Source of the DNA: Candidatus Hydrogenedentota bacterium
GTDB lineage: Bacteria > Hydrogenedentota > Hydrogenedentia > Hydrogenedentales > SLHB01
DNA length: 64,000 nucleotides
Direction of reading: 5' to 3'
Assembly (NCBI GenBank): GCA_045863295.1
Contig: BTWA01000001.1
Coordinates: 212,337 to 276,336, forward strand
Positions 1 to 64,000 of this stretch are shown here, in pieces; the first letter of the stretch is position 1; each line of letters opens with the position of its first letter. Below the pieces are notes generated by a model. The model was not told the origin of the DNA and searched no databases. It saw only the letters and a program-made list of their open reading frames with translations. The position numbers and the translations under genes are program-made.

Positions 1-513
1 AAGCAGCATACCATCAGTGTCTTGGTCCAGAACCAGTTCGGCGTGCTCGCGCGCGTCGCGGGACTGTTCAGTATGCGGGGCTACAACATTGAAAGCCTCT
101 GCGTCGGAGAAACGGAAGATCCCACGGTATCGCGCATGACCGTCGTGGTCAGCGGCGACGACCGCGTGCTCCAACAGACCGTGAAGCAATTGAACAAGCT
201 GGTCGAGGTGATCGAAGTCATTGATTTGACCCAGTCGGACTTCGTCGAACGCGAACTCGTCCTGGTCAAGATTGGCGCCGGCGCGGCACGGCGCGGTGAA
301 GTGATTCAAATCGCCAACATCTTCCGCGCCCGCATCGTGGACATCGCATCGGAAGCCATGATTACGGAAGTGACCGGCACCCGCGCCAAGGTCCGGGCTT
401 TCATCGATATGATGCGGCCGTTTGGCATTCAGGAAGTCGTGCGCACCGGACGGGTGGCCATCTCCCGTTCGCCCAAGGAAAATGGATCAGTCGCCGAAGA
501 GGCGGTTGGATAA
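1..513 (+). CDS. ilvN: Acetolactate synthase small regulatory subunit (5' end cut by window edge)
   Basis: Frame 1 reads [33 protein letters not shown]...RELVLVK...EVVRTG (ACT domain); directly upstream of ilvC. Confidence 0.95.
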
Positions 514-563
514 TATACCCGCGGTCCTCACGGACCGGAAAACCGGAAAAGGATTCTGCCAGC

Positions 564-1562
<999 letters not shown>

Positions 1563-1566
1563 CCCG

Positions 1567-1598
1567 AGCCGCAGCCCTTGGCTGCGGCTTTTCTGTTT
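1567..1598 (+). terminator. Intrinsic terminator after ilvC
   Basis: AGCCGCAGCC/GGCTGCGGCT stem followed by TTTCTGTTT. Confidence 0.8.
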
Positions 1599-1654
1599 GA
1601 GGGCAACTGCCCCGAAAAGTTGAAACGAACCGCCCTACGAGGAGGTCTGAATCA

Positions 1655-2383
1655 TTGAGGACGTTGCTGCGCCTTCAAGAGCTGGATTTGAAGATCGAAG
1701 CGTGCAAATTGCGCGAAGACGAAATCCCCAAGCAAAAGAACAAGTTTGACGTTCAAAAAAAACGCCTGGCGGGCGAGTTGCAGGAAAGGGAAAACCGGAT
1801 CAAGGCCCTGCAACTGGAACAACGCCAGTGCGAAGGGGAGATTAGCGAAAAGCAGGCCCAGATCGGCAAGTACCAAACCCAGCTTCTGAATGTGAAGAAG
1901 AACGACGAGTATCAGGCCCTTCTTCATGAAATCGATGCCGTAAGAAAACAGATTGCTCAACGTGAAGAACGTATCATTCAGATCATGATGGAACTGGATG
2001 AGGCAAGAGCCATGCTGGCGGAAGACAAAAAACGGATCGACGGCGAGTTGAAGGCCATTGCGGCACAATGCACGGAAATCGATCAGGAATTGGCCGAAGC
2101 CGTCAAGGCCCGCGAGTCCCTGGAATTACAGCGAAAACCGTTCCTGGACAAGGTGGAAGCCACCTTGTTCTCACGATACCAGCGGATCCGCCAAAGCAAA
2201 AAGACCGGCGCGGCGGCTGTTCCGCTCAACGACGAAGTCTGTAGCGGATGCAATATGCGCGTGACCGCGCAGATTGTAAACGAGATTCTTGAAGGCAAAA
2301 TACACAACTGCCGCCAGTGCGGCCGGTTGTTGTACTCCAAAGACAAACTGGATGAACCCGAAGCCGGCTTGCAGTCGGCTTGA
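1655..2383 (+). CDS. Coiled-coil protein with C4 zinc ribbon (DUF164/CT398/HP0958 family)
   Basis: LLRLQELD start, long heptad coil, C-terminal CSGC...CRQCGRLLY; GGAGG upstream of TTG start. Confidence 0.9.
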   Translation: MRTLLRLQELDLKIEACKLREDEIPKQKNKFDVQKKRLAGELQERENRIKALQLEQRQCEGEISEKQAQIGKYQTQLLNVKKNDEYQALLHEIDAVRKQIAQREERIIQIMMELDEARAMLAEDKKRIDGELKAIAAQCTEIDQELAEAVKARESLELQRKPFLDKVEATLFSRYQRIRQSKKTGAAAVPLNDEVCSGCNMRVTAQIVNEILEGKIHNCRQCGRLLYSKDKLDEPEAGLQSA

Positions 2384-2393
2384 GCGAGATACT

Positions 2394-3248
2394 ATGGCAT
2401 TCCTGAAACGGCGGCGGTTCGTTTCTGTTATAGGCAGGCGCAGCCAGGTGCCAGACGGCATGTGGCTGAAATGTCCCGGCTGCGGCCAGGCCATTACCAG
2501 CAAAGAACTTCACGACAACCTGATGGTCTGCACCCATTGCGACTACCATCATCGGGTGTCGGCGCGCGATCGCATCGAATTCCTGCTGGATCACGACACC
2601 TTCGTGGAGACGCACGCCAAGGTGCACAACGGCGATCCGCTCGGCTTCGTGGTCGAGGAAGTGAAGTATTCCTATCCCAGCAAAGTAAAGGCCGCCGAAG
2701 ACAAAAGCGGCCTGCGGGAAGCCATCGTCACAGGGTTCGGAGCCATCGAGGGGTACCGGCTGGCATTAGGCGTAATGGACTTCGGATTTCTCGGAGGCAG
2801 CATGGGATCGGCGACAGGAGAAAAATTCTGCCGCCTTGCCGAAGATGCCATCGAAGAAAAAGTGCCGATGATCACGTTCTCCTCGTCCGGCGGAGCCCGC
2901 ATGATGGAAGGCATACTCAGCCTCATGCAAATGGCAAAGACCTCCGAAGCCGTAAGGCGTATGAACGAAGCGGGAATCCCCTACGTTTCCGTATTGACGC
3001 ATCCAACAACCGGTGGCGTCTTCGCCAGCTTCTCAACCATCGGCGACATCATTCTCGCGGAACCCCACGCACACATCGGATTCGCCGGCCCGAGGTTGAT
3101 TGAACGCTCGCTCAAAGTAAAATTGCCTGAAGGCTTTCAGACCGCCGAATATCAATACGGCAACGGTTTCATCGACCGTATCGTGAAGCGGACAGAAATG
3201 CGTTCGACCCTTGGGAAGTTGGTCCGCTACCTGTCGCCCTCGCGGTAG
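2394..3248 (+). CDS. accD: Acetyl-CoA carboxylase carboxyltransferase beta subunit
   Basis: WLKCPGC...CTHCDYH zinc finger, GGSMGS, SGGARMMEG, PTTGGV, IGFAGPR; ATG 2394 chosen over the ORF-track start. Confidence 0.96.
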   Translation: MAFLKRRRFVSVIGRRSQVPDGMWLKCPGCGQAITSKELHDNLMVCTHCDYHHRVSARDRIEFLLDHDTFVETHAKVHNGDPLGFVVEEVKYSYPSKVKAAEDKSGLREAIVTGFGAIEGYRLALGVMDFGFLGGSMGSATGEKFCRLAEDAIEEKVPMITFSSSGGARMMEGILSLMQMAKTSEAVRRMNEAGIPYVSVLTHPTTGGVFASFSTIGDIILAEPHAHIGFAGPRLIERSLKVKLPEGFQTAEYQYGNGFIDRIVKRTEMRSTLGKLVRYLSPSR

Positions 3249-3252
3249 CCCA

Positions 3253-4509
3253 GTGAGCGCCGGCAACCCACTCCAACGATTGGCCCGTGGCCAAGGCATA
3301 AAACCAGGCCAGGATCGCGTGCTGGCGTTGTTGGCCTCGCAAGGCAACCCCCATCTCAAGTACCCCGCCGTACACATCGGGGGCACCAACGGCAAAGGCA
3401 GCACAGGCGCATTCCTCGATGCCATGCTCCGCGCGGCCGGTTATCGCGTGGGTCGGTTCACCAGCCCTCCTTTGCAGCACGACGAAGAACATATCCTCGT
3501 CGACGGCACTCCAATCTCGCCCAACGGCTTTTCTTCGCTACTCGATTCATTTCTCCCCACACTCGCCGAATTGCCCGATCAACCAACCCCATTTGAACTC
3601 GTTACCGCGGCCGCGTTTACGTGGTTCGCCAAAGAACGTGTGGACTGCGCAATTATCGAAGCTGGAATGGGCGGCCGAAGCGACGCGACCAACGTTATCA
3701 CACCTACGGTCACCGTGTTGTGCCCCACTTCCATCGATCACGAGGCGCACCTCGGATCGGGAATTGCCGCGATCGCGCACGAAAAAGCAGGCTTAATCAA
3801 GCCGGAAGTGCCGGTCGTTTGCGCGGCACAACCCGCCGAAGCCGCCCGCATCTTCAGAGAAACCGCCGACGAAGTGGACGCGCCATTGCGCATGGCCAAC
3901 GATGCATTCCGCTTCGCCGTGGAGGGCTACGCCTTCAATCAGCGGCTGACCTACGAAGGTGAACTGGAATTCAACTCGACCCCCATTGCGCTCGCCGGCC
4001 GGTTCCAGGGCGAAAACGCAGCACTGGCCGTGGCCGCGGCCGAATCCATGGCGACACGTTTCCCCAACCTGAATGCAGAGGCCATACGGCGTGGCCTTTC
4101 CTCCGCGGTTTGGCCGTGCCGCTTCGATCGCGTTCAACGCGAACCCTTGATAGTGATCGATTGCGCACACAATCCCGGTGGAGCCAAGGCCTTGGCGCAC
4201 TCCATGCTCCCCTGCATTGTCGTTCTCGCCGTCTCCAACGATAAAGACGCCTCGGGCATTACTGACGCCTTGCGGCCCATCGCACGCGAATTCATCGCGA
4301 CACAATATGAAGGCACCAGATCCATGGATGCGGCGCAACTGCAGACCGTGTGCGGCGCGTCATTGACGGAACCTTCCCTGGAAGCCGCGATTAACACAGG
4401 CGTTGCCAGAGCCGAAGAACAAAAACTCCCCCTTCTCATCACCGGGTCCATATTCACTGCCGCGCAGGCTCGCCGGTTCTTGAAGGCTACTCCGCTATCG
4501 TTCCGCTAG
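3253..4509 (+). CDS. folC: Folylpolyglutamate synthase/dihydrofolate synthase
   Basis: HIGGTNGKGS, FTSP, EAGMGGRSDATN, EKAG, DCAHNP, TGS motifs; conserved accD-folC order. Confidence 0.93.
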   Translation: MSAGNPLQRLARGQGIKPGQDRVLALLASQGNPHLKYPAVHIGGTNGKGSTGAFLDAMLRAAGYRVGRFTSPPLQHDEEHILVDGTPISPNGFSSLLDSFLPTLAELPDQPTPFELVTAAAFTWFAKERVDCAIIEAGMGGRSDATNVITPTVTVLCPTSIDHEAHLGSGIAAIAHEKAGLIKPEVPVVCAAQPAEAARIFRETADEVDAPLRMANDAFRFAVEGYAFNQRLTYEGELEFNSTPIALAGRFQGENAALAVAAAESMATRFPNLNAEAIRRGLSSAVWPCRFDRVQREPLIVIDCAHNPGGAKALAHSMLPCIVVLAVSNDKDASGITDALRPIAREFIATQYEGTRSMDAAQLQTVCGASLTEPSLEAAINTGVARAEEQKLPLLITGSIFTAAQARRFLKATPLSFR

Positions 4510-5484
4510 GAAGTCCTGAATCCATTCCGCCAATGGCGGCGCAACCGCCGCATGACCCATGGAATTGAGGTGAACGCCGTCGATAAACCACGCCGGGTCG
4601 GGTGCGATAATTTCGTTGAGGCTGACATACGGGATGCCCAATCCCATTATCGCATCGCGTATCTGATTCATGCGCTCCATGGAAGGCGCGCTGCTGAGAG
4701 TGGGCGCCATGATCACAGCAAGCGGGATGTCGCCAAGCGACGTCTTGAATTCGACAAGGGCGTCCAGGTTTTTCCGGAAACATTCCTCCTCCGAAAGCGC
4801 TTCCGTGGCCACGCTATCTTCCGGAGGTTTCAAGATTCCCCATTCCAAACGGCGATACAGACGTATGCGCGCAATCCGGGCAAGATAACTGATTGCGAAG
4901 TCGGGCTTCTCCAGAGGAAATGCTGGAGTCCGCTCAGACAACGCAACAAACGGCGGGCGCGTAAAATCGCGCGGAATGGCCACGATCACCACGTTGTCCA
5001 CGTTCAAACCCCGCAAGTGCTCGTAGTGTGCCGCCATCCGCGCAATCGAATACCCGTTCACACCGGCATTGACGATCTCGAAACCCGGCATACGCTTTTC
5101 TGCAAGCGTGGTGAACAATTCGTCCTGCACGATAGCCGGACCGCCCCACGTGACCGAATCGCCCAACACGAGAATGCGACGGATGCCATCCGGTTTTGCT
5201 TTCAGCGGCCGGGGATCGCGCACCCCCCAATGATTGATCACAATGGTCCGGCCCCAGATCGTGGAAGTCTGATTGGGCTTGATTCGGTAGCCCGTCGCTG
5301 AATCCAGCTCGTACAGGATGGGATCATGTATTCCCAAGAGCCTGAGGAAGCCTTCCGCCCCACACAACGAAAGCGCCGCGAAAATGGCTGTTAAAAGAAA
5401 TCGCTTTATCCGAGGGGTAGTGGTAATCAATGATTGGCAGGCCCTTTCTACCGCCATTTTCGGTTTGGCGGAGCCGGCAATCAA
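4495..5484 (-). CDS. SGNH/GDSL hydrolase with N-terminal membrane anchor (start uncertain)
   Basis: ILVLGDSVTWG, NAGVNGY and DGVHLNSMGH blocks. Confidence 0.85.
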   Translation of the reverse strand: MIAGSAKPKMAVERACQSLITTTPRIKRFLLTAIFAALSLCGAEGFLRLLGIHDPILYELDSATGYRIKPNQTSTIWGRTIVINHWGVRDPRPLKAKPDGIRRILVLGDSVTWGGPAIVQDELFTTLAEKRMPGFEIVNAGVNGYSIARMAAHYEHLRGLNVDNVVIVAIPRDFTRPPFVALSERTPAFPLEKPDFAISYLARIARIRLYRRLEWGILKPPEDSVATEALSEEECFRKNLDALVEFKTSLGDIPLAVIMAPTLSSAPSMERMNQIRDAIMGLGIPYVSLNEIIAPDPAWFIDGVHLNSMGHAAVAPPLAEWIQDFLAER

Positions 5485-5808
5485 GTTTATTCACGCAAGA
5501 GCCGATGGTTTATGTCCAAACGCCATAAATAGTTTCAACTATTTGACTTACATTCAGTCATATACGCGTGGAATCGTTGGATTTTTATTGGGGCTTCTGA
5601 TATACTTCGCAAATCCGTTGGGGAATTCCCACATACAATGGAGTCGGTTTGCGAACAGGGCCACCACACGATTTAGTGTGATTTGCCGCTTATTTGTGCA
5701 CGGATTACGGGGTATGTGCCGAATTCACCACGCCAGGTTGTGAATTGCGTGCGAATGTGTGGGTGGGTGCCCCGCGCCATGATGTCTGTGCGGGATACGC
5801 GCCAATAG

Positions 5809-6918
<1,110 letters not shown>

Positions 6919-6966
6919 CCACCCCCCGCGAACGCCTATCGCCGCCTGTATGGAGCGCGTGAGTAG

Positions 6967-7926
6967 ATGCTGATCTCCAAACGCATCACCGAATACCGGC
7001 CTGTCCTCATCCTCATTGTGCTCGTCCTCTTCTCGTTGGCGTCTTTGGCCTCCGGCAAGCGCGGCAATATCTTGAGTGAAGCGGTAGGAACGGCCGTTTC
7101 GGTTGTCGCCTATCCGTTCTGGAAAGTGCTGACCGGAATAAGCAGCGGCGTGGATTATGCCGCCGGATTCGTCACACAATACAGTTCCGCTCAGACCGAA
7201 GCGAAACGGTTGCAGCACAAACTCGATGCCATGGTCACCGATGTATCGGAACTCGGTAAATTGCAGGTCGAGAACACGCGACTGCGCAAATTGCTGGACT
7301 ACGAACGCGAAAATCCCCAATACAAATTTCTGCACGCCCGCGTCATATCCAAGAGCCGAGGTACCCTGGTAATTGATCGAGGCGAAGTCCACGGCGTGCA
7401 ACAAGCAACAGTCGCTGTGACAATCGATGGCGTCGTGGGAGTCGTGACCCAAGTGGAACCCACCATCGCGTTTGTCGCCTCCGTATACAGCGATCAGTTT
7501 CGAATGAGTTCCGTCATCGACCGGGAGAGGCGCGTGTACTCCGTCGTTCATGGCTCGGGAAGCGACTGGAGCAAAACCTGCCGGTTGAACTACGTGGACA
7601 ACAAAAACGAAGTCCGGCAGGGCGATCTCGTTTACACCAGCGGAGAAGGACTGTACCCATCCGATTTGCTGATTGGGCGCGTCGTCGAAGTCGAGCGCGG
7701 CGCGGGCATGTTTCAAAACGCCTATATGGAACCCACGGCCGAGCCCTACACGTTGGATGAATTGCTGCTCGTTACCCAGGCGCAAACCGACGCACGCCTG
7801 TTGGCAGGACCCGCACCAGCCACCGAAACTGTCGTTCCCGAGCCCGAAACGGGCGAAAAGAACAAGACCACACCGCCGGACGCCGTGCCCGACATGCGTC
7901 CTCTGCCGGAGCGTTACGCGCCATGA
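6967..7926 (+). CDS. mreC: Rod shape protein MreC
   Basis: N-terminal TM, ENTRLRKLL coil, GVVGVV, GDLVYTSG...YP. Confidence 0.93.
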   Translation: MLISKRITEYRPVLILIVLVLFSLASLASGKRGNILSEAVGTAVSVVAYPFWKVLTGISSGVDYAAGFVTQYSSAQTEAKRLQHKLDAMVTDVSELGKLQVENTRLRKLLDYERENPQYKFLHARVISKSRGTLVIDRGEVHGVQQATVAVTIDGVVGVVTQVEPTIAFVASVYSDQFRMSSVIDRERRVYSVVHGSGSDWSKTCRLNYVDNKNEVRQGDLVYTSGEGLYPSDLLIGRVVEVERGAGMFQNAYMEPTAEPYTLDELLLVTQAQTDARLLAGPAPATETVVPEPETGEKNKTTPPDAVPDMRPLPERYAP

Positions 7927-8447
7927 GCGAACCGCGGACCATGCGAAACAACGTGCTCTGGTTCTTTGCAGTCGTCATTACGGCATTGGTGCAAACTACA
8001 TGGCTCGAAGCTATCCGCTACCAGGACGTACTTCCCGATCTGACCGTGTTGCTTGTCATCTACTTTGCCATGTCGCAGGGAATCGAGCGCGCCATGCTGA
8101 CCGGCGCGCTCGGTGGGCTCTTCCAGGACGTGGCCAGCAACAGCGTCATCGGGCACCATGTGTTGTGTCTCGTAATTATCGGATACGTGGCGGGCCGAAT
8201 CGCCACACGGCTGATGACGGAACACCCCGCCGTCAAGGTGGGACTCGTATTCCTGGCCGGCGTCTTGAATGGGCTACTCTACATTCTCATCGCCTATGTG
8301 CAGGATCCGGGCCGCGCCGCGCTATACAATATTATTGCCCGCGTGGTGCCCTCCTCGTTCTATACGGCGTTGTGCACACCCATACTCTTCTTTCTTCTCG
8401 ATCGGTCGTTTCGAAGCCGGTTCACGCTACGAAGAGGTACTGCCTAG
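7923..8447 (+). CDS. mreD: Rod shape protein MreD
   Basis: Small polytopic protein, PDL..L and GLFQD motifs, lies between mreC and mrdA. Confidence 0.9.
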   Translation: MSEPRTMRNNVLWFFAVVITALVQTTWLEAIRYQDVLPDLTVLLVIYFAMSQGIERAMLTGALGGLFQDVASNSVIGHHVLCLVIIGYVAGRIATRLMTEHPAVKVGLVFLAGVLNGLLYILIAYVQDPGRAALYNIIARVVPSSFYTALCTPILFFLLDRSFRSRFTLRRGTA

Positions 8448-10403
8448 ATGGATACCGGAAAACGCAAGCGGTACGAAGGCTTTGATATACGGCTGTACAG
8501 TGTGGCCGCGGGGCTCATGCTCGTGTTCCTCATACTGGCGGGCCGCATGTGGGAACTGCAGATCAAAATGGGCGATTACTACGAGAAAGAAGCCCGGGAA
8601 AAACGCCTGAGTCTCATGCGTATCAATGCCCCACGCGGGGCCATATACGGTCAGCACAACGGAGAAGAAGTACTGCTGGCAGACACACGCGCAGCCCAAG
8701 ATCTCGTGCTGGTTCCCGGACTTATCAACGAACCCGGCGCAACCTTGGATCTGCTTGGCACGCTGTTGCCAATTGACCGCGAGTCGCTTTCGGCAAAAAT
8801 CGACAAGGCTCTCAACGGAAAGAATCCCACGCCGTTTGTGCAACTGCTGGTAAAACGCGATATATCAATTACCGACCTCGCCCGAATTGAAGAATGCTCC
8901 TATCGCATGCCGGGCGTGTTCCCCGTTCACCAACCGCAACGGCGATACCACTACGGCCAGACCGCAAGCCAAGTGATTGGCTATATCGGCGAAATCAGTC
9001 CCGACGAATTGAAATTCCGGGGCGAACCGTACAAACAGGGCGACCTCGTGGGAAAGTCGGGCCTGGAATACGTATACGAAGAAGCGCTCCAAGGTACCGC
9101 CGGTATCGTGCTCGTGAGCCGGTATTGCGGCGATCGTGGACTCCCCCAAGTGCGCGTGGATTTGGAAGACAACTACCATGTCGACGACCTGCTCGGACGA
9201 GACCTGACAGCGGACGCCACCGTGCCCCCCAAGATCGGCGGCAAGCTCGTCACTACACTGGACATCGGCCTGCAAGTGGCTGCCGAGGAAGCATTGGGCA
9301 AAGAAGTTGGCTCCATCGTCGTGTTGAACGCACGCAACGGCCAAGTGCTCGCGCTTGCAAGCACGCCCACGTACGATCCCTCCGTCTTCGTGGAATCCGG
9401 CCACGGAGACCTGCGGCTGGCCCTCCTGAACGACAAAGACAAAGACAGTGCCCCCATGCGTCACCGCGCCTATCAGGAGGCCTATCCCCCGGGAAGCGTC
9501 TTCAAAGTGGTCTTGGCAATCGCCGCCTTGCAAGAAGGCTTGATCACGGAAAACACGACGCACTTCTGCAACGGGATGTACCGGGGCCCTGGCCGCTCCT
9601 GGGCATGCTGGCGCAAAAAATACGGGGGCCATGGCACAGTCAATGTCGTGGATGCACTCGCCTATTCCTGCGACGTGTTCTTCTACAAGGTCGGACTCGA
9701 TCTTGGCATCGACAAGATCGACGAATGGTGCCGGAAACTCGGCATGGGCGAAAAAACGGGCATCGACTTGCGCGGAGAAATATCGGGCCTCATCCCAAAC
9801 CCGGAGTGGAAAGAGGCACTCATGCGAAAGTTGGGCAAAACCGACAATTGGAGCTTGAAGTGGCAGCCCTACGAGACAATTAACGCGTCCATCGGACAGG
9901 GCGATGTCGATACCACGCCCTTGCAGAACGCGGTCATGATGGCAACCGTATTAAACGGCGGCCGGCGTGTGAGGCCGTACCTGAATGCGGCCTTGCAACC
10001 GCAATTGACAGAACCCCTCTACGCAGAGAAAGTGCGTGAAATCGTAATCCGAGGCATGCAGCTGTGCGTGGAAGATAACATCGCGCCCAGCGGTACGGGT
10101 ACGGCAGCCCGCGTCAAAGGCATTACCGTCATTGGCAAGACAGGCACCGCCCAAGTGGTGCAAATGGGCGCCTATGCCAAATATCGGAATGAAGAAGACA
10201 TTCCCCGCGCCCTGAGAGACCACGCTCACTTTGTGGCGGGTGTAACCGACCGGGAACCGCCTCTTGCGATCGCGGTTATCGTGGAACATGGCCTACATGG
10301 AAGCAGTACGGCGGCGCCCCTGGCCAAGCAAGTAGTCGAAGCATTCTACAATCGCGTGCCGGAAGGTGCGCTTCATGTCGCGCAGGCCACGGTGCAGCCA
10401 TGA
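8448..10403 (+). CDS. mrdA: Penicillin-binding protein 2
   Basis: APRG, GKSGLE, PGSVFK (SxxK), SCD (SxD), KTGT motifs. Confidence 0.95.
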   Translation: MDTGKRKRYEGFDIRLYSVAAGLMLVFLILAGRMWELQIKMGDYYEKEAREKRLSLMRINAPRGAIYGQHNGEEVLLADTRAAQDLVLVPGLINEPGATLDLLGTLLPIDRESLSAKIDKALNGKNPTPFVQLLVKRDISITDLARIEECSYRMPGVFPVHQPQRRYHYGQTASQVIGYIGEISPDELKFRGEPYKQGDLVGKSGLEYVYEEALQGTAGIVLVSRYCGDRGLPQVRVDLEDNYHVDDLLGRDLTADATVPPKIGGKLVTTLDIGLQVAAEEALGKEVGSIVVLNARNGQVLALASTPTYDPSVFVESGHGDLRLALLNDKDKDSAPMRHRAYQEAYPPGSVFKVVLAIAALQEGLITENTTHFCNGMYRGPGRSWACWRKKYGGHGTVNVVDALAYSCDVFFYKVGLDLGIDKIDEWCRKLGMGEKTGIDLRGEISGLIPNPEWKEALMRKLGKTDNWSLKWQPYETINASIGQGDVDTTPLQNAVMMATVLNGGRRVRPYLNAALQPQLTEPLYAEKVREIVIRGMQLCVEDNIAPSGTGTAARVKGITVIGKTGTAQVVQMGAYAKYRNEEDIPRALRDHAHFVAGVTDREPPLAIAVIVEHGLHGSSTAAPLAKQVVEAFYNRVPEGALHVAQATVQP

Positions 10404-11557
10404 TACGTGTCGAGCGCGATCTCAATACCTTCGAAGCGCAGATAGGCGTCTTCAACTGGCGCAACTTGAAGCGCGTGGACTGGTTGTTGTTGGCTACCGT
10501 CGTATTGCTGGCGGTAGTGGGAATGATCGTCCTCTCCAGCGGCTCCGACTCGCAGCAGAATCACTATACCCAATCCCGGAATCTGTTGGTGGGTCTGGCC
10601 GCCGCAATTCTCATTGTATGCATCGACTACCGCGCGCTCATCTCCCTGGCGCCCGTGACGCTGGGTGTCGTCGCCGTCATGTTGCTCCTGGTGAAAGTGA
10701 TTGGCGTGGAAGCCAAAGGCGGCCAGCACTGGCTGCCCATACTGCCCGGATTGCGGCTGCAGCCGTCCGAACTAAGCAAACTCGCGCTGTGCTATGCCCT
10801 CGCATGGTACTTGAGCCGCATCGGAAGCCGGATTGAAAATATCTTCTACTTCCTGCTGTGTTTCGCGATATCCGGATTGGTCATCGGCCTTGTCCTCATC
10901 CAGGGCGATCTGGGAACCGCCATCACCATTATCCCGCTGGCCTTCGTCATGCCGTATGCAGCCGGCTGCAAAAAAAGGTATCTCGCCGGATTGCTCGTGC
11001 TCGGAACCATTGGGGCGGTAACCCTCTGGGTCGTCGATGAAAAACTGGAATTGGGATTGATCAAAGAGTACCAGCGCGGACGCATCTACAGCTTTATGGA
11101 CCCCGAATCCGATCCCCGTGGAGATGGCTTCCAGATCATTCACGCCAAACTCGCAGTGGGAAGCGGCCAAATGTGGGGTAAAGGATACAAGCAAGGCACA
11201 CACACGGAATACGGGTACGTGCTCGAGCAAAATACCGATTTTATCTTTGCCCGGCTGGCCGAAGAATTCGGATTTGCCGGAGGCGTGGGAGTACTGGGCT
11301 TGTTCGCGGTCTTCTTGCTCCGAGGGCTTAGCCTGGCGCGTTCCTGTCCCGATCCGGCTGGGAGCCTGCTGGCCCTGGGTTGCGTTACCGTGCTCGCGGT
11401 CCATATTATCGTGAATATTGCAATCGTGCTTCACTTGATGCCCATTACAGGAATTCCGCTGCCTTTTATCAGCTATGGCGGCTCGTTCTATCTCACCACC
11501 ATGATGTGCGTGGGGGCAATTCTGAGCGTACACGTGCGCAAGGGGCTATTTGACTGA
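10400..11557 (+). CDS. rodA: SEDS peptidoglycan polymerase RodA
   Basis: QPSELSK, QGDLGT, YQRGRI, TDFIF, TGIPLPFISYGGS. Confidence 0.95.
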   Translation: MIRVERDLNTFEAQIGVFNWRNLKRVDWLLLATVVLLAVVGMIVLSSGSDSQQNHYTQSRNLLVGLAAAILIVCIDYRALISLAPVTLGVVAVMLLLVKVIGVEAKGGQHWLPILPGLRLQPSELSKLALCYALAWYLSRIGSRIENIFYFLLCFAISGLVIGLVLIQGDLGTAITIIPLAFVMPYAAGCKKRYLAGLLVLGTIGAVTLWVVDEKLELGLIKEYQRGRIYSFMDPESDPRGDGFQIIHAKLAVGSGQMWGKGYKQGTHTEYGYVLEQNTDFIFARLAEEFGFAGGVGVLGLFAVFLLRGLSLARSCPDPAGSLLALGCVTVLAVHIIVNIAIVLHLMPITGIPLPFISYGGSFYLTTMMCVGAILSVHVRKGLFD

Positions 11558-11587
11558 ACGCGCAGGCCATGGCTCGGGAGCGACGCC

Positions 11588-12223
11588 GTGAGCCGGATGC
11601 GATTGCGGCTGCTCCGGGATGGAGACGCGAGAGCGCTCGCCTTCACGGAATATGTGCAGGCGCTCCATCACGCGGTTGGACGCGCGGGACTGCCCGTCGC
11701 AAGAGGCAAGCATAAGTACCGGTTGACGCCGGGGCCACCGTTGGCCCAGGGGCAATGCAGCCGGTGTGAATATGTGGATTTTGAACTGGAGGATGCCATC
11801 ACGGGCATCGCGTTTCTAAAAGCGTTTTCGCCGCACTTGCCGCCGGGGGTTCAGGCGGTTTCGGCGAGAAGACTGCCGGTGGATGCACCGCACCTGCGCG
11901 CCGCTGTCATGGGATTTGTCTATGCCGTGCACGCGTCCTTGGACGCACAAAAGGCGGACGAGTTTCGCCAAAGGGCGGAATGGCCGTTCTCGAGAGACCG
12001 GCAGGGTCGAATTCAGAACTTCGACTTGAAGCGCAGTGTGGCCCGGTTAATGACCGGACCCATCGAAACACGCATGCACGTACGCGTTTTGCCAGAAGGC
12101 ACTCCAAAACCCCAGGAAGTTATCGCATCGATATTCGATCTCTCCATGGAAACGGTGGAACGTCTGACCATGGTTCGGATCTGGGTTCAACTCATACCGG
12201 TGCGATTCGCTTCCCATGAGTGA
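11588..12223 (+). CDS. DUF2344 / TIGR03936 radical-SAM-associated protein
   Basis: RAGLPV...GPPLAQGQCSRCEYVDFEL...LPPG...KPQEVI; usual position between rodA and rng. Confidence 0.75.
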   Translation: MSRMRLRLLRDGDARALAFTEYVQALHHAVGRAGLPVARGKHKYRLTPGPPLAQGQCSRCEYVDFELEDAITGIAFLKAFSPHLPPGVQAVSARRLPVDAPHLRAAVMGFVYAVHASLDAQKADEFRQRAEWPFSRDRQGRIQNFDLKRSVARLMTGPIETRMHVRVLPEGTPKPQEVIASIFDLSMETVERLTMVRIWVQLIPVRFASHE

Positions 12224-12235
12224 CACGGCCATACC

Positions 12236-13753
12236 ATGAAAGAATTTGTCGTAAACGTCAACACCCTCGAAACCCGAATCGCGCTCATGGAAGACAAGCG
12301 CCTGGGTGAACTCCTGATCGAGAGGCACGAAAGCCGCAGCATCGTCGGAAACATATACAAGGGACGTGTTGACAATATCGTGCCCGGGATTCAGGCCGCA
12401 TTCGTCGACATCGGATTTGAAAAGAACGGATTCCTCTACGTCTCCGATATTGCCGGCCTCGAAGGCACCGGCGACTTCGTGTTCGAAGAAGGCATGGCCA
12501 AGCGGGCAAAACCCAAGCGCGGCAAACACCCCGACATCGATTCGCTCCTGAAGAAGAATCAATCCATCATGGTTCAGGTCGCCAAGGATACCTTGGGCAC
12601 CAAAGGCGTCCGCCTCACCAACTACTGCACACTGCCCGGACGCTACGTTGTCCTGATGCCAACCATCAAACACATCGGCGTCTCCCGGAAAATCGAAAGC
12701 CAGGCCGAGAGAGACCGGTTGCGAAAAATCCTTCAGGAAGTCCGGCCTGAAGGCATGGGATTGATCCTGCGCACCGCGGGAGAAGGAAAGAAAAAGGCCG
12801 ACTTCGAAAGCGACGTCAAGTACCTCACGAAAGTGTGGAGCAAAATCCGAAACAAAATGGACAACATGAAGGCGCCGTGCCTCTTGCACGAAGACCTCGG
12901 ACCCATCTTGCGCGTCATTCGCGACATGTTCACCGCCGATATCGACCGGCTCACCATCGACAACGAAACCGAATACGGACGCATACTCAGCTTTCTCGAC
13001 AATTTCGCTCCCGCCCTAAAAAAACGGGTTAAGCTCTACGACAATTCCAGGCCCATTTTCGAAAAGATGGGAATCGAAACCGAAATTGAAAAGGCCTTGC
13101 ATCGCAAGGTAAATCTACCCAGCGGTGGCTCCATCTGCATCGATCAGACCGAAGCCCTCATCGCAATCGACGTCAACACCGGTCGTTTCACCGGATCGAA
13201 ACAACTCGAAGATACTGTCTTTCACACCAATCTCGAAGCCGCCGAGGAAATTGCACGGCAGGTGCGTCTGCGCGACCTCGGCGGAATTATCGTTATTGAC
13301 TTCATCGACATGCGCATGGAAAAAAATAAACGGCAGTTGCTGAAAAAACTTCAGGAATGCCTCAAGGCCGATCGCGCGAAAATTACCATCTCGGAAATCT
13401 CCGAACTCGGCATGATCGAAATGACGCGAAAGCGCGTGAAAAGCAATCTCGTCAAATCACTGTCACAACCCTGTCCCTATTGCGACGGCAGCGGTATGGT
13501 GCGTTCCGTCACCACCATGACCTTCGACATCCTGCGCCGCGTTCAAAGCCTGTTCTGCTCCAACAAAGAACGGCGAATCATCCTGCAGGTGCATCCCGAC
13601 GTCGCCCGCCGCCTCCGCACCGAAAACAAAGTATTGCTCGACGCACTCGCCAAGGAATTCGACCGCGAAATCGTCATCGAATCCGTCTCCGACTTCCACA
13701 TCCACGATCTCACCATCCTAAAACCGCAAACACGGGAAAAAATTAAGGAGTAG
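12236..13753 (+). CDS. rng: Ribonuclease G/E family
   Basis: GNIYKGRV, QAAFVDIG, TEALIAIDVNTG, RLRDLGGIIVIDFIDM, CPYCDGSG. Confidence 0.95.
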   Translation: MKEFVVNVNTLETRIALMEDKRLGELLIERHESRSIVGNIYKGRVDNIVPGIQAAFVDIGFEKNGFLYVSDIAGLEGTGDFVFEEGMAKRAKPKRGKHPDIDSLLKKNQSIMVQVAKDTLGTKGVRLTNYCTLPGRYVVLMPTIKHIGVSRKIESQAERDRLRKILQEVRPEGMGLILRTAGEGKKKADFESDVKYLTKVWSKIRNKMDNMKAPCLLHEDLGPILRVIRDMFTADIDRLTIDNETEYGRILSFLDNFAPALKKRVKLYDNSRPIFEKMGIETEIEKALHRKVNLPSGGSICIDQTEALIAIDVNTGRFTGSKQLEDTVFHTNLEAAEEIARQVRLRDLGGIIVIDFIDMRMEKNKRQLLKKLQECLKADRAKITISEISELGMIEMTRKRVKSNLVKSLSQPCPYCDGSGMVRSVTTMTFDILRRVQSLFCSNKERRIILQVHPDVARRLRTENKVLLDALAKEFDREIVIESVSDFHIHDLTILKPQTREKIKE

Positions 13754-15635
13754 GCCTGTCGGCCCTGCCCTCCAGCCGCTTGAGATTCCGCCTCGCCGTC
13801 TCGTAATCCGGCCGTAGGGCGAGTGCCTTCCTGAAACAGGCTTCGGCCTTGTCCGGATACCCGAACTCCGCGTAAAGCGCACCCAGATTGTTCAGGTTTT
13901 CCTTGTTGTCTTCCGAAATCTTTTCGGCTTTCTCCATGTTCCATAGTCGGTCCTCGACGCGCTCCTCGCTCTTCATCGCGCGGGCCAGACTCGTGTAATA
14001 CTCGAAGAGAATGAGTTTGGCCGTCCAGTCCCCACGGGGATCCTGCCAATACGCATCGTAACCCGTCAGCAAACGCGTTGGCCCGCTTGACGTGTTCTCC
14101 TCCCCCGGACGCAAGTAGCGATAAAGAAACGGAACATCCACAACCGTGGCCCCACGCACACGCCGCTTGACGGCGGAATACACAGGCCGGTCTGTATGCC
14201 TCAAAACCCACTCCATAATCGCCGGTTCATCGTCAAAAGTGGGATACTTCCCGAAACCCTCGCGTTGTTCTTCCGGCATGCCCTCGTACATCTCCGCGCT
14301 TACATACCCGTACGGATTGGCCATGGTCAAGTCTTGCCTGCGGCCTTCCACATGTTTGAGATAAAGCAGGGGAAATATCGTGTGATCGCCCCCGCCAAAA
14401 TAAATCGCATCCTGTGCCATCGCGGCAAACAAGTTTTGCCCATACACATACGAAAAGTAATAGTCGCGCTTGTTGCAGTGATTGAAATTGGCAACAAGCG
14501 GACTCAGCGCGGCAACTATCAACGTGGCCACCAGCCAGGATCGATCCCCACCGAACTGCTCGACCCACACTGCACCGCGCCCTATCCAGAGTGCCGAAAC
14601 AACGTATACCGGAATCCAATAAGGTGTGTTAATCCACACGTAACTCGCTTCAATCGGGAAATTGGGTATCAGAATCGTCGTGAGAAAAAGCAGGATCGCC
14701 ATTGAAACCAAGAGCACGTTCCACGACAGCTCTCGTCTGAAAGCCAACACAGAACCCGCCAGCGCCAATGCTCCAATCCAAGGCGTGAATTCCCAGGCGG
14801 CGACACCCAAAAATGCGCGCGTTTGCAAAGCGAAGTGGCTGACGGACCGCGGATACTCCGTGAAAATGGACTGGTATTGCTCGCGTGTGAACACCGACAA
14901 AAAATTGCGCCAATTCTCAGGATTGCCCCAATCCATCGGAGGATCCATGGAAGACCGTATCGGCAAGTAGAGATACACCATCGCGCCCAATCCCGCAAGA
15001 CACAGCGCGCTCATGTATCCGAAAAAGGCGCGACGGCCGAATCCGCGCACCGCAACAACGAACACGGCGAATAGGGGGCCAAGCAGAAACATGGTGCTGT
15101 GAACACCAAGACTGAGTCCATAGACCAACCCAAACAACGACAGCCAACGTGTGTCCTGCTGTTTGTGCCACCGATGAAGCAGCACAAGGCATGCCACCAA
15201 AAGCAGCGTATTCAAGGTGTACACTTCCGCGACGACGCTCTGCTCCCAGAACTCGCGCGAGAACGCCAGCGCCAGCCCCCCTGCGGCCGCCCCCAGCTTG
15301 CCCCCATGCATGCGTATTCCCAAGTGGGTCACCAGCAAACAGGTGACCGCGCCGCAAACCGCCGAAAAGAGATTGACCCTCCAGGCCACTTCCCCCACCG
15401 GCACGGCCAACTGAAAAAGATGCGCCAAGATCACCCACAACGGATACCCGGTGGGATGAGGTATCCCAAGCGTATACGCGGCCGCAATCAATTCGCCCGT
15501 GTCTTCCACGCTGACCGTAGGGGCAAGCGTATACACGTACACCGTAAGAGCCGCGAGCCCCACCCCGGAGGCCACGATCCAATCCGAATCAGCCACTCGT
15601 TTAAAAAGGGTTATCAGCGATCCAAATCCGCGCAA
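13743..15635 (-). CDS. DUF2723/TMEM260-like GT-C glycosyltransferase with C-terminal TPR
   Basis: TLAPTVSVEDTGEL...LGIPHPTGYPLW, FWEQSVVAEVYTL, YLYLPIRS...DWGNP, many TM helices; NNLGALYAEFG...FRKALALRPDY TPR. Confidence 0.88.
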   Translation of the reverse strand: MRGFGSLITLFKRVADSDWIVASGVGLAALTVYVYTLAPTVSVEDTGELIAAAYTLGIPHPTGYPLWVILAHLFQLAVPVGEVAWRVNLFSAVCGAVTCLLVTHLGIRMHGGKLGAAAGGLALAFSREFWEQSVVAEVYTLNTLLLVACLVLLHRWHKQQDTRWLSLFGLVYGLSLGVHSTMFLLGPLFAVFVVAVRGFGRRAFFGYMSALCLAGLGAMVYLYLPIRSSMDPPMDWGNPENWRNFLSVFTREQYQSIFTEYPRSVSHFALQTRAFLGVAAWEFTPWIGALALAGSVLAFRRELSWNVLLVSMAILLFLTTILIPNFPIEASYVWINTPYWIPVYVVSALWIGRGAVWVEQFGGDRSWLVATLIVAALSPLVANFNHCNKRDYYFSYVYGQNLFAAMAQDAIYFGGGDHTIFPLLYLKHVEGRRQDLTMANPYGYVSAEMYEGMPEEQREGFGKYPTFDDEPAIMEWVLRHTDRPVYSAVKRRVRGATVVDVPFLYRYLRPGEENTSSGPTRLLTGYDAYWQDPRGDWTAKLILFEYYTSLARAMKSEERVEDRLWNMEKAEKISEDNKENLNNLGALYAEFGYPDKAEACFRKALALRPDYETARRNLKRLEGRADRPTP

Positions 15636-15870
15636 AACAGCCCCCAGGCCACGATCGGGCCAAGATTCGACGCCCTACATGAATGAGATGATTTCGGACT
15701 TGCCGTGAATTTGTCAAAGGCGCAGGTAAACAAGGAATTGCGCAACCGGTCGAATGTGTTTATCATACGCGATGGCTGTCCCCATGGATAGGCAGATGAG
15801 CGCTGCGGCTCGGTGCCACAATTTACCGGATCGTAACATTCCGGAAAACCGGGAACGGAGGTGTCGATTC

Positions 15871-16512
15871 ATGAAACGATTTATACAGACAAGTTGGATT
15901 CTGATGTTCGGTATGATGGCGGTAGCCGCCATCCCAGCATACGCAGAAGAAGCATCGGGGGATCCGTACGCGTTGGACGTATGCCCGGTCTCCGGAAAGA
16001 AGCTGGGCGACGCCCCCGTTATCAAAGCCGTGGATGGCCGCGAGATCCGTTTTTGCTGCGCGGGCTGTCCTGAAAAGTTCGAGGCAGACAAGGCCAATTA
16101 CATTTCCAAAATCGACGAACAAATGATCGAGGCACAAAAGGCATCCTATCCGCTGACAACATGCGTGGTCATGGGTGACGAAGCCTTGGGTGACGAATCC
16201 ATCGACGTCATCTACAAGAATCGTCTGGTGCGCTTTTGCTGCAAATCATGCGTCAAGCACCTGAAAGACGAAGGCGACGCCATCATTGAAAAACTCGACG
16301 CCGCAGTGAAAGAAAAGCAGGGCGCGACCTACGCCGCCACCGTGTGTCCCGTGTCCGGCGAAAAACTGGGCAGCATGGGCGATCCCACCGAGGCTGTGGT
16401 TGCAAACCGGCTCGTCAAATTCTGCTGCGCCGGATGCGAGAAGCAACTCAAAAAAGACCCGGCCAAAGTACTGTCAAAACTGGACGAGGCCACCGCGCAA
16501 CCCAAAGGCTAA
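15871..16512 (+). CDS. Exported protein with three YHS/TRASH-like Cys repeats
   Basis: Signal peptide ending AYA; three C(P/V)V..G...(R/K)FCC..C repeats; GGAGG RBS. Confidence 0.8.
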   Translation: MKRFIQTSWILMFGMMAVAAIPAYAEEASGDPYALDVCPVSGKKLGDAPVIKAVDGREIRFCCAGCPEKFEADKANYISKIDEQMIEAQKASYPLTTCVVMGDEALGDESIDVIYKNRLVRFCCKSCVKHLKDEGDAIIEKLDAAVKEKQGATYAATVCPVSGEKLGSMGDPTEAVVANRLVKFCCAGCEKQLKKDPAKVLSKLDEATAQPKG

Positions 16513-16539
16513 TCTCACGCATTTACGTCGAATTCATGT

Positions 16540-16578
16540 TCCCCGGGCCGCCATCGGTCCGGGGATTTCTATTTTTTC
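16540..16578 (+). terminator. Terminator between convergent genes
   Basis: TCCCCGGGCCG/CGGTCCGGGGA stem followed by a T-rich tract. Confidence 0.7.
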
Positions 16579-17039
16579 GATTGACGGTTCCGCATTCGAA
16601 GGCCCGCCAGCAACACCCGCCTGCCATGCAGTATCGAGTACATGCCTAGCAGAAACAGCGCGGCGGTAGGAATGGCCGAGGGATACGATGCGCCCGCGGG
16701 CTGAAAATCCTTGGGATCGATCTTGGAGACGGTTAGCGCAACCGGAAAAACGTCGCCCTCAGTCCGGCGAAATCCAAATCCGCCCCGGTAACTCTTGGCA
16801 AAGATTCCCTCATCAGGATGCGTGTAACGCAAACGCCAGCCGCCGCTTTCAATTCGCTCCGCCGTACCTTGACGGACTACTCCAGTCCAATCCAGTTTTG
16901 CCGACTCGCCCACGTCGTACCGGACCCCTATGTACATGGAGAGTCCGATGAAGACAATGCCCGCAAGCGCCCAAAGCAGCGCTCGCGACCGTAGCGCTTT
17001 TAGCGCGGGCTCAGGCGTTTTCGAGTACGGCTCGGACAT
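16569..17039 (-). CDS. Small membrane protein with two TM helices, unknown function
   Basis: MSEPYSKT start overlaps the upstream gene end; hydrophobic ALLWALAGIVFIGLSMYIG and AALFLLGMYSIL. Confidence 0.65.
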   Translation of the reverse strand: MSEPYSKTPEPALKALRSRALLWALAGIVFIGLSMYIGVRYDVGESAKLDWTGVVRQGTAERIESGGWRLRYTHPDEGIFAKSYRGGFGFRRTEGDVFPVALTVSKIDPKDFQPAGASYPSAIPTAALFLLGMYSILHGRRVLLAGLRMRNRQSKK

Positions 17040-17883
17040 GCAAAACGTCGCGCTCCAGTACGGCGCGCCGATCGGCGCCGGCTTCAAACTTCTCCAGCGA
17101 TTCGTCTTCAATGCAGAAATCGCCCCGGTAGCCGGCCTTCTTCAAAATATCTGCCACCACCCGATGATCAATATCACCTTCATCAAGCGGCGCCATGTAG
17201 GTGCCGTATTCCCAGCCCGCTTCCCGTTGCTTTTCCCGCGTTTCCAGGGGGTAGTTGATGTTCTTGACATGCGTATGCTTCGCATACGGCGCAAGGATCT
17301 TTAGAATTCCATAAACCTCGGTCAACGGATAACCCCGCCAATAAAAGTTGCCCGTATCCACCGTCATGCCCACGCGATCCGATCCGACTTCCTGAAATAC
17401 ATTCAACAAAAAGGCAAGGTTGTTACCGAACACTCCGTGGTTCTCCAGCCCAAAACTCACGCGGCTCTTCGGCGTCCGCCTAATCACTTCCTTCAACGGA
17501 TTGGCAAGCGCCATGACGCGTTCGTCAAAACTCATTTCGCCCGCCCGCTTCATGACCGGATCCACCCGCAAACAAGGCGTTTCAAGCCGCTCCGCCACTT
17601 CCACGGCCCGCGTCATCCAGTCCACGTAGTCGCCCCGCTCCCCGGCATCTTCCTCCGTGAGCAAACAGGAAGCCCGCACCCCAAGCGCCCCCAGATGATC
17701 GCGATACGCATCGACATCGGCGTCAGATTCAAGCCGCAACCGGTTGCGTGTGTTCAACTCCAATACGTGAAACGAACCGTCCAGAGCTATCTCCGCTGCC
17801 TCCACGCCAAGATGACGCAGACCCTCAACAGGACTGGCGAATTCGTCTCCAGCAACCATGCAGTCACGAATACTCAAAAACAT
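17011..17883 (-). CDS. Sugar phosphate isomerase/epimerase (xylose-isomerase-like TIM barrel)
   Basis: GLENHG, DTGNFYW, HTHVKN, LDEGDID, GYRGDFCIEDE. Confidence 0.87.
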   Translation of the reverse strand: MFLSIRDCMVAGDEFASPVEGLRHLGVEAAEIALDGSFHVLELNTRNRLRLESDADVDAYRDHLGALGVRASCLLTEEDAGERGDYVDWMTRAVEVAERLETPCLRVDPVMKRAGEMSFDERVMALANPLKEVIRRTPKSRVSFGLENHGVFGNNLAFLLNVFQEVGSDRVGMTVDTGNFYWRGYPLTEVYGILKILAPYAKHTHVKNINYPLETREKQREAGWEYGTYMAPLDEGDIDHRVVADILKKAGYRGDFCIEDESLEKFEAGADRRAVLERDVLHVRAVLENA

Positions 17884-17942
17884 TGACCACGACTCCTTTC
17901 CGCAAAACCCAAATGCAGTGTAGGGTTGAGAACAGGCATCAA

Positions 17943-18587
17943 TCAAACCCCGCGTGTGTAAGAAACCGTGCAAAGCTCGGCCGATGCGGGCGCGGACTCC
18001 GTGCTGACCACGGCATAGCTCGCCACCGCGCCGTCTCCGGCAGCAAGGCCAACCGCGCCCGGGTTGACAAAGAGCGTGCCGTCCACCGTGCGCGCAAACG
18101 GTTCATGCGACTTGCCGCACACCACAATGGGTGTGTTGGCCACTTCGCGCATCCGCTTAAATCGCATGTCGGCTTCGCCCCGAAGCAACACGTCGCTCGA
18201 ACTCGCCGGCGTTCCATGACACACAAATACGGGCGTGCCGTCCATGTCAAACGTCCGCGTCTTGGGCAACGCGCGCAGGAATTCCAGTGATCGGCTCTGC
18301 GTGTGGCTATAGGTCCACTGCAGCGCTTCCCACTCGTCCTCCCCGATCTTCCGCTGAATCGACTCGCCCTTGCGCGACGCCCGCACCGTAAGGCGGTCCC
18401 ACTCTCCCTGGACCCCGGGAATGCCCCGCTCGCGCACCGCCTCAACCACTTCGTTGGGGTACGGAAAACCCACCACAAGATCGCCGGTATGGACGATTGT
18501 GAGAATCCCCCGGCGCGCAATGTCGTCCAAAACGGCCTTCAACGCCGGCCAGTTTCCGTGAACATCGCCAAAGACCGCAAAATGCAT
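17943..18587 (-). CDS. Metallophosphoesterase (YfcE-like)
   Basis: GDVHGNWPAL, HTGDLVVG, VCHGTP, VNPGAVG; the GN and GHxH ligand motifs appear altered (GE, GKSH). Confidence 0.85.
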   Translation of the reverse strand: MHFAVFGDVHGNWPALKAVLDDIARRGILTIVHTGDLVVGFPYPNEVVEAVRERGIPGVQGEWDRLTVRASRKGESIQRKIGEDEWEALQWTYSHTQSRSLEFLRALPKTRTFDMDGTPVFVCHGTPASSSDVLLRGEADMRFKRMREVANTPIVVCGKSHEPFARTVDGTLFVNPGAVGLAAGDGAVASYAVVSTESAPASAELCTVSYTRGV

Positions 18588-18810
18588 TCTCGTTCTCCAA
18601 CAATCCAAAACGAGGAATTGTACCGGTTTTCCATTACGGTGTTCGAGTCGATTTTCACGGCCTGAATCAGGCGGTACGGTGTTTGTAACCACTTAAACAA
18701 CAATCGGTTGCAACGGCGCTCCCCGCCCACTCCGAATTGTGGATGCCAGATCAGCCTTTAAACATAGGGGTTTTCGGGATCAAATTTTAGAATCCCCCCG
18801 AAAATAGGGC

Positions 18811-18839
18811 TTGACAAAAGCCTCTTTAGATTGTACACC
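18811..18839 (+). promoter_or_regulatory. Sigma70-type promoter for hup
   Basis: TTGACA-17 bp-TACACC. Confidence 0.55.
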
Positions 18840-18967
18840 GTGCGCCGTGGGAAGCGCAGAGGACACGGCATCCTGAATTCAAGCCCGGTCCATCGCGGCT
18901 TCTTGGGGCATGAATCACGCATCTAAGAGGGATCACCCAAAGGTCGTTCGCAAAGGAGGAAAGCATC

Positions 18968-19270
18968 ATGGCAGCAACAGGCAAGAAACCGATGACGAAG
19001 TCGCAAATTGTCGCGGCGCTCGCCGACAAGACGGGGCTCACGAAAAAAGACGTGGGTAATGTGTTGGCGGAACTGACGGCGCTTTCGTACAAGGAAGCCA
19101 AGACCGGATTCACCATTCCCGGCTTGGGTAAACTCGTCATCTCCAACCGCAAGGCGCGCACCGGACGCAATCCGATGACCGGCGAAACCATCAAAATCGC
19201 CGCGAAAAAGGTGTTGAAGTTCCGCGTTGCAAAGGCGGCTAAAGACGCCGTCGTGCCCAGCAAAAAGTAG
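18968..19270 (+). CDS. hup: HU family DNA-binding protein
   Basis: [47 protein letters not shown]. Confidence 0.95.
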
Positions 19271-19288
19271 GTTTCGCGAGTCCTCGCT

Positions 19289-19328
19289 GCGGGGCCGGCA
19301 TTCGTTCGCCGGCCCCGCTCGTGTTTTA
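19289..19328 (+). terminator. Terminator after hup
   Basis: GCGGGGCCGGC/GCCGGCCCCGC stem then TCGTGTTTT. Confidence 0.7.
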
Positions 19329-19341
19329 CGCCCCGCGCCCA

Positions 19342-19370
19342 TTGATTCCCCCGCGGCACATTGCTACAAT
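19342..19370 (+). promoter_or_regulatory. Sigma70-type promoter for pyrR-pyrB
   Basis: TTGATT-17 bp-TACAAT with TGn extended -10. Confidence 0.65.
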
Positions 19371-19422
19371 TTCCAAAACGCCACACCGCAGGCGCACATG
19401 AAAAACAGACAACTGCCATATA

Positions 19423-19454
19423 CCTTCTCACCCGCGTCGAGAAGGCTTTTTTTT
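19423..19454 (+). terminator. Leader terminator (attenuator) upstream of pyrR
   Basis: CCTTCTC/GAGAAGG stem, then C and T8, between the promoter and the pyrR ATG. Confidence 0.65.
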
Positions 19455-19468
19455 GCCTGGGTCCGGCC

Positions 19469-20050
19469 ATGACAGAGGCCACCAATCCCGCGCACGAAAC
19501 CACCGTCGTGCTTGACTCCAACGCAGTGCGCGAATGCCTCGTGCGGCTCGCACGGGAAATCGCAACCGATAACCCGGACATGGAATCCGTCGTGCTGCTC
19601 GGCATTCTCAGCCGCGGACGGCCCCTCGCCGACCGCCTCGCAGCCTGCATCGGCGAAATGACCGGACACACCCCTCTCGTTGGCTCCCTCGCCACCACAC
19701 TCTACCGCGACGACTTGCGTTCGGGTATCCGCGCAAACGTCGCCAACAGCGTTACCCACTTCGAATTCGACGTCGACGGCGCCACCGTGGTGCTCGTCGA
19801 TGACGTACTCAGCACAGGACGTACCGTCCGTGCCGCCCTCGATGAAATCATCGACTACGGAAGGCCAGCGCGCATTCGCCTCGCCTGCCTCGTCGACCGC
19901 GGACTGCGCGAATTGCCCATACAAGCCGATTACCTTGGCTGGTCACTCGCCACGCGGCGGGACGATCACGTGACCGTTCGCCTCGCAGAGACCGATGGCG
20001 AGGACGTTGTGCTTCTGGAGTGCGCCCCCCTGGGGGAGGAAGCGACCTGA
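19469..20050 (+). CDS. pyrR: PyrR / uracil phosphoribosyltransferase
   Basis: TLYRDDL, VVLVDDVLSTGRTVRAA, LVDRGLRELPIQADY. Confidence 0.93.
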   Translation: MTEATNPAHETTVVLDSNAVRECLVRLAREIATDNPDMESVVLLGILSRGRPLADRLAACIGEMTGHTPLVGSLATTLYRDDLRSGIRANVANSVTHFEFDVDGATVVLVDDVLSTGRTVRAALDEIIDYGRPARIRLACLVDRGLRELPIQADYLGWSLATRRDDHVTVRLAETDGEDVVLLECAPLGEEAT

Positions 20051-20051
20051 T

Positions 20052-21017
20052 ATGACGGCTGCCCCGGCGACCCAATGGTTTCGCAAGGATCTCGTGGGAT
20101 TGGAAGAACTCTCCCGCGAAGAGATCGAACTCATCCTCGACACCGCGCCCCAGTTTCTCGCCGTCTCAAAACGCGAATCCGGAATCAAACGCGTGCCCTT
20201 GCTGCAAGGCCGCCTCGTCGTGAATTGGTTCTTTGAACCCTCCACACGCACACGCACCTCCTTCGAACTCGCCGCAAAGCGCCTCTCCGCCGATTCGTTA
20301 AGCATGACCGCGTCCGCCTCAAGCGTGACCAAGGGAGAAACGCTTCACGACACGCTGCACAACATCGAAGCCATGCGTTCCGACATCGTCGTGATTCGCC
20401 ACAGCTACGCAGGCGCCGCAAAAATGCTTGCTGGCAGGCACCAGTCGCATATCATCAATGCCGGCGACGGCGCACACGAACATCCGACGCAAGGTCTCCT
20501 CGACGCATTTACCATGCGCGAGAATATCCGCGCCCAACGCAGGGATCCCAAGGCTACCCTGGACGGCGTCCGGGTGGCGATCATCGGCGATATTGCACAT
20601 TCCCGCGTTGCCCGCTCCAACGTATGGAGCCTCACCAAACTCGGCGCTTCGGTCATCCTGTGCGGACCGTCTACCCTGATGCCGCCGCATATTGAGAAAA
20701 TGGGAGTGGAAACCACCACCAACCTCAGGGAAGCCCTAGAAGGTGCCGATGTCGTCTATTCTTTGCGCATCCAATTGGAGCGCCAAAGCCGATGCCTCTT
20801 TCCATCCATCCGCGAATACATCCGGCTGTTTCGAATCGACAACGAATCGCTCAAAGCAGCCCCCTCCCATGCCATTGTGATGCACCCAGGACCAATCAAC
20901 CGCGACATCGAACTCGCCGCGGAAGTCGCGGACAGCCATCGCTCCGTCATCATGGAACAGGTGACCAATGGCGTCGCTATCCGCATGGCAGTCATGCACT
21001 TATTGGTCAATTCCTGA
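20052..21017 (+). CDS. pyrB: Aspartate carbamoyltransferase catalytic subunit
   Basis: FFEPSTRTRTSFE, NAGDGAHEHPTQ, HSRVARSN, RIQLER, MHPGPINR. Confidence 0.97.
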   Translation: MTAAPATQWFRKDLVGLEELSREEIELILDTAPQFLAVSKRESGIKRVPLLQGRLVVNWFFEPSTRTRTSFELAAKRLSADSLSMTASASSVTKGETLHDTLHNIEAMRSDIVVIRHSYAGAAKMLAGRHQSHIINAGDGAHEHPTQGLLDAFTMRENIRAQRRDPKATLDGVRVAIIGDIAHSRVARSNVWSLTKLGASVILCGPSTLMPPHIEKMGVETTTNLREALEGADVVYSLRIQLERQSRCLFPSIREYIRLFRIDNESLKAAPSHAIVMHPGPINRDIELAAEVADSHRSVIMEQVTNGVAIRMAVMHLLVNS

Positions 21018-21179
21018 TCTATCCGCTTCGCCAAGCGCCTGCCCGGAAATCGCACGCCCTTGCCTCGACACGTAACAACCGGCAAAATCCCGCGTACAAT
21101 CAGAAATGGAGAATAAATCCAAAATGACAAGCGTCATGAATAAACGGGCGAACGGACCGGCAAACTCGGAGGCTCTAGT

Positions 21180-22487
21180 ATGCGCGCAATAACCCGGTTG
21201 GCGGCCGCATGCCTTGTCTGCGTCTCGGGCGCAACGGCCGATTCCATCGTCCTGGACGGCAAGACCCACAATGATGTCTACATTGCCGAGAGCGCCACAC
21301 GGTATTACGTACAAAATCCCATCGACGGCTCCGTGTTCAGCGTGGACAAATCCAAAATAGATGCGTCCAACGTTACCATCACGCAGGATGCCGCACAACG
21401 AAAGGCGTGGCTGAACCAGTGGAAAGAAAAACAAGGGCTGACACAGCCTGCTGAACCCTCGCCCGCTCCAGTCGAAGCGGTCGATCAAGCTCCCAAGCCT
21501 CAGACGTCGTTCGAAGAGATTCGTATGCGCAAAGAACTGCGCGACCTTGCCGAATTCGAAGGCGACTTCGAATATTGGACCATAATGTCTCCGTTCGCAA
21601 AAGGAGACGTCGCACAGACCATCCAGGCGAAACAGCAACAAGTGAACCAGTCCGCAACCCAAAGTCTCGCGGCCATCGGCGAACAGGCCAGCGTGGTCGA
21701 AAGCGAAAAAGCCGCCATTCGCGAGGGCCAGGCTCAGGAAGCGGAACGAATCGCCGGGCTGTACGACGCCGAACGCCAGGACATCGAATACATCTACGAC
21801 AACCCCGCATTGAAACATTACAACCGCATGTACGACCGGGCCCTGCTGTGGCGGCACTACGACGACTACTGGCACATCGACGATCCCTATTACTACGACT
21901 ACGACGATTGGCGCGTCCATTACTACGGCTACAAGGCGAACGAAGAGTTCTACCGCACCCAGCAGGCGGCCAATGAAACCTCGCAGGCCTACCAGCTTGA
22001 GCGGGATGCCGCACGCGCGAACATCGGCGCGCTCGAAGCGGAGGCACGGGAAAAAGAAAAAGAACTGAAAAAACTCGCGCTGGAACAAAAGCGCGTCGCT
22101 ACGTTTCAGCATCAGGTTGAAAACACGTCGGCCCGTATCGCCAGCCGCCTGATGGCCTTGGACGCCGCCGCGGACGAGGGCTTTCGGCCACAGCTTCCCA
22201 AAAAATTGGTCCGGCAATGGCAGCGTACCGGTCCAAGCAAGACCGAACGCTTCGAAATCACCAGCAATTTCTGGCGCGTCGATTGGGCCACGTTCGGCAC
22301 CGGCTCAATCAAAGGACGCATCTATGCCGCGGAAGACGATCGGCTCGTCGCCGTGTTCCCCAAGCAGACGATTCTCAACTTCCCATTCATGATTCTGGAA
22401 GGCAAAGGCCGGTACTACGTCGAAATCGAAACATCGACCCATTGCGAACACTACGTGGCCGTCTGCGAAGTCGGCAGCCTGCCGTAA
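21180..22487 (+). CDS. Secreted coiled-coil protein, unknown function
   Basis: Signal peptide ending ATA, coiled-coil core, beta-rich C-terminus; GGAGG RBS. Confidence 0.7.
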   Translation: MRAITRLAAACLVCVSGATADSIVLDGKTHNDVYIAESATRYYVQNPIDGSVFSVDKSKIDASNVTITQDAAQRKAWLNQWKEKQGLTQPAEPSPAPVEAVDQAPKPQTSFEEIRMRKELRDLAEFEGDFEYWTIMSPFAKGDVAQTIQAKQQQVNQSATQSLAAIGEQASVVESEKAAIREGQAQEAERIAGLYDAERQDIEYIYDNPALKHYNRMYDRALLWRHYDDYWHIDDPYYYDYDDWRVHYYGYKANEEFYRTQQAANETSQAYQLERDAARANIGALEAEAREKEKELKKLALEQKRVATFQHQVENTSARIASRLMALDAAADEGFRPQLPKKLVRQWQRTGPSKTERFEITSNFWRVDWATFGTGSIKGRIYAAEDDRLVAVFPKQTILNFPFMILEGKGRYYVEIETSTHCEHYVAVCEVGSLP

Positions 22488-22602
22488 TTCGCGCACGTGA
22501 ACGGAATCGCACTTCAGGGTGGAATCCAATCGCGGTCTAGGATTACACTCCATTCAGCGGCGTCCGGCGCGCGCCGCCGGCTGTCGAAAAAGATAAAGGT
22601 CG

Positions 22603-23244
22603 TTGGAAGTGACTCCGAGCAGTAGACAGTTTCGGGAAGAACTTGCGAACAGCATCACCCATGGAATCGGGTTCCTGCTGAGTGTCGCCGGCTTGGTGGT
22701 GCTTGTCGTCGCGGCGTCCATGCAAGGCGACCCGTACAAAGTGGTCAGCTTCAGCGTCTACGGCGCCACGCTTGTCCTCCTCTACCTCGCCTCCACGTTC
22801 TACCACAGTTTTTATCACCCCAAGGTCAAGCACGTCCTCCGCATCATTGATCACTGCGCAATCTACCTGCTTATCGCAGGTACCTACACCCCGTTTACCC
22901 TGTTGAACTTACGCGGACCCATTGGGTGGACCCTGTTTGGCACCATCTGGGGTCTGGCTGCCGTGGGCGTCTTGCTGAAAGCGTGGCATGTAAAGCGATT
23001 CCCAATTTTGACCCCGCTCATCTACGTGGGGATGGGATGGATCGGCGTGGTCGCAATCAAACCGTCGCTGGATTTGATACCCGCGGGGGGATTGGCCCTG
23101 CTATTCGCGGGCGGCGTTACCTACACCCTCGGAGTCATCTTCTTCGCCATGGAGAAACTCCCCTACAACCACGCCATCTGGCACGGATTTGTGCTCTGCG
23201 CCAGCGTTCTCCACTTCTTCGCCGTACTATTTTTCGCGGCATGA
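22603..23244 (+). CDS. Hemolysin III / PAQR family membrane protein
   Basis: EELANSITHG, STFYH, DHCAIYLLIAGTYTP, HAIWHGFVL. Confidence 0.93.
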   Translation: MEVTPSSRQFREELANSITHGIGFLLSVAGLVVLVVAASMQGDPYKVVSFSVYGATLVLLYLASTFYHSFYHPKVKHVLRIIDHCAIYLLIAGTYTPFTLLNLRGPIGWTLFGTIWGLAAVGVLLKAWHVKRFPILTPLIYVGMGWIGVVAIKPSLDLIPAGGLALLFAGGVTYTLGVIFFAMEKLPYNHAIWHGFVLCASVLHFFAVLFFAA

Positions 23245-23266
23245 TCGGCCGGGCCACCGCGCATCG

Positions 23267-23473
23267 TTAACCCGCATTTTGCACCACGCTTAAATCGTGC
23301 GTGGAAGACTGAAGTACAGTCTCCGTGGTGCCAAATGCTCACACAGAATTCCTAAAGCTTGAAACGCTGAGGATAGTTCACGTGCACACTGAAAGTGCGC
23401 CGGTTTTGGTAACAGGCCGGTTGAATTGTTGGTACACAGTTAGTTGGACAAAGTCGTGAAATATCCGGGTTAA
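23267..23473. mobile_element. Putative MITE (non-autonomous IS-derived element)
   Basis: 18-bp imperfect terminal inverted repeats (15/18 match) with TTAA outer ends, no internal ORF, intergenic. Confidence 0.55.
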
Positions 23474-23659
23474 GCCCCGAAGGCAAGGCAACCATTCTTC
23501 AAGTTTCTACGGAGCCCAGCCAGCCAACGCTTCCATCCTGCCGTTCGATGGCTTTATTGACCGCGTTAACTTCTGCGCAACCGGCGTGACGGTCTTCGAG
23601 GTTGCCATTACCTCGGACAAGGCGTAGATTAACGTCGAGTTACGAGGGGAGTGATTCCG

Positions 23660-24646
23660 ATGACAAAAAACCGGGCATGGCTTGGTTTGTTCCTTTTGGG
23701 TCTCTGGGTTGTGGGCTGCGGCAATCCTCCGGGTGAAACTGGCGATTCCGCCAAAACCTCCGCACAAACCGTTAAGACCATCGGCGTATCCCTGCTCACT
23801 CAGCGCCACCAGTTCTTCCGCGATCTGACCGAAGGGCTCGAGGAAGCCGCCGCCGCCAACGGATTCACGCTTCGCGTGCAATACGCGGAGTTTGACGGAC
23901 CACGGCAGTTTAATCAGATCGAAACCTTCGTAAACCAGAAAGTCGACGCCATTATCGTTTCGCCGAAGGATTCCGAAGGCATCGCCCCCGCAATCGAGGC
24001 GGCCGTCAAGGCCGGTATTCCCGTATTTACATCCGACATTGCCGCAAAGAACGCGCCGGTCACGTCCCATATCGCGTCCGACAACGTGCAGGGCGGCCGC
24101 CTTATCGGCGAATACCTGGCGAACCTGTTGGGCGGCAAAGGGCAGGTCGCCATCATCGATCACGCTGAAGCCACATCCGTGCAAGACCGTGTGCGCGGAT
24201 TCGAGGAAGCGCTCTCCAAATACCCCGATATGAAGATCGTGCAAAAAGCCCCCGGCGGTGGTGTGCGCGACAAAGCCATGCGCGCAGCGCAGGACGTCCT
24301 CCAAGCCAACCCGGATCTCACCGCAATCTTCGGCATCAACGACGACTCCGCACTGGGCGCCATGGCCGCCGTCGAGTCAGGAAAGATGCAAGACAAAATC
24401 ATCATTGTCGGCTACGACGGCACTCCCGAAGCATGCGAAGCCATCCTTGCGGAAAGACCCTTAAAGGCCGATACCGTACAATATCCCAAAGAGATTGCAA
24501 AGAAAACCATTGAGACCGTCGCGGCGCATTTTCGCGGTGAAACCGTGCCGCCCGTCGTGCCGGTGGAAGTGGGTATTGTCGACAAGGAAGTGCTCATCCG
24601 GCAAGCCGTGACAGAATCCGGAGTAGCGGTGGAGAAAGCGGAGTGA
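23660..24646 (+). CDS. Monosaccharide ABC transporter substrate-binding lipoprotein (RbsB-like)
   Basis: Lipobox VVGC; IASDNVQGG, DRVRGF, NDDSALGA, VGYDG; alternative GTG start at 23651. Confidence 0.9.
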   Translation: MTKNRAWLGLFLLGLWVVGCGNPPGETGDSAKTSAQTVKTIGVSLLTQRHQFFRDLTEGLEEAAAANGFTLRVQYAEFDGPRQFNQIETFVNQKVDAIIVSPKDSEGIAPAIEAAVKAGIPVFTSDIAAKNAPVTSHIASDNVQGGRLIGEYLANLLGGKGQVAIIDHAEATSVQDRVRGFEEALSKYPDMKIVQKAPGGGVRDKAMRAAQDVLQANPDLTAIFGINDDSALGAMAAVESGKMQDKIIIVGYDGTPEACEAILAERPLKADTVQYPKEIAKKTIETVAAHFRGETVPPVVPVEVGIVDKEVLIRQAVTESGVAVEKAE

Positions 24647-26148
24647 GTGAATTCGTTCTTGAAATGCGCGACATCGTGAAACGTTATCCCGGTGTGCTCG
24701 CCGTCGATCACGGTCAACTCACGTTGCGCCCCGGCGAAGCTCATTGTCTGGTGGGGGAAAATGGCGCGGGCAAATCCACGTTAATGAAAATCCTGTCCGG
24801 TGCGGTGCAAGCCGACTCCGGCGAAATACGGATCGGCGGCGAAAAAGTAACCATTCATTCGCCCCATCATGCACAACAGCTCGGCGTGAGCATGATCTAC
24901 CAGGAGTTCAATCTAAGCCCGTACTTGTCCGTGGCGGAAAACATCTTCCTGGGGCGCGAACCCCGCATCAATCGCACGCCGTTCATAAACTGGAAGAAGT
25001 TGTTTGGCGATGCCGAAGCCATTTTGCGGCAGATTCGCGTGAAGCTCGATGTGCGCAAGCCCATTTACGAATTGAGCATCGCCCAACAACAGATGGTGGA
25101 AATCGCCAAGGCCATCTCCTTTAATTCGAAAATCATCGTAATGGATGAACCTTCCGCCACGCTCACCGATCACGAACTCCAGGCGCTTTTCGACTTAATC
25201 GCCAACTTGAAGCAGCAGGGCATTGGCATCATCTACATCTCTCACCGGCTGGAAGAAATATTCACAATCGGCGATCGCGTCACTGTGATGCGCGATGGAC
25301 AATACGTGGCGACGAAAGCCGTGGGCGACACCTCCCGTGAAGACATCATCACCATGATGGTGGGCCGCGAACTGAAAAACGAATATCCCAAGGAGACGTT
25401 TCAGCGCGGCCGGGAACGGCTTCGCATTGAAGGCCTTCAGCGGAACGGCGCGTTCAGTGGCGTCAGCTTTTCGTTGCACGAGGGCGAAATTGTCGGCCTC
25501 ACCGGCCTCGTCGGCGCGGGCCGGACCGAAGTGGCCCGAGCCATCTTCGGCGCGGATCGCATTGACGGCGGCTCCATCCAACTGGATGGCAAGCCCGTCA
25601 GTATCCGCTCCCCGCAGGATGCGATTCGAAACGGCATCGGATTGCTCACCGAAGACCGCAAGAACCAGGGACTCATCCTCGGCATGGCCGTACGGGAAAA
25701 CACCACGCTCGCCAACTTGCGCGCGCTCGTAAAGCGCATCTTCATCAGTGGGCGGCAGGAACGAACCGTTGCGGAAGGCTACGTGAAAGACCTCCGTATC
25801 AAGACGCCGTCCATCGAACAAACCGTGCAAAACCTGAGCGGTGGGAATCAGCAGAAAGTCGTATTGGCCAAGTGGCTCTTTACCAAGTCCCGAATCCTGA
25901 TATTCGACGAACCGACCCGGGGCATTGATGTTGGCGCCAAGGTGGAAATCTACAAGTTGATGAATGAACTCGTCCGGCAGGGCGTGTGCATCATCATGAT
26001 CTCAAGTGAACTGCCTGAAGTCCTCGGCATGTGCGATCGCATCCTCGTCATGCACGAAGGCAGGCTCGCCGGTGAGTTGGCGCGAAATCAAGCCAGCCAG
26101 GAAGCAGTAATGCATTTGGCCATGGGCCAGACGCCGTTGGCGAAGTAG
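24643..26148 (+). CDS. Sugar ABC transporter ATPase (RbsA-like, two domains)
   Basis: GENGAGKST, MDEPS, LSGGNQQKVVLAKWL, DEPTRGIDVGAK. Confidence 0.95.
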   Translation: MSEFVLEMRDIVKRYPGVLAVDHGQLTLRPGEAHCLVGENGAGKSTLMKILSGAVQADSGEIRIGGEKVTIHSPHHAQQLGVSMIYQEFNLSPYLSVAENIFLGREPRINRTPFINWKKLFGDAEAILRQIRVKLDVRKPIYELSIAQQQMVEIAKAISFNSKIIVMDEPSATLTDHELQALFDLIANLKQQGIGIIYISHRLEEIFTIGDRVTVMRDGQYVATKAVGDTSREDIITMMVGRELKNEYPKETFQRGRERLRIEGLQRNGAFSGVSFSLHEGEIVGLTGLVGAGRTEVARAIFGADRIDGGSIQLDGKPVSIRSPQDAIRNGIGLLTEDRKNQGLILGMAVRENTTLANLRALVKRIFISGRQERTVAEGYVKDLRIKTPSIEQTVQNLSGGNQQKVVLAKWLFTKSRILIFDEPTRGIDVGAKVEIYKLMNELVRQGVCIIMISSELPEVLGMCDRILVMHEGRLAGELARNQASQEAVMHLAMGQTPLAK

Positions 26149-26151
26149 TCC

Positions 26152-27141
26152 ATGGCAAGCGCGGGGCCGCGCGCCGCGGCCGCTTACCTCAAGACATACG
26201 GATTCCTGCTGCTGGCGCTCATCCTGGAATGCACGGCCTTTGAAATCATCGCACGCACCATGGGCCGACCACCGTTCCTTTCCCTGTCCAACGCCATCCT
26301 GATTCTGAATCAGTCCGCCATCTACGGCGTGGTCGCGGTCGGTGCCACCTACGTCATTCTAAGCGGCGGCATCGATCTGTCTGTCGGGTCGCTCGTGGCC
26401 TTTGGCGGCGTCATCGGAGCGCTCGTTTCGCGTCAACTGGGTGACGCAAGTTGGCTGGCCACCGCCGCGGGCGCCGTCGCCGCCATGGGGTGCGGGGCCG
26501 CCACCGGCACCGTCGCCGCATTCTTCATCGTGCGATTCAAAATTCCTCCGTTCATCGCCACCCTCGCGCTCATGAGTTCCGTGCGCGGTTTCGGCTATCA
26601 AATCGTCGGCGGCAGCCCGGTTTCACAACTCTCGCAACGATTCCAGTTTCTCGGCAATCACCGCGTCGGCGGTCTTCTGCCTGTCGCCGTAATCCTGCTG
26701 CTCGGCGTCTTTGTCGCGGGCGGCGCCGTGTTGAAATACACGCGGTTCGGCCGGTACGTGCGCGCCATCGGCGGAAACGAAGAAACCGCCCGTCTCAGCG
26801 GCGTGCCCGTCGGCCGGATAAAATGGGGTATCTACGCCTTGAGCGGCACACTTGCCGCGCTCGGAGGCGTGGTGCTCGCCTCCCGAATGAACTCGGGCGA
26901 TCCCAACGTCGGTCTCGGCGATGAATTGCAGGTCATCGCCGCCGTGGTAGTAGGTGGTACCAGCCTCAGCGGCGGCCGAGGCTCGCTCACAGGAACCCTC
27001 TTGGGCCTCTTGATTATTGCCGTGCTCTATACCGGGCTGAACTGGGTCGGTGTTCAAAGCTTCGGCCAGCAGGTCATCCTGGGAATCGTTATTCTCGCGG
27101 CGGTGCTGATGGATAAACTACGGTCGCAAACCGGCACGTAA
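26152..27141 (+). CDS. Sugar ABC transporter permease (RbsC-like)
   Basis: GGIDLSVGS, PPFIATL, AIGGNEETARLSG, IAAVVVGGTSLSGG. Confidence 0.94.
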   Translation: MASAGPRAAAAYLKTYGFLLLALILECTAFEIIARTMGRPPFLSLSNAILILNQSAIYGVVAVGATYVILSGGIDLSVGSLVAFGGVIGALVSRQLGDASWLATAAGAVAAMGCGAATGTVAAFFIVRFKIPPFIATLALMSSVRGFGYQIVGGSPVSQLSQRFQFLGNHRVGGLLPVAVILLLGVFVAGGAVLKYTRFGRYVRAIGGNEETARLSGVPVGRIKWGIYALSGTLAALGGVVLASRMNSGDPNVGLGDELQVIAAVVVGGTSLSGGRGSLTGTLLGLLIIAVLYTGLNWVGVQSFGQQVILGIVILAAVLMDKLRSQTGT

Positions 27142-27167
27142 TACAATCATCCGGCCCCTGGAAAGGG

Positions 27168-27746
27168 TCAGTCCGTGTTTACTTCCATCCACTCCGCGTA
27201 CTTCGCCGGATACTCTTTCACGACCCACTCGTCAAACGGCAGCGGACTGCCTTCGTACAGATCGACGACTTCACCGATAGGCGCATCCATGAAGAAGAGA
27301 AGAAACTGCTCCCGCGCTTCTGCCGGAGTGCCGCCGTTGAGCAACACATAGATCGCCGACGCCGTGCCCGCGCGATGAACGCCTGCGTGACAGTGCGCCA
27401 GTACCGCACCCTCGGAATTCTTGCAGATATCGACAAATGCCGCGAGCGACTCTGGATCGGGAATCCGTCGCATGGTCCATTGAAAGGACTTGTATTCCAC
27501 GCCGAGCGCATCGCACACCGCCTTCTCTTCCACCCACCATTCCTCGTCCGGGTGCTCGCCGCGAAGGTTTACGACCGTACTCACATTGTGCCGGCGCAAA
27601 TACATGCCGATGCGCGAATCGGGCATCTGCCCGGCCCGGTAAAACTTGTCTTTCTCCACCGCGCGAAGGTTGTGATCGAGATGGTAGCAACCCGAACCCG
27701 ACAGCCCTATCAGCGCTACCAACATCCACGTCTTGCCCTGCAACAT
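27168..27746 (-). CDS. Dual-specificity/tyrosine phosphatase family lipoprotein
   Basis: Lipobox-like SGSGC; FYRAGQ, VVNLRG, HCHAGVHRAG (CX5R). Confidence 0.83.
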   Translation of the reverse strand: MLQGKTWMLVALIGLSGSGCYHLDHNLRAVEKDKFYRAGQMPDSRIGMYLRRHNVSTVVNLRGEHPDEEWWVEEKAVCDALGVEYKSFQWTMRRIPDPESLAAFVDICKNSEGAVLAHCHAGVHRAGTASAIYVLLNGGTPAEAREQFLLFFMDAPIGEVVDLYEGSPLPFDEWVVKEYPAKYAEWMEVNTD

Positions 27747-27846
27747 CCTGGTTCCTCTGCCCGCGTACCGCGTGCTGTTTTTGAAATGGTATACTACGCG
27801 GCAATCATCAGGCGATTCCACGAATCCGGGAGGTCGATCGGTCAAC

Positions 27847-30321
27847 ATGATGGCACGAACCTGCTTCACGATCTCGCTTGCAATTCTGCTGCCCGCGGCC
27901 GCATATGCACAATCCGGGGATCTCGGCGAAATCGCGTTTCGTCAGGCCCTCAAAGACATGGGCACCGACCTGCGTCTCATGTGCGTGGCCGCCCATCCCG
28001 ACGACGAAGACGGCGCCACCCTTGCCCTGTATAGGATGCTCTACGGATACAAAACGTTTGCAGTCATCGCCACGCGCGGCGAAGGCGGCCAGAACGAGAT
28101 CGGCCCGGAACTCTACAACGAGTTGGGCGTCATTCGAACCCGGGAAATGATGGCGGCCGCGGAAATCGAAGGTGCGGAACTCCACTACTTGAACTATCCG
28201 GAGTTCGGTTACTCGAAATCGATGGAGGAGACATTCGAGGTATGGGGAAAAGACGCCGCCCTCAAAACCCTCGTGCGCACCATCCGCACACTGCGCCCCG
28301 ACGTTATTATCACGAACCATGGCCTGCGCCAGGATCACGGTCATCATCAGGCGGTCGGCCAACTCCTGCTCGATGCTTTTGAAGCCGCCGCGAACCGCAA
28401 CATGTTCCCCGAACTGATTCTCGAGGAAGACTTGGAACCCTGGCAGGTAACCCGCCTCTACATGCGGCTCTGGCAGGATGCGCCCGAAAGCGGCGCGGTT
28501 ACCGTTGATTTCGGCATCGTCGATCCGGTTCGCGGCAAGACCTACGCGGAGATTGCCGCTGACGCTTTGCGCACCCACACCTCGCAAGGCATGGAGATGT
28601 TTATCCGCTACTATCTCACGGGCCGCCCCAAGGCGTATTACCGACTCGTCAAAGAAGCCCCTCAGGACATGAGCTGGACGGAAAACCGTGTCACCCCCGC
28701 GCCGGTGGTGGAAAAGTTGGCCGCGCCCGCGCAGGGGCCGCTCTTCGAAGGGTTGGTCGATCGCGTGGCTCCGAAGGCGCGCGCATTGGGATCGGCATCG
28801 GTCATAGGTGCAATCGATGCGCCGGAAGTGAAGGATACGTTTCAGTCCGTTGAAGCGTTGAAACCGTTTATCAACGCACCATTGGGCCGCGACGCGGTCA
28901 AGCCCTTTCTCTTACGTCACGCCGCCAACATGGCGGAAAGGAAGGAACAAGGGCCGTCGGCTCTCCGCGATTGGGAGCGCGCCAATCGGGCTGCTGCCAT
29001 CGCCGCGGAGTTGCGGCTCGACGTCAAACCGAGCGACGCCGCAGTCACGCCCGGACAGGGATTCGAACTGCAAGCCAGCCTGTCCGATTTTGGAGACCTC
29101 GATGCGCAGCGCGTCGCATTCGCCGTGGAAACAGCCAGCCACTTTCCGCTCGATTCCACGCCGGGCATGACGGTGTCGATCGATGCCGCGGGCACGGCCA
29201 AGGCGCAGTTGCCGGTGCGCGTGCCCGATACCCAACCGCAAACCATACCCCATGCGGACCACCTGTTCGATCCCACTTTTCTGGTGCCGCAGATGACCGT
29301 CGTGGCGCGCGTGACCTGTGCCGACGGCGTCGAACTGGAATTGCGAAAGCCTGTGTATGTGGATATTGCACCCAAGGTGTCGCTCGCGTTTCTGGATGCG
29401 CCGTATTTGCTGCGTCTGAATCACGACAAAACGGTTCGCGTCAAGGTGCTGGTCACCAACAACACGACTGGGCCGTTCGAGGGCGTGCTCAACGTCTCGC
29501 CCTCGCCGGGGCTCACCGCGGAAGCGCTGTCCATCCCGTTCAAGATGGCGGCGGAAGGCGACCAGAAATTGATTCCCATCGACCTTGCGGTGGGCGAGCA
29601 ATTGTCGCCCCGCGGCTTCCATGTGACCGCAATGGCCGACAACGCCGGCGATGCCGTGCACGGCATCGTGCAGGCCATGGAACTCGACGTTCCCGACGAC
29701 GTGCGAATTGGCGTCATTCAAAGCTACGACGACACGTTCGTCAACGCGCTGGAAAAGATGGGTGTGCCGCATCAGGCCATCACTCTCGAAGACTTCGCGC
29801 CCGACCGGCTCGACGCCTTTACAGCCATTCTTGTGGACATACGAGCCTATCTCGCCCGGCCTGATCTTCGCGCGAACAATGCGGCCCTGCTGGAATACGT
29901 CCAGCGGGGCGGCGTCCTGCTCGTGCAGTATCAAAAGACCATGGACTGGAAAGAAGACTACGCGCCGTATCCCATCAAGTTGTCGCAGAACCGCGTCACG
30001 CGGGAAGACGCGCCCATCGAAGTGCTGGCCGCCGATCACCCTTTGTTTACTACGCCGAACGCCATTGGCGCGGACGACTGGACGGGTTGGATTCAGGAGC
30101 GCGGACTCTACTTTCCCGAGACGTGGAGCCAGGAATACACGCCGCTCCTCGCGTGCAGCGATCCCGGCGAGACGATACCGCCCGGCGCGTGCCTCATCGC
30201 GAAACACGGCGAAGGTACCTACCTCTACACAGCGCTCGGATGGTACCGGCAGATTCGGGAACTTCATCCCGGCGCCATGCGGGTTTTCGCCAACATGATT
30301 GCCCTGGGAGAGAAACGGTGA
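27847..30321 (+). CDS. Exported PIG-L/LmbE family deacetylase with Ig-like and C-terminal GATase-like domains
   Basis: Signal peptide ending AYA; AHPDDE, TRGEGGQNEIGPE, HGHH, WIQERGLYF. Confidence 0.9.
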   Translation: MMARTCFTISLAILLPAAAYAQSGDLGEIAFRQALKDMGTDLRLMCVAAHPDDEDGATLALYRMLYGYKTFAVIATRGEGGQNEIGPELYNELGVIRTREMMAAAEIEGAELHYLNYPEFGYSKSMEETFEVWGKDAALKTLVRTIRTLRPDVIITNHGLRQDHGHHQAVGQLLLDAFEAAANRNMFPELILEEDLEPWQVTRLYMRLWQDAPESGAVTVDFGIVDPVRGKTYAEIAADALRTHTSQGMEMFIRYYLTGRPKAYYRLVKEAPQDMSWTENRVTPAPVVEKLAAPAQGPLFEGLVDRVAPKARALGSASVIGAIDAPEVKDTFQSVEALKPFINAPLGRDAVKPFLLRHAANMAERKEQGPSALRDWERANRAAAIAAELRLDVKPSDAAVTPGQGFELQASLSDFGDLDAQRVAFAVETASHFPLDSTPGMTVSIDAAGTAKAQLPVRVPDTQPQTIPHADHLFDPTFLVPQMTVVARVTCADGVELELRKPVYVDIAPKVSLAFLDAPYLLRLNHDKTVRVKVLVTNNTTGPFEGVLNVSPSPGLTAEALSIPFKMAAEGDQKLIPIDLAVGEQLSPRGFHVTAMADNAGDAVHGIVQAMELDVPDDVRIGVIQSYDDTFVNALEKMGVPHQAITLEDFAPDRLDAFTAILVDIRAYLARPDLRANNAALLEYVQRGGVLLVQYQKTMDWKEDYAPYPIKLSQNRVTREDAPIEVLAADHPLFTTPNAIGADDWTGWIQERGLYFPETWSQEYTPLLACSDPGETIPPGACLIAKHGEGTYLYTALGWYRQIRELHPGAMRVFANMIALGEKR

Positions 30322-30440
30322 TTCGGACAGCGGCTGTTTGTCTCGTCATGAATCCGGCATGAGTTGATCCGCGTCGGCAATATCCTGATCATGGTCTCTG
30401 GTCGTGCCAACGATAACCTCTGGAGTGTTGCATTTTTACC

Positions 30441-32564
30441 ATGCCCTCACGGCCCTTCATTCGGATTCGATTCTTGAGTATGTCCCGGTTCTGCATCGCT
30501 TTCATTCCGTGCCTGTATGTGTTGGCGGCCCCTGCCTGGGGCGAAGCTGCCTTGCCGGGACAGGACGCCTATCTCAGCGCAAGCGATGCCCTGCGCCTTG
30601 CGCAATTTGGGGACGCCGCAAAACTGTTCGGGCAAACGGCGTCCGCCGGGGGGCCGCTTGCGCCTTATGCGCTGATTCGAATCGCCTACTGCCGCGACAA
30701 GGCGGGCGATTCGAAGGGCGCGGTATCCGCATACGAAGAATTGCTGCAAGGCTTTCCCGAAGGGCCCTGGGTATCGATGGCGAAGGCCTATCTCGCGGAG
30801 GCGATGCGCCATCAACAGCGCAATGCGGAAGCCGCCGCTCTGTTGCAAGGCCTGTTGGATGCGCCCGCCATTCCCCGTTGGCTGCGCGATTACCAATGGA
30901 TGTACGCCGAATGCCTGACCGCGACGCCGGGGCGCGAAGCCGAGGGGTATGCCCTTTTCTCGTCCATTATGGACGGCGTGAAGCTGCGGGCCGACCGGCA
31001 GCGGGCCGCGGAATGGCTTGCGCGTTCGGTGAACGTCGATCATCGATTGCAGGCCATCGACGGATTCCTTCGCTTGAGCGACTACCCGACTGCGCGTCTC
31101 CTGTTGGGCGCCATGGCGCTGGAGGCCGGCGGGTTTGACGCGGACACCGCTGCCCGATATACGCTGATGCAAGGCCGGTTGCTTGCCGTAAGCAAAGAAG
31201 CGGAGGAAGGCCGCACCCTCCTTGCCCGAGTAGTCACTGACCGGCCGGGCAGTGCCACGGCCGCCACGGCACTCGGCTACCTTGCGCGCAACTACATTCA
31301 TGCCAAGCAAGTCGAACAGGCCGTTCCGTTGGTGGAACGGATGATGGCCGAGTTTCCCGGCGTGCTGGACACCGGAGATACGTTGTGGGCGCTGGGCCGG
31401 TACTATGCGGACAACCAGCAGGCAGCCGCGGCCGCCGAGGTGTTCGCGAAGCTTGCGGAGTCCTGCACCGATCATGCGAATGCCGATGATGCGCTCATCG
31501 AAGCCGGCATGATTCTCCATGAACAGGGCAAAAACGAACAGGCCCTCAAGGCGTTCGGCGAACTGGCGCACCGGTATCCCCTGAGCACCTACCTTGCGGA
31601 AGCCGGGTACCGCATGGGCCACATCTACGAAGATCTCAAACAACCCGAGCGCGCCAAGGCCGCGTACAACGAGGCCGTGAACGGGCACCTCAGCGACTTC
31701 TTCGCGCATCGGGCCATGGCGCGCCTGCATGCGATGGGTCAGTCCAACGGGGACCTTCCCGCGGGCATCGTGGCCAACGGCCTTGCCAACTACATGCATC
31801 CCATTCCCGTGCGCGACGCGCATCGTCCCGGCATCGGGAGTCCCGCCGAGGTGACCCTCGATGCGGCCAGCGAGTGGCTTCGCCGCCTTGCTTTCTTCGC
31901 GCTTCACGGCCTCGAGGAGGCCGAATGGGAAGGCTGGCACGCCGTTCAAGCGGCCACCGGAACGCCACTGGAAGGGCCGGTGTATCGAGCGCTATCCGAA
32001 GCCGGGCTGATGGCGATGGCCTCGCAGATCGTCGAGGCCCGGAACTGGGGCATGGCGGAAACCGGTCCCACTGTCGAGCGTCTGCGCGTGCTGTATCCAC
32101 GGGCCTACTGGCCCGTGGCTGAGGCCCAGGCCCGCGAGGCGGGCGTTGATCCCTATTTGCTGATGGCCATCGCGCGGCAGGAGAGCCTGTTTCAGGCGCG
32201 CATCGCGTCCCATGCGGGCGCGACGGGCGTGATGCAGATCATGCCGGGCACGGCGCAGTGGATGGCCAAGGTGGAGCCGTCTGTATCTCCTGACCATGTT
32301 GCGAATCTTGAGAATCCCGTCAATTCCATCCGTCTTGGCGCGTTTTACATCACGCGGATGATTGCGCGATCGGACGGCAACCTTGTGTATGCGCTGGCGT
32401 CGTACAACGCGGGGCCGGGCAATCTTTCCAAATGGCGCCGGCAATTCGATACGGCCGACATGGACGATTTCATCGAGCGCATTCCGTACACCGAAACCAA
32501 GAAATACGTGAAGCGGGTCCTCGGCAATTACGCTGCCTATTACTCCCTGTACGAAACGAAGTAA
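30441..32564 (+). CDS. Soluble lytic transglycosylase (Slt70-like) with TPRs; start may be 30480
   Basis: RQESLF, GVMQIMP, SYNAGPG, ETKKYVKRV; helical repeats in the N-terminal part. Confidence 0.9.
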   Translation: MPSRPFIRIRFLSMSRFCIAFIPCLYVLAAPAWGEAALPGQDAYLSASDALRLAQFGDAAKLFGQTASAGGPLAPYALIRIAYCRDKAGDSKGAVSAYEELLQGFPEGPWVSMAKAYLAEAMRHQQRNAEAAALLQGLLDAPAIPRWLRDYQWMYAECLTATPGREAEGYALFSSIMDGVKLRADRQRAAEWLARSVNVDHRLQAIDGFLRLSDYPTARLLLGAMALEAGGFDADTAARYTLMQGRLLAVSKEAEEGRTLLARVVTDRPGSATAATALGYLARNYIHAKQVEQAVPLVERMMAEFPGVLDTGDTLWALGRYYADNQQAAAAAEVFAKLAESCTDHANADDALIEAGMILHEQGKNEQALKAFGELAHRYPLSTYLAEAGYRMGHIYEDLKQPERAKAAYNEAVNGHLSDFFAHRAMARLHAMGQSNGDLPAGIVANGLANYMHPIPVRDAHRPGIGSPAEVTLDAASEWLRRLAFFALHGLEEAEWEGWHAVQAATGTPLEGPVYRALSEAGLMAMASQIVEARNWGMAETGPTVERLRVLYPRAYWPVAEAQAREAGVDPYLLMAIARQESLFQARIASHAGATGVMQIMPGTAQWMAKVEPSVSPDHVANLENPVNSIRLGAFYITRMIARSDGNLVYALASYNAGPGNLSKWRRQFDTADMDDFIERIPYTETKKYVKRVLGNYAAYYSLYETK

Positions 32565-32910
32565 TCCCGATCCCTGCAACCCTTTTCCTCGGGTTTGATG
32601 CAGGTCTCCACTCTATTGGTGCTTCTTGTTGCATTTGCTTAGCAGCCTGTCGTCCTCTTAAAGTCCGACAATCTGCTAGCGGATTGAAACAAGGGGTATT
32701 TATGGTTTTGGTGGGTTTGCGGAATTTCTGTTCTTGTTTTGAGCAGAATGCGCGAAATTTTGCCGGGATTTTGAATTGAGCCTTGGGAGATGCGCGTGTC
32801 TGTTGTGGGCGGAAAAGGGTGGACATGGCGCGTAGCCAGCGTCTATCTTTTCGGGCACGGTTCATCCGGGCCGTCACCGCAACCGACAGCGTACAGGTAA
32901 GGGGAATGCG

Positions 32911-34167
32911 ATGACCTCAGGATCCACCACGGCGGACGCCGTTAAGACCAGCCACTACACCGTTTTGCTCGCGGCATTTCTGGGCTGGATGTTCGATGGC
33001 TTCGAGATGGGGCTGTTTCCGCTTGTGGCGGGGCCGGCGTTGCGCAGCATGTACGAAGGCGACGGCAACGTGAACGCGTTCGTGGGCGAGTGGATGGGGT
33101 ATATCACCGCGCTATTCTTGCTGGGCGCGGCGCTGGGTGGCTGGGTATTTGGGTGGCTGGGCGACAAGATTGGCCGCGTTCGCGCGTTGTCCTTGAGCAT
33201 ACTCGTGTATGCCCTTTGCACCGGTTTGGGGTATTTCGCAACGGAACCCTGGCATTTGGGCCTGTTCCGGGTGATTGCGGCGCTGGGCATGGGGGGCGAA
33301 TGGTCGCTGGGGGTGGCGTTGGTGATGGAATGCTGGCCGGAGCGATTCCGTCCCTACATGGCGGGCATCATTGGCGCGGCCGCGAATTTCGGGTTTTTGC
33401 TGATTGGGGTCATCGCGTTGAACAACCCGGTGACGGTGGATTCGTGGCGCTGGATGTGGCTGGTGGGGGTATCGCCGGCCATTCTGGTGTTTTTCATCCG
33501 GTTGTTCGTTCCGGAATCCGAGCGCTGGCAGGAATCCGTGGGTACCGGGCATACCACGCCGTTGCGCGAGGTGTTTGCCCGCAGTCGGATTTCCAGCACC
33601 CTGGTGGGGATCGCCCTGACTTCTGTGGCGTTGATTGGCACGTGGGGATCGGTGCAGTGGATACCGGTTTGGGTGGACAAGATGGTTGGCGCCGAATACC
33701 CGCAAGCCAAGGCGGTGATTGGGATTCTGTCCGCCGCCGGGGCCATTGTGGGGTGTCTGGGCGGGTCGATTTTGTGGCGGAACACAGGCCGCCGAATCTC
33801 GTATTTCATTTTGTGCGTGCTTTCGTTGGGGGTTTGTGGCTACTTGTACACGGCGGGCCTTGACTATGGGCTCCAATTTCAAGTGGTGGTTTTCTTTGCC
33901 GGGCTTACCACGGCGGCGTTTTACGGCTGGTTTCCCCTGTTTCTGCCGGAGATCTTTCCCACGCGGATGCGGGCGACCGGGCAGGGGATTTGTTTTAACA
34001 CGGGCCGGGTGTTCGCGGCGATTGGTTCGGTGACCGGCGGTCAGTTGGTGGCGTTTTTCGATGGCGACTATGCGCGGACGGGTGCGGTGATTACGTTGGT
34101 GTATGTTTTGGGGATGATGGTGATCTGGTTGGCACCGGAGACCCGTGGGAAGCCGTTGCCGGAGTGA
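32911..34167 (+). CDS. MFS transporter (sialate/metabolite:H+ symporter-like)
   Basis: GWMFDG, GDKIGRV, GMGGEW, PEIFPTRMRATG, PETRGKPL. Confidence 0.92.
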   Translation: MTSGSTTADAVKTSHYTVLLAAFLGWMFDGFEMGLFPLVAGPALRSMYEGDGNVNAFVGEWMGYITALFLLGAALGGWVFGWLGDKIGRVRALSLSILVYALCTGLGYFATEPWHLGLFRVIAALGMGGEWSLGVALVMECWPERFRPYMAGIIGAAANFGFLLIGVIALNNPVTVDSWRWMWLVGVSPAILVFFIRLFVPESERWQESVGTGHTTPLREVFARSRISSTLVGIALTSVALIGTWGSVQWIPVWVDKMVGAEYPQAKAVIGILSAAGAIVGCLGGSILWRNTGRRISYFILCVLSLGVCGYLYTAGLDYGLQFQVVVFFAGLTTAAFYGWFPLFLPEIFPTRMRATGQGICFNTGRVFAAIGSVTGGQLVAFFDGDYARTGAVITLVYVLGMMVIWLAPETRGKPLPE

Positions 34168-34397
34168 AGTGTTTGGCCGATTCTGCCGAAAGATGTATTG
34201 AGCGCGTTTTTGTGTGTGTAGAAACCGTACACCCGAATGAAATCTGGACACCTTTTTGGGTCTGCGTGTTGGGTTCGTGGACAGGAATTCGGGGAAAACT
34301 TTATTCTTGACAAAAGCTAACAAATTCGCCAGGACACGCTAACGGTGCGAAATGCTTAACCGTTTGACGCAATTGGAATTGCGCCACGCGCGGTTTG

Positions 34398-34426
34398 TTG
34401 ACAGTCTGTCCGATATATGCTATAAC
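34398..34426 (+). promoter_or_regulatory. Strong sigma70-type promoter
   Basis: TTGACA-17 bp-TATAAC with TGn extended -10. Confidence 0.7.
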
Positions 34427-34612
34427 CGAAGTGACATAATCGGGACATTCGTGTATTGTTGGGCGAGGCATGGCGCGTCCGATTGAACAAGCGGGAGTGC
34501 CAGCACGTTACAACGAAGCAGATGCGAATGGCGCATGGAAATCGCCGGAAATCGGGGCTCCGGACAATCATGTAGTGGGGTGGCCTTGGGTCTCAAGCGA
34601 GATGAAAGTGGA

Positions 34613-34657
34613 GCGCGCCGGCGGACGGTCAACGGCCGTCCGGGCGCGCCCTTTTTG
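34613..34657 (+). terminator. Terminator-like hairpin in the 5' leader of the giant surface protein
   Basis: GCGCGCC..CGGACGGTC/GGCCGTCCG GGCGCGC stem then CCTTTTTG, immediately before the GGAGGA RBS. Confidence 0.55.
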
Positions 34658-34672
34658 TCGGAGGAACCGAAC

Positions 34673-37600
34673 GTGAAGCGAGTAGTGTTGTCCCGTATAT
34701 GCGGCGTGGCCGTTGGCGTCATCGCGTTGGCGCTATTCTCGGTTCCCGCCTTCTCCCAAGCGGCGCCTCCATCGGCCACCTTCGATGCCGAAGATCTGGT
34801 TCCTGATGCGTCAGGACTTCTACCAGGCAATGACTGGGCGCAACTCTTCCGTTTTACGATGTCGACTGAAGACGGCGCTGTCCGGACGCTTGACACGTTG
34901 CAATTCGAGATTCAAGCGGATCCGAAGTTGGGCGATCGTTCGTACAACGTTTTGAGCAACGTGGCACGTCCGCAAGACATCCTTCAGATTGCCATTTTCC
35001 AAGAGGGCCGAGATAGCAGCGGAGAATACAGCGGCGTTCTTGACAATCCCGATTTTCTTGTAAAGGGCGAACCCGGTGGTCCGCTGCAGAATACGTTTCT
35101 TGTATTCAATGTGGATTGCACGCTTGTTTCGCCATTTACCCCGTATGGGACCACGGGAGGCAGCATCGGTAACCGGTCGGGCATGACCTTTGATCTGACC
35201 GGACTTGATTCGTTCAACATCCATCCGGGAGCCGACGATGGAAACTCCTATATCGTAGCTTTCCGCACGTCGTCGTCATGGCTCAACGCGCAGACCTTGT
35301 CATTCGAATTGTTGTTCGCGCAGATGGCTCCGTTTCAATTGACCGGCACACCGCCCGACCTGCAACCGATCGACAGCTACACCCCGGATTTTTATGGCGA
35401 TACGCGTGAAACCCTCGATTCCGAGAACGCGTATTGCACGAGCTATGGCGTGTGGGACGTGCAACCGAGTATTGGGTCAGATCAGACCGGGGCCATTTTC
35501 GGCAGTTCCTGGACGTGGCCGAACACACTGTATACGCCGATGGCCGAGTACCGGCGGAACCGGTTCGACAAACCGGGCAATCTGGTGAACTTTGTAACCG
35601 GCGAGTGGCTGGAACTTCGTCAGTTGTTGCCGATTGAACAGATCTCTCCCTTGCTGGGCATCGATATGCACGGTATCCCAACGCCGTTTATTGGCAGCAG
35701 CGGGACGGTACTGGGAGTCGCTGCTCCGGCGCTTATGCAGGTGAACATGGTGTTGACGGACATTGGGGGTTCGAAAACCAATCCCAATGCCATTCCCGGT
35801 GACGGCGGATTTAACCCTCAGACCGGATTGGAGCACTTGACGGACGACGCCGTTGCGTCGGGCGCGGGTGTGATCGTGGAGGATGCGTACCTCGACGACT
35901 TCGCGTTTAACGGCTTGTGGGTGTATCACGATACCAACAACGATTTCATTTTCAACGAGCCTGAAGAACGCGAAGGCGGCGGTATTACGTTTACGGGCGA
36001 CTACCCGATGTTTCCGGGGCGGAATTATGCGCCGTCGGATTGGCAGCACATCCGCAATCCGGCATGGGGCGGCGATCCCGCATGGACGATTTCTTTGGAT
36101 TTCGAAATATTCGGGCGTCGTCGCACGCTCCCGGATGAAGAACCGACGGGTTTACTTGAACCTACACCGGACGGTGATGCGGCAGCCTATCCAACTATTA
36201 TGAATTCAGACTATTACGTTACCGTGCGTCCGGACAGCGGTTTCGCGGATGCAACCACGCTTCCCGGCGATGGCACGGGCATCACACTGGGTGCGGACTT
36301 TCGTGCGTTTATCCAGCCCCGTTTTCCGGCTGGCGCGGCGACGGGCGGCATTTATTCCCAGAACATGGTGCCGAATCCCGGCAATTGGCAGGCGGACCAG
36401 GTGTGGAACATTCCGAATTCGGGCGAGCCGTGGTGGCCGGAAAAGTTTCTAAACTGGTCCAACGTCAAGCCCACCCGCGTTGGCGGCGTCGATATTCATG
36501 ACTTGGTACTGACCTACGAAACGAACAGCATTTACCGCAACCCGTCGGATATGTTCTACGGGCAAAGCGAAATCTCCACAGGAATTGGCCTAATCACCAA
36601 CTTCAGCCGCTGGCTGGATCCCGCGAACATCATTAGTTCGCGATTCTTCAACGGTGACGAAGTCGGTGTCCAGGACTGGATTTTCTTTAACGCATTTGTG
36701 GACGACCACGTGCATGACGCGTTTCAGTTCCCGTACGAGACGGCGCCGTTCAGCCACCCGGACGATCCGCGGTCGACGTTCTATACGCCGCCCGCGCGTC
36801 CGACCGTGCCTTCCTTCGCGACGTGGCCGTTCAACGCGACGGGTTATTTTGCGAATATCGTCGATCGCGTGGAGCGGTATCCGCGCGAATTTGACTGGCC
36901 GGCGGCATCGCGTCAGGCGCGCACGCTGAAGCAGCACATCGACGCGAGTAGCCAACCGACGGCGATGCTGGGCTTCAACCTCGTGGGCGCGGACGACAGC
37001 ATTACCAACGCGTTTGCGCGTCAGCGTCTGGACCAGATCACGATTGCATTCTGGGGTCCTGATTTCACGCCGAGTGATCTCCTTGCTTTGAGTGCGAACG
37101 GCACTGGATCGACATCCGGCATCTCGCTGATTGAAGACACGACGGGTGACGGCGTGTTTGGATTTACGGGAGCGAACGGCATTGATCCCTTAACGGGCGA
37201 CCTACCGGTACCGCTCACGAATCTTGCGTGGCCCAGCGGTCCGGAGCCGGTCGATTTGAATGGCGACGGCACGGCCGACGACATGAACGGCGACGGCGTT
37301 GTGGATACGCTGGACAACGCGTGGGTGGTTCGGCTTCGTCTGGCGCAGCCGTGGGATCTTCCCGTGGTTGACTCGCCGCGCGTCGGCAATACCGGCCCGC
37401 TGGATGAAGAAGAAGACGACGGCGGCGACGGCGGAGATGGCGGCGATGGTGGTGACGGCGGCGACGACGAAGGCGATCGCCGGAGCGTGGGCGGAAAGTC
37501 GAACATCAACCAGCCGTTGTCGCATCTGGAATTCGAAGAGGCGGGCCAGTCCGTGCAACCGCTTGCTTCGGACAAAGTGGTGCACTTGGCAAGCGCGGAT

Positions 37601-39865
37601 GCGCCGGTAACACGGGCGATTGGTCCTCGCGGTAGCGCGGGCGACGATTTGTTCGTCATCGTGCGCGCGTCCGATCAGATGCGCCGGTTCGAGCAGTTCC
37701 GCGTGGTGGTGCCGGCATTTTTGCCGACCCGCGCGGGCAACGAGCGACTGGCCGGTTTTCAGATTACCCCGCAATTGCCCATCAGTCCGGGCATCTACGA
37801 GAAGTTCAATCCCGAAGAAGAGACGACGCTGGACTTTTTCGGCGGTCCTCCGTTTGGGTTTGACTTGATAGAAGCGAACGTGGCGTCCCGCATCACGGCC
37901 ACGGGCGGCGCGACTCAGAACATCACGCGCAACAGCGGCGACACGTCGGTGCTGGGCATTGATGTGAGCACGAACCGTCCTGCGAAGACGGGCCCGTATC
38001 CGGCGTACGACGGCGCGGTGACGTCCAGCTTCACGACGGGGTTGAACGGCGTGGGCGGCGCGGGCACGTTCGTGGTCGCTGGCGCGGCGTTTCCGGCGGG
38101 CGATTTCACCGACTTTTTCCTGATTGACGGCGCCTACCGTGGCTACCGCATTACGGGCAACACGGCGAATACGTTGTTCCTGGAGGCGGGGGTGCCGCAA
38201 GCGGGCGGTTGGTATATCGACAAAGATCCGACGTTCCTGGAACAGGTGATCGTCGAGTTGTACGACGAAGGGAACGACGGCGCGTTTAATTTGTTCGAAG
38301 ACCTGCTGCCGTTGGGCATTTCGCACGAGACGGCGGGCGTGAAGCTGTACCGCGACAACGATTTCAATCCCTCGAACATCAACGGCATTTTCGATCCCGG
38401 CGACTTGTTGGTACCTCTGGACTTCGCGCCATACCTGATTGGTCAGCCGGGCGAACCGGCGTATCAGGTGATGTTCGCGTTTTCTTCGCCGGGCACGAAC
38501 GGTGGTGCGGGCAGTTTCAACCGCCAGTACGTGCCGAACTCGTTCACGGGCGCGCGCGATTCGGGTGCGGATTTCTTCGTGACGGTATCGACCTCCGCGA
38601 ACATTGCGGAGGGGGACAATCTGCGCGCGGCGATTGCCTCGTGGGGACCGAATACACCGACGCTGCCGGACATCGGCGATTTCACGCCGCCGCCGGTGTC
38701 GCGTACGGGTGAATTCGATTTGTTTGACGAATTTCCGTGGGCCTCTCGCGGACTTGGGTTTATCTCGTACTTCAAGCAGTACAACGATGTGACTCCGGCT
38801 CGTCCATACTACTGGGACTACTACGACCAGTATCCGGAGCCGGATCGCAGCCAGACGGGCCTTACGTGGGTGCGTTCTCGCGCCGCGAAGACGGGCTTGT
38901 CCAGCATCCTGACGGTGGTTCCGAAGGCGACGGATCCGAGCGACCTGGTGATCACGTCGGTGTCTCCGACGATTTTGACCAAGACGATCGCGGCGGCCGG
39001 CCTGGTGCTTACGATTACGGGTAACAACTTCGGCACTTCGCCGACGGTGACGCTCAATGGCACTCCGCTGAACGTGCAGAGCGCGACGAACACGCTGATC
39101 ACCGCGCAGATTGCTGGCGGCACCGTGCTGCCATTGAATGTGGTGATCGAACTGCGGGTGACGAATCCGCTGACGTTGAAGACCGATACGTTTACCGGAT
39201 TTACCGTGGTGGATGCGAATCCGGATCAGGCTCCGACGATTACGTCGGTGAATCCGAGTTCGGGCACGTCGGCGGTGTTCCCGGTGACGGTGATAGGCAC
39301 GAACTTCGAAGATCCGCGCGTCATCTTCGGTCAGACCGTGATGCCGCGGGTGAGCTGGTCGCCCACGCAGATTGTGGTGTCGTTCCCGATCAACGGATTG
39401 CCGACGACGGGCGCGATGAACGTGACGGTGGTGAACACGCGCAACGGTGGCGATTTGCTGTCGGTGACGAAGGTCAACGCGTTCACGTACATCAATAACC
39501 CGAGCGGCGGCGGCGGCGGCGGCGGTTTCCTGGGCGGAGGCGGTTTACCGATCGGCGGTTGCTTTATCGCGACGGCCGCGTACGGTTCGCCTTTCGCCGC
39601 GCACCTGGACACGTTCCGTTCGTTCCGCGACGGTGTGCTGTTGAAGTCGGCCCCGGGCGCGGCGTTTGTGGATGCGTATTACCGGATGAGTCCTGCTCTG
39701 GCTGATGAAGTGGCGCAGCGGCCGTGGTTGGCGGTTGTGGTTCGCACGGTGTTGACGCCGGTGGCGTGGTCGCTGGAGCATCCGATGTTCGCGCTATGCG
39801 TGTTGTTGATGGGTCTCTTCGCTGTTCATCGCGTGCGCCGGTTTGCCCGGTCCACGAGCCGATAA
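34673..39865 (+). CDS. Giant exported surface protein (~1730 aa) with two IPT/TIG domains and a CFI-box-CTERM
   Basis: GTG after GGAGGA, signal peptide ending PAFS; ITSVSP..TITGNNFG and ITSVNP..TVIGTNF; Gly linker, GGCFIATAAYGS..FRD..L..FV..YY..SP, TM, basic tail. Confidence 0.9.
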   Translation: MKRVVLSRICGVAVGVIALALFSVPAFSQAAPPSATFDAEDLVPDASGLLPGNDWAQLFRFTMSTEDGAVRTLDTLQFEIQADPKLGDRSYNVLSNVARPQDILQIAIFQEGRDSSGEYSGVLDNPDFLVKGEPGGPLQNTFLVFNVDCTLVSPFTPYGTTGGSIGNRSGMTFDLTGLDSFNIHPGADDGNSYIVAFRTSSSWLNAQTLSFELLFAQMAPFQLTGTPPDLQPIDSYTPDFYGDTRETLDSENAYCTSYGVWDVQPSIGSDQTGAIFGSSWTWPNTLYTPMAEYRRNRFDKPGNLVNFVTGEWLELRQLLPIEQISPLLGIDMHGIPTPFIGSSGTVLGVAAPALMQVNMVLTDIGGSKTNPNAIPGDGGFNPQTGLEHLTDDAVASGAGVIVEDAYLDDFAFNGLWVYHDTNNDFIFNEPEEREGGGITFTGDYPMFPGRNYAPSDWQHIRNPAWGGDPAWTISLDFEIFGRRRTLPDEEPTGLLEPTPDGDAAAYPTIMNSDYYVTVRPDSGFADATTLPGDGTGITLGADFRAFIQPRFPAGAATGGIYSQNMVPNPGNWQADQVWNIPNSGEPWWPEKFLNWSNVKPTRVGGVDIHDLVLTYETNSIYRNPSDMFYGQSEISTGIGLITNFSRWLDPANIISSRFFNGDEVGVQDWIFFNAFVDDHVHDAFQFPYETAPFSHPDDPRSTFYTPPARPTVPSFATWPFNATGYFANIVDRVERYPREFDWPAASRQARTLKQHIDASSQPTAMLGFNLVGADDSITNAFARQRLDQITIAFWGPDFTPSDLLALSANGTGSTSGISLIEDTTGDGVFGFTGANGIDPLTGDLPVPLTNLAWPSGPEPVDLNGDGTADDMNGDGVVDTLDNAWVVRLRLAQPWDLPVVDSPRVGNTGPLDEEEDDGGDGGDGGDGGDGGDDEGDRRSVGGKSNINQPLSHLEFEEAGQSVQPLASDKVVHLASADAPVTRAIGPRGSAGDDLFVIVRASDQMRRFEQFRVVVPAFLPTRAGNERLAGFQITPQLPISPGIYEKFNPEEETTLDFFGGPPFGFDLIEANVASRITATGGATQNITRNSGDTSVLGIDVSTNRPAKTGPYPAYDGAVTSSFTTGLNGVGGAGTFVVAGAAFPAGDFTDFFLIDGAYRGYRITGNTANTLFLEAGVPQAGGWYIDKDPTFLEQVIVELYDEGNDGAFNLFEDLLPLGISHETAGVKLYRDNDFNPSNINGIFDPGDLLVPLDFAPYLIGQPGEPAYQVMFAFSSPGTNGGAGSFNRQYVPNSFTGARDSGADFFVTVSTSANIAEGDNLRAAIASWGPNTPTLPDIGDFTPPPVSRTGEFDLFDEFPWASRGLGFISYFKQYNDVTPARPYYWDYYDQYPEPDRSQTGLTWVRSRAAKTGLSSILTVVPKATDPSDLVITSVSPTILTKTIAAAGLVLTITGNNFGTSPTVTLNGTPLNVQSATNTLITAQIAGGTVLPLNVVIELRVTNPLTLKTDTFTGFTVVDANPDQAPTITSVNPSSGTSAVFPVTVIGTNFEDPRVIFGQTVMPRVSWSPTQIVVSFPINGLPTTGAMNVTVVNTRNGGDLLSVTKVNAFTYINNPSGGGGGGGFLGGGGLPIGGCFIATAAYGSPFAAHLDTFRSFRDGVLLKSAPGAAFVDAYYRMSPALADEVAQRPWLAVVVRTVLTPVAWSLEHPMFALCVLLMGLFAVHRVRRFARSTSR
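37406..37476 (+). repeat. 9-bp tandem repeat encoding (DGG)n within an acidic linker
   Basis: EEEDDGGDGGDGGDGGDGGDDEGD. Confidence 0.8.
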
Positions 39866-39876
39866 CGAGGATTTCG

Positions 39877-39904
39877 CCGCCCCCGGAGGTGACTCCGGGG
39901 GCGG
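39877..39904 (+). other. Strong GNRA-loop hairpin between the two surface-protein genes, no U-tract
   Basis: CCGCCCCCGGAG-GTGA-CTCCGGGGGCGG, perfect 12-bp stem. Confidence 0.7.
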
Positions 39905-40125
39905 ATGCTTGCATGCACGCGGCGCAGAGGACTTCGCGAAAGTCCAGCCGCAGAAACGTCTTGCGCCTGTGCGCGGCGATTCGGTAGGCTTGAGGCCGTA
40001 TTGGGTGGTATTTGCCCGGCGCTGACACGGATGGGGCAGCCACCGGTAGAGTTCGACGCGGATGTAGTGCCCCCTCGGGGACCGATGGGGGCGGGGTGTT
40101 CCGGGATGAACGAGGAGCAATTCCC

Positions 40126-42528
40126 GTGAAGAGAAACGTGAATCTGGCAATCAGGGCCGCTCTGGTGTGTGCTGTCGCCGTAGGATGCATCACCCCCGCG
40201 GAGGCCTTTTATCCCTTCGGCTTTTTCAACGCCACGACAGGTGGCGAACTTCAAATCATCAAATGGCCGCTTGGGACGTTGGATCGGAATGGCAACGGGG
40301 ATGTGGACGGACCCGATGACGGCATCCTGTTGAATTTCGAGACTGGCAATGGGACCGACGGGTTTGACTCCACGGAGATAGCGAAGTTTTTGTCGGGATT
40401 GGAGGAGTGGGAGTTTATTTCGACCGCCTACATGGCATTTACCCGCGGCCAAGACATCGTCGACATTCAATCGCCCGCGATCGATCTATTTAACACGGTT
40501 ACGTTCGAATCGGCCGACGATGTTGATGGCGGATCGAGTGTGACCGGCGGCAGCTACGGCGTTACGGTAGTTTCCAACACCTTCGAGGACACCTTCTTCA
40601 CCGTTGGCAACATTACGTTTCCCATCTCGAGCGGGAAGATCATCGAAGCCGACAACATTGTGGCGGCAGTCGCGCGCGAGACCGAAAATACCGAATTCGA
40701 ATTCTTGAAGGGTCTGGGCGTCATTATGGGCGGCACCACAATCGGAATCGGATATAGTCCGCTCGACAACATCGATCCGACGCTCACGGTGAACGCGGGC
40801 CGCAACATTGAACTGCGCGTAGCAACGCTTCCCAATTTCCAGGGGCTGTTTCAGAATGTTGGCGTTACTTCCAGCATGTTGAACGATTTTTGCTTCTACG
40901 ATGACGGGAACAACATCTATATCGATTCCCACCAGGACGTTAGCCCTGACGACATTGCCGCGGTTACGTTTATGTACCCGCGCGCCAATGTTGACTTGCT
41001 TTTTTCGATCGAACAGCGCGCGCGCACTTATGCCATTGACGGATTTCCTTCGTTGCCGATAGCGGGCGGCCATATACTCGCGTGGTGCGATGCGGACAAC
41101 AATCCGGCGACGGCGCGGGTGCCTTGGATCGATACGTTGTCCGGGTTGTATTTTTCCGGCGACAACGATTCCTACCGCGGCCACTTTTCGCTGCATGGGC
41201 TGTTCAAGCAGGTGACGCTGGGCACCGGATTCGTGCCCACGCAAACGTACACGCCGACGTATGTGGTGAGCAATGAGGAATTTGATCCCATTGTATTCGG
41301 CGGCGACGAGCGCACGGTTTACGATACTACGCACGGCGGATTTAACGGGAATCCGCAATCCTATACCGGCCACGGTTTCGACAGCGGTTTCACGTCCGAA
41401 GTATTCAATGAAAATGGGAATCGTGTTGGCAATCTTGCGCAGAATCTTGGAGCGGGCACTCCGCTTGTCTATGACTTGACGCGCCGTTACGTGGTAAGCA
41501 CGGACAGCAACAAGAGTCTGGACACGATTCTTGCGCTGGGCCGTCCGATGTTCGGGACGGAAAGCAAGATTTGTCCGCTCAACGTTGCGGTTGCGGGTAT
41601 GGTTGGTCCCCGGTCGCACGAGACGGTCAATTTGCTGCGCGCGTTTCGCGACGATGTTCTGTTGAAGACGGGCGTTGGAGCATCGATGGTGGATGGGTAT
41701 TACCGGATGTCCCCCGCGATGGCCGCGTATCTTGTCGATCATCCGAATGTGTTGGCGGTGGTGCGGCTGGGAATTGGCGTGAGCAACTGGGTCATCGCGT
41801 ATGCGGAATGGATTCTGGCGATGACCGCGGGGCTGATGATCGTCTCCTTGTTGCGCCGTGCAAATCGCCGCCGTTTGGCTCGCGCGTCGGCCGCGGTTGC
41901 GGTGGCCCTGGGCGTTGCGGGTTCGGCAAATGCGATGCTGCTTCCGATGGACATTACGGACTATACGAAAGTGACGACGGACGTGGTTCAGGGCACGGTT
42001 TGTTCCGTGGAGAGCCGGTGGGCCGACGGCGGTACGCAGATTGTGACGGATGTTTCGATCCGGGTGGACGATGTGGTGAAAGGCCGTAGCAACAAGGGCA
42101 GCCAGTTACACATTCAGTTGCCGACGGGTCGCGTGGGTGCGATTGGGCGGACGTCGCCCAGTCTTCCTGAATTCAAGAAGGACGAGGAAGTTTTGCTGTT
42201 TCTGGATTGCCAGCCGAACGGCAACTATATGGTTTATGCGGGTATCGCGGGCAAGTATCTGGTGACGGAACTGGAAGGGCGCGAAGGCAAGTATGTGACG
42301 GCCGAGACGTTTGCGGCGCAGCGCCGGTTGTTCGCGGAGGCCGAGAAGATCTACCCGGAAGCGAAAGAGGCGCGGCTGGCGCGCGGCGAACGCGCCCCGA
42401 TGACGCGGCCGGTTTATGTGCCGTTGGACGCGCTGAAGGAGCACCTTCGCGAGATTGTGAACGAGTCTGACGAAGCGGGCACGACCGAATCCGCCAAAGC
42501 GCCGGAGACGGTTGCTTCGCTTCGATAA
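40126..42528 (+). CDS. Exported multidomain protein: matrixin-like domain, internal CFI-box-like domain, second signal-like helix, C-terminal beta domain
   Basis: GTG after GAGGAG; signal ending AEA; IIEADNI, SSML, VSPDDIAAVTFMYP; LRAFRDDVLLKTGVG..VDGYYRMSP. Confidence 0.8.
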   Translation: MKRNVNLAIRAALVCAVAVGCITPAEAFYPFGFFNATTGGELQIIKWPLGTLDRNGNGDVDGPDDGILLNFETGNGTDGFDSTEIAKFLSGLEEWEFISTAYMAFTRGQDIVDIQSPAIDLFNTVTFESADDVDGGSSVTGGSYGVTVVSNTFEDTFFTVGNITFPISSGKIIEADNIVAAVARETENTEFEFLKGLGVIMGGTTIGIGYSPLDNIDPTLTVNAGRNIELRVATLPNFQGLFQNVGVTSSMLNDFCFYDDGNNIYIDSHQDVSPDDIAAVTFMYPRANVDLLFSIEQRARTYAIDGFPSLPIAGGHILAWCDADNNPATARVPWIDTLSGLYFSGDNDSYRGHFSLHGLFKQVTLGTGFVPTQTYTPTYVVSNEEFDPIVFGGDERTVYDTTHGGFNGNPQSYTGHGFDSGFTSEVFNENGNRVGNLAQNLGAGTPLVYDLTRRYVVSTDSNKSLDTILALGRPMFGTESKICPLNVAVAGMVGPRSHETVNLLRAFRDDVLLKTGVGASMVDGYYRMSPAMAAYLVDHPNVLAVVRLGIGVSNWVIAYAEWILAMTAGLMIVSLLRRANRRRLARASAAVAVALGVAGSANAMLLPMDITDYTKVTTDVVQGTVCSVESRWADGGTQIVTDVSIRVDDVVKGRSNKGSQLHIQLPTGRVGAIGRTSPSLPEFKKDEEVLLFLDCQPNGNYMVYAGIAGKYLVTELEGREGKYVTAETFAAQRRLFAEAEKIYPEAKEARLARGERAPMTRPVYVPLDALKEHLREIVNESDEAGTTESAKAPETVASLR

Positions 42529-42557
42529 TCCGAGATTTTTGAATTTCCGCCGCATTT

Positions 42558-42583
42558 CCCGCCCTTGGGGCGGGTTTTTTATT
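42558..42583 (+). terminator. Intrinsic terminator
   Basis: CCCGCCC-TTG-GGGCGGG then TTTTTTATT. Confidence 0.8.
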
Positions 42584-43134
42584 GTTCACGGGGTGACTGG
42601 CTTGGTTTTTTGGGCGAACCCGGATGTTTCACGACAATGTGGGAATACCTGTGTATCTGGCGTCTTGGCCGAGCCCTGTCCAGACCAAAGTTGGGACCCT
42701 GTGCCTGTGAAATATCCTTCGCGGATGAAGCGTGCGCTATCCTGTGTGAGCATTTTCCATCGCGCACGGCACACGCGCGGTGAAAGATGCGGGCTAAGTT
42801 GAAGTGGCTCAGAAACTTGCGAATCTGGGTGGGGTTTGGCATCATACTTCGCGCCCCGAGTGGCTTGTGGGTTACAGTGGGTGGTCCGTCAACCTTTCCG
42901 TGTTGACCGTCGTTTCCGTTTGGGCCAAGGCCTGCCTTGCACCTTCTGGATTGGTGCATTGACGGCAGGCCGGGGCTGGAAGGGATTCCGGCCGTGGTCC
43001 CGATGGACCTGATTGGGCCGAGTTGGTGTTGAACAACGGGATGAACCGATCCCTCGCCCTGGCTGGTCCAACCCATTAAACACAACGGTCCGCCAATCCA
43101 GAACGTTGACGTATCCTGGCATTACGGAGTGGTT

Positions 43135-44064
43135 ATGGTTCGCGGATTACTAATCAGACAGTCTTTCATGGCGCTGGATCTGGCGTTGGCGATCCTTGCG
43201 GCGGTGGTGCTATTCATGGTGACCGGCAAGCTGCTGGACAACGGACGGTTGTCTCCGGTTGACGCGACGGTGGATGAGGCATCGGCGGCGTATGAAGTGC
43301 CTATCTGGCAGGTTGGCGAACGTCCCGCTTACGACGGAATCGTGACCCAGGGATTGTTTGGGGATGCGGGCCGGACAGCGCAGAAAGATGCTCCGGCGGC
43401 ACCGCCGCCCGAGCCGACGGTGGACGTCGCACCGAGCACGTTGAAGCTTTTCGGCGCGGGCGGAGCTTCGCCGGAAGATCCGTTGGGTTTTGCCATTATC
43501 GAGAATGCGGCTGCGCGCACGCCGGAGGAGCGTTTGCAGACGTATTTTATCGGGCAGGAAGTGATGCCTCAGCTCAAGCTGCTGGAGGTGTATCACCGGA
43601 AGGTGATCCTGTTTGACGAGACGAAGAATCAGAAGCAGGAGTTGTCGATGGAAGGGGTGGGCAGCGGTCCTTCGGCCGCGACTGCGTTGGCGGCGAGCGG
43701 CCAGCCCGGGGCGCCCGCGGGAGCGGAGTTTACGCCGGGGATGGCTGTGTTGAGCAAGAACGAGGCGATGGCCGAGTTGAGCAAGTACGATTACAATCAG
43801 TTGATGAGCACGTTGAATCCGCAGATGCATACGGATGAGAACGGCAAGATCAATGGCATTACATCGGACAACATCAATGCGATTCCGTTGGCGCGGCGGA
43901 TCGGGCTGCAGAACGGGGACGTGATACAGTCCGTGAACGGGGTGAACATCGACAGCGAAGAGCGTCTGATCGAGATCTTTACCCGGTTTCAGAATTCCGA
44001 CAGTTTCCGGCTCGATGTGAATCGCGGCGGCCGATCGCAGAACGTTTCGTTTCGCTTGAACTGA
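43135..44064 (+). CDS. gspC: T2SS protein GspC with C-terminal PDZ
   Basis: N-terminal TM, LF motif, LKLFG..AII HR domain, GLQNGDVIQSVNG PDZ; first gene of the operon (alternative GTG 43129). Confidence 0.82.
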   Translation: MVRGLLIRQSFMALDLALAILAAVVLFMVTGKLLDNGRLSPVDATVDEASAAYEVPIWQVGERPAYDGIVTQGLFGDAGRTAQKDAPAAPPPEPTVDVAPSTLKLFGAGGASPEDPLGFAIIENAAARTPEERLQTYFIGQEVMPQLKLLEVYHRKVILFDETKNQKQELSMEGVGSGPSAATALAASGQPGAPAGAEFTPGMAVLSKNEAMAELSKYDYNQLMSTLNPQMHTDENGKINGITSDNINAIPLARRIGLQNGDVIQSVNGVNIDSEERLIEIFTRFQNSDSFRLDVNRGGRSQNVSFRLN

Positions 44065-44126
44065 TTGGCGCGTCGGCGAATCGCGATTGAGCAAAACGCA
44101 AGGCAGGCAACAGGGGAGTAGCGGCG

Positions 44127-46805
44127 TTGTTGAAGGGGACTCGGACAGCGATAGTCGTGGTGTTTTCGACGACGGGCCTTTGGGCCTGGGCGAGCCCGGC
44201 GCAGATGATTTCGAACCGGGCCGCGCGCACGGCGAACGCGCCGATCGAGGCGGAACTCACCGCCAACCCGGAAGCCGTGGAAGCATTGCGCCAACAGAAC
44301 CAGTACGTTCCGAACCGGGGCCAGGGCGAATTGAAGCAATTGGCCCAAGGCGAGGCGGAAGCGCCGCAGCCCGATCCGAACGCGGTGATAGAGGCGAATG
44401 TGGAGCCGGCTCCCGATCCGAATGCGGAAGCGCCACCGCCGCCGCCGGAACCTTCAGGCATTCAGCCGGTGATTCCTGTGCGGCCGGCGCAGCCGGGGCC
44501 TCCGAATCGGGGTATTCGCGTGCCTTCTTCGGTGCCAGGCGGCCCGGCGGGCGCGCCTCCACCGGCACCGGGCGGCGAGGTGAAGATTACGGAGGGCGCG
44601 GACACGGTTTCGTTGGGCAACACGACGACCGAGCCGTTGCGCAACGACGGCGAACCGCAGGACAAGCCGCTGTATCTCGATTTCAACAATGCGCAATTGA
44701 GCGACGTGATTGAATCGATTGGGCGCATGTTGGGGAAGAATTTCGATATCGATCCGACGGTGGGTCAGCAGCCGGTGACCATTATTTCTCATCAGCGCAT
44801 TCCCGCGGAGTTGTTGTTGAATGTGCTTGAATCCATTTTGACGACGCGCGGCGCGCAGTTGGTGGAGAAGGCGGACGGCTACCTGATTCAAGTGAGGCCC
44901 GTGGGCGAAGACGCGGAGCACCACAAGTTCATTCACGAATCCACTTCGCTACCTGATGGCGACGACGGCAATTACTGGCACATTGTGCAGGTTCAGCATC
45001 AGCGTGCCGAGGAATTGGCGACGATCATCAGCAAGCTGGGATCGAAGTTTGCCACGGCGGATGTGTACGGCAAGACCAACACGTTGATTTTGCACGACAA
45101 CGCGGACGGCATCCGGAACATGCTGATGTTTTTGGAGAAGGTGGATCTGCCCGGGTACAACGAAGTGTTGGAGTATGTGCCGCTGGAATTTGCGCGCGCG
45201 GAAGTTGTGGCGACGCAGTTGCAGGAGATTCTGGTGTCGGCCTCCGGGGAGGCGGCGCCCGCGCCGACGGTTCCCGGGCAGCCGGTGCGTCCGCAGATTG
45301 TGCGGCCGACGACGGCGGGCGGGCGGAACATTGCGAACATCCCGCAGCAGAAGAATCAGACTATTGTTTCGGGCGATCCGTTGTCGATGCAGATTGTGCC
45401 TGACGAGCGGTTAAATGCGTTGATCATCAAGGCCTCCGAGCCGTTGGTGGAAGAGATTTACCGGCTTATTGAGAAGCTTGATCAACCGACTCCGCCGGAT
45501 GCGAATAACATGCATGTGGTGCATCTTCAATATGCGCGCGCGGAAGACGTGGAGGCGGCGCTGGGGGCGCTGCTCGGATCATCGCCGAGGCCGACCGGTG
45601 GCGGCGGTGGCGGCGGCGGCGGCGGTGCAGGCGGCGGGGGAGCCGGCGGTGGGGGCGGCGGTGCCGTGTCGTCGGGCGAAGTGCAGATTTTTGAAAAGAA
45701 CGTAACGATTACGCAGTTCGAGTCGACCAACTCGTTGATCATCATTGCTTCGCCCCAGGATTACGCGGTGATTCAGCAGGTGATCAGCAACATTGACATG
45801 CCGAAGCGGCAAGTGCATGTGGAGGCGGTCATTCTGGAAGTGGGCATCAATGACCGTTACCGGTTGTCGGTGGAAGCGGCGGAATTGACGGCGAACGACT
45901 ATTTCGCGTTGAACAACATTGTGAGTCTGGCCAACGTGCTGAACGATGGACCGCTTGCGGCCACGGAAGGCACGGATTCGCCGGTGTTTGCGGGCGGTAT
46001 AATTGACGGAACCACGGAGATTTCCATTCCCGACGGTGCGGGCGGATTCATCACGGAAGAAGTGCCCAATGTGCCGTTTTTGATGACGGCCTTGGAGAAC
46101 CTGACGGCGTTGGATGTGTTGTCGCGTCCGAGCGTGCTGATTGTGGATAACGAAGAGGCGAACATCGTGGTGGGTCAACAGGTGCCGTTTATCAGCGGCA
46201 ACCAGCGTTCGCTTGGCGACAGCGGCGGCACCAACGCGTTTGTGTTCAATACGATTCAGCGCGAGGACGTGGGTATCAAGATGAAGGTAACTCCGCAGAT
46301 CAGCGAGGGCGACTATGTGCTGATGGAGTTGGAGGTTGAGGTGTCGTCCACCGTGCCGAGCGACGTGGGTCTGGATCCGAACCTGGTGGGTCCGACGGTG
46401 CAATTGTCGCAGGTGACGAACCAGTTGGTGATCAAAGACGGCGCCACGGGCATTGTGGGCGGTTTGATTAGCGAGACGACGGACCGTTCGCGCCGGCAGA
46501 CGCCGGTTCTTGGCGATGTGCCGGTATTGGGTTGGCTGTTCAAGCGCAAGGACGATGTGCGGCGCAAGCGGAATTTGGTGGTGTTGGTGACGCCTCATAT
46601 TCTCAAGGAATACATCGATACGGAACGGCGGACGGAAATTCAGTTGGAAGAGATGCGCGAAGCGAACATGGACGTGTTTTTCGAAAAGGGCATCATCAAG
46701 AAGGTGCAGAAGAAGCACGACATGCGCAAGAATTTCCGGCCGACGATGACGGAAATCGATTCGATACAAAAGGAGCGCTTCACCGGTGCCAATCAGCCGC
46801 AGTAA
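44127..46805 (+). CDS. gspD: T2SS secretin GspD
   Basis: LDFNNAQL N0 domain, PDERLNALII, QVHVEAVILEV, DVGIKMKVTPQI, PVLGDVPVLGWLF. Confidence 0.95.
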   Translation: MLKGTRTAIVVVFSTTGLWAWASPAQMISNRAARTANAPIEAELTANPEAVEALRQQNQYVPNRGQGELKQLAQGEAEAPQPDPNAVIEANVEPAPDPNAEAPPPPPEPSGIQPVIPVRPAQPGPPNRGIRVPSSVPGGPAGAPPPAPGGEVKITEGADTVSLGNTTTEPLRNDGEPQDKPLYLDFNNAQLSDVIESIGRMLGKNFDIDPTVGQQPVTIISHQRIPAELLLNVLESILTTRGAQLVEKADGYLIQVRPVGEDAEHHKFIHESTSLPDGDDGNYWHIVQVQHQRAEELATIISKLGSKFATADVYGKTNTLILHDNADGIRNMLMFLEKVDLPGYNEVLEYVPLEFARAEVVATQLQEILVSASGEAAPAPTVPGQPVRPQIVRPTTAGGRNIANIPQQKNQTIVSGDPLSMQIVPDERLNALIIKASEPLVEEIYRLIEKLDQPTPPDANNMHVVHLQYARAEDVEAALGALLGSSPRPTGGGGGGGGGGAGGGGAGGGGGGAVSSGEVQIFEKNVTITQFESTNSLIIIASPQDYAVIQQVISNIDMPKRQVHVEAVILEVGINDRYRLSVEAAELTANDYFALNNIVSLANVLNDGPLAATEGTDSPVFAGGIIDGTTEISIPDGAGGFITEEVPNVPFLMTALENLTALDVLSRPSVLIVDNEEANIVVGQQVPFISGNQRSLGDSGGTNAFVFNTIQREDVGIKMKVTPQISEGDYVLMELEVEVSSTVPSDVGLDPNLVGPTVQLSQVTNQLVIKDGATGIVGGLISETTDRSRRQTPVLGDVPVLGWLFKRKDDVRRKRNLVVLVTPHILKEYIDTERRTEIQLEEMREANMDVFFEKGIIKKVQKKHDMRKNFRPTMTEIDSIQKERFTGANQPQ

Positions 46806-46837
46806 CCGCGCCGGGACTTGTCCGGGAGACACTGGTC

Positions 46838-48577
46838 ATGCTGGCTAGCGCACGAGGCACGCTGTTGGGCGAGATCTTGTTCCGCTTGGGGCATGTTCAT
46901 GCGGAGCAGATCGACGAAGCGCTTGAGTTGCAGCGTATCCGGCCGAAGCGCATTGGCGAGATTCTGACCGATCTGGGTTATGTCGAGGAAGACCATGTCC
47001 TGGAGGCGTTGAGCGAGCAGTTTGGCATCCCTTTCGACAACGACGTGAAGAACACGATCGATTCTTCGCTGACGACGAAAGTGCCGATTAATTTCATTCG
47101 CGAATACCAGATGGTGCCGTACAAGCGCAACGGCGCGTGCATCTACGTGGCGATACACGATCCGATGAACCTGCTTCCCCTGGAGGACCTGCGGCTGCTT
47201 CTGGACAGCCCGGTTCAGCCGGTGCTTTGCCGGAAAGAGGCCATTCAGAGCGTGCTCGATTCGTATTTCGATCAGCAGGGCGAGAATGCGGGCGATATGA
47301 TCGACAACATCGTGCTCACGGGCGATGAGGACAGCGACGTGCCGACGCTGGAAGATCTTTCCACGGACCGCGACCTGCTGGATCTTGCAAACGAAGCGCC
47401 TATCATCAAATTAATCAACCTGTTGATTTCCGGGGCCGTGCGCGAGCGGGCGTCGGATATTCACATCGAGCCGTTTGAGCGCGAGGTTCGCGTGCGGTAC
47501 CGGATCGACGGTGTGTTGTACGAGAAGTACTCCGTGCCGAAGTCGCAGCAGGCGGCCATTGTCTCCCGCGTCAAGATCATGGCGAACTTGAATATTGCGG
47601 AGCACCGGCTTCCGCAGGACGGGCGCATCAAGATCCGGCTGAGCGGCAAGGAGATCGACATTCGCGTGTCGATCATTCCGATTGCACACGGCGAGCGTGT
47701 CGTGATGCGCATTTTGGAGAAGGGCACGTTTCTGATTGGGTTGGAAGAATTGGGCATGGATGCCCACGATTACAACCAGATCGACAAGTTGATTCGCAGT
47801 TCTCACGGTATACTTCTGGTGACGGGCCCGACGGGATCTGGAAAATCGACGACGCTGTATGCGTCGTTGCAGCGGGTGAATTCGCCGGACAAAAACATCA
47901 TAACCGTGGAAGATCCGATTGAATACCAGATGACGGGGATAGGGCAGATCCAGGTGCGGCCCAAGATCGGGCTGACGTTCGCGGCCGGGTTGCGGAGCAT
48001 TCTTCGCCAGGACCCGGATGTGATTCTGGTTGGCGAAATCCGCGATTTGGAGACGGCCGACATGGCCATTCAGGCATCGTTGACCGGGCACCTGGTGTTT
48101 TCCACGTTGCATACCAACGACAGTGCGGGCGCGATAACGCGGCTTGTGAACATGGGTATTGAACCGTTTTTGGTGACTTCGTCGACGATTGCGATATTGG
48201 CGCAACGGTTGGTTCGCCGCATATGTCCGAGTTGCCGCGAGGAATATACGCCGGAACCGGAGAGCCTGATCGAACTTGGCGTTCCTCCGCACAAGGTTGT
48301 GGGGTTGAGCGCGTTTCGGGGCACGGGATGCGACAAGTGCCAAGGCCGGGGCTATTTTGGGCGAACGGGGATATTTGAGTTGTTGGTGATGACGCCCGAG
48401 GTGCAGGAAATGACCCTGAAAGGGTACGACTCCAACCTGATCAAGAAGGAGGCCCGCAAGCAGGGCATGCGCACATTGCGCGAAGACGGCGCGGTCAAAG
48501 TGTTTAACGGACACTCCACCATCGAGGAAGTCATGCGCGTGACGCGCGACGATATTCTGATGGAATTGGTGGATTAG
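46838..48577 (+). CDS. gspE: T2SS ATPase GspE
   Basis: ASDIHIEP, RLPQDGRI, GPTGSGKST, LRQDPD, STLHTND, CPSC..CDKC; between gspD and gspF. Confidence 0.94.
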   Translation: MLASARGTLLGEILFRLGHVHAEQIDEALELQRIRPKRIGEILTDLGYVEEDHVLEALSEQFGIPFDNDVKNTIDSSLTTKVPINFIREYQMVPYKRNGACIYVAIHDPMNLLPLEDLRLLLDSPVQPVLCRKEAIQSVLDSYFDQQGENAGDMIDNIVLTGDEDSDVPTLEDLSTDRDLLDLANEAPIIKLINLLISGAVRERASDIHIEPFEREVRVRYRIDGVLYEKYSVPKSQQAAIVSRVKIMANLNIAEHRLPQDGRIKIRLSGKEIDIRVSIIPIAHGERVVMRILEKGTFLIGLEELGMDAHDYNQIDKLIRSSHGILLVTGPTGSGKSTTLYASLQRVNSPDKNIITVEDPIEYQMTGIGQIQVRPKIGLTFAAGLRSILRQDPDVILVGEIRDLETADMAIQASLTGHLVFSTLHTNDSAGAITRLVNMGIEPFLVTSSTIAILAQRLVRRICPSCREEYTPEPESLIELGVPPHKVVGLSAFRGTGCDKCQGRGYFGRTGIFELLVMTPEVQEMTLKGYDSNLIKKEARKQGMRTLREDGAVKVFNGHSTIEEVMRVTRDDILMELVD

Positions 48578-48592
48578 CGGGGCTCACAGGCC

Positions 48593-49819
48593 ATGGCGGT
48601 TTTCGAATACCAGGCGCTCGCGAAGAACGGCAAGACCGTGAAAGGGATCATCGATGCCGATTCTCCCGTCGCGGCGCGCCGCAAATTGCGCGATCAGGAG
48701 CTTTTTCCGACGCAGTTGATCGAGACGTTTGCGAAGGGCGGCGCGGAAGCGCAGGCGCAGGAGAAGGGCGGTAGCGTCTTTACGCGCGTGTCGCAGCGCG
48801 ATATTGCGATGATGACGCGTCAGGTAGCGGTTCTGTTGCAGGCGGGGATGCCGCTGGTGGAAGCGATGAGCGCGTTGATGCAGCAAACGTCCAACTCGCG
48901 GCTGCGGAAGATCATCTTCGATGCGCGCGATCGGGTGAACGAAGGCGTCACGTTGGCGGATGCGCTGGAACCGCACAAGCGCGTGTTCAGCGAGCTTTAC
49001 CGGAACATGGTCCGGGCGGGCGAGCAGAGCGGTGCGTTGGAGCAGGTGTTGTTCCGTCTCGCGGACATTACCGAACGTCAGGTGAAGCTGAAGAACAAAG
49101 TGACTTCGCTGCTGGCGTATCCGATTCTCATGCTGCTGGTGGGTTTGGGTGTGATTGTTTTCCTGATGATGGTGATTGTGCCCAAGATCACCGAGATATT
49201 CGCCAAGCAGAAGCAGGAATTGCCTTTCGTCACGAAGGCGTTGATAGGAACGTGCAACTTTATCGGCGATTGGTGGTTTGTGATTTTGCTTGCGATCGCG
49301 GCGGCGTTCGTTGCGTGGCGGATTTGGGTATCGAAAGATGCCGGCCGCAGACGCTGGGATCGGATCAAGCTCCGGCTGCCGCTCTTCGGACCGCTGTACA
49401 TCAAGATGATTTGCGTACGATTCGCACGCACGCTGGGCACGATGCTTGAAAGCGGCCTGGTCATGATCAAGGCGCTCGAAGTGGTGAAGACGGTCGTCCA
49501 GAACCGGGTCATTGAAGAAGGCATGGACGAAGTGAAGAGCAGCGTTCGGCGCGGGCGGGATTTGTCGATTCCGTTGAAGGAAATGGGCCATTTCCCGCCG
49601 ATGTTGATACACATGGTGGAATTGGGCGAGCGCAGCGGCGAAATGGAGTCCATGCTTATCAAGGTGGCGGAGACCTACGAGGAAGATGTGGAATTGACGA
49701 TCAACGGGCTGGTGAGCCTGTTGGAGCCTGTCATCATCCTTGTAATGGGTTTATTTGTCGGGTTTTTGGTGATGTCGATCCTGATGCCCATCCTCAGCAT
49801 GGGCAGCGGGATGCGATAA
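48593..49819 (+). CDS. gspF: T2SS platform protein GspF
   Basis: MAVFEYQAL, AGEQSGAL, AYP, GERSG, LLEP. Confidence 0.94.
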   Translation: MAVFEYQALAKNGKTVKGIIDADSPVAARRKLRDQELFPTQLIETFAKGGAEAQAQEKGGSVFTRVSQRDIAMMTRQVAVLLQAGMPLVEAMSALMQQTSNSRLRKIIFDARDRVNEGVTLADALEPHKRVFSELYRNMVRAGEQSGALEQVLFRLADITERQVKLKNKVTSLLAYPILMLLVGLGVIVFLMMVIVPKITEIFAKQKQELPFVTKALIGTCNFIGDWWFVILLAIAAAFVAWRIWVSKDAGRRRWDRIKLRLPLFGPLYIKMICVRFARTLGTMLESGLVMIKALEVVKTVVQNRVIEEGMDEVKSSVRRGRDLSIPLKEMGHFPPMLIHMVELGERSGEMESMLIKVAETYEEDVELTINGLVSLLEPVIILVMGLFVGFLVMSILMPILSMGSGMR

Positions 49820-49900
49820 TACGAGTAGAGCGAAGTATTCCGGCGTTTCCGGATAGTACGCCCGGATGCCGGTGGACAGGACAACAAGGAGAGCCGTGCC

Positions 49901-50341
49901 ATGAAAGAACAGAAGCGGGCACATGTACGTCACAATGCGGGTTTCACGCTCATGGAACTCATGATCGTAATTGTGATTCTTGGGATGCTGGCCGCCGTCG
50001 TCGTGCCCAACATGCTGGGGATTGCGGATCAAGGCAAGGTTACGGCGGCGAAGGCCCAGATCCATTCGTTTCGCCAGGCGCTGACGATGTACAAGCTGGA
50101 GATGAGCAAGTTGCCGACGTCGGCCGAAGGCCTGGATGCCCTCATCAGCAACGGCAAAAAGAATTTTCTCGATCAGGAGGCGCTTCCGTTGGATCCGTGG
50201 GGCAATCCGTATGTGTACCGTTGCCCCGGGTCGGATGGCCGCGATTACGAGATCATGAGTTACGGCGAAGACGGTGTCGAGGGCGGATCTGACTACGCGG
50301 CGGACATCAAGAGTTGGCTCTTGGGCGAAAAAGAGACGTGA
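49901..50341 (+). CDS. gspG: Major pseudopilin GspG
   Basis: G|FTLMELM, GLDAL, DPWGNPY, SYGEDG..GG..ADI. Confidence 0.95.
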   Translation: MKEQKRAHVRHNAGFTLMELMIVIVILGMLAAVVVPNMLGIADQGKVTAAKAQIHSFRQALTMYKLEMSKLPTSAEGLDALISNGKKNFLDQEALPLDPWGNPYVYRCPGSDGRDYEIMSYGEDGVEGGSDYAADIKSWLLGEKET

Positions 50342-50351
50342 GCACATCGTA

Positions 50352-51116
50352 ATGTACCGGCAAAGGCGGCAAAGCGGTTTTACGCTGTTTGAATTGGCGG
50401 TGGTGATTGCGCTGGTGGCAGTCGTCATGGCCGTTGCGTTGCCGCAGCTTGCTCCGGCGCTTACGACCGGCAAGTTGGAAGGCGCGGCACGGCGTCTCGC
50501 CGGTTATGGCCGGGCCGCGCTGGCGCATTCCGCATTTTCCAAAGAGCCGTTGGTTTTTCGCATTGATATGGACAAGGGCGAGTATTGGACGGTTCGACGC
50601 ATCGTCAAGGAGGATTCGCTTTTTCTGGAAGAGGAAGAGGCGTCCGACGACGAGGAAACCGCCAAGCAGCCACTTACCAAGGACGTATTGCTGGAAGTGC
50701 TGAGCGAGGGGTCGGTTGACGAACAAAGCGAGCGGCTGATTGAGATTGAGCGGCAGTTTGACGATTACTTCCGGTTTGGTCTTGAGGCACGGGCGCGCAA
50801 CGTCAAACACGACGGGCTGCTTGCGGGGATCAACCCGCTTGAAGACGCCGAGTTCAAGTTGAAAGACGACGAAGGGGAGATTGAAGAGGAGATCAAGATC
50901 AGTCTCCTCGAGCGGACCTACGTGCCGCCCGATGTGCGGATTCAGCGGGTGATCATCGGGGCCGAAGAATTTACCAAGGGCATCGTGGATATCGAAGTAA
51001 CCCCCATGGGCCTTTATGAAACGGTCGAAGTGGAAGTCGGGTCGGAAGAAGGCGGGCTGTATCGCATCACGCTGGATCCGATTACCGGCGGCACCCATTT
51101 GGCCCGAGAGGAGTGA
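50352..51116 (+). CDS. gspH: Minor pseudopilin GspH-like
   Basis: G|FTLFEL N-methylation motif, C-terminal LDPITGG; follows gspG. Confidence 0.75.
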   Translation: MYRQRRQSGFTLFELAVVIALVAVVMAVALPQLAPALTTGKLEGAARRLAGYGRAALAHSAFSKEPLVFRIDMDKGEYWTVRRIVKEDSLFLEEEEASDDEETAKQPLTKDVLLEVLSEGSVDEQSERLIEIERQFDDYFRFGLEARARNVKHDGLLAGINPLEDAEFKLKDDEGEIEEEIKISLLERTYVPPDVRIQRVIIGAEEFTKGIVDIEVTPMGLYETVEVEVGSEEGGLYRITLDPITGGTHLAREE

Positions 51117-51121
51117 CTCCC

Positions 51122-51775
51122 ATGCCGAGGACACCGCATCGCCGCGAGCGGGGATTTACGTTGGTGGAGATCCTGGTGGCGCTTTCCATTCTCGCGGGAT
51201 CGCTTTTCATATTACTCGAAACGCACTATGCCGGTTTGAACGCGCGGGTCACGCTGCGCGAGAAGGCGCTTGTGCAAGGCTTGCAGGCCAAGGCCATGGG
51301 CGTTGCGGAAACCGACGTGCTGGCGGGCACGCTCACGGGCGAGGGCGATTTTGGGAAGCGGTACCCTGAATTCACTTACGATTTCGAGGCGGCTACCATT
51401 GGCGAATCGCTTCCCGGCCTGTACGAAGTCGTTGTCCGCGTGAATCAGGAAGATAACGAGCCTCTGGAAACGCGGTTCTTCGTCTATTCCTCCCTGTTGG
51501 CCATGGAGACGTATGCGGCGACGGGCGGCGGCGGATTGACGGCTTCCGGCGACTCCATTCAGAACGGCGGGGGCATGACGGGTACTCCGCAGGGCGGCCG
51601 CGGGGGCCGCGGCGGGCAAGGCGGCAACCAGGGTCAGGGCCGCGGCCGTGGCGGCGCGGGTGGATTTGATATCAACAGCCTTCCCCCGAACATACGTGAT
51701 CGCATTCCCCAAAACATCGATCCCGCCATGATAGAACGCGCGCAGCAGATGATGCGCCAGCGAGGCAGACGATAA
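51122..51775 (+). CDS. gspI: Minor pseudopilin GspI-like with long C-terminal tail
   Basis: G|FTLVEILVAL; operon position. Confidence 0.75.
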   Translation: MPRTPHRRERGFTLVEILVALSILAGSLFILLETHYAGLNARVTLREKALVQGLQAKAMGVAETDVLAGTLTGEGDFGKRYPEFTYDFEAATIGESLPGLYEVVVRVNQEDNEPLETRFFVYSSLLAMETYAATGGGGLTASGDSIQNGGGMTGTPQGGRGGRGGQGGNQGQGRGRGGAGGFDINSLPPNIRDRIPQNIDPAMIERAQQMMRQRGRR

Positions 51776-52728
51776 TGCGCCGTCGCGGCTTTACCCTGAT
51801 CGAAATACTGATCGCGGTGACGATACTCGCCGTGATTCTGTCCGTCTTGTATGCAAGCTTCGCCAGCGTGACCAGTACGATGGGCGCCACGCGGGTGTCG
51901 ACCGAGGAATTGCGGTTGCGTCAGTTTCTGGAGCGCAGTTTTACGACAAATCTGGCGTCGGTCTTTGTAGACGCGCGCGTATCCGATCCGATGTTGCAAT
52001 TCGTCGGCGTCAACGAAGAAGACAGCAACGGTCCGCGAGATGCGATCCGGTTCGTGTCAACGGCAACGCAGATTGGCGGGCGCGCGCTTCCGGGCGATCT
52101 CAAAGAAGTCCGCTACATGGTGCAGGGAACCGACTCCGAGTTCGACGCCAGTCTTTTTATGGATGACTCCCAGGAGCTTGACATGCCCATGTTGACCGCG
52201 ATCGAGACGCCGGTGCTTGGGTCCAACATGTCCGAATACTTCGCCGACGAGGAATCCGAGACCATTGAAGCGATCGACCCGACCCAGCCGCTGGACGAGG
52301 CGTTCGGCACCGGCGTGATGGAGCAGACCGTGGAGGCGCCTCATTGGAGCGTGCCGGTGCGGTCGCTCGACATCCAATACTTTGACGGTCTTGAGTGGCA
52401 GGAGGAATGGAACTCGCTGGAGATTGGGCGGCTTCCGTGGGCGGTCCGGGTCCGTGTGAATTTTGCGCGCACGGAGGAATATCTGAAGGCGGAAGGCAAT
52501 CAATTCGATCTGGAAGAGGATCCCGATTTCGATCTGGTCGTTTCATTGCCGGCGGGTTCGGGTATGTTGCAGGACGCGCGGACGCAGGAAGACATGGAGC
52601 AGGCGCAAGAAGATGCAGCCGATCAGGCCGCGCAAGGCGACGGCGAAACGCCCGGCGGTCAGGAAGGCGACATTGCACCGGAAAACACGAGCACCTACCG
52701 GCCTTCCGACGGGGGAGAGCCGAAATGA
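51775..52728 (+). CDS. gspJ: Minor pseudopilin GspJ-like
   Basis: G|FTLIEILIA; YFDG..WQEEWNS..LPWAVRV. Confidence 0.82.
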   Translation: MRRRGFTLIEILIAVTILAVILSVLYASFASVTSTMGATRVSTEELRLRQFLERSFTTNLASVFVDARVSDPMLQFVGVNEEDSNGPRDAIRFVSTATQIGGRALPGDLKEVRYMVQGTDSEFDASLFMDDSQELDMPMLTAIETPVLGSNMSEYFADEESETIEAIDPTQPLDEAFGTGVMEQTVEAPHWSVPVRSLDIQYFDGLEWQEEWNSLEIGRLPWAVRVRVNFARTEEYLKAEGNQFDLEEDPDFDLVVSLPAGSGMLQDARTQEDMEQAQEDAADQAAQGDGETPGGQEGDIAPENTSTYRPSDGGEPK

Positions 52729-53792
52729 GCGATCGTATTTCCCATACGTCCCGGCGTCCGGATGAAGGCATCGCCTTGTTGCTGGTGCTTCTGTTCGTGG
52801 TGTTGTTGTCGGTGATCGTGGTGGAATTCAGTTACGAGACGCAAGTGGAGGCATCTCAGGTAGGCGCTTCGTTGCAGGACTTCGAAGCCTACTCGGCTGC
52901 CAAGTCGGGGATTTCCTCCGGCCTTTCCCTGCTGATGGGTGACATGATGGGCATCTCTCCCACCGACGAGCAGGGCAGTACGCAGAGCGCCGAACTGGAT
53001 CAGGCATTTCAGGGAGGCACGGAGTCCGACAGTTTGTTCGAGCCCTGGGCTTCGGGCGTGGCGTTTCAGGAGATCAACAATGCGGTGATGCGTTGTTCGA
53101 TCGACGACGAGTACGGAAAGATCAACGTGAACGCCATTGTGGACAGCCGGTCGGGAGAGACCAACGTGGTCGTGGCGGAGGCGTTGCGCGTCTTGTTTAT
53201 CACGCGCGGCGCGGAGTTTGATCCGGTCGATGCGATCATAGACTGGGTGGATGCCGACGACAGTGCTTCTCCAAACGGCGCGGAGATGGACTACTACATG
53301 GGCCTTGACGTGCCATACGGACCGAAGAACGGGCCGATGGGTTCCGTGGAAGAGCTTCTCCTTATCCACGGCGTAACCACCGACGTGTTTTTCGGCGACC
53401 CCGAACAGAACCAGGTGCCGCTGACCGAGTTGTTGACGGTATTTGGAGACCGGCGCGGCCGGGTCAATGTGAACACCGCCGAACCCGAGGTGCTCGACGC
53501 CATCGGGCAGGCGGCCGGGATGCCGGGGCTGATGGATCTGGTGCTATCGCAGCGCGAAACCATGCCGTTCATGAGTTCCGAGGATTTGCAGGCCCGTGGC
53601 GTGACGTTGGGCGAGCAGGCGGGCGGCCAAGGCCAGATACGAAATCCGTTCATCGTCAACACGCGCGTGTTCCGGTTGTACGGCGACGGACTTTCCGGCG
53701 AATCGCGCGTGCGCGTTGAAGCCTATGTGCGCCGTTATCCGCAATCGGCGGATTCGCCTTTGCGCCTGCTGCAGTGGAGGGTTATTCGTTGA
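52725..53792 (+). CDS. gspK: Minor pseudopilin GspK
   Basis: G|IALLLVL, DEYGKINVN, IIDWVDAD, GAE..YY, EELLLIHG, VNVNTA. Confidence 0.92.
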   Translation: MSDRISHTSRRPDEGIALLLVLLFVVLLSVIVVEFSYETQVEASQVGASLQDFEAYSAAKSGISSGLSLLMGDMMGISPTDEQGSTQSAELDQAFQGGTESDSLFEPWASGVAFQEINNAVMRCSIDDEYGKINVNAIVDSRSGETNVVVAEALRVLFITRGAEFDPVDAIIDWVDADDSASPNGAEMDYYMGLDVPYGPKNGPMGSVEELLLIHGVTTDVFFGDPEQNQVPLTELLTVFGDRRGRVNVNTAEPEVLDAIGQAAGMPGLMDLVLSQRETMPFMSSEDLQARGVTLGEQAGGQGQIRNPFIVNTRVFRLYGDGLSGESRVRVEAYVRRYPQSADSPLRLLQWRVIR

Positions 53793-55342
53793 AGTTACGG
53801 GCGCGCATGGGCGGCATCCTCTTGGCCGGCGACGAGGTTCGGATCGCGGTCGTAAAGACCGGGGGAAAGGTACCCGCATTGCAGGAGGCGCATGCGGCGC
53901 GCGCGGTATACAACGACCCCGAGGGCCGCAGCGAGGCTATCGTGCTCGCCATCCGGGATGTGGTGAGCAAGGTCAAGAACAAGCCTGCCTTGTATGTATT
54001 GTGCGAAAGCGCGCAGTATGCGATCACGCGCACGCTGAACGTTCCTTTCAAAGGGCGATCCAAAGTGAGTTCGGCGGTGCCTTTCGAGCTGGAACAATAC
54101 ATTGCTTTTCCGCTGGAACAGTTGGTTGTGGACCATGCCACCGTAATGGAAAGCGGCAACGCGACCGAAGTGTTGGCCGTCGCGTTGCGGCGCACGCGGC
54201 TGGACGAGCAACTGGCCCTGCTTCAAGCCGCCGGCGTCGAGGCCGAAAGCATAGGTCTTGACGCAGCCGGTTTGACGACGCTCTGGATGGCCGGGCGCAA
54301 GACCTTTGCCGGCCTGCACGCGGCGTTGCACGTGCAGGATACCGGCGGCGTGCTGGTGGTTACCTTCAATAAGACCATCGCCTATCTCCGTCCGGTTCAG
54401 TGGACTCCCGAGACCTTTTTTGCGAACGCGGAATCCGCCGGGCGCGAAGTGCAGAATTCGCTTCGCGCGTTTCAGAGCCAATGGAAAGGCGAAGGCAGCG
54501 TCGAAGACATCACCTTGACGGGCGTGGAACCGGGTCCGGCGGAGTGCACGGAGTTTGAGCGCTGCATTCAGATACCGGTCATTTATGAGAATCTGATTCG
54601 TCACGTCAAAGGCGGTTCGATCGTGGAAGAGGCTGTGCAATCGCCGGGGTACGAGAGCGCGGGCGAAGCGTCGGCGGGAAGTGCCCAGAGCCGTTGGGCG
54701 GCGGTGATTGGTGTGGCAGCCGGGAGCGCGGGCGGCGCCTGCACCTTTGAATTTCGCAAAGGCGATCTTGCGCCTGAAGGCACCGGCCGAATGATTGGCG
54801 CGCACGCGGTGTTTTCCGCGGCGTTGTTTGCGGTGGTTGCGCTTGGCTTTGGCCTGTATTGCTATCTGGACTACCGGCAGAACGCCAAGGAATTGGATCG
54901 CATCGGCACCAAGGCGTGGGAGACCTTCGCGGAAACATTTCCGGCGTCGCAGTACGTGGCGGGTGGGCGGCCCTCGTCGGATGTCGGCGGATCGATTGTG
55001 CTTCAGATGATGGAAGAAGAAACCAACAAGGCGTTGGGCGAGGGCGAATTGCTTGCCGTTGATGTGCTCAGCCAGCCGACCTTGCTCGATATGCTCCAGG
55101 AGATTGCCAAAAGTCTGCCGCCGGACCGCATACTGGTCACCGATGTGGCCGTACGCGCGGTGGGTGGCAAGGGGCAAACAATCACGATCAAAGGGCAGGT
55201 TCTCGATCAGGCCGCGTCGGCCCACGTGCTCGAGCCGTTCAAAGATTCGGAATTGCTGGCGGCCGATGGCGCTCCGCTTATCGCGCAAAAGGGCGACAAG
55301 ACGGAATTCACGATTCTAGCCGTGACGAAACCGAAGGGATAA
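53789..55342 (+). CDS. gspL: T2SS protein GspL (actin-like cytoplasmic domain plus periplasmic domain)
   Basis: LNVPF..VPFELEQYIAFP, single TM, EFRKG; TTG start after GGAGG overlaps the gspK stop. Confidence 0.8.
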   Translation: MKLRARMGGILLAGDEVRIAVVKTGGKVPALQEAHAARAVYNDPEGRSEAIVLAIRDVVSKVKNKPALYVLCESAQYAITRTLNVPFKGRSKVSSAVPFELEQYIAFPLEQLVVDHATVMESGNATEVLAVALRRTRLDEQLALLQAAGVEAESIGLDAAGLTTLWMAGRKTFAGLHAALHVQDTGGVLVVTFNKTIAYLRPVQWTPETFFANAESAGREVQNSLRAFQSQWKGEGSVEDITLTGVEPGPAECTEFERCIQIPVIYENLIRHVKGGSIVEEAVQSPGYESAGEASAGSAQSRWAAVIGVAAGSAGGACTFEFRKGDLAPEGTGRMIGAHAVFSAALFAVVALGFGLYCYLDYRQNAKELDRIGTKAWETFAETFPASQYVAGGRPSSDVGGSIVLQMMEEETNKALGEGELLAVDVLSQPTLLDMLQEIAKSLPPDRILVTDVAVRAVGGKGQTITIKGQVLDQAASAHVLEPFKDSELLAADGAPLIAQKGDKTEFTILAVTKPKG

Positions 55343-55352
55343 ACGAATCCGC

Positions 55353-55880
55353 ATGGCCCCCAATCTGTTCAGCCGGAAAATGGAGCGCCGCGAGCGAATC
55401 CTCGCCCTACTGGCGGGCGCGATCGCGCTGTTCATTGCGTATTACTACCTCCAGGAACCCTGGCGCGCCTACGCGCGATCGCACGGGCAGGTCGTAAGCG
55501 CGCGTCGCAATTTTGAGCTTGTGCAGGAAATGCAAAAGCGCGTCAACGAGGCGCAGCACCAGAAGGATGCCTTGCTGGCCCAACTCACGGGAGCCGCCAG
55601 TGTGGAATTGTGGGCCTACCTGACCGGTGTGGTGCGGGAGCAGGGCCTGGGGTCGCGCGCCGAGGTGGTCAGCAAACCCACGGCGGTTCGGGCCGGCGAT
55701 CGGATGTCGGCGGTACAACTCAGCATGCGCGGCATCAGCACCGAGGAATTGGTGAACGTGCTTCATCGCATCCACAGCGGGAACTACCCTGTCGCGTTAC
55801 AACAGTTACTCAGCCTCAAACCGTCCGCTGACGGCAAGGGTTTGGACTGCAACATGGTTCTCATTGCGCCCAAGCTTTGA
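55353..55880 (+). CDS. gspM: T2SS protein GspM
   Basis: RERIL plus TM, coil, LVNVLHRIH; last gene of the operon. Confidence 0.78.
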   Translation: MAPNLFSRKMERRERILALLAGAIALFIAYYYLQEPWRAYARSHGQVVSARRNFELVQEMQKRVNEAQHQKDALLAQLTGAASVELWAYLTGVVREQGLGSRAEVVSKPTAVRAGDRMSAVQLSMRGISTEELVNVLHRIHSGNYPVALQQLLSLKPSADGKGLDCNMVLIAPKL

Positions 55881-55928
55881 CCGTTATTTCCGTGCTCCTC
55901 CCTTCGAATCTCGCATAAAAGAGTTTTC

Positions 55929-56286
55929 TTGACATTCCCGTGTTCCTCGGTAAGAATGAATCCTTGAATAATGGGTGGCCAGATCCGAGCAGGGTCTTGC
56001 CGCCGTAGGGGTATTTTCTGTTTGACCGGATTGACTTGGGACATTCTCTCGGGGTTCAGGGTTGAGGACGGGACGGGTCGCATCCACGATTCCCGCCGAT
56101 CATTCCAAGGCTGTGGCTGCAGGTTTGTGTTGGGAGATTCCGCACAAACGAGGCCGTTGTGGGTATTATTCGCAGTTTTGGACTTACAACAAGGTAATTG
56201 ATTGACAAAATAGCACCTAAGTGCAAGGATATCAACAACTAGTAGTAGTTTTTACATTGACTTTTCGCACGCCTCTCTGGTAGAGT
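55929..56286 (+). promoter_or_regulatory. Promoter region of the pilus operon with three -35-like hexamers
   Basis: TTGACA at 55929 and 56202; TTGACT-18 bp-TAGAGT at 56257-56286; AT-rich. Confidence 0.5.
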
Positions 56287-56315
56287 TAAGGTGCTGAAGG
56301 CGAGGGTTTTGGACT

Positions 56316-58202
56316 GTGACGAATCAAACCTCCTACAAACCGTTTGGCCAACGCTTGGTTGAGCGCGGCGTCATCACCCAGCAACAGTTGGATGAGGCGC
56401 TGCACAAGAAGCAGACCACGATGGCCCACCGGAAGCTCGGTGAAATCCTCGTCCGTCTCAATTACATCAGCAAGACCCACATTACCGAAGGCCTGGCCGA
56501 TCAACTCGACATCGAAATTGTGCGGATTTCCGACCGGGAGATTCCGGAGCGCATCCGCAATCTTATTGATCCCAGTATTGCCACGTTGTACCGCGTGATC
56601 CCATTGGGTGAAGAGGGGAACACGTTGGTGGTGGCCACGGCCGACCCGACGAACATCAACCAGATAGACAATCTGGAGCGGCTGCTTGAGCGTCCGATCC
56701 GCACCCACCTTGCGACGCCGGAAGAAATCACGGCGGCGCTGGGGAAGTACTACGGCATGGCCGAAAAGACGGTGGAGAGCATGTTGTCCACCGTGAGCAG
56801 CGCGAGCACGATGAGCACGCTGAGCACCATGTCGAACGTCAGTTCCATGTCGTCCATGAGCAGCGTGGGCAGCAGCATGTCGGCGAGCGACATCAGCCTG
56901 AGCAGCATCAGCATGGACAGCATCGAGATGGACGATGTGAAGACGCCGGGCGGCGCGACGGACGACATGGATGATGCGGACAGCCCGGTTGTCAAATACA
57001 TCAACAAGCTGATACTTGAAGCGTTCCGCCTTCGGGCGAGTGATATTCACGTGGAGCCGGGCAAGATCGATTTGAAGGTGCGTTACCGGATTGACGGTGT
57101 GTTGCACTTGATGCCGCCGCCTCCCAAGCGGGCGCAGAAATCGATCATATCGCGTCTGAAGCTGATGGCCGGCATGGACATCAGCGAACGCCGCATTCCC
57201 CAGGACGGCCGCATCAAGATCAATCTTGCGGGCAAGATGGTGGATTTGCGCGTCAGCGCGCTGCCGGCCGTGCACGGCGAATCCGTCGTGATGCGTATTT
57301 TGGACAAGAGCGGTCTGTTGTTGGGCGTGGGTCAGTTGGGCTTTTCGCCCGATGTGCAGCGGCTTTGGGAAGACATTCTGGCATCGGGCACGGGCGTGGT
57401 TCTGGTGACGGGCCCGACGGGTTCCGGCAAAACGACGACCCTGTACGCATCGCTGCACCAGTTGAACAAGTCCGACACCAAGTTGATCACGGTGGAAGAT
57501 CCCGTTGAATACCAGTTGACGGGTATTAATCAGGTACAGATCCACCACGACATTGGCTGGAACTTTGCGCGTGCGTTGCGCGCGATTTTCCGTCAGGACC
57601 CTGACATCGTGATGGTTGGTGAAATTCGTGACCAGGAAACGGCGGAAATCGCGATCAAGGCGGCGTTGACGGGTCACCTTGTGTTTTCGACCTTGCATAC
57701 GAACGACGCGCCGAGCGCGTTCCTTCGCCTGATCGACGTGGGCATTCGTCCGTTCCTGGTGGCCGCGGGTATTCGCGCGGTGCTGGGGCAACGGCTGGTG
57801 CGGACGATTTGCAGCAACTGCAAAGAAAGCTACACGCCGACCGATCTTGAAATAGAGCGCATGGCATTGCCCGACGTGGACTGGGCGCACGCGGAATTGT
57901 TTCACGGCAAGGGATGCGAGAACTGCAACAACACGGGATACTCCGGACGTCTGGGCGTGTACGAATTGCTGGTGAACACGGACGAAATCCGGACCATGAT
58001 TATGAGCGGCGCACCTTCCGGTCAGTTACGCCGGACGGCCCGAATCAACGGCATGCTTACGATGCGCGACGACGGCTGGCGCAAGTGTTTGAGCGGCATC
58101 ACGACCGTCGAAGAAGTAATCCGCGTGACGCAGCCGGACGAACCTATAAAGCGGATTCTGGGCGGAAACGGACAAGCGAAGGAGACGGTCCATGGCGTAT
58201 GA
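56316..58202 (+). CDS. pilB: Type IV pilus assembly ATPase (PilB/GspE family), copy 1, with Ser/Met-rich insert
   Basis: MshEN-like N-terminus, ASDIHVEP, GPTGSGKTT, FRQDPD, STLHTND, CSNC..CENC. Confidence 0.9.
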   Translation: MTNQTSYKPFGQRLVERGVITQQQLDEALHKKQTTMAHRKLGEILVRLNYISKTHITEGLADQLDIEIVRISDREIPERIRNLIDPSIATLYRVIPLGEEGNTLVVATADPTNINQIDNLERLLERPIRTHLATPEEITAALGKYYGMAEKTVESMLSTVSSASTMSTLSTMSNVSSMSSMSSVGSSMSASDISLSSISMDSIEMDDVKTPGGATDDMDDADSPVVKYINKLILEAFRLRASDIHVEPGKIDLKVRYRIDGVLHLMPPPPKRAQKSIISRLKLMAGMDISERRIPQDGRIKINLAGKMVDLRVSALPAVHGESVVMRILDKSGLLLGVGQLGFSPDVQRLWEDILASGTGVVLVTGPTGSGKTTTLYASLHQLNKSDTKLITVEDPVEYQLTGINQVQIHHDIGWNFARALRAIFRQDPDIVMVGEIRDQETAEIAIKAALTGHLVFSTLHTNDAPSAFLRLIDVGIRPFLVAAGIRAVLGQRLVRTICSNCKESYTPTDLEIERMALPDVDWAHAELFHGKGCENCNNTGYSGRLGVYELLVNTDEIRTMIMSGAPSGQLRRTARINGMLTMRDDGWRKCLSGITTVEEVIRVTQPDEPIKRILGGNGQAKETVHGV

Positions 58203-59310
58203 GATGGTCAGCCTGTTGCGCATGTTGATTGACCGTGAAGGGTCTGACCTTCATCTTGCTGTGGGCAACCCTCCGGTAGGCCGGGTTCACGGGCATTTGC
58301 AGTATTTTGGCGACGATCCGATGACATCCGACGACACCGAACGCCTGATGAAGAGTATTGCTTCGGTGGACAACCAGCAGGAATTGCAGGAAGTCGGCGG
58401 TTCGGACTTTGGGTTTGCGTTTGAAGACATTGCGCGTTTCCGCGTGTCCATCTTCAAACAGAAGGGCATGGTTGGGCTGGTGTTGCGGTTGATTCCGAAC
58501 CGCATTTTGACCTTTGAAGAAATCGGTTTGCCGCAGTCGTTGAAGAAGGTGATCAATCAGCCCCGCGGGTTGATCCTGGTGACCGGCCCGACGGGGTCGG
58601 GCAAGAGCACGAGCCTTGCGACGATGATCGACTGGCTCAACTCCGAAATGGACCATCACATTATCACGATCGAAGATCCGATCGAATATTACCACCACCA
58701 TAAGAAGAGCATTATCACGCAGCGCGAAGTGGGTGTGGACGTGCCGACGTTCTCCGAAGCGTTGCGGCGCGCGTTGCGGCAGGATCCGGACATCATTCTG
58801 GTCGGTGAAATGCGCGACCTGGATACGATCGGTGCGGCGGTGACGGCAGCTGAAACGGGCCACTTGGTGTTTGGCACGCTGCACACGACGGGCGCGGTGC
58901 GTACGATTGACCGGTTGGTGGACGCGTTTCCGACCAACCAACAGGAACAGATCCGCACGCAGCTTGCGGGTAACCTGAAGTCGATCATTTCGCAGACGCT
59001 GATTCCGCGCAAGAGCGGTTTCGGCCGCGTGGCGGCGTTTGAGGTGATGATCACGACGCCGGCCATTCAGAACCTGATTCGTGAGAACAAGTCGTACCGT
59101 ATTACGTCGGCCATTCAGACCGGCCACAAATACGGCATGAACCTTTTGGACGAACATTTGATTGCCCTTTACCGCAAGGGGCTGGTGAAATACGAAGACT
59201 GCCTGTCCAAATGCCAGATGCCGGAGGAGTTCGAAGCGAACGTGAAGGCATTGGCGGGCGGCCAGTCTCCCGGCGGGAAGCCGGGCGGCGGCGGATCCGC
59301 GGCGGCATAA
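58192..59310 (+). CDS. pilT: Type IV pilus retraction ATPase
   Basis: GSDLHL, GPTGSGKST, TIEDPIEY, QREVG, LRQDPDIILVGEMRD, AIQNLIRE. Confidence 0.95.
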   Translation: MAYEMVSLLRMLIDREGSDLHLAVGNPPVGRVHGHLQYFGDDPMTSDDTERLMKSIASVDNQQELQEVGGSDFGFAFEDIARFRVSIFKQKGMVGLVLRLIPNRILTFEEIGLPQSLKKVINQPRGLILVTGPTGSGKSTSLATMIDWLNSEMDHHIITIEDPIEYYHHHKKSIITQREVGVDVPTFSEALRRALRQDPDIILVGEMRDLDTIGAAVTAAETGHLVFGTLHTTGAVRTIDRLVDAFPTNQQEQIRTQLAGNLKSIISQTLIPRKSGFGRVAAFEVMITTPAIQNLIRENKSYRITSAIQTGHKYGMNLLDEHLIALYRKGLVKYEDCLSKCQMPEEFEANVKALAGGQSPGGKPGGGGSAAA

Positions 59311-59329
59311 GGCGGCGAGGTAGCGCACA

Positions 59330-61081
59330 ATGGCAGTGGTACGCGACAGACAACTTGGCGACATGCTCGTAGACATGGGCGTGATCAGTCCGCTTGAACT
59401 TGACGAAGCGTTGCAGCGGCAACGGCTCACGGGCGAGATGCTGGGCCGTGTGCTGGTCAAGATGGGGCTGTGCGACGAGCAGGACGTGGTCGATGCGCTG
59501 GGCATGCAACAGGGCATGGAGCGGATCGACGTCACCAAGTTGAAGGTGGGTGACGATGTCCTGAGCAAAATTCCGGCGGACGTGGCGAAGTTCTACATGG
59601 TGGCGCCGGTTCGTTTCAAAGACGGACGTTTGGTGGTTGCGCTGGCGAATCCGCTCGATCTGTCCGTGGTGGACGAGTTGCAGCGCGTGACGGGATTGCA
59701 TATTCAGGGCGCGATCAGCAATGAGGCGGAAGTCGCGCAATTCATCAAATCGAATTATTCCTTCGAAGCGGATTCCATTCAGGAGACGTTGAAGAATCTG
59801 ATCGAACGGGTGGGCGAACGCGAGCTGACGATGGAAGAACTGGGCACGCAGGAAATTGTCGGCGACGTCGACAATCTGGTGCAGTTGGCCCAGGAACCCG
59901 ATGTCATCAAGATCGTAAATCTGGTGTTGCTTGACGCGGTGACGCGGCGGGCATCGGATATTCACTTCGAGACCTACGAAGAGGATTTCCGCATTCGCAT
60001 CCGCATTGACGGCGTGTTGCAGGAAGTGACGAGTCCGCCCAAGGGCATGTCCTTGGCGCTGGTATCCCGCGTCAAGGTCATGTGCAGTATGGACATTGGC
60101 GAGCGGCGGCTGCCGCAGGACGCGCGCATTGACTTGAAGATTGGCGATTCGGAAGTGGACATCCGCGTTGCGACCTTGCCGACGTTGTACGGCGAAAACG
60201 TCGTGATGCGTATTTTGGACAAGACTTCGGTGAAAGCGGATCTGGAAAAGATTGGCATTCATCCCGCGACGTTGAAGAAGATTAAGAACGTTATTGCCAA
60301 GCCGAACGGGATTTTTCTCGTGACCGGCCCCACCGGATCGGGCAAGACGACGACGCTGTATTCCTGTCTTAATGACTTGAACCAGGTGGGCGTGAAGATC
60401 ATTACGACCGAAGACCCGGTGGAATTACAGATCGACCGGATTGTGCAGGTTCAGGTACGCGAGGAAGTGGGACTGACGTTCGCGGCGTGCCTCCGGTCCA
60501 TCCTCCGGCAGGACCCGGACATTGTGATGGTGGGTGAAATCCGCGACTTGGAGACGGCGCAAATCGCCGTCGAGGCGTCGCTCACGGGCCACTTGGTGCT
60601 GAGCACCTTGCACACGAACAGCGCGCCGGAAACGATCACGCGTTTGCTTGATATGGATTTGGAACCGTTCTTGATCGTGTCCTCGCTGGAGGCGATTTTG
60701 GCGCAGCGGCTGGTGCGCACGTTGTGCCGGTATTGCCGCGAGAAATACCGTCCCGACGACGAAGAGATGGACTTGCTGGGGCTTCCCGACAGTTGGCGCA
60801 AAGATCCGGGGCTTGGGTTCTTCAAGCCGGTGGGGTGTCCCGCGTGCGACTATATCGGATATCAGGGCCGCGTGGGTCTGTTTGAAATGCTTGCGGTGGA
60901 CGAGACGATCAAGGATTTGATTTTGAATCGCGCGATGGCCTTCGAGATCCGCGCGCATGCGCGCAAGGCCCTGGGCATGCGCACCCTGCGCGAAGAGGGA
61001 CTGATCAAGTGCGCGCAAGGCATCACAAGCGCGGCGGAGATTCTGGCGCATACGGACAAGTTTGACGACGACTTGGTTTAA
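59330..61081 (+). CDS. pilB: Type IV pilus assembly ATPase (PilB/GspE family), copy 2
   Basis: RQLGDMLV MshEN-like motif, ASDIHFE, GPTGSGKTT, LRQDPD, CRYC..CPAC. Confidence 0.9.
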   Translation: MAVVRDRQLGDMLVDMGVISPLELDEALQRQRLTGEMLGRVLVKMGLCDEQDVVDALGMQQGMERIDVTKLKVGDDVLSKIPADVAKFYMVAPVRFKDGRLVVALANPLDLSVVDELQRVTGLHIQGAISNEAEVAQFIKSNYSFEADSIQETLKNLIERVGERELTMEELGTQEIVGDVDNLVQLAQEPDVIKIVNLVLLDAVTRRASDIHFETYEEDFRIRIRIDGVLQEVTSPPKGMSLALVSRVKVMCSMDIGERRLPQDARIDLKIGDSEVDIRVATLPTLYGENVVMRILDKTSVKADLEKIGIHPATLKKIKNVIAKPNGIFLVTGPTGSGKTTTLYSCLNDLNQVGVKIITTEDPVELQIDRIVQVQVREEVGLTFAACLRSILRQDPDIVMVGEIRDLETAQIAVEASLTGHLVLSTLHTNSAPETITRLLDMDLEPFLIVSSLEAILAQRLVRTLCRYCREKYRPDDEEMDLLGLPDSWRKDPGLGFFKPVGCPACDYIGYQGRVGLFEMLAVDETIKDLILNRAMAFEIRAHARKALGMRTLREEGLIKCAQGITSAAEILAHTDKFDDDLV

Positions 61082-61187
61082 TCGTAGCTGGTCTGGCGGC
61101 CGGCCGATGGATGAATTGGCGGATAGTGCGCGGCGCGTCGGCCGGCATTAATCCGGATTCCCCGGAAGGGGAATGAGGAGACGAACG

Positions 61188-62426
61188 GTGCCGAAGTTTG
61201 CATACAAAGCCATGGACAAACAGGGCAAGCCGATTTTCGGGGTGATCGAAGCCGAGAATCAGGCCCTGGCGATCAACGACGTTCGCAACCTGGGTTTGTA
61301 TCCGACGACCATCCGCGAGGCGCGCAAGAGCGACGAAAAGCGCGCGCGCAAGAAGAAGGGCGGCGTCAACGAGCTTTATTTCGGCGGCGTGAAGACGAAG
61401 CAGATCGTGGTGATGACCCGTCAGCTCGCCACGCTGATCGACGCGGGCCTTCCGCTGTTGCGCAGCATTAACGTGCTAATCGCGCAGCAGAAGCCCTCCA
61501 AACTGAAAGACATTTTGCGGGACATTTCGGCGGACATTCAGTCCGGTACGACGTTTTCCGAGGCGTTGGCGAAGCATCCGAAGCAGTTCGACCGCTTGTT
61601 TGTGAACATGGTTCGCGCGGGTGAGGTCGGCGGTATGCTGGAAGTGGTGTTGAACCGGCTTGCGATTTTCATGGAACGCCGCCAAGCGCTGAAACGGCGC
61701 GTGCGCGGCGCGATGATTTATCCGGTTTGCGTCGTCATATTCGCGGCGGGCATCGTGTTGTTCTTGTTGTCGTTCGTGGTGCCCCAGTTCGCGGAAGTGT
61801 TTTCCGATTTCGGCGCGAAGTTGCCGTGGATGACGCAGTTTTTGATTCAGTGCGGCGATTTCGTGAAGTACAAGTGGTGGCAGATGGCGTTGTGGTTCAA
61901 CGGGACCATCATCACACTGAAGGTCATGTCCAAGATCAAGACGGTGAAGCGGATCATGGATCGCGTGGTGCTCAAGCTGCCGCTGGTCGGCGACCTGGTG
62001 ACCAAGGTGTCCGTGGCGCGTTTTGCCCGTACGCTGGGAACGCTGATCACGTCCGGCGTGCCGATTCTTCAGTCGTTGCGCATCACCAAGGAAACGATCG
62101 GCAACGAAGTGATTGAGAACGCGATTCAAAAGGTGCACGACAGCATCAAGGAAGGCGATACCATCGCGGCGCCGCTCGACGAGGCGAAAGTGTTCCCCGC
62201 CATGGTGGTGAACATGATCGACGTTGGCGAGGAAACCGGCGCGCTCGACGCGATGTTGATGAAAGTGGCGGATATTTACGACGCGGAAGTCGAGGAAGCC
62301 GTGGAGACGATGTTGCGGATGATGGAACCCGCGATCATCATTTTCCTGGGCGGCATCATCGGGTTCATCGTCATTGCCTTGTATTTGCCGATATTCACAC
62401 TGGCCGACGTTATCAGCGGCCAGTAA
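61188..62426 (+). CDS. pilC: Type IV pilus platform protein
   Basis: PKFAYKA, TRQLATLIDAGLPL, AGEVGG, GEETGALD, MEP; alternative ATG at 61173. Confidence 0.93.
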   Translation: MPKFAYKAMDKQGKPIFGVIEAENQALAINDVRNLGLYPTTIREARKSDEKRARKKKGGVNELYFGGVKTKQIVVMTRQLATLIDAGLPLLRSINVLIAQQKPSKLKDILRDISADIQSGTTFSEALAKHPKQFDRLFVNMVRAGEVGGMLEVVLNRLAIFMERRQALKRRVRGAMIYPVCVVIFAAGIVLFLLSFVVPQFAEVFSDFGAKLPWMTQFLIQCGDFVKYKWWQMALWFNGTIITLKVMSKIKTVKRIMDRVVLKLPLVGDLVTKVSVARFARTLGTLITSGVPILQSLRITKETIGNEVIENAIQKVHDSIKEGDTIAAPLDEAKVFPAMVVNMIDVGEETGALDAMLMKVADIYDAEVEEAVETMLRMMEPAIIIFLGGIIGFIVIALYLPIFTLADVISGQ

Positions 62427-62537
62427 AGATGCGGCGCCGGGGTTGTACCCCGGCGGACGAAGCAACGGAACTCATCCGCATCGGGGCGGAGAACGCAGAC
62501 GGGATCGATGCCGGCAGGCGGCGACCCGCAGGAGTGT

Positions 62538-63305
62538 ATGGACATGAGGCGCAACGCAGGCTTTACACTGGTGGAGTTGCTGGTGGTCGTGGCCATCATC
62601 GCGATTCTTGCGGGCATCGTTCTGCCACGGGTGGGGCCCTACATTGCCAACGCGCGCAAGGCGAAGGCTCTTTCGGAAATTCGCAGTGCCGAGACGTCGC
62701 TGCAGAAGATGCTGACCGATGCCAATCGCGACAGTTTTGCAGGGAACCGGTTTTTCGAGAATGGAGCAGACCTGGCCGCGATTGCAGCGGGGAGCGATCA
62801 GGATAAAGCGCTCGCGGTATCCTTATATTCGGAAGCATTTTACATACTGCTAAAGCAGGGCCGTTTTGCTGATGGCAAGCTACCGATGATTCCAACGACA
62901 GGTGAACCTCTGAAACTCCACACAGATGTAGTCAACAAACTTGGGACCTCCTATATGGATTTGGCCGCCGATCCATGGGGGCAGCTGTACCAGTTTTTCC
63001 CGGGCCCATGGCAAATTCCGGATGAGGTGCCTTTCCGGATCTTCAAGCCTGATCTGAATATTCCTGGTGGCCCGGTTAGCGATCCCAAATCAGAGCCAGA
63101 ATTGGATGTCGAAGGCAATCCGACGGGAAATACTGTTGGTTATCCCGCGCCCCGCGACTTGACGATCTATATTTGGTCGCGCGGCGCGAATCTGGATTCC
63201 AATCAGGCGTTCAACGATCCCGGCGATTCGCCCGATTATCAGGGTGGCGGCGACGACATTAACAATTGGGACAAGGATCAGAGTTACTCGGTCTTTTATA
63301 ACTAG
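62538..63305 (+). CDS. Large type IV pilin / GspG-like pseudopilin
   Basis: G|FTLVELLVVVAIIAIL; DPWG and IWSRGAN..GGDDINNW; AGGAG RBS. Confidence 0.88.
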   Translation: MDMRRNAGFTLVELLVVVAIIAILAGIVLPRVGPYIANARKAKALSEIRSAETSLQKMLTDANRDSFAGNRFFENGADLAAIAAGSDQDKALAVSLYSEAFYILLKQGRFADGKLPMIPTTGEPLKLHTDVVNKLGTSYMDLAADPWGQLYQFFPGPWQIPDEVPFRIFKPDLNIPGGPVSDPKSEPELDVEGNPTGNTVGYPAPRDLTIYIWSRGANLDSNQAFNDPGDSPDYQGGGDDINNWDKDQSYSVFYN

Positions 63306-63537
63306 TCGTATTTGATGGATCCGGCGTGGAGTGCTGGAGGTGCTAGAAGATCGAATACGTGCGATGGATGGAAACGATGCGGTAACGTCCGGGTAGCCTG
63401 TATGGGGACAGGCCTCCCATGGGCTTGTTGAACAAGTTGATTCGCGGCGGCTCGGGTCGCGCAAAGTTGGAAGACAGCGGGTACAATAGAGAGGGGTTGG
63501 GGCTCTTCTCTAGGTGTAACCTCAGGAGTGATTCAAC

Positions 63538-64000
63538 GTGAATCGCCGGCAGTGGTTTTGTTCCCGAGCGGCCGCGGAGGCGCGTCAAGGCGCGGCGAAG
63601 CGTCGCACGGGGGCACGGGCATACACCTTGGTGGAACTGCTCGTCGTGGTCGCCATCGGGGTGTTGTTGCTCGGAATATCCGTGCCGGCGTTCGTGCGCA
63701 TTGTGTCGGCGGGCAACAACGATCCGCAGAATGGGGCGCGCGAGTTGTTTACCCTGTTGCGTGCGGCGCGTCAATACGCCATTACCAACCGGGTGCCCTG
63801 CGCGGTCGTCTATTCCACCCAACGCCAGTTGGTGGATTCCGCCACCAACGATTGCGCGCGCGTGGCGGACACCTATGCGCTGGCGCGCGGTTTGAACGAC
63901 CGCGAGTTCAGCCAGATGGCTCCGGCGCTGGCGACGTTGCGCTACGCCGACAACACGTTCCGCTATGCCGATCCGGTGAGCATTCGCAATTTGTTTTTCG
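63538..64000 (+). CDS. Minor pilin (FimT/GspH-like), cut by window edge; absent from the ORF track
   Basis: AGGAG then GTG; reads VNRRQWF...RA|YTLVELLVVVAIGVLLLGISVPAF...LRAARQYAI, open to the end. Confidence 0.8.
   Translation, partial: MNRRQWFCSRAAAEARQGAAKRRTGARAYTLVELLVVVAIGVLLLGISVPAFVRIVSAGNNDPQNGARELFTLLRAARQYAITNRVPCAVVYSTQRQLVDSATNDCARVADTYALARGLNDREFSQMAPALATLRYADNTFRYADPVSIRNLFF

Follow-up and report, generated by a model that had tools for sequence, protein, structure and literature searches.

A putative Hydrogenedentota polyprotein joins a matrixin-like ectodomain to a TIMP/NTR-like domain through an internal signal-peptide-like segment

Results

Gene organisation at the locus

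The window analysed here is a 64,000-nucleotide stretch of contig BTWA01000001.1 from a Candidatus Hydrogenedentota bacterium, and all features described below lie on its plus strand. The focal open reading frame (40126–42528) encodes a protein of 800 amino acids, starting with GTG at 40126 and ending with a stop codon at 42526–42528. A Shine-Dalgarno-like GAGGAG (40113–40118) can be read directly in the sequence 7 nt 5' of the start codon. A terminator-like hairpin with seven GC pairs and a T run (CCCGCCC-TTG-GGGCGGG; 42558–42583) is located 30 nt 3' of the stop codon; it is a consensus match only, since four terminator-like sites were found against 4.2 expected.

The gene upstream (34535–39865) encodes a giant surface-type protein of 1776 amino acids with TIG and CoaZ repeats and a terminal CFI-box-CTERM domain (NCBIfam NF041770, 84.2 bits, residues 1676–1743), and is syntenic in 20 of 20 loci. 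Directly 3' of the focal gene lies a type II secretion operon (43129–55342), in which Pfam matches identify GspC, D, E and F, pseudopilins, K and an L-like protein. GspC and GspD come after the focal gene in 18 of the 20 loci.

The focal protein begins with a signal peptide (residues 1–27, 40126–40206; MKRNVNLAIRAALVCAVAVGCITPAEA, followed by FYP), whose predicted cut AEA/FYP (the slash marks the cut) is preceded by Ala in 51 of 52 orthologs and followed by Phe in 49 of 52. An ectodomain of about 455 residues comes next, comprising a matrixin-like metzincin domain (residues 28–290, 40207–40995), delineated by alignment with orthologs carrying HExxHxxGxxH and by Alphafold2 (AF2) and Foldseek, and a β-rich middle region (residues 291–482, 40996–41571), seen in the AF2 secondary structure and in conserved columns of the ortholog alignment A2. 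It is followed by an internal CFI-box-CTERM-like domain, a transmembrane (TM) helix, an Arg-rich loop, a second hydrophobic segment and a C-terminal domain of 197 residues that starts with MLLPMD. Every element listed in an earlier note on this DNA is present at the place given there. The same order of elements recurs in all 20 aligned orthologs and at 34 more loci.

The CFI-box-like domain is internal

The CFI-box-CTERM-like domain (residues 483–549, 41572–41772) begins at Cys483. It matches NF041770 with 51.8 bits (cut-off 40, E 5e-14) over residues 493–549 and profile positions 8–64 of 69. Where the Cys-Phe-Ile signature is expected, an expectation derived from the family name and from CFIATAAYG in the neighbouring protein, the window has CPLNVAV, and profile positions 1–7 are unmatched. 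Cys483 itself is kept by every one of the 20 sequences of alignment A2. The earlier proposal of a CFI-box-like domain starting at 41572 thus holds for an internal domain above the family cut-off, but the CFI motif proper is degenerate.

With CFI-box-CTERM proteins the domain shares the invariant Cys, the LRxFRDxxLL...YYxxSP core and a subsequent TM helix and basic cluster. The predicted stop-transfer anchor, TM helix 1 (residues ~556–576, 41791–41853), is a hydrophobic stretch whose position is kept in all orthologs, and it leads into the predicted cytoplasmic loop RRANRRRLARA (residues 577–587, 41854–41886). Unlike members of the NF041770 family, however, the window protein carries the domain in a non-terminal position, because 251 residues come after it, and with CPL in place of the CFI motif. 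The ortholog in the sister order retains a canonical terminal CFI-box and ends directly after its TM helix and KLIRRSSG. A literature search on 'CFI-box' returned no paper.

The N-terminal part is a catalytically degenerate metzincin

The earlier note had described the region between the first signal peptide and the CFI-box-like domain simply as exported. This region is present, and its larger part can now be assigned to a matrixin-like domain that in this genome no longer has HExxH as its zinc site. At the aligned place stands the degenerate motif GLGVIMGGTTIGIGYSP and no HExxHxxGxxH, while the Met-turn (SSM) and DVSPDDIAAVTFMYPR are retained; the Met-turn Met is nearly invariant among orthologs (M224 of A2). 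HExxH is found in 24 of 52 orthologs and is absent from 28; the window protein has lost it. A search of the window protein with Pfam Peptidase_M10 (PF00413) gave no match; two orthologs, L037 and L040, match this model at 30.3 and 31.4 bits (cut-off 24). For the AF2 model of the N-terminal part, all top 50 Foldseek matches are metzincins, at E-values of only 2e-3 or weaker. The N-terminal part is a matrixin-type metzincin that is catalytically degenerate in this genome.

The C-terminal domain has a TIMP/NTR-like fold

The C-terminal domain (residues 604–800, 41935–42525) was delineated with AF2, Foldseek, VIA-align and a complex model. Its AF2 model has a pLDDT of 91.5 and shows a TIMP/NTR-like OB fold with additional C-terminal helices. 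The best structural match in the full library is N-TIMP-3 (3cki_B; Z 9.9, rmsd 2.8, 115 aligned residues, model residues 2–179 on chain residues 3–121), a Z-score only moderately above the 7–8 usual for unmatched models. The next 12 matches are all NTR, C345C or TIMP modules, and these top 13, which include NtA, span Z 9.9 to 6.4, with generic OB folds at 6.1 or below. Foldseek ranks agrin NtA, TIMP-2, PCOLCE NTR and TIMP-1 highest, at marginal E-values of about 1e-3. These structure matches give the domain an OB fold of the NTR type, complete with N-terminal segment and helix.

On the sequence level, Pfam and NCBIfam searches of the domain matched no TIMP or NTR model (PF00965, PF01759), and its profile met only chance matches to designed proteins among PDB chain sequences. 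An Atlas comparison gave weak leads only (scores 0.81–0.86). Membership of DUF4131 was rejected, as the Pfam match is sub-threshold (16.5 bits, cut-off 31.6), and we read it as a TM-plus-OB resemblance. TIMPs are characterised by an N-terminal Cys1 and conserved disulfides. Alignment A1 of the domain has no invariant Cys, and the TIMP-type Cys1 and disulfide pattern are absent.

The domain belongs to a large family without a Pfam or NCBIfam name: its profile recovers 14,461 representatives at E ≤ 1e-3. Many members are proteins of about 190 amino acids that carry the domain immediately behind an N-terminal signal peptide. In other phyla, a related-locus search started from a five-sequence alignment yielded 23 loci, and at 19 of these a Peptidase_M10 match at or above the cut-off lies in the fused or the next frame, the TIMP-like domain being fused N-terminally to the Peptidase_M10 protein or encoded just upstream of it. 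The earlier note had pointed to a likeness to an N-terminal prodomain-like module of bacterial matrixins. The N-terminal or upstream linkage to M10 proteins bears this likeness out, with the refinement that the fold is TIMP/NTR-like and indicates a partner of the inhibitor type, not a prodomain in the classical sense. Across all three arrangements (stand-alone, N-terminal fusion and internal) the domain is positioned directly after a signal peptide or, in the internal case, the corresponding segment.

The second hydrophobic segment resembles a signal peptide

The h- and c-regions of the second hydrophobic segment (ASAAVAVALGVAGSANA) comprise residues 588–603 (41887–41934), with a predicted signal peptidase I cut after Ala603 (ANA/M). 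Across 54 ortholog junctions, position –3 of this site is Ala in 52, Val in one and Gly in one, and position –1 is Ala in 51, Gly in two and Ser in one; the choice of the cut site allowed a shift of up to four residues to reach small residues, which favours AxA. Pro or Gly occurs between –7 and –4 in 47 of the 54. The h- and c-regions together have a median length of 20, as in the first signal peptide, and the preceding loop has medians of five basic and zero acidic residues. In these values the segment matches the first signal peptide of the same proteins. Its sequence features (basic n-region, length of the h-region, small residues at –3 and –1, no lipobox Cys) are those of a signal peptidase I substrate, as the earlier note had suspected of this second helix, and point to cleavage after Ala603. 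Several genes for signal peptidase I are present in the genome.

The residue at +1 is variable, with Gln in 17, Leu in 11, Ser in 11 and Arg in 6 of the 54 junctions. Where the new N-terminus is Gln, cyclisation could mask its amine, which, according to one report, occurs in Bacteroidetes (PMC5837995). A lipoprotein signal at the second site was rejected, there being no Cys at the cut site. Internal translation initiation was provisionally set aside as the main route, as the ortholog alignment shows neither a conserved Met nor a start context.

The fusion is conserved and old

A word-based homolog search returned the protein itself and one relative of 781 amino acids only. Among 55 genomes of the family and order, the junction lies in a single open frame in 54, and in the remaining genome it falls at a contig end. 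In a search across the phylum, frames of at least 640 amino acids were seen in 106 of the 117 matching genomes from the order. Contigs from four other studies cross the junction region without an indel, and one of them (X2) bridges the cut site unchanged. That homologs should keep the fusion and that no stop codon was missed, as the earlier note required, is therefore borne out, and the open reading frame is one real gene, conserved across the order.

Its other concern, that homologs might be two separate genes, finds an answer in the sister order (G061). There, the giant protein is followed by a separate gene for a signal peptide plus TIMP-like domain, a matrixin that ends in a canonical CFI-box and a TM helix, GspC and GspD. 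The cut site of the separate TIMP-like gene reads ADA/TTLIPMD, against ANA/MLLPMD in the window. Since the two parts are separate genes there, the fusion is derived but old. It also needed a rearrangement, because the sister-order TIMP-like gene lies upstream, not downstream, of the matrixin gene. In four examined genomes the upstream giant protein is fused in frame as well, via its own anchor and the first signal peptide of the focal protein, which shows that joints of a TM helix and a signal peptide are tolerated. Some genomes thus join three proteins, in a frame of up to 5163 amino acids.

The two halves are predicted to form a complex

The earlier note had suggested modelling the two halves together. 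For the N-terminal part and the C-terminal domain we obtained an ipSAE of 0.77 (0.76, 0.79 and 0.77 in three runs), against 0.00 for the best control, which passes a mark reached by 116 of 157 solved complexes and by 2 of 215 mismatched pairs. The pLDDT of the partners does not fall below 81, and at least 67% of contacts recur between runs. The score may partly reflect likeness to known structures, because complexes of MMPs with TIMPs have been solved. In the model, residues 1–5 and 63–77 of the C-terminal domain are docked into the degenerate cleft of the N-terminal part, where they face strand 108–129, the degenerate zinc-motif region 170–185 and residues 226–228 after the Met-turn. The C-terminal domain is conserved even though the window matrixin lacks HExxH and offers nothing to inhibit, which argues for a role beyond inhibition.

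Discussion

Proposed processing of the precursor and alternative readings

On balance we favour the reading that this order-wide conserved gene encodes a two-part exported precursor, which would be resolved into an anchored matrixin-like part and a freed, cleft-binding TIMP/NTR-like partner. The first signal peptide would export the matrixin-like ectodomain across the inner membrane; the CFI-box-like domain and TM helix 1 would then stop transfer, leaving the Arg-rich loop in the cytoplasm. The second hydrophobic segment would act as an internal signal peptide that restarts translocation, and signal peptidase I would cut after Ala603, releasing the TIMP/NTR-like domain and exposing a new N-terminus on it. 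The matrixin-like part would remain anchored through the hairpin of TM helix 1 and the signal peptide, and the freed domain is predicted to bind 1:1 in its substrate cleft. In orthologs with an intact HExxH, the C-terminal domain could serve as a built-in latency or inhibitor partner. As the zinc site is lost in this genome, the pair is here most likely a non-catalytic heterodimer that serves as an adaptor or structural element, probably in connection with the giant CFI-box protein next to it and with the adjacent type II secretion operon.

The main competitor is an uncleaved hairpin, that is, a single polytopic protein with both domains in the periplasm and the TIMP-like domain tethered and acting in cis. 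A topology of signal peptide, TM helix out-to-in, basic loop and TM helix in-to-out fits this arrangement equally well, and the variable +1 residue gives no obvious need for a specific free N-terminal residue. We nevertheless regard it as unlikely. Across 54 diverged orthologs, Ala at –3 and –1 hardly varies and has a Pro or Gly upstream of it, and the h- and c-regions extend for about 20 residues after the last basic residue, as in the true signal peptides of the same proteins. Moreover, in all other arrangements of the family the domain directly follows an N-terminal signal peptide that can be cleaved, and its residues 1–5 lie within the predicted interface. A cytoplasmic C-terminal domain, behind a second segment that does not insert into the membrane, is far less probable still: the h-region is short and Ala-rich, as this would require, but the loop before the segment follows the positive-inside pattern, all stand-alone relatives are exported with N-terminal signal peptides, and the predicted partner is periplasmic.

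If two products are formed, the C-terminal domain need not be an inhibitor. It could assist folding as a chaperone, connect to the giant CFI-box protein or to type II secretion as an adaptor, or be a substrate of the protease, as with Tim of Listeria. Its retention where 28 of 52 orthologs have lost the catalytic motif and the strict synteny with the giant protein and with GspC and GspD (18 of 20 loci) speak for such a role, as does the Listeria TIMP-like lipoprotein, which is reported as a target cut by its metzincin and not as a demonstrated inhibitor (PMC8235301). Against it stand the predicted interface, which covers the metzincin cleft (edge strand, zinc-motif helix region and post-Met-turn segment), and the best-known function of the fold, described in a second report as metzincin inhibition via the N-terminus (PMC9890683). 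We judge it improbable, more so than the uncleaved hairpin. Lastly, the genome sequence, a draft in 88 contigs, was assembled from a metagenome and the two parts are separate genes in the sister order, which might suggest that a missed stop, a frameshift, a chimeric assembly or a recent accident joined two adjacent genes. This is refuted, to practical certainty, by the in-frame orthologs and by the indel-free contigs of four independent studies; nor can a simple lost stop explain the fusion, because the gene order differs from that of the sister order.

Beyond the favoured reading of a precursor cut into an anchored part and a free partner, a bolder extension can be offered, tentatively and with more doubt than conviction. 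Bacteria may hold a very large TIMP/NTR-like family of dedicated matrixin partners that depend on a free N-terminus, perhaps the prokaryotic root from which the TIMPs and NTR modules of animals arose. Hydrogenedentota would have fused this partner via an internal signal peptide behind a C-terminal anchor, such that one frame gives rise to two proteins, or three from frames of up to 5163 amino acids, each with its own free N-terminus. As the arrangement survives repeated loss of catalysis, this extension implies a second, non-proteolytic role for the heterodimer, at the type II secretion locus.

The proposed fold gives an unnamed family with thousands of representatives a testable function, as cleft-binding partners or inhibitors of bacterial matrixins. 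It would link bacterial matrixins to TIMP-like regulation, which is otherwise unrecorded according to the Listeria study (PMC8235301). That the zinc site was repeatedly lost and the partner kept provides a natural system for the study of pseudo-protease complexes. With its fixed neighbours, a giant CFI-box protein on one side and a type II secretion operon on the other, the gene points to a pathway for surface display or secretion in Hydrogenedentota that has yet to be characterised. Cleavage as predicted would show how an exported protein can follow a C-terminal sorting or anchor domain.

Comparison with known systems

The C-terminal domain is reminiscent of animal TIMPs and NTR modules (MEROPS I35; PF00965, PF01759; agrin NtA; complement C345C) in its OB-fold barrel with N-terminal segment and helix. 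As in TIMPs, it directly follows a signal peptide or signal-peptide-like segment, its partner is a matrixin-type metzincin, and in the model its first five residues and connector loop contact the cleft. However, it matches no TIMP sequence model, lacks Cys1 and conserved disulfides, and has a variable first residue. It is furthermore bacterial, carries extra C-terminal helices and is placed C-terminal to its partner behind the internal signal-peptide-like segment. TIMPs bind the catalytic zinc via the N-terminal amino group, as stated in the potempin report (PMC9890683).

Among bacteria, the arrangement resembles the mtz-tim pair of Listeria, in which a metzincin is encoded beside a predicted TIMP-like protein and the two are conserved together (Boichis et al. 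2021, PMC8235301). Tim is described there as a lipoprotein from a separate downstream gene, cut by the metzincin about 50 residues in. The window domain, unlike Tim, is fused, follows a type I signal peptide by its features, and is a member of a family that spans many diderm phyla. A comparable gene order is known for the potempins, small β-barrel inhibitors encoded beside their target metallopeptidase, just as the stand-alone TIMP-like gene lies immediately upstream of a matrixin; potempins differ as outer-membrane lipoproteins that insert loops rather than the N-terminus and that have other folds and sequences (PMC9890683). Our literature search on bacterial TIMP-like or NTR proteins and matrixin prodomains returned the Listeria and potempin reports only. 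The Inh/AprI inhibitors of serralysins are a further case of small β-barrel proteins encoded beside their target metallopeptidase.

With regard to processing, the closest likeness is to the flavivirus and bunyavirus polyproteins split by signal peptidase, in which a TM helix followed by a signal-peptide-like segment turns one translation product into two membrane or exported proteins. A literature search on internal signal peptides in bacterial polyproteins returned viral cases only. The cytochrome b/c1 precursor FbcH of Bradyrhizobium is a bacterial polyprotein split by signal peptidase at an internal signal peptide, and to our knowledge there are very few such cellular examples. Cleaved as predicted, the Hydrogenedentota precursor would be a rare addition to the cellular bacterial polyproteins resolved by signal peptidase I, and, unlike in other split polyproteins, its products would be a pseudo-protease and the partner that binds its cleft.

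Architecture of the focal protein and its locus

The focal open frame spans 40012-42528 on the forward strand; its likely start is a GTG at 40126, preceded by a Shine-Dalgarno-like GAGGAG (40113-40118), and its product has 800 residues. A signal peptide on the same strand, SP1 (MKRNVNLAIRAALVCAVAVGCITPAEA, cut before FYP), leads into an ectodomain of ~455 residues, followed from Cys483 (nucleotide 41572) by a CFI-box region that begins CPLNVAV and continues as LLRAFRDDVLLKTGVG...VDGYYRMSP. Residues 493-549 match the NCBIfam model CFI_box_CTERM (NF041770) with 51.8 bits (cut-off 40), and the Pfam scan of the focal protein gave nothing above threshold. Beyond this region lie a first hydrophobic helix (TM1, residues ~556-576), directly after it the basic loop RRANRRRLAR, a second hydrophobic stretch (ASAAVAVALGVAGSANA) ending at 41934, and a C-terminal domain of 197 residues (C-domain) that starts MLLPMD and runs to the stop codon at 42526-42528. 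The earlier note had described this succession, namely SP1, a region of about 450 residues, an internal CFI-box, a TM helix, basic RRANRRR, a second helix and an end of ~195 residues, and every element was recovered in place. A GC-rich hairpin and a T run, a consensus match only, are found 3' of the stop codon.

The gene sits between that of a giant CFI-box protein and a type II secretion (T2SS) operon. The giant protein (34535-39865, 1776 residues) has a poly-Gly run besides its TIG and choice-of-anchor-Z repeats, and a canonical CFI-box (CFIATAAYG...; NF041770, 84.2 bits) stands at its true C-terminus. The operon (43129-55342) is complete, comprising GspC with a PDZ domain, secretin, ATPase, GspF, pseudopilins, GspK and a GspL-like protein. 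The giant protein lies upstream of the focal gene in all 20 loci examined, and the order giant, focal, GspC, GspD is kept in 18/20; in 2/20, GspC/GspD were not found within the 3 kb fetched. In the sister order, too, the focal-type cluster is followed by GspC and GspD. C-terminal anchor signals are known to feed type II secretion, as in GlyGly-CTERM with rhombosortase, a possible analogy for the focal locus. The giant-to-focal gap measures 260 nt (39866-40125), and a search for sigma-70-like promoters in 39700-43200 returned 0 matches; the two genes may be co-transcribed. On C5, another contig of the same genome, loci L004 and L005 encode two tandem proteins of ~540-580 residues in which a serine-protease-like GSSGSP motif is combined with a CFI-box-like domain (44 and 36 bits). 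No TM helix follows that domain, so the LRxFRD...YYxxP core can occur without a membrane anchor.

The fusion is conserved across the order

The C-domain sequence is single-copy in the window's own genome and was matched in 55/61 genomes of the same family and order, nearly always in open frames of ~780-960 residues. For a survey of the junction, all 54 other loci were fetched in addition to the window. The N-terminal part and the C-domain share one frame across the junction in 54/55 genomes, L069 being cut by a contig end; frameshifts away from the junction occur in two loci (L025, near residue 400; L078, within the C-domain). A phylum-wide profile search found the C-domain in 119/135 genomes. 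Within the window's order, it lies in frames of at least 640 residues in 106 of the 117 genomes matched, and the five inspected among the 11 shorter frames were all contig ends or frameshifts. Short contigs from four other studies span 41535-42096 and beyond without a single insertion or deletion; two bases are substituted, 42189 and 42239. Contig X2 from one such study (41854-42064) crosses the predicted cut site without change. An assembly artefact or a recent accident as the source of the fusion is excluded by the junction survey, the phylum-wide frames and these independent contigs. The single ORF proposed in the earlier note therefore holds: homologs keep the fusion, and the contigs over the junction region show no indel that would betray a missed stop.

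The C-domain has a TIMP/NTR-like predicted fold and belongs to a matrixin-linked family

An AF2 model of the C-domain (21-sequence alignment) reached a pLDDT of 91.5 and a pTM of 0.84. Foldseek against the PDB placed agrin NtA, TIMP-2, PCOLCE NTR and TIMP-1 at the top, with marginal E-values of ~1e-3. In an independent all-against-representatives structure search, N-TIMP-3 from the TACE complex ranked first (Z 9.9), superposing with an rmsd of 2.8 Å over 115/121 residues (model 2-179 on chain 3-121); ranks 2-13 were NTR/C345C/TIMP modules, and generic OB folds scored 6.1 or below. In a protein-language-model atlas, the close neighbours are 'hypothetical protein' clusters only, and among named clusters TIMP, NtA and NTR come nearest, with low scores (0.86-0.81). 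Sequence-model scans of the C-domain matched no TIMP or NTR model, and its alignment has no conserved Cys. The models suggest a domain that is TIMP/NTR-like in fold and not a TIMP family member.

A profile search of 1.84 billion representatives yielded 14,461 matches at E<=1e-3, 5,067 at E<=1e-10 and 101 at E<=1e-30. Most of the hundred best are proteins of 750-850 residues with the C-domain at ~600-800, and many lower-ranked matches are ~190-residue proteins with the domain from residue 25-35. An N-terminal signal peptide is present in the 20 stand-alone relatives aligned (A3), whose mature form mostly starts with Thr or Ser (for instance AxA cut before TT[VI]). With five of the stand-alone sequences, 23 loci were fetched from other phyla (Myxococcota, Acidobacteriota, Chloroflexota, Zixibacteria, Planctomycetota, Sumerlaeota and others). 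Pfam Peptidase_M10, at or above cut-off, lies C-terminally in the same frame or in the next downstream ORF in 19/23; it falls just under the cut-off in L088 (21.5 bits) and was not found in 3/23 (L094, L096 and L099, the last with a contig end directly after an HEFGH). The C-domain family is tied to matrixins across phyla, and the same 19 loci bear out the earlier note, which likened the domain to a module found N-terminally in bacterial matrixins.

The N-terminal part is matrixin-like

HExxHxxGxxH (e.g. LVHEIGHLLGLAHTP) is found in the aligned orthologs from the order's other families, together with the Met-turn TPTM and DLAPDDIxGxxxLYPR, and two of these orthologs score above the Pfam Peptidase_M10 cut-off. 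The window's ectodomain was modelled with AF2 (pLDDT 78.8), and the model's Foldseek top 50 consists of metzincins only (serralysins, an astacin, MMP-7/8/13 and karilysin), at weak E-values of 2e-3 or worse. The mature N-terminus is conserved as F-[YF]-P-x-G, with Pro3 and Gly5 invariant among 20 orthologs (A2). The zinc motif is intact in 24/52 orthologs and lost in 28/52, the window among the latter (GLGVIMGGTTIGIGYSP). The Met and the DDI...YPR segment are retained, and the window's protein is thus a matrixin-like pseudo-enzyme.

Locus L101, an Acidobacteria record, has HLLGH at the matrixin motif and keeps the TIMP-like domain. The catalytic Glu or His has been lost repeatedly, there and in the 28 Hydrogenedentota orthologs, with the TIMP-like domain retained, and pseudo-matrixins may be common. 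In L050 (genome G029), a ~450-residue insertion inside the matrixin-like part extends the frame to 1248 residues; its zinc-motif position reads ...GSSGSPL..., which resembles the motif of the C5 serine-protease-like proteins.

A predicted internal signal peptide and the origin of the fusion

Cut-site statistics were gathered over 54 junctions, with the site allowed to shift by up to 4 residues to reach small residues. In these counts, which are not independent, as the sequences are related and the site choice favours small residues, residue -3 is Ala in 52 (Val 1, Gly 1) and residue -1 is Ala in 51 (Gly 2, Ser 1). At 47/54 junctions, a Pro or Gly occurs within -7 to -4; the last basic residue lies a median of 20 residues before the cut (range 17-27, with two exceptions where an Arg at -2 breaks the measure), and in the preceding loop the medians are 5 basic and 0 acidic residues. 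SP1 of the same proteins gives the same figures (Ala at -1 in 51/52, median 20), and several signal peptidase I genes are present in the window's genome. The first residue after the predicted cut (41935 in the window) is variable, Gln being most frequent (17/54); in the stand-alone family it is mostly Thr or Ser. A lipoprotein signal at the internal site is ruled out, there being no Cys at the cut site.

Two genomes from other orders of the phylum have the C-domain only in frames of 206-213 residues. The syntenic cluster of G061, from the sister order, reads giant protein with terminal CFI-box, TIMP-like gene, matrixin, GspC, GspD. Here the TIMP-like gene is separate and encodes a signal peptide plus the TIMP-like domain (cut between ...VADA and TTLIPMD), and the matrixin carries HELGHFFGLDH, a canonical CFIATVAHG box, a TM helix and KLIRRSSG before its stop. 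The window's predicted mature end (ANA, then MLLPMD) aligns with the signal-peptide cut of the stand-alone protein. So in the state with separate genes the CFI-box stood at the C-terminus and the partner carried a signal peptide of its own; in the window's order they have been fused in the opposite order, with the signal peptide kept.

In four genomes examined, G021 (L046), G027 (L047), G014 (L049) and G078 (L106), the giant protein is itself in frame with the focal protein (2174 to 5163 residues); G077 has a similar long frame, by frame length only. From the giant's TM anchor, the joint leads over a basic stretch into the ordinary signal peptide of the focal protein (...RRGRGVRLMNLRARRGILLGLVVAMGLGLGADAYA, cut before FFP). 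Such fusions would be three-part precursors, and the anchor-plus-signal-peptide type of joint has thus arisen more than once.

Predicted complex and proposed mechanism

The window's ectodomain (residues 28-540, 20-row alignment) and the C-domain (21 rows) were predicted as a complex with an ipSAE of 0.77 (runs 0.76, 0.79, 0.77), against 0.00 in all three controls. In the tool's calibration, roughly valid here as own alignments were used, 116/157 solved complexes and 2/215 mismatched pairs reach the mark. The pLDDT of the partners is 81 or higher, and the runs share at least 67% of their contacts. On the C-domain side, the interface involves residues 1-5, 31-36, 63-77 (LPTGRVGAIGRTSPS), 91-105 and others; residues 66-77 pair with strand 108-129 of the N-terminal part, which also contributes its degenerate zinc-motif region (170-185), 226-228 just after the Met-turn, and 357-380. 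This docking resembles the lie of TIMPs in MMP clefts, and the score may stem partly from likeness to solved MMP-TIMP complexes. The model, a prediction in line with the two products of one ORF envisaged in the earlier note, supports and does not prove that the halves bind each other.

Alongside the demonstrated domain order, its conservation, the fold assignments and the family's linkage to matrixins, we propose a mechanism in which the ectodomain would be exported co-translationally, TM1 would act as a stop-transfer and the internal signal peptide would re-initiate export. Signal peptidase I would cut after Ala603, and the released TIMP-like domain would dock 1:1 in the cleft of the matrixin-like part. 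In HExxH-bearing orthologs, the partner would hold the enzyme latent. An inhibitor reading finds no target activity in the window's genome, where the zinc site is lost; with that site gone, the pair probably persists in the window's lineage as a non-catalytic complex. A need of the partner for a free N-terminus would plausibly explain the internal signal peptide: throughout the arrangements of the C-domain family, a signal peptide directly precedes the domain, and since the mature end of the matrixin is conserved too, simply fusing the two, whichever came first, would leave one of these ends buried.

Comparison with known systems

Internal signal peptides are standard in viral polyproteins, and FbcH is one bacterial case. 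A literature search for the CFI-box found no paper mentioning it. In Listeria, a metzincin is reported to be paired with a TIMP-like partner, a lipoprotein whose TIMP likeness came from threading; the authors state that they found no prior record of bacterial TIMP-like proteins (PMC8235301). Potempins are inhibitors encoded beside their target peptidases, and TIMPs act via their N-terminal amino group, as set out in the potempin paper (PMC9890683). New here, compared with these systems, is that a wide, unannotated TIMP-like family is tied to bacterial matrixins, that its domain is fused in a permuted, C-terminal position behind an internal signal peptide, that a C-terminal sorting-type domain is interrupted, and that the pair persists after catalysis has been lost.
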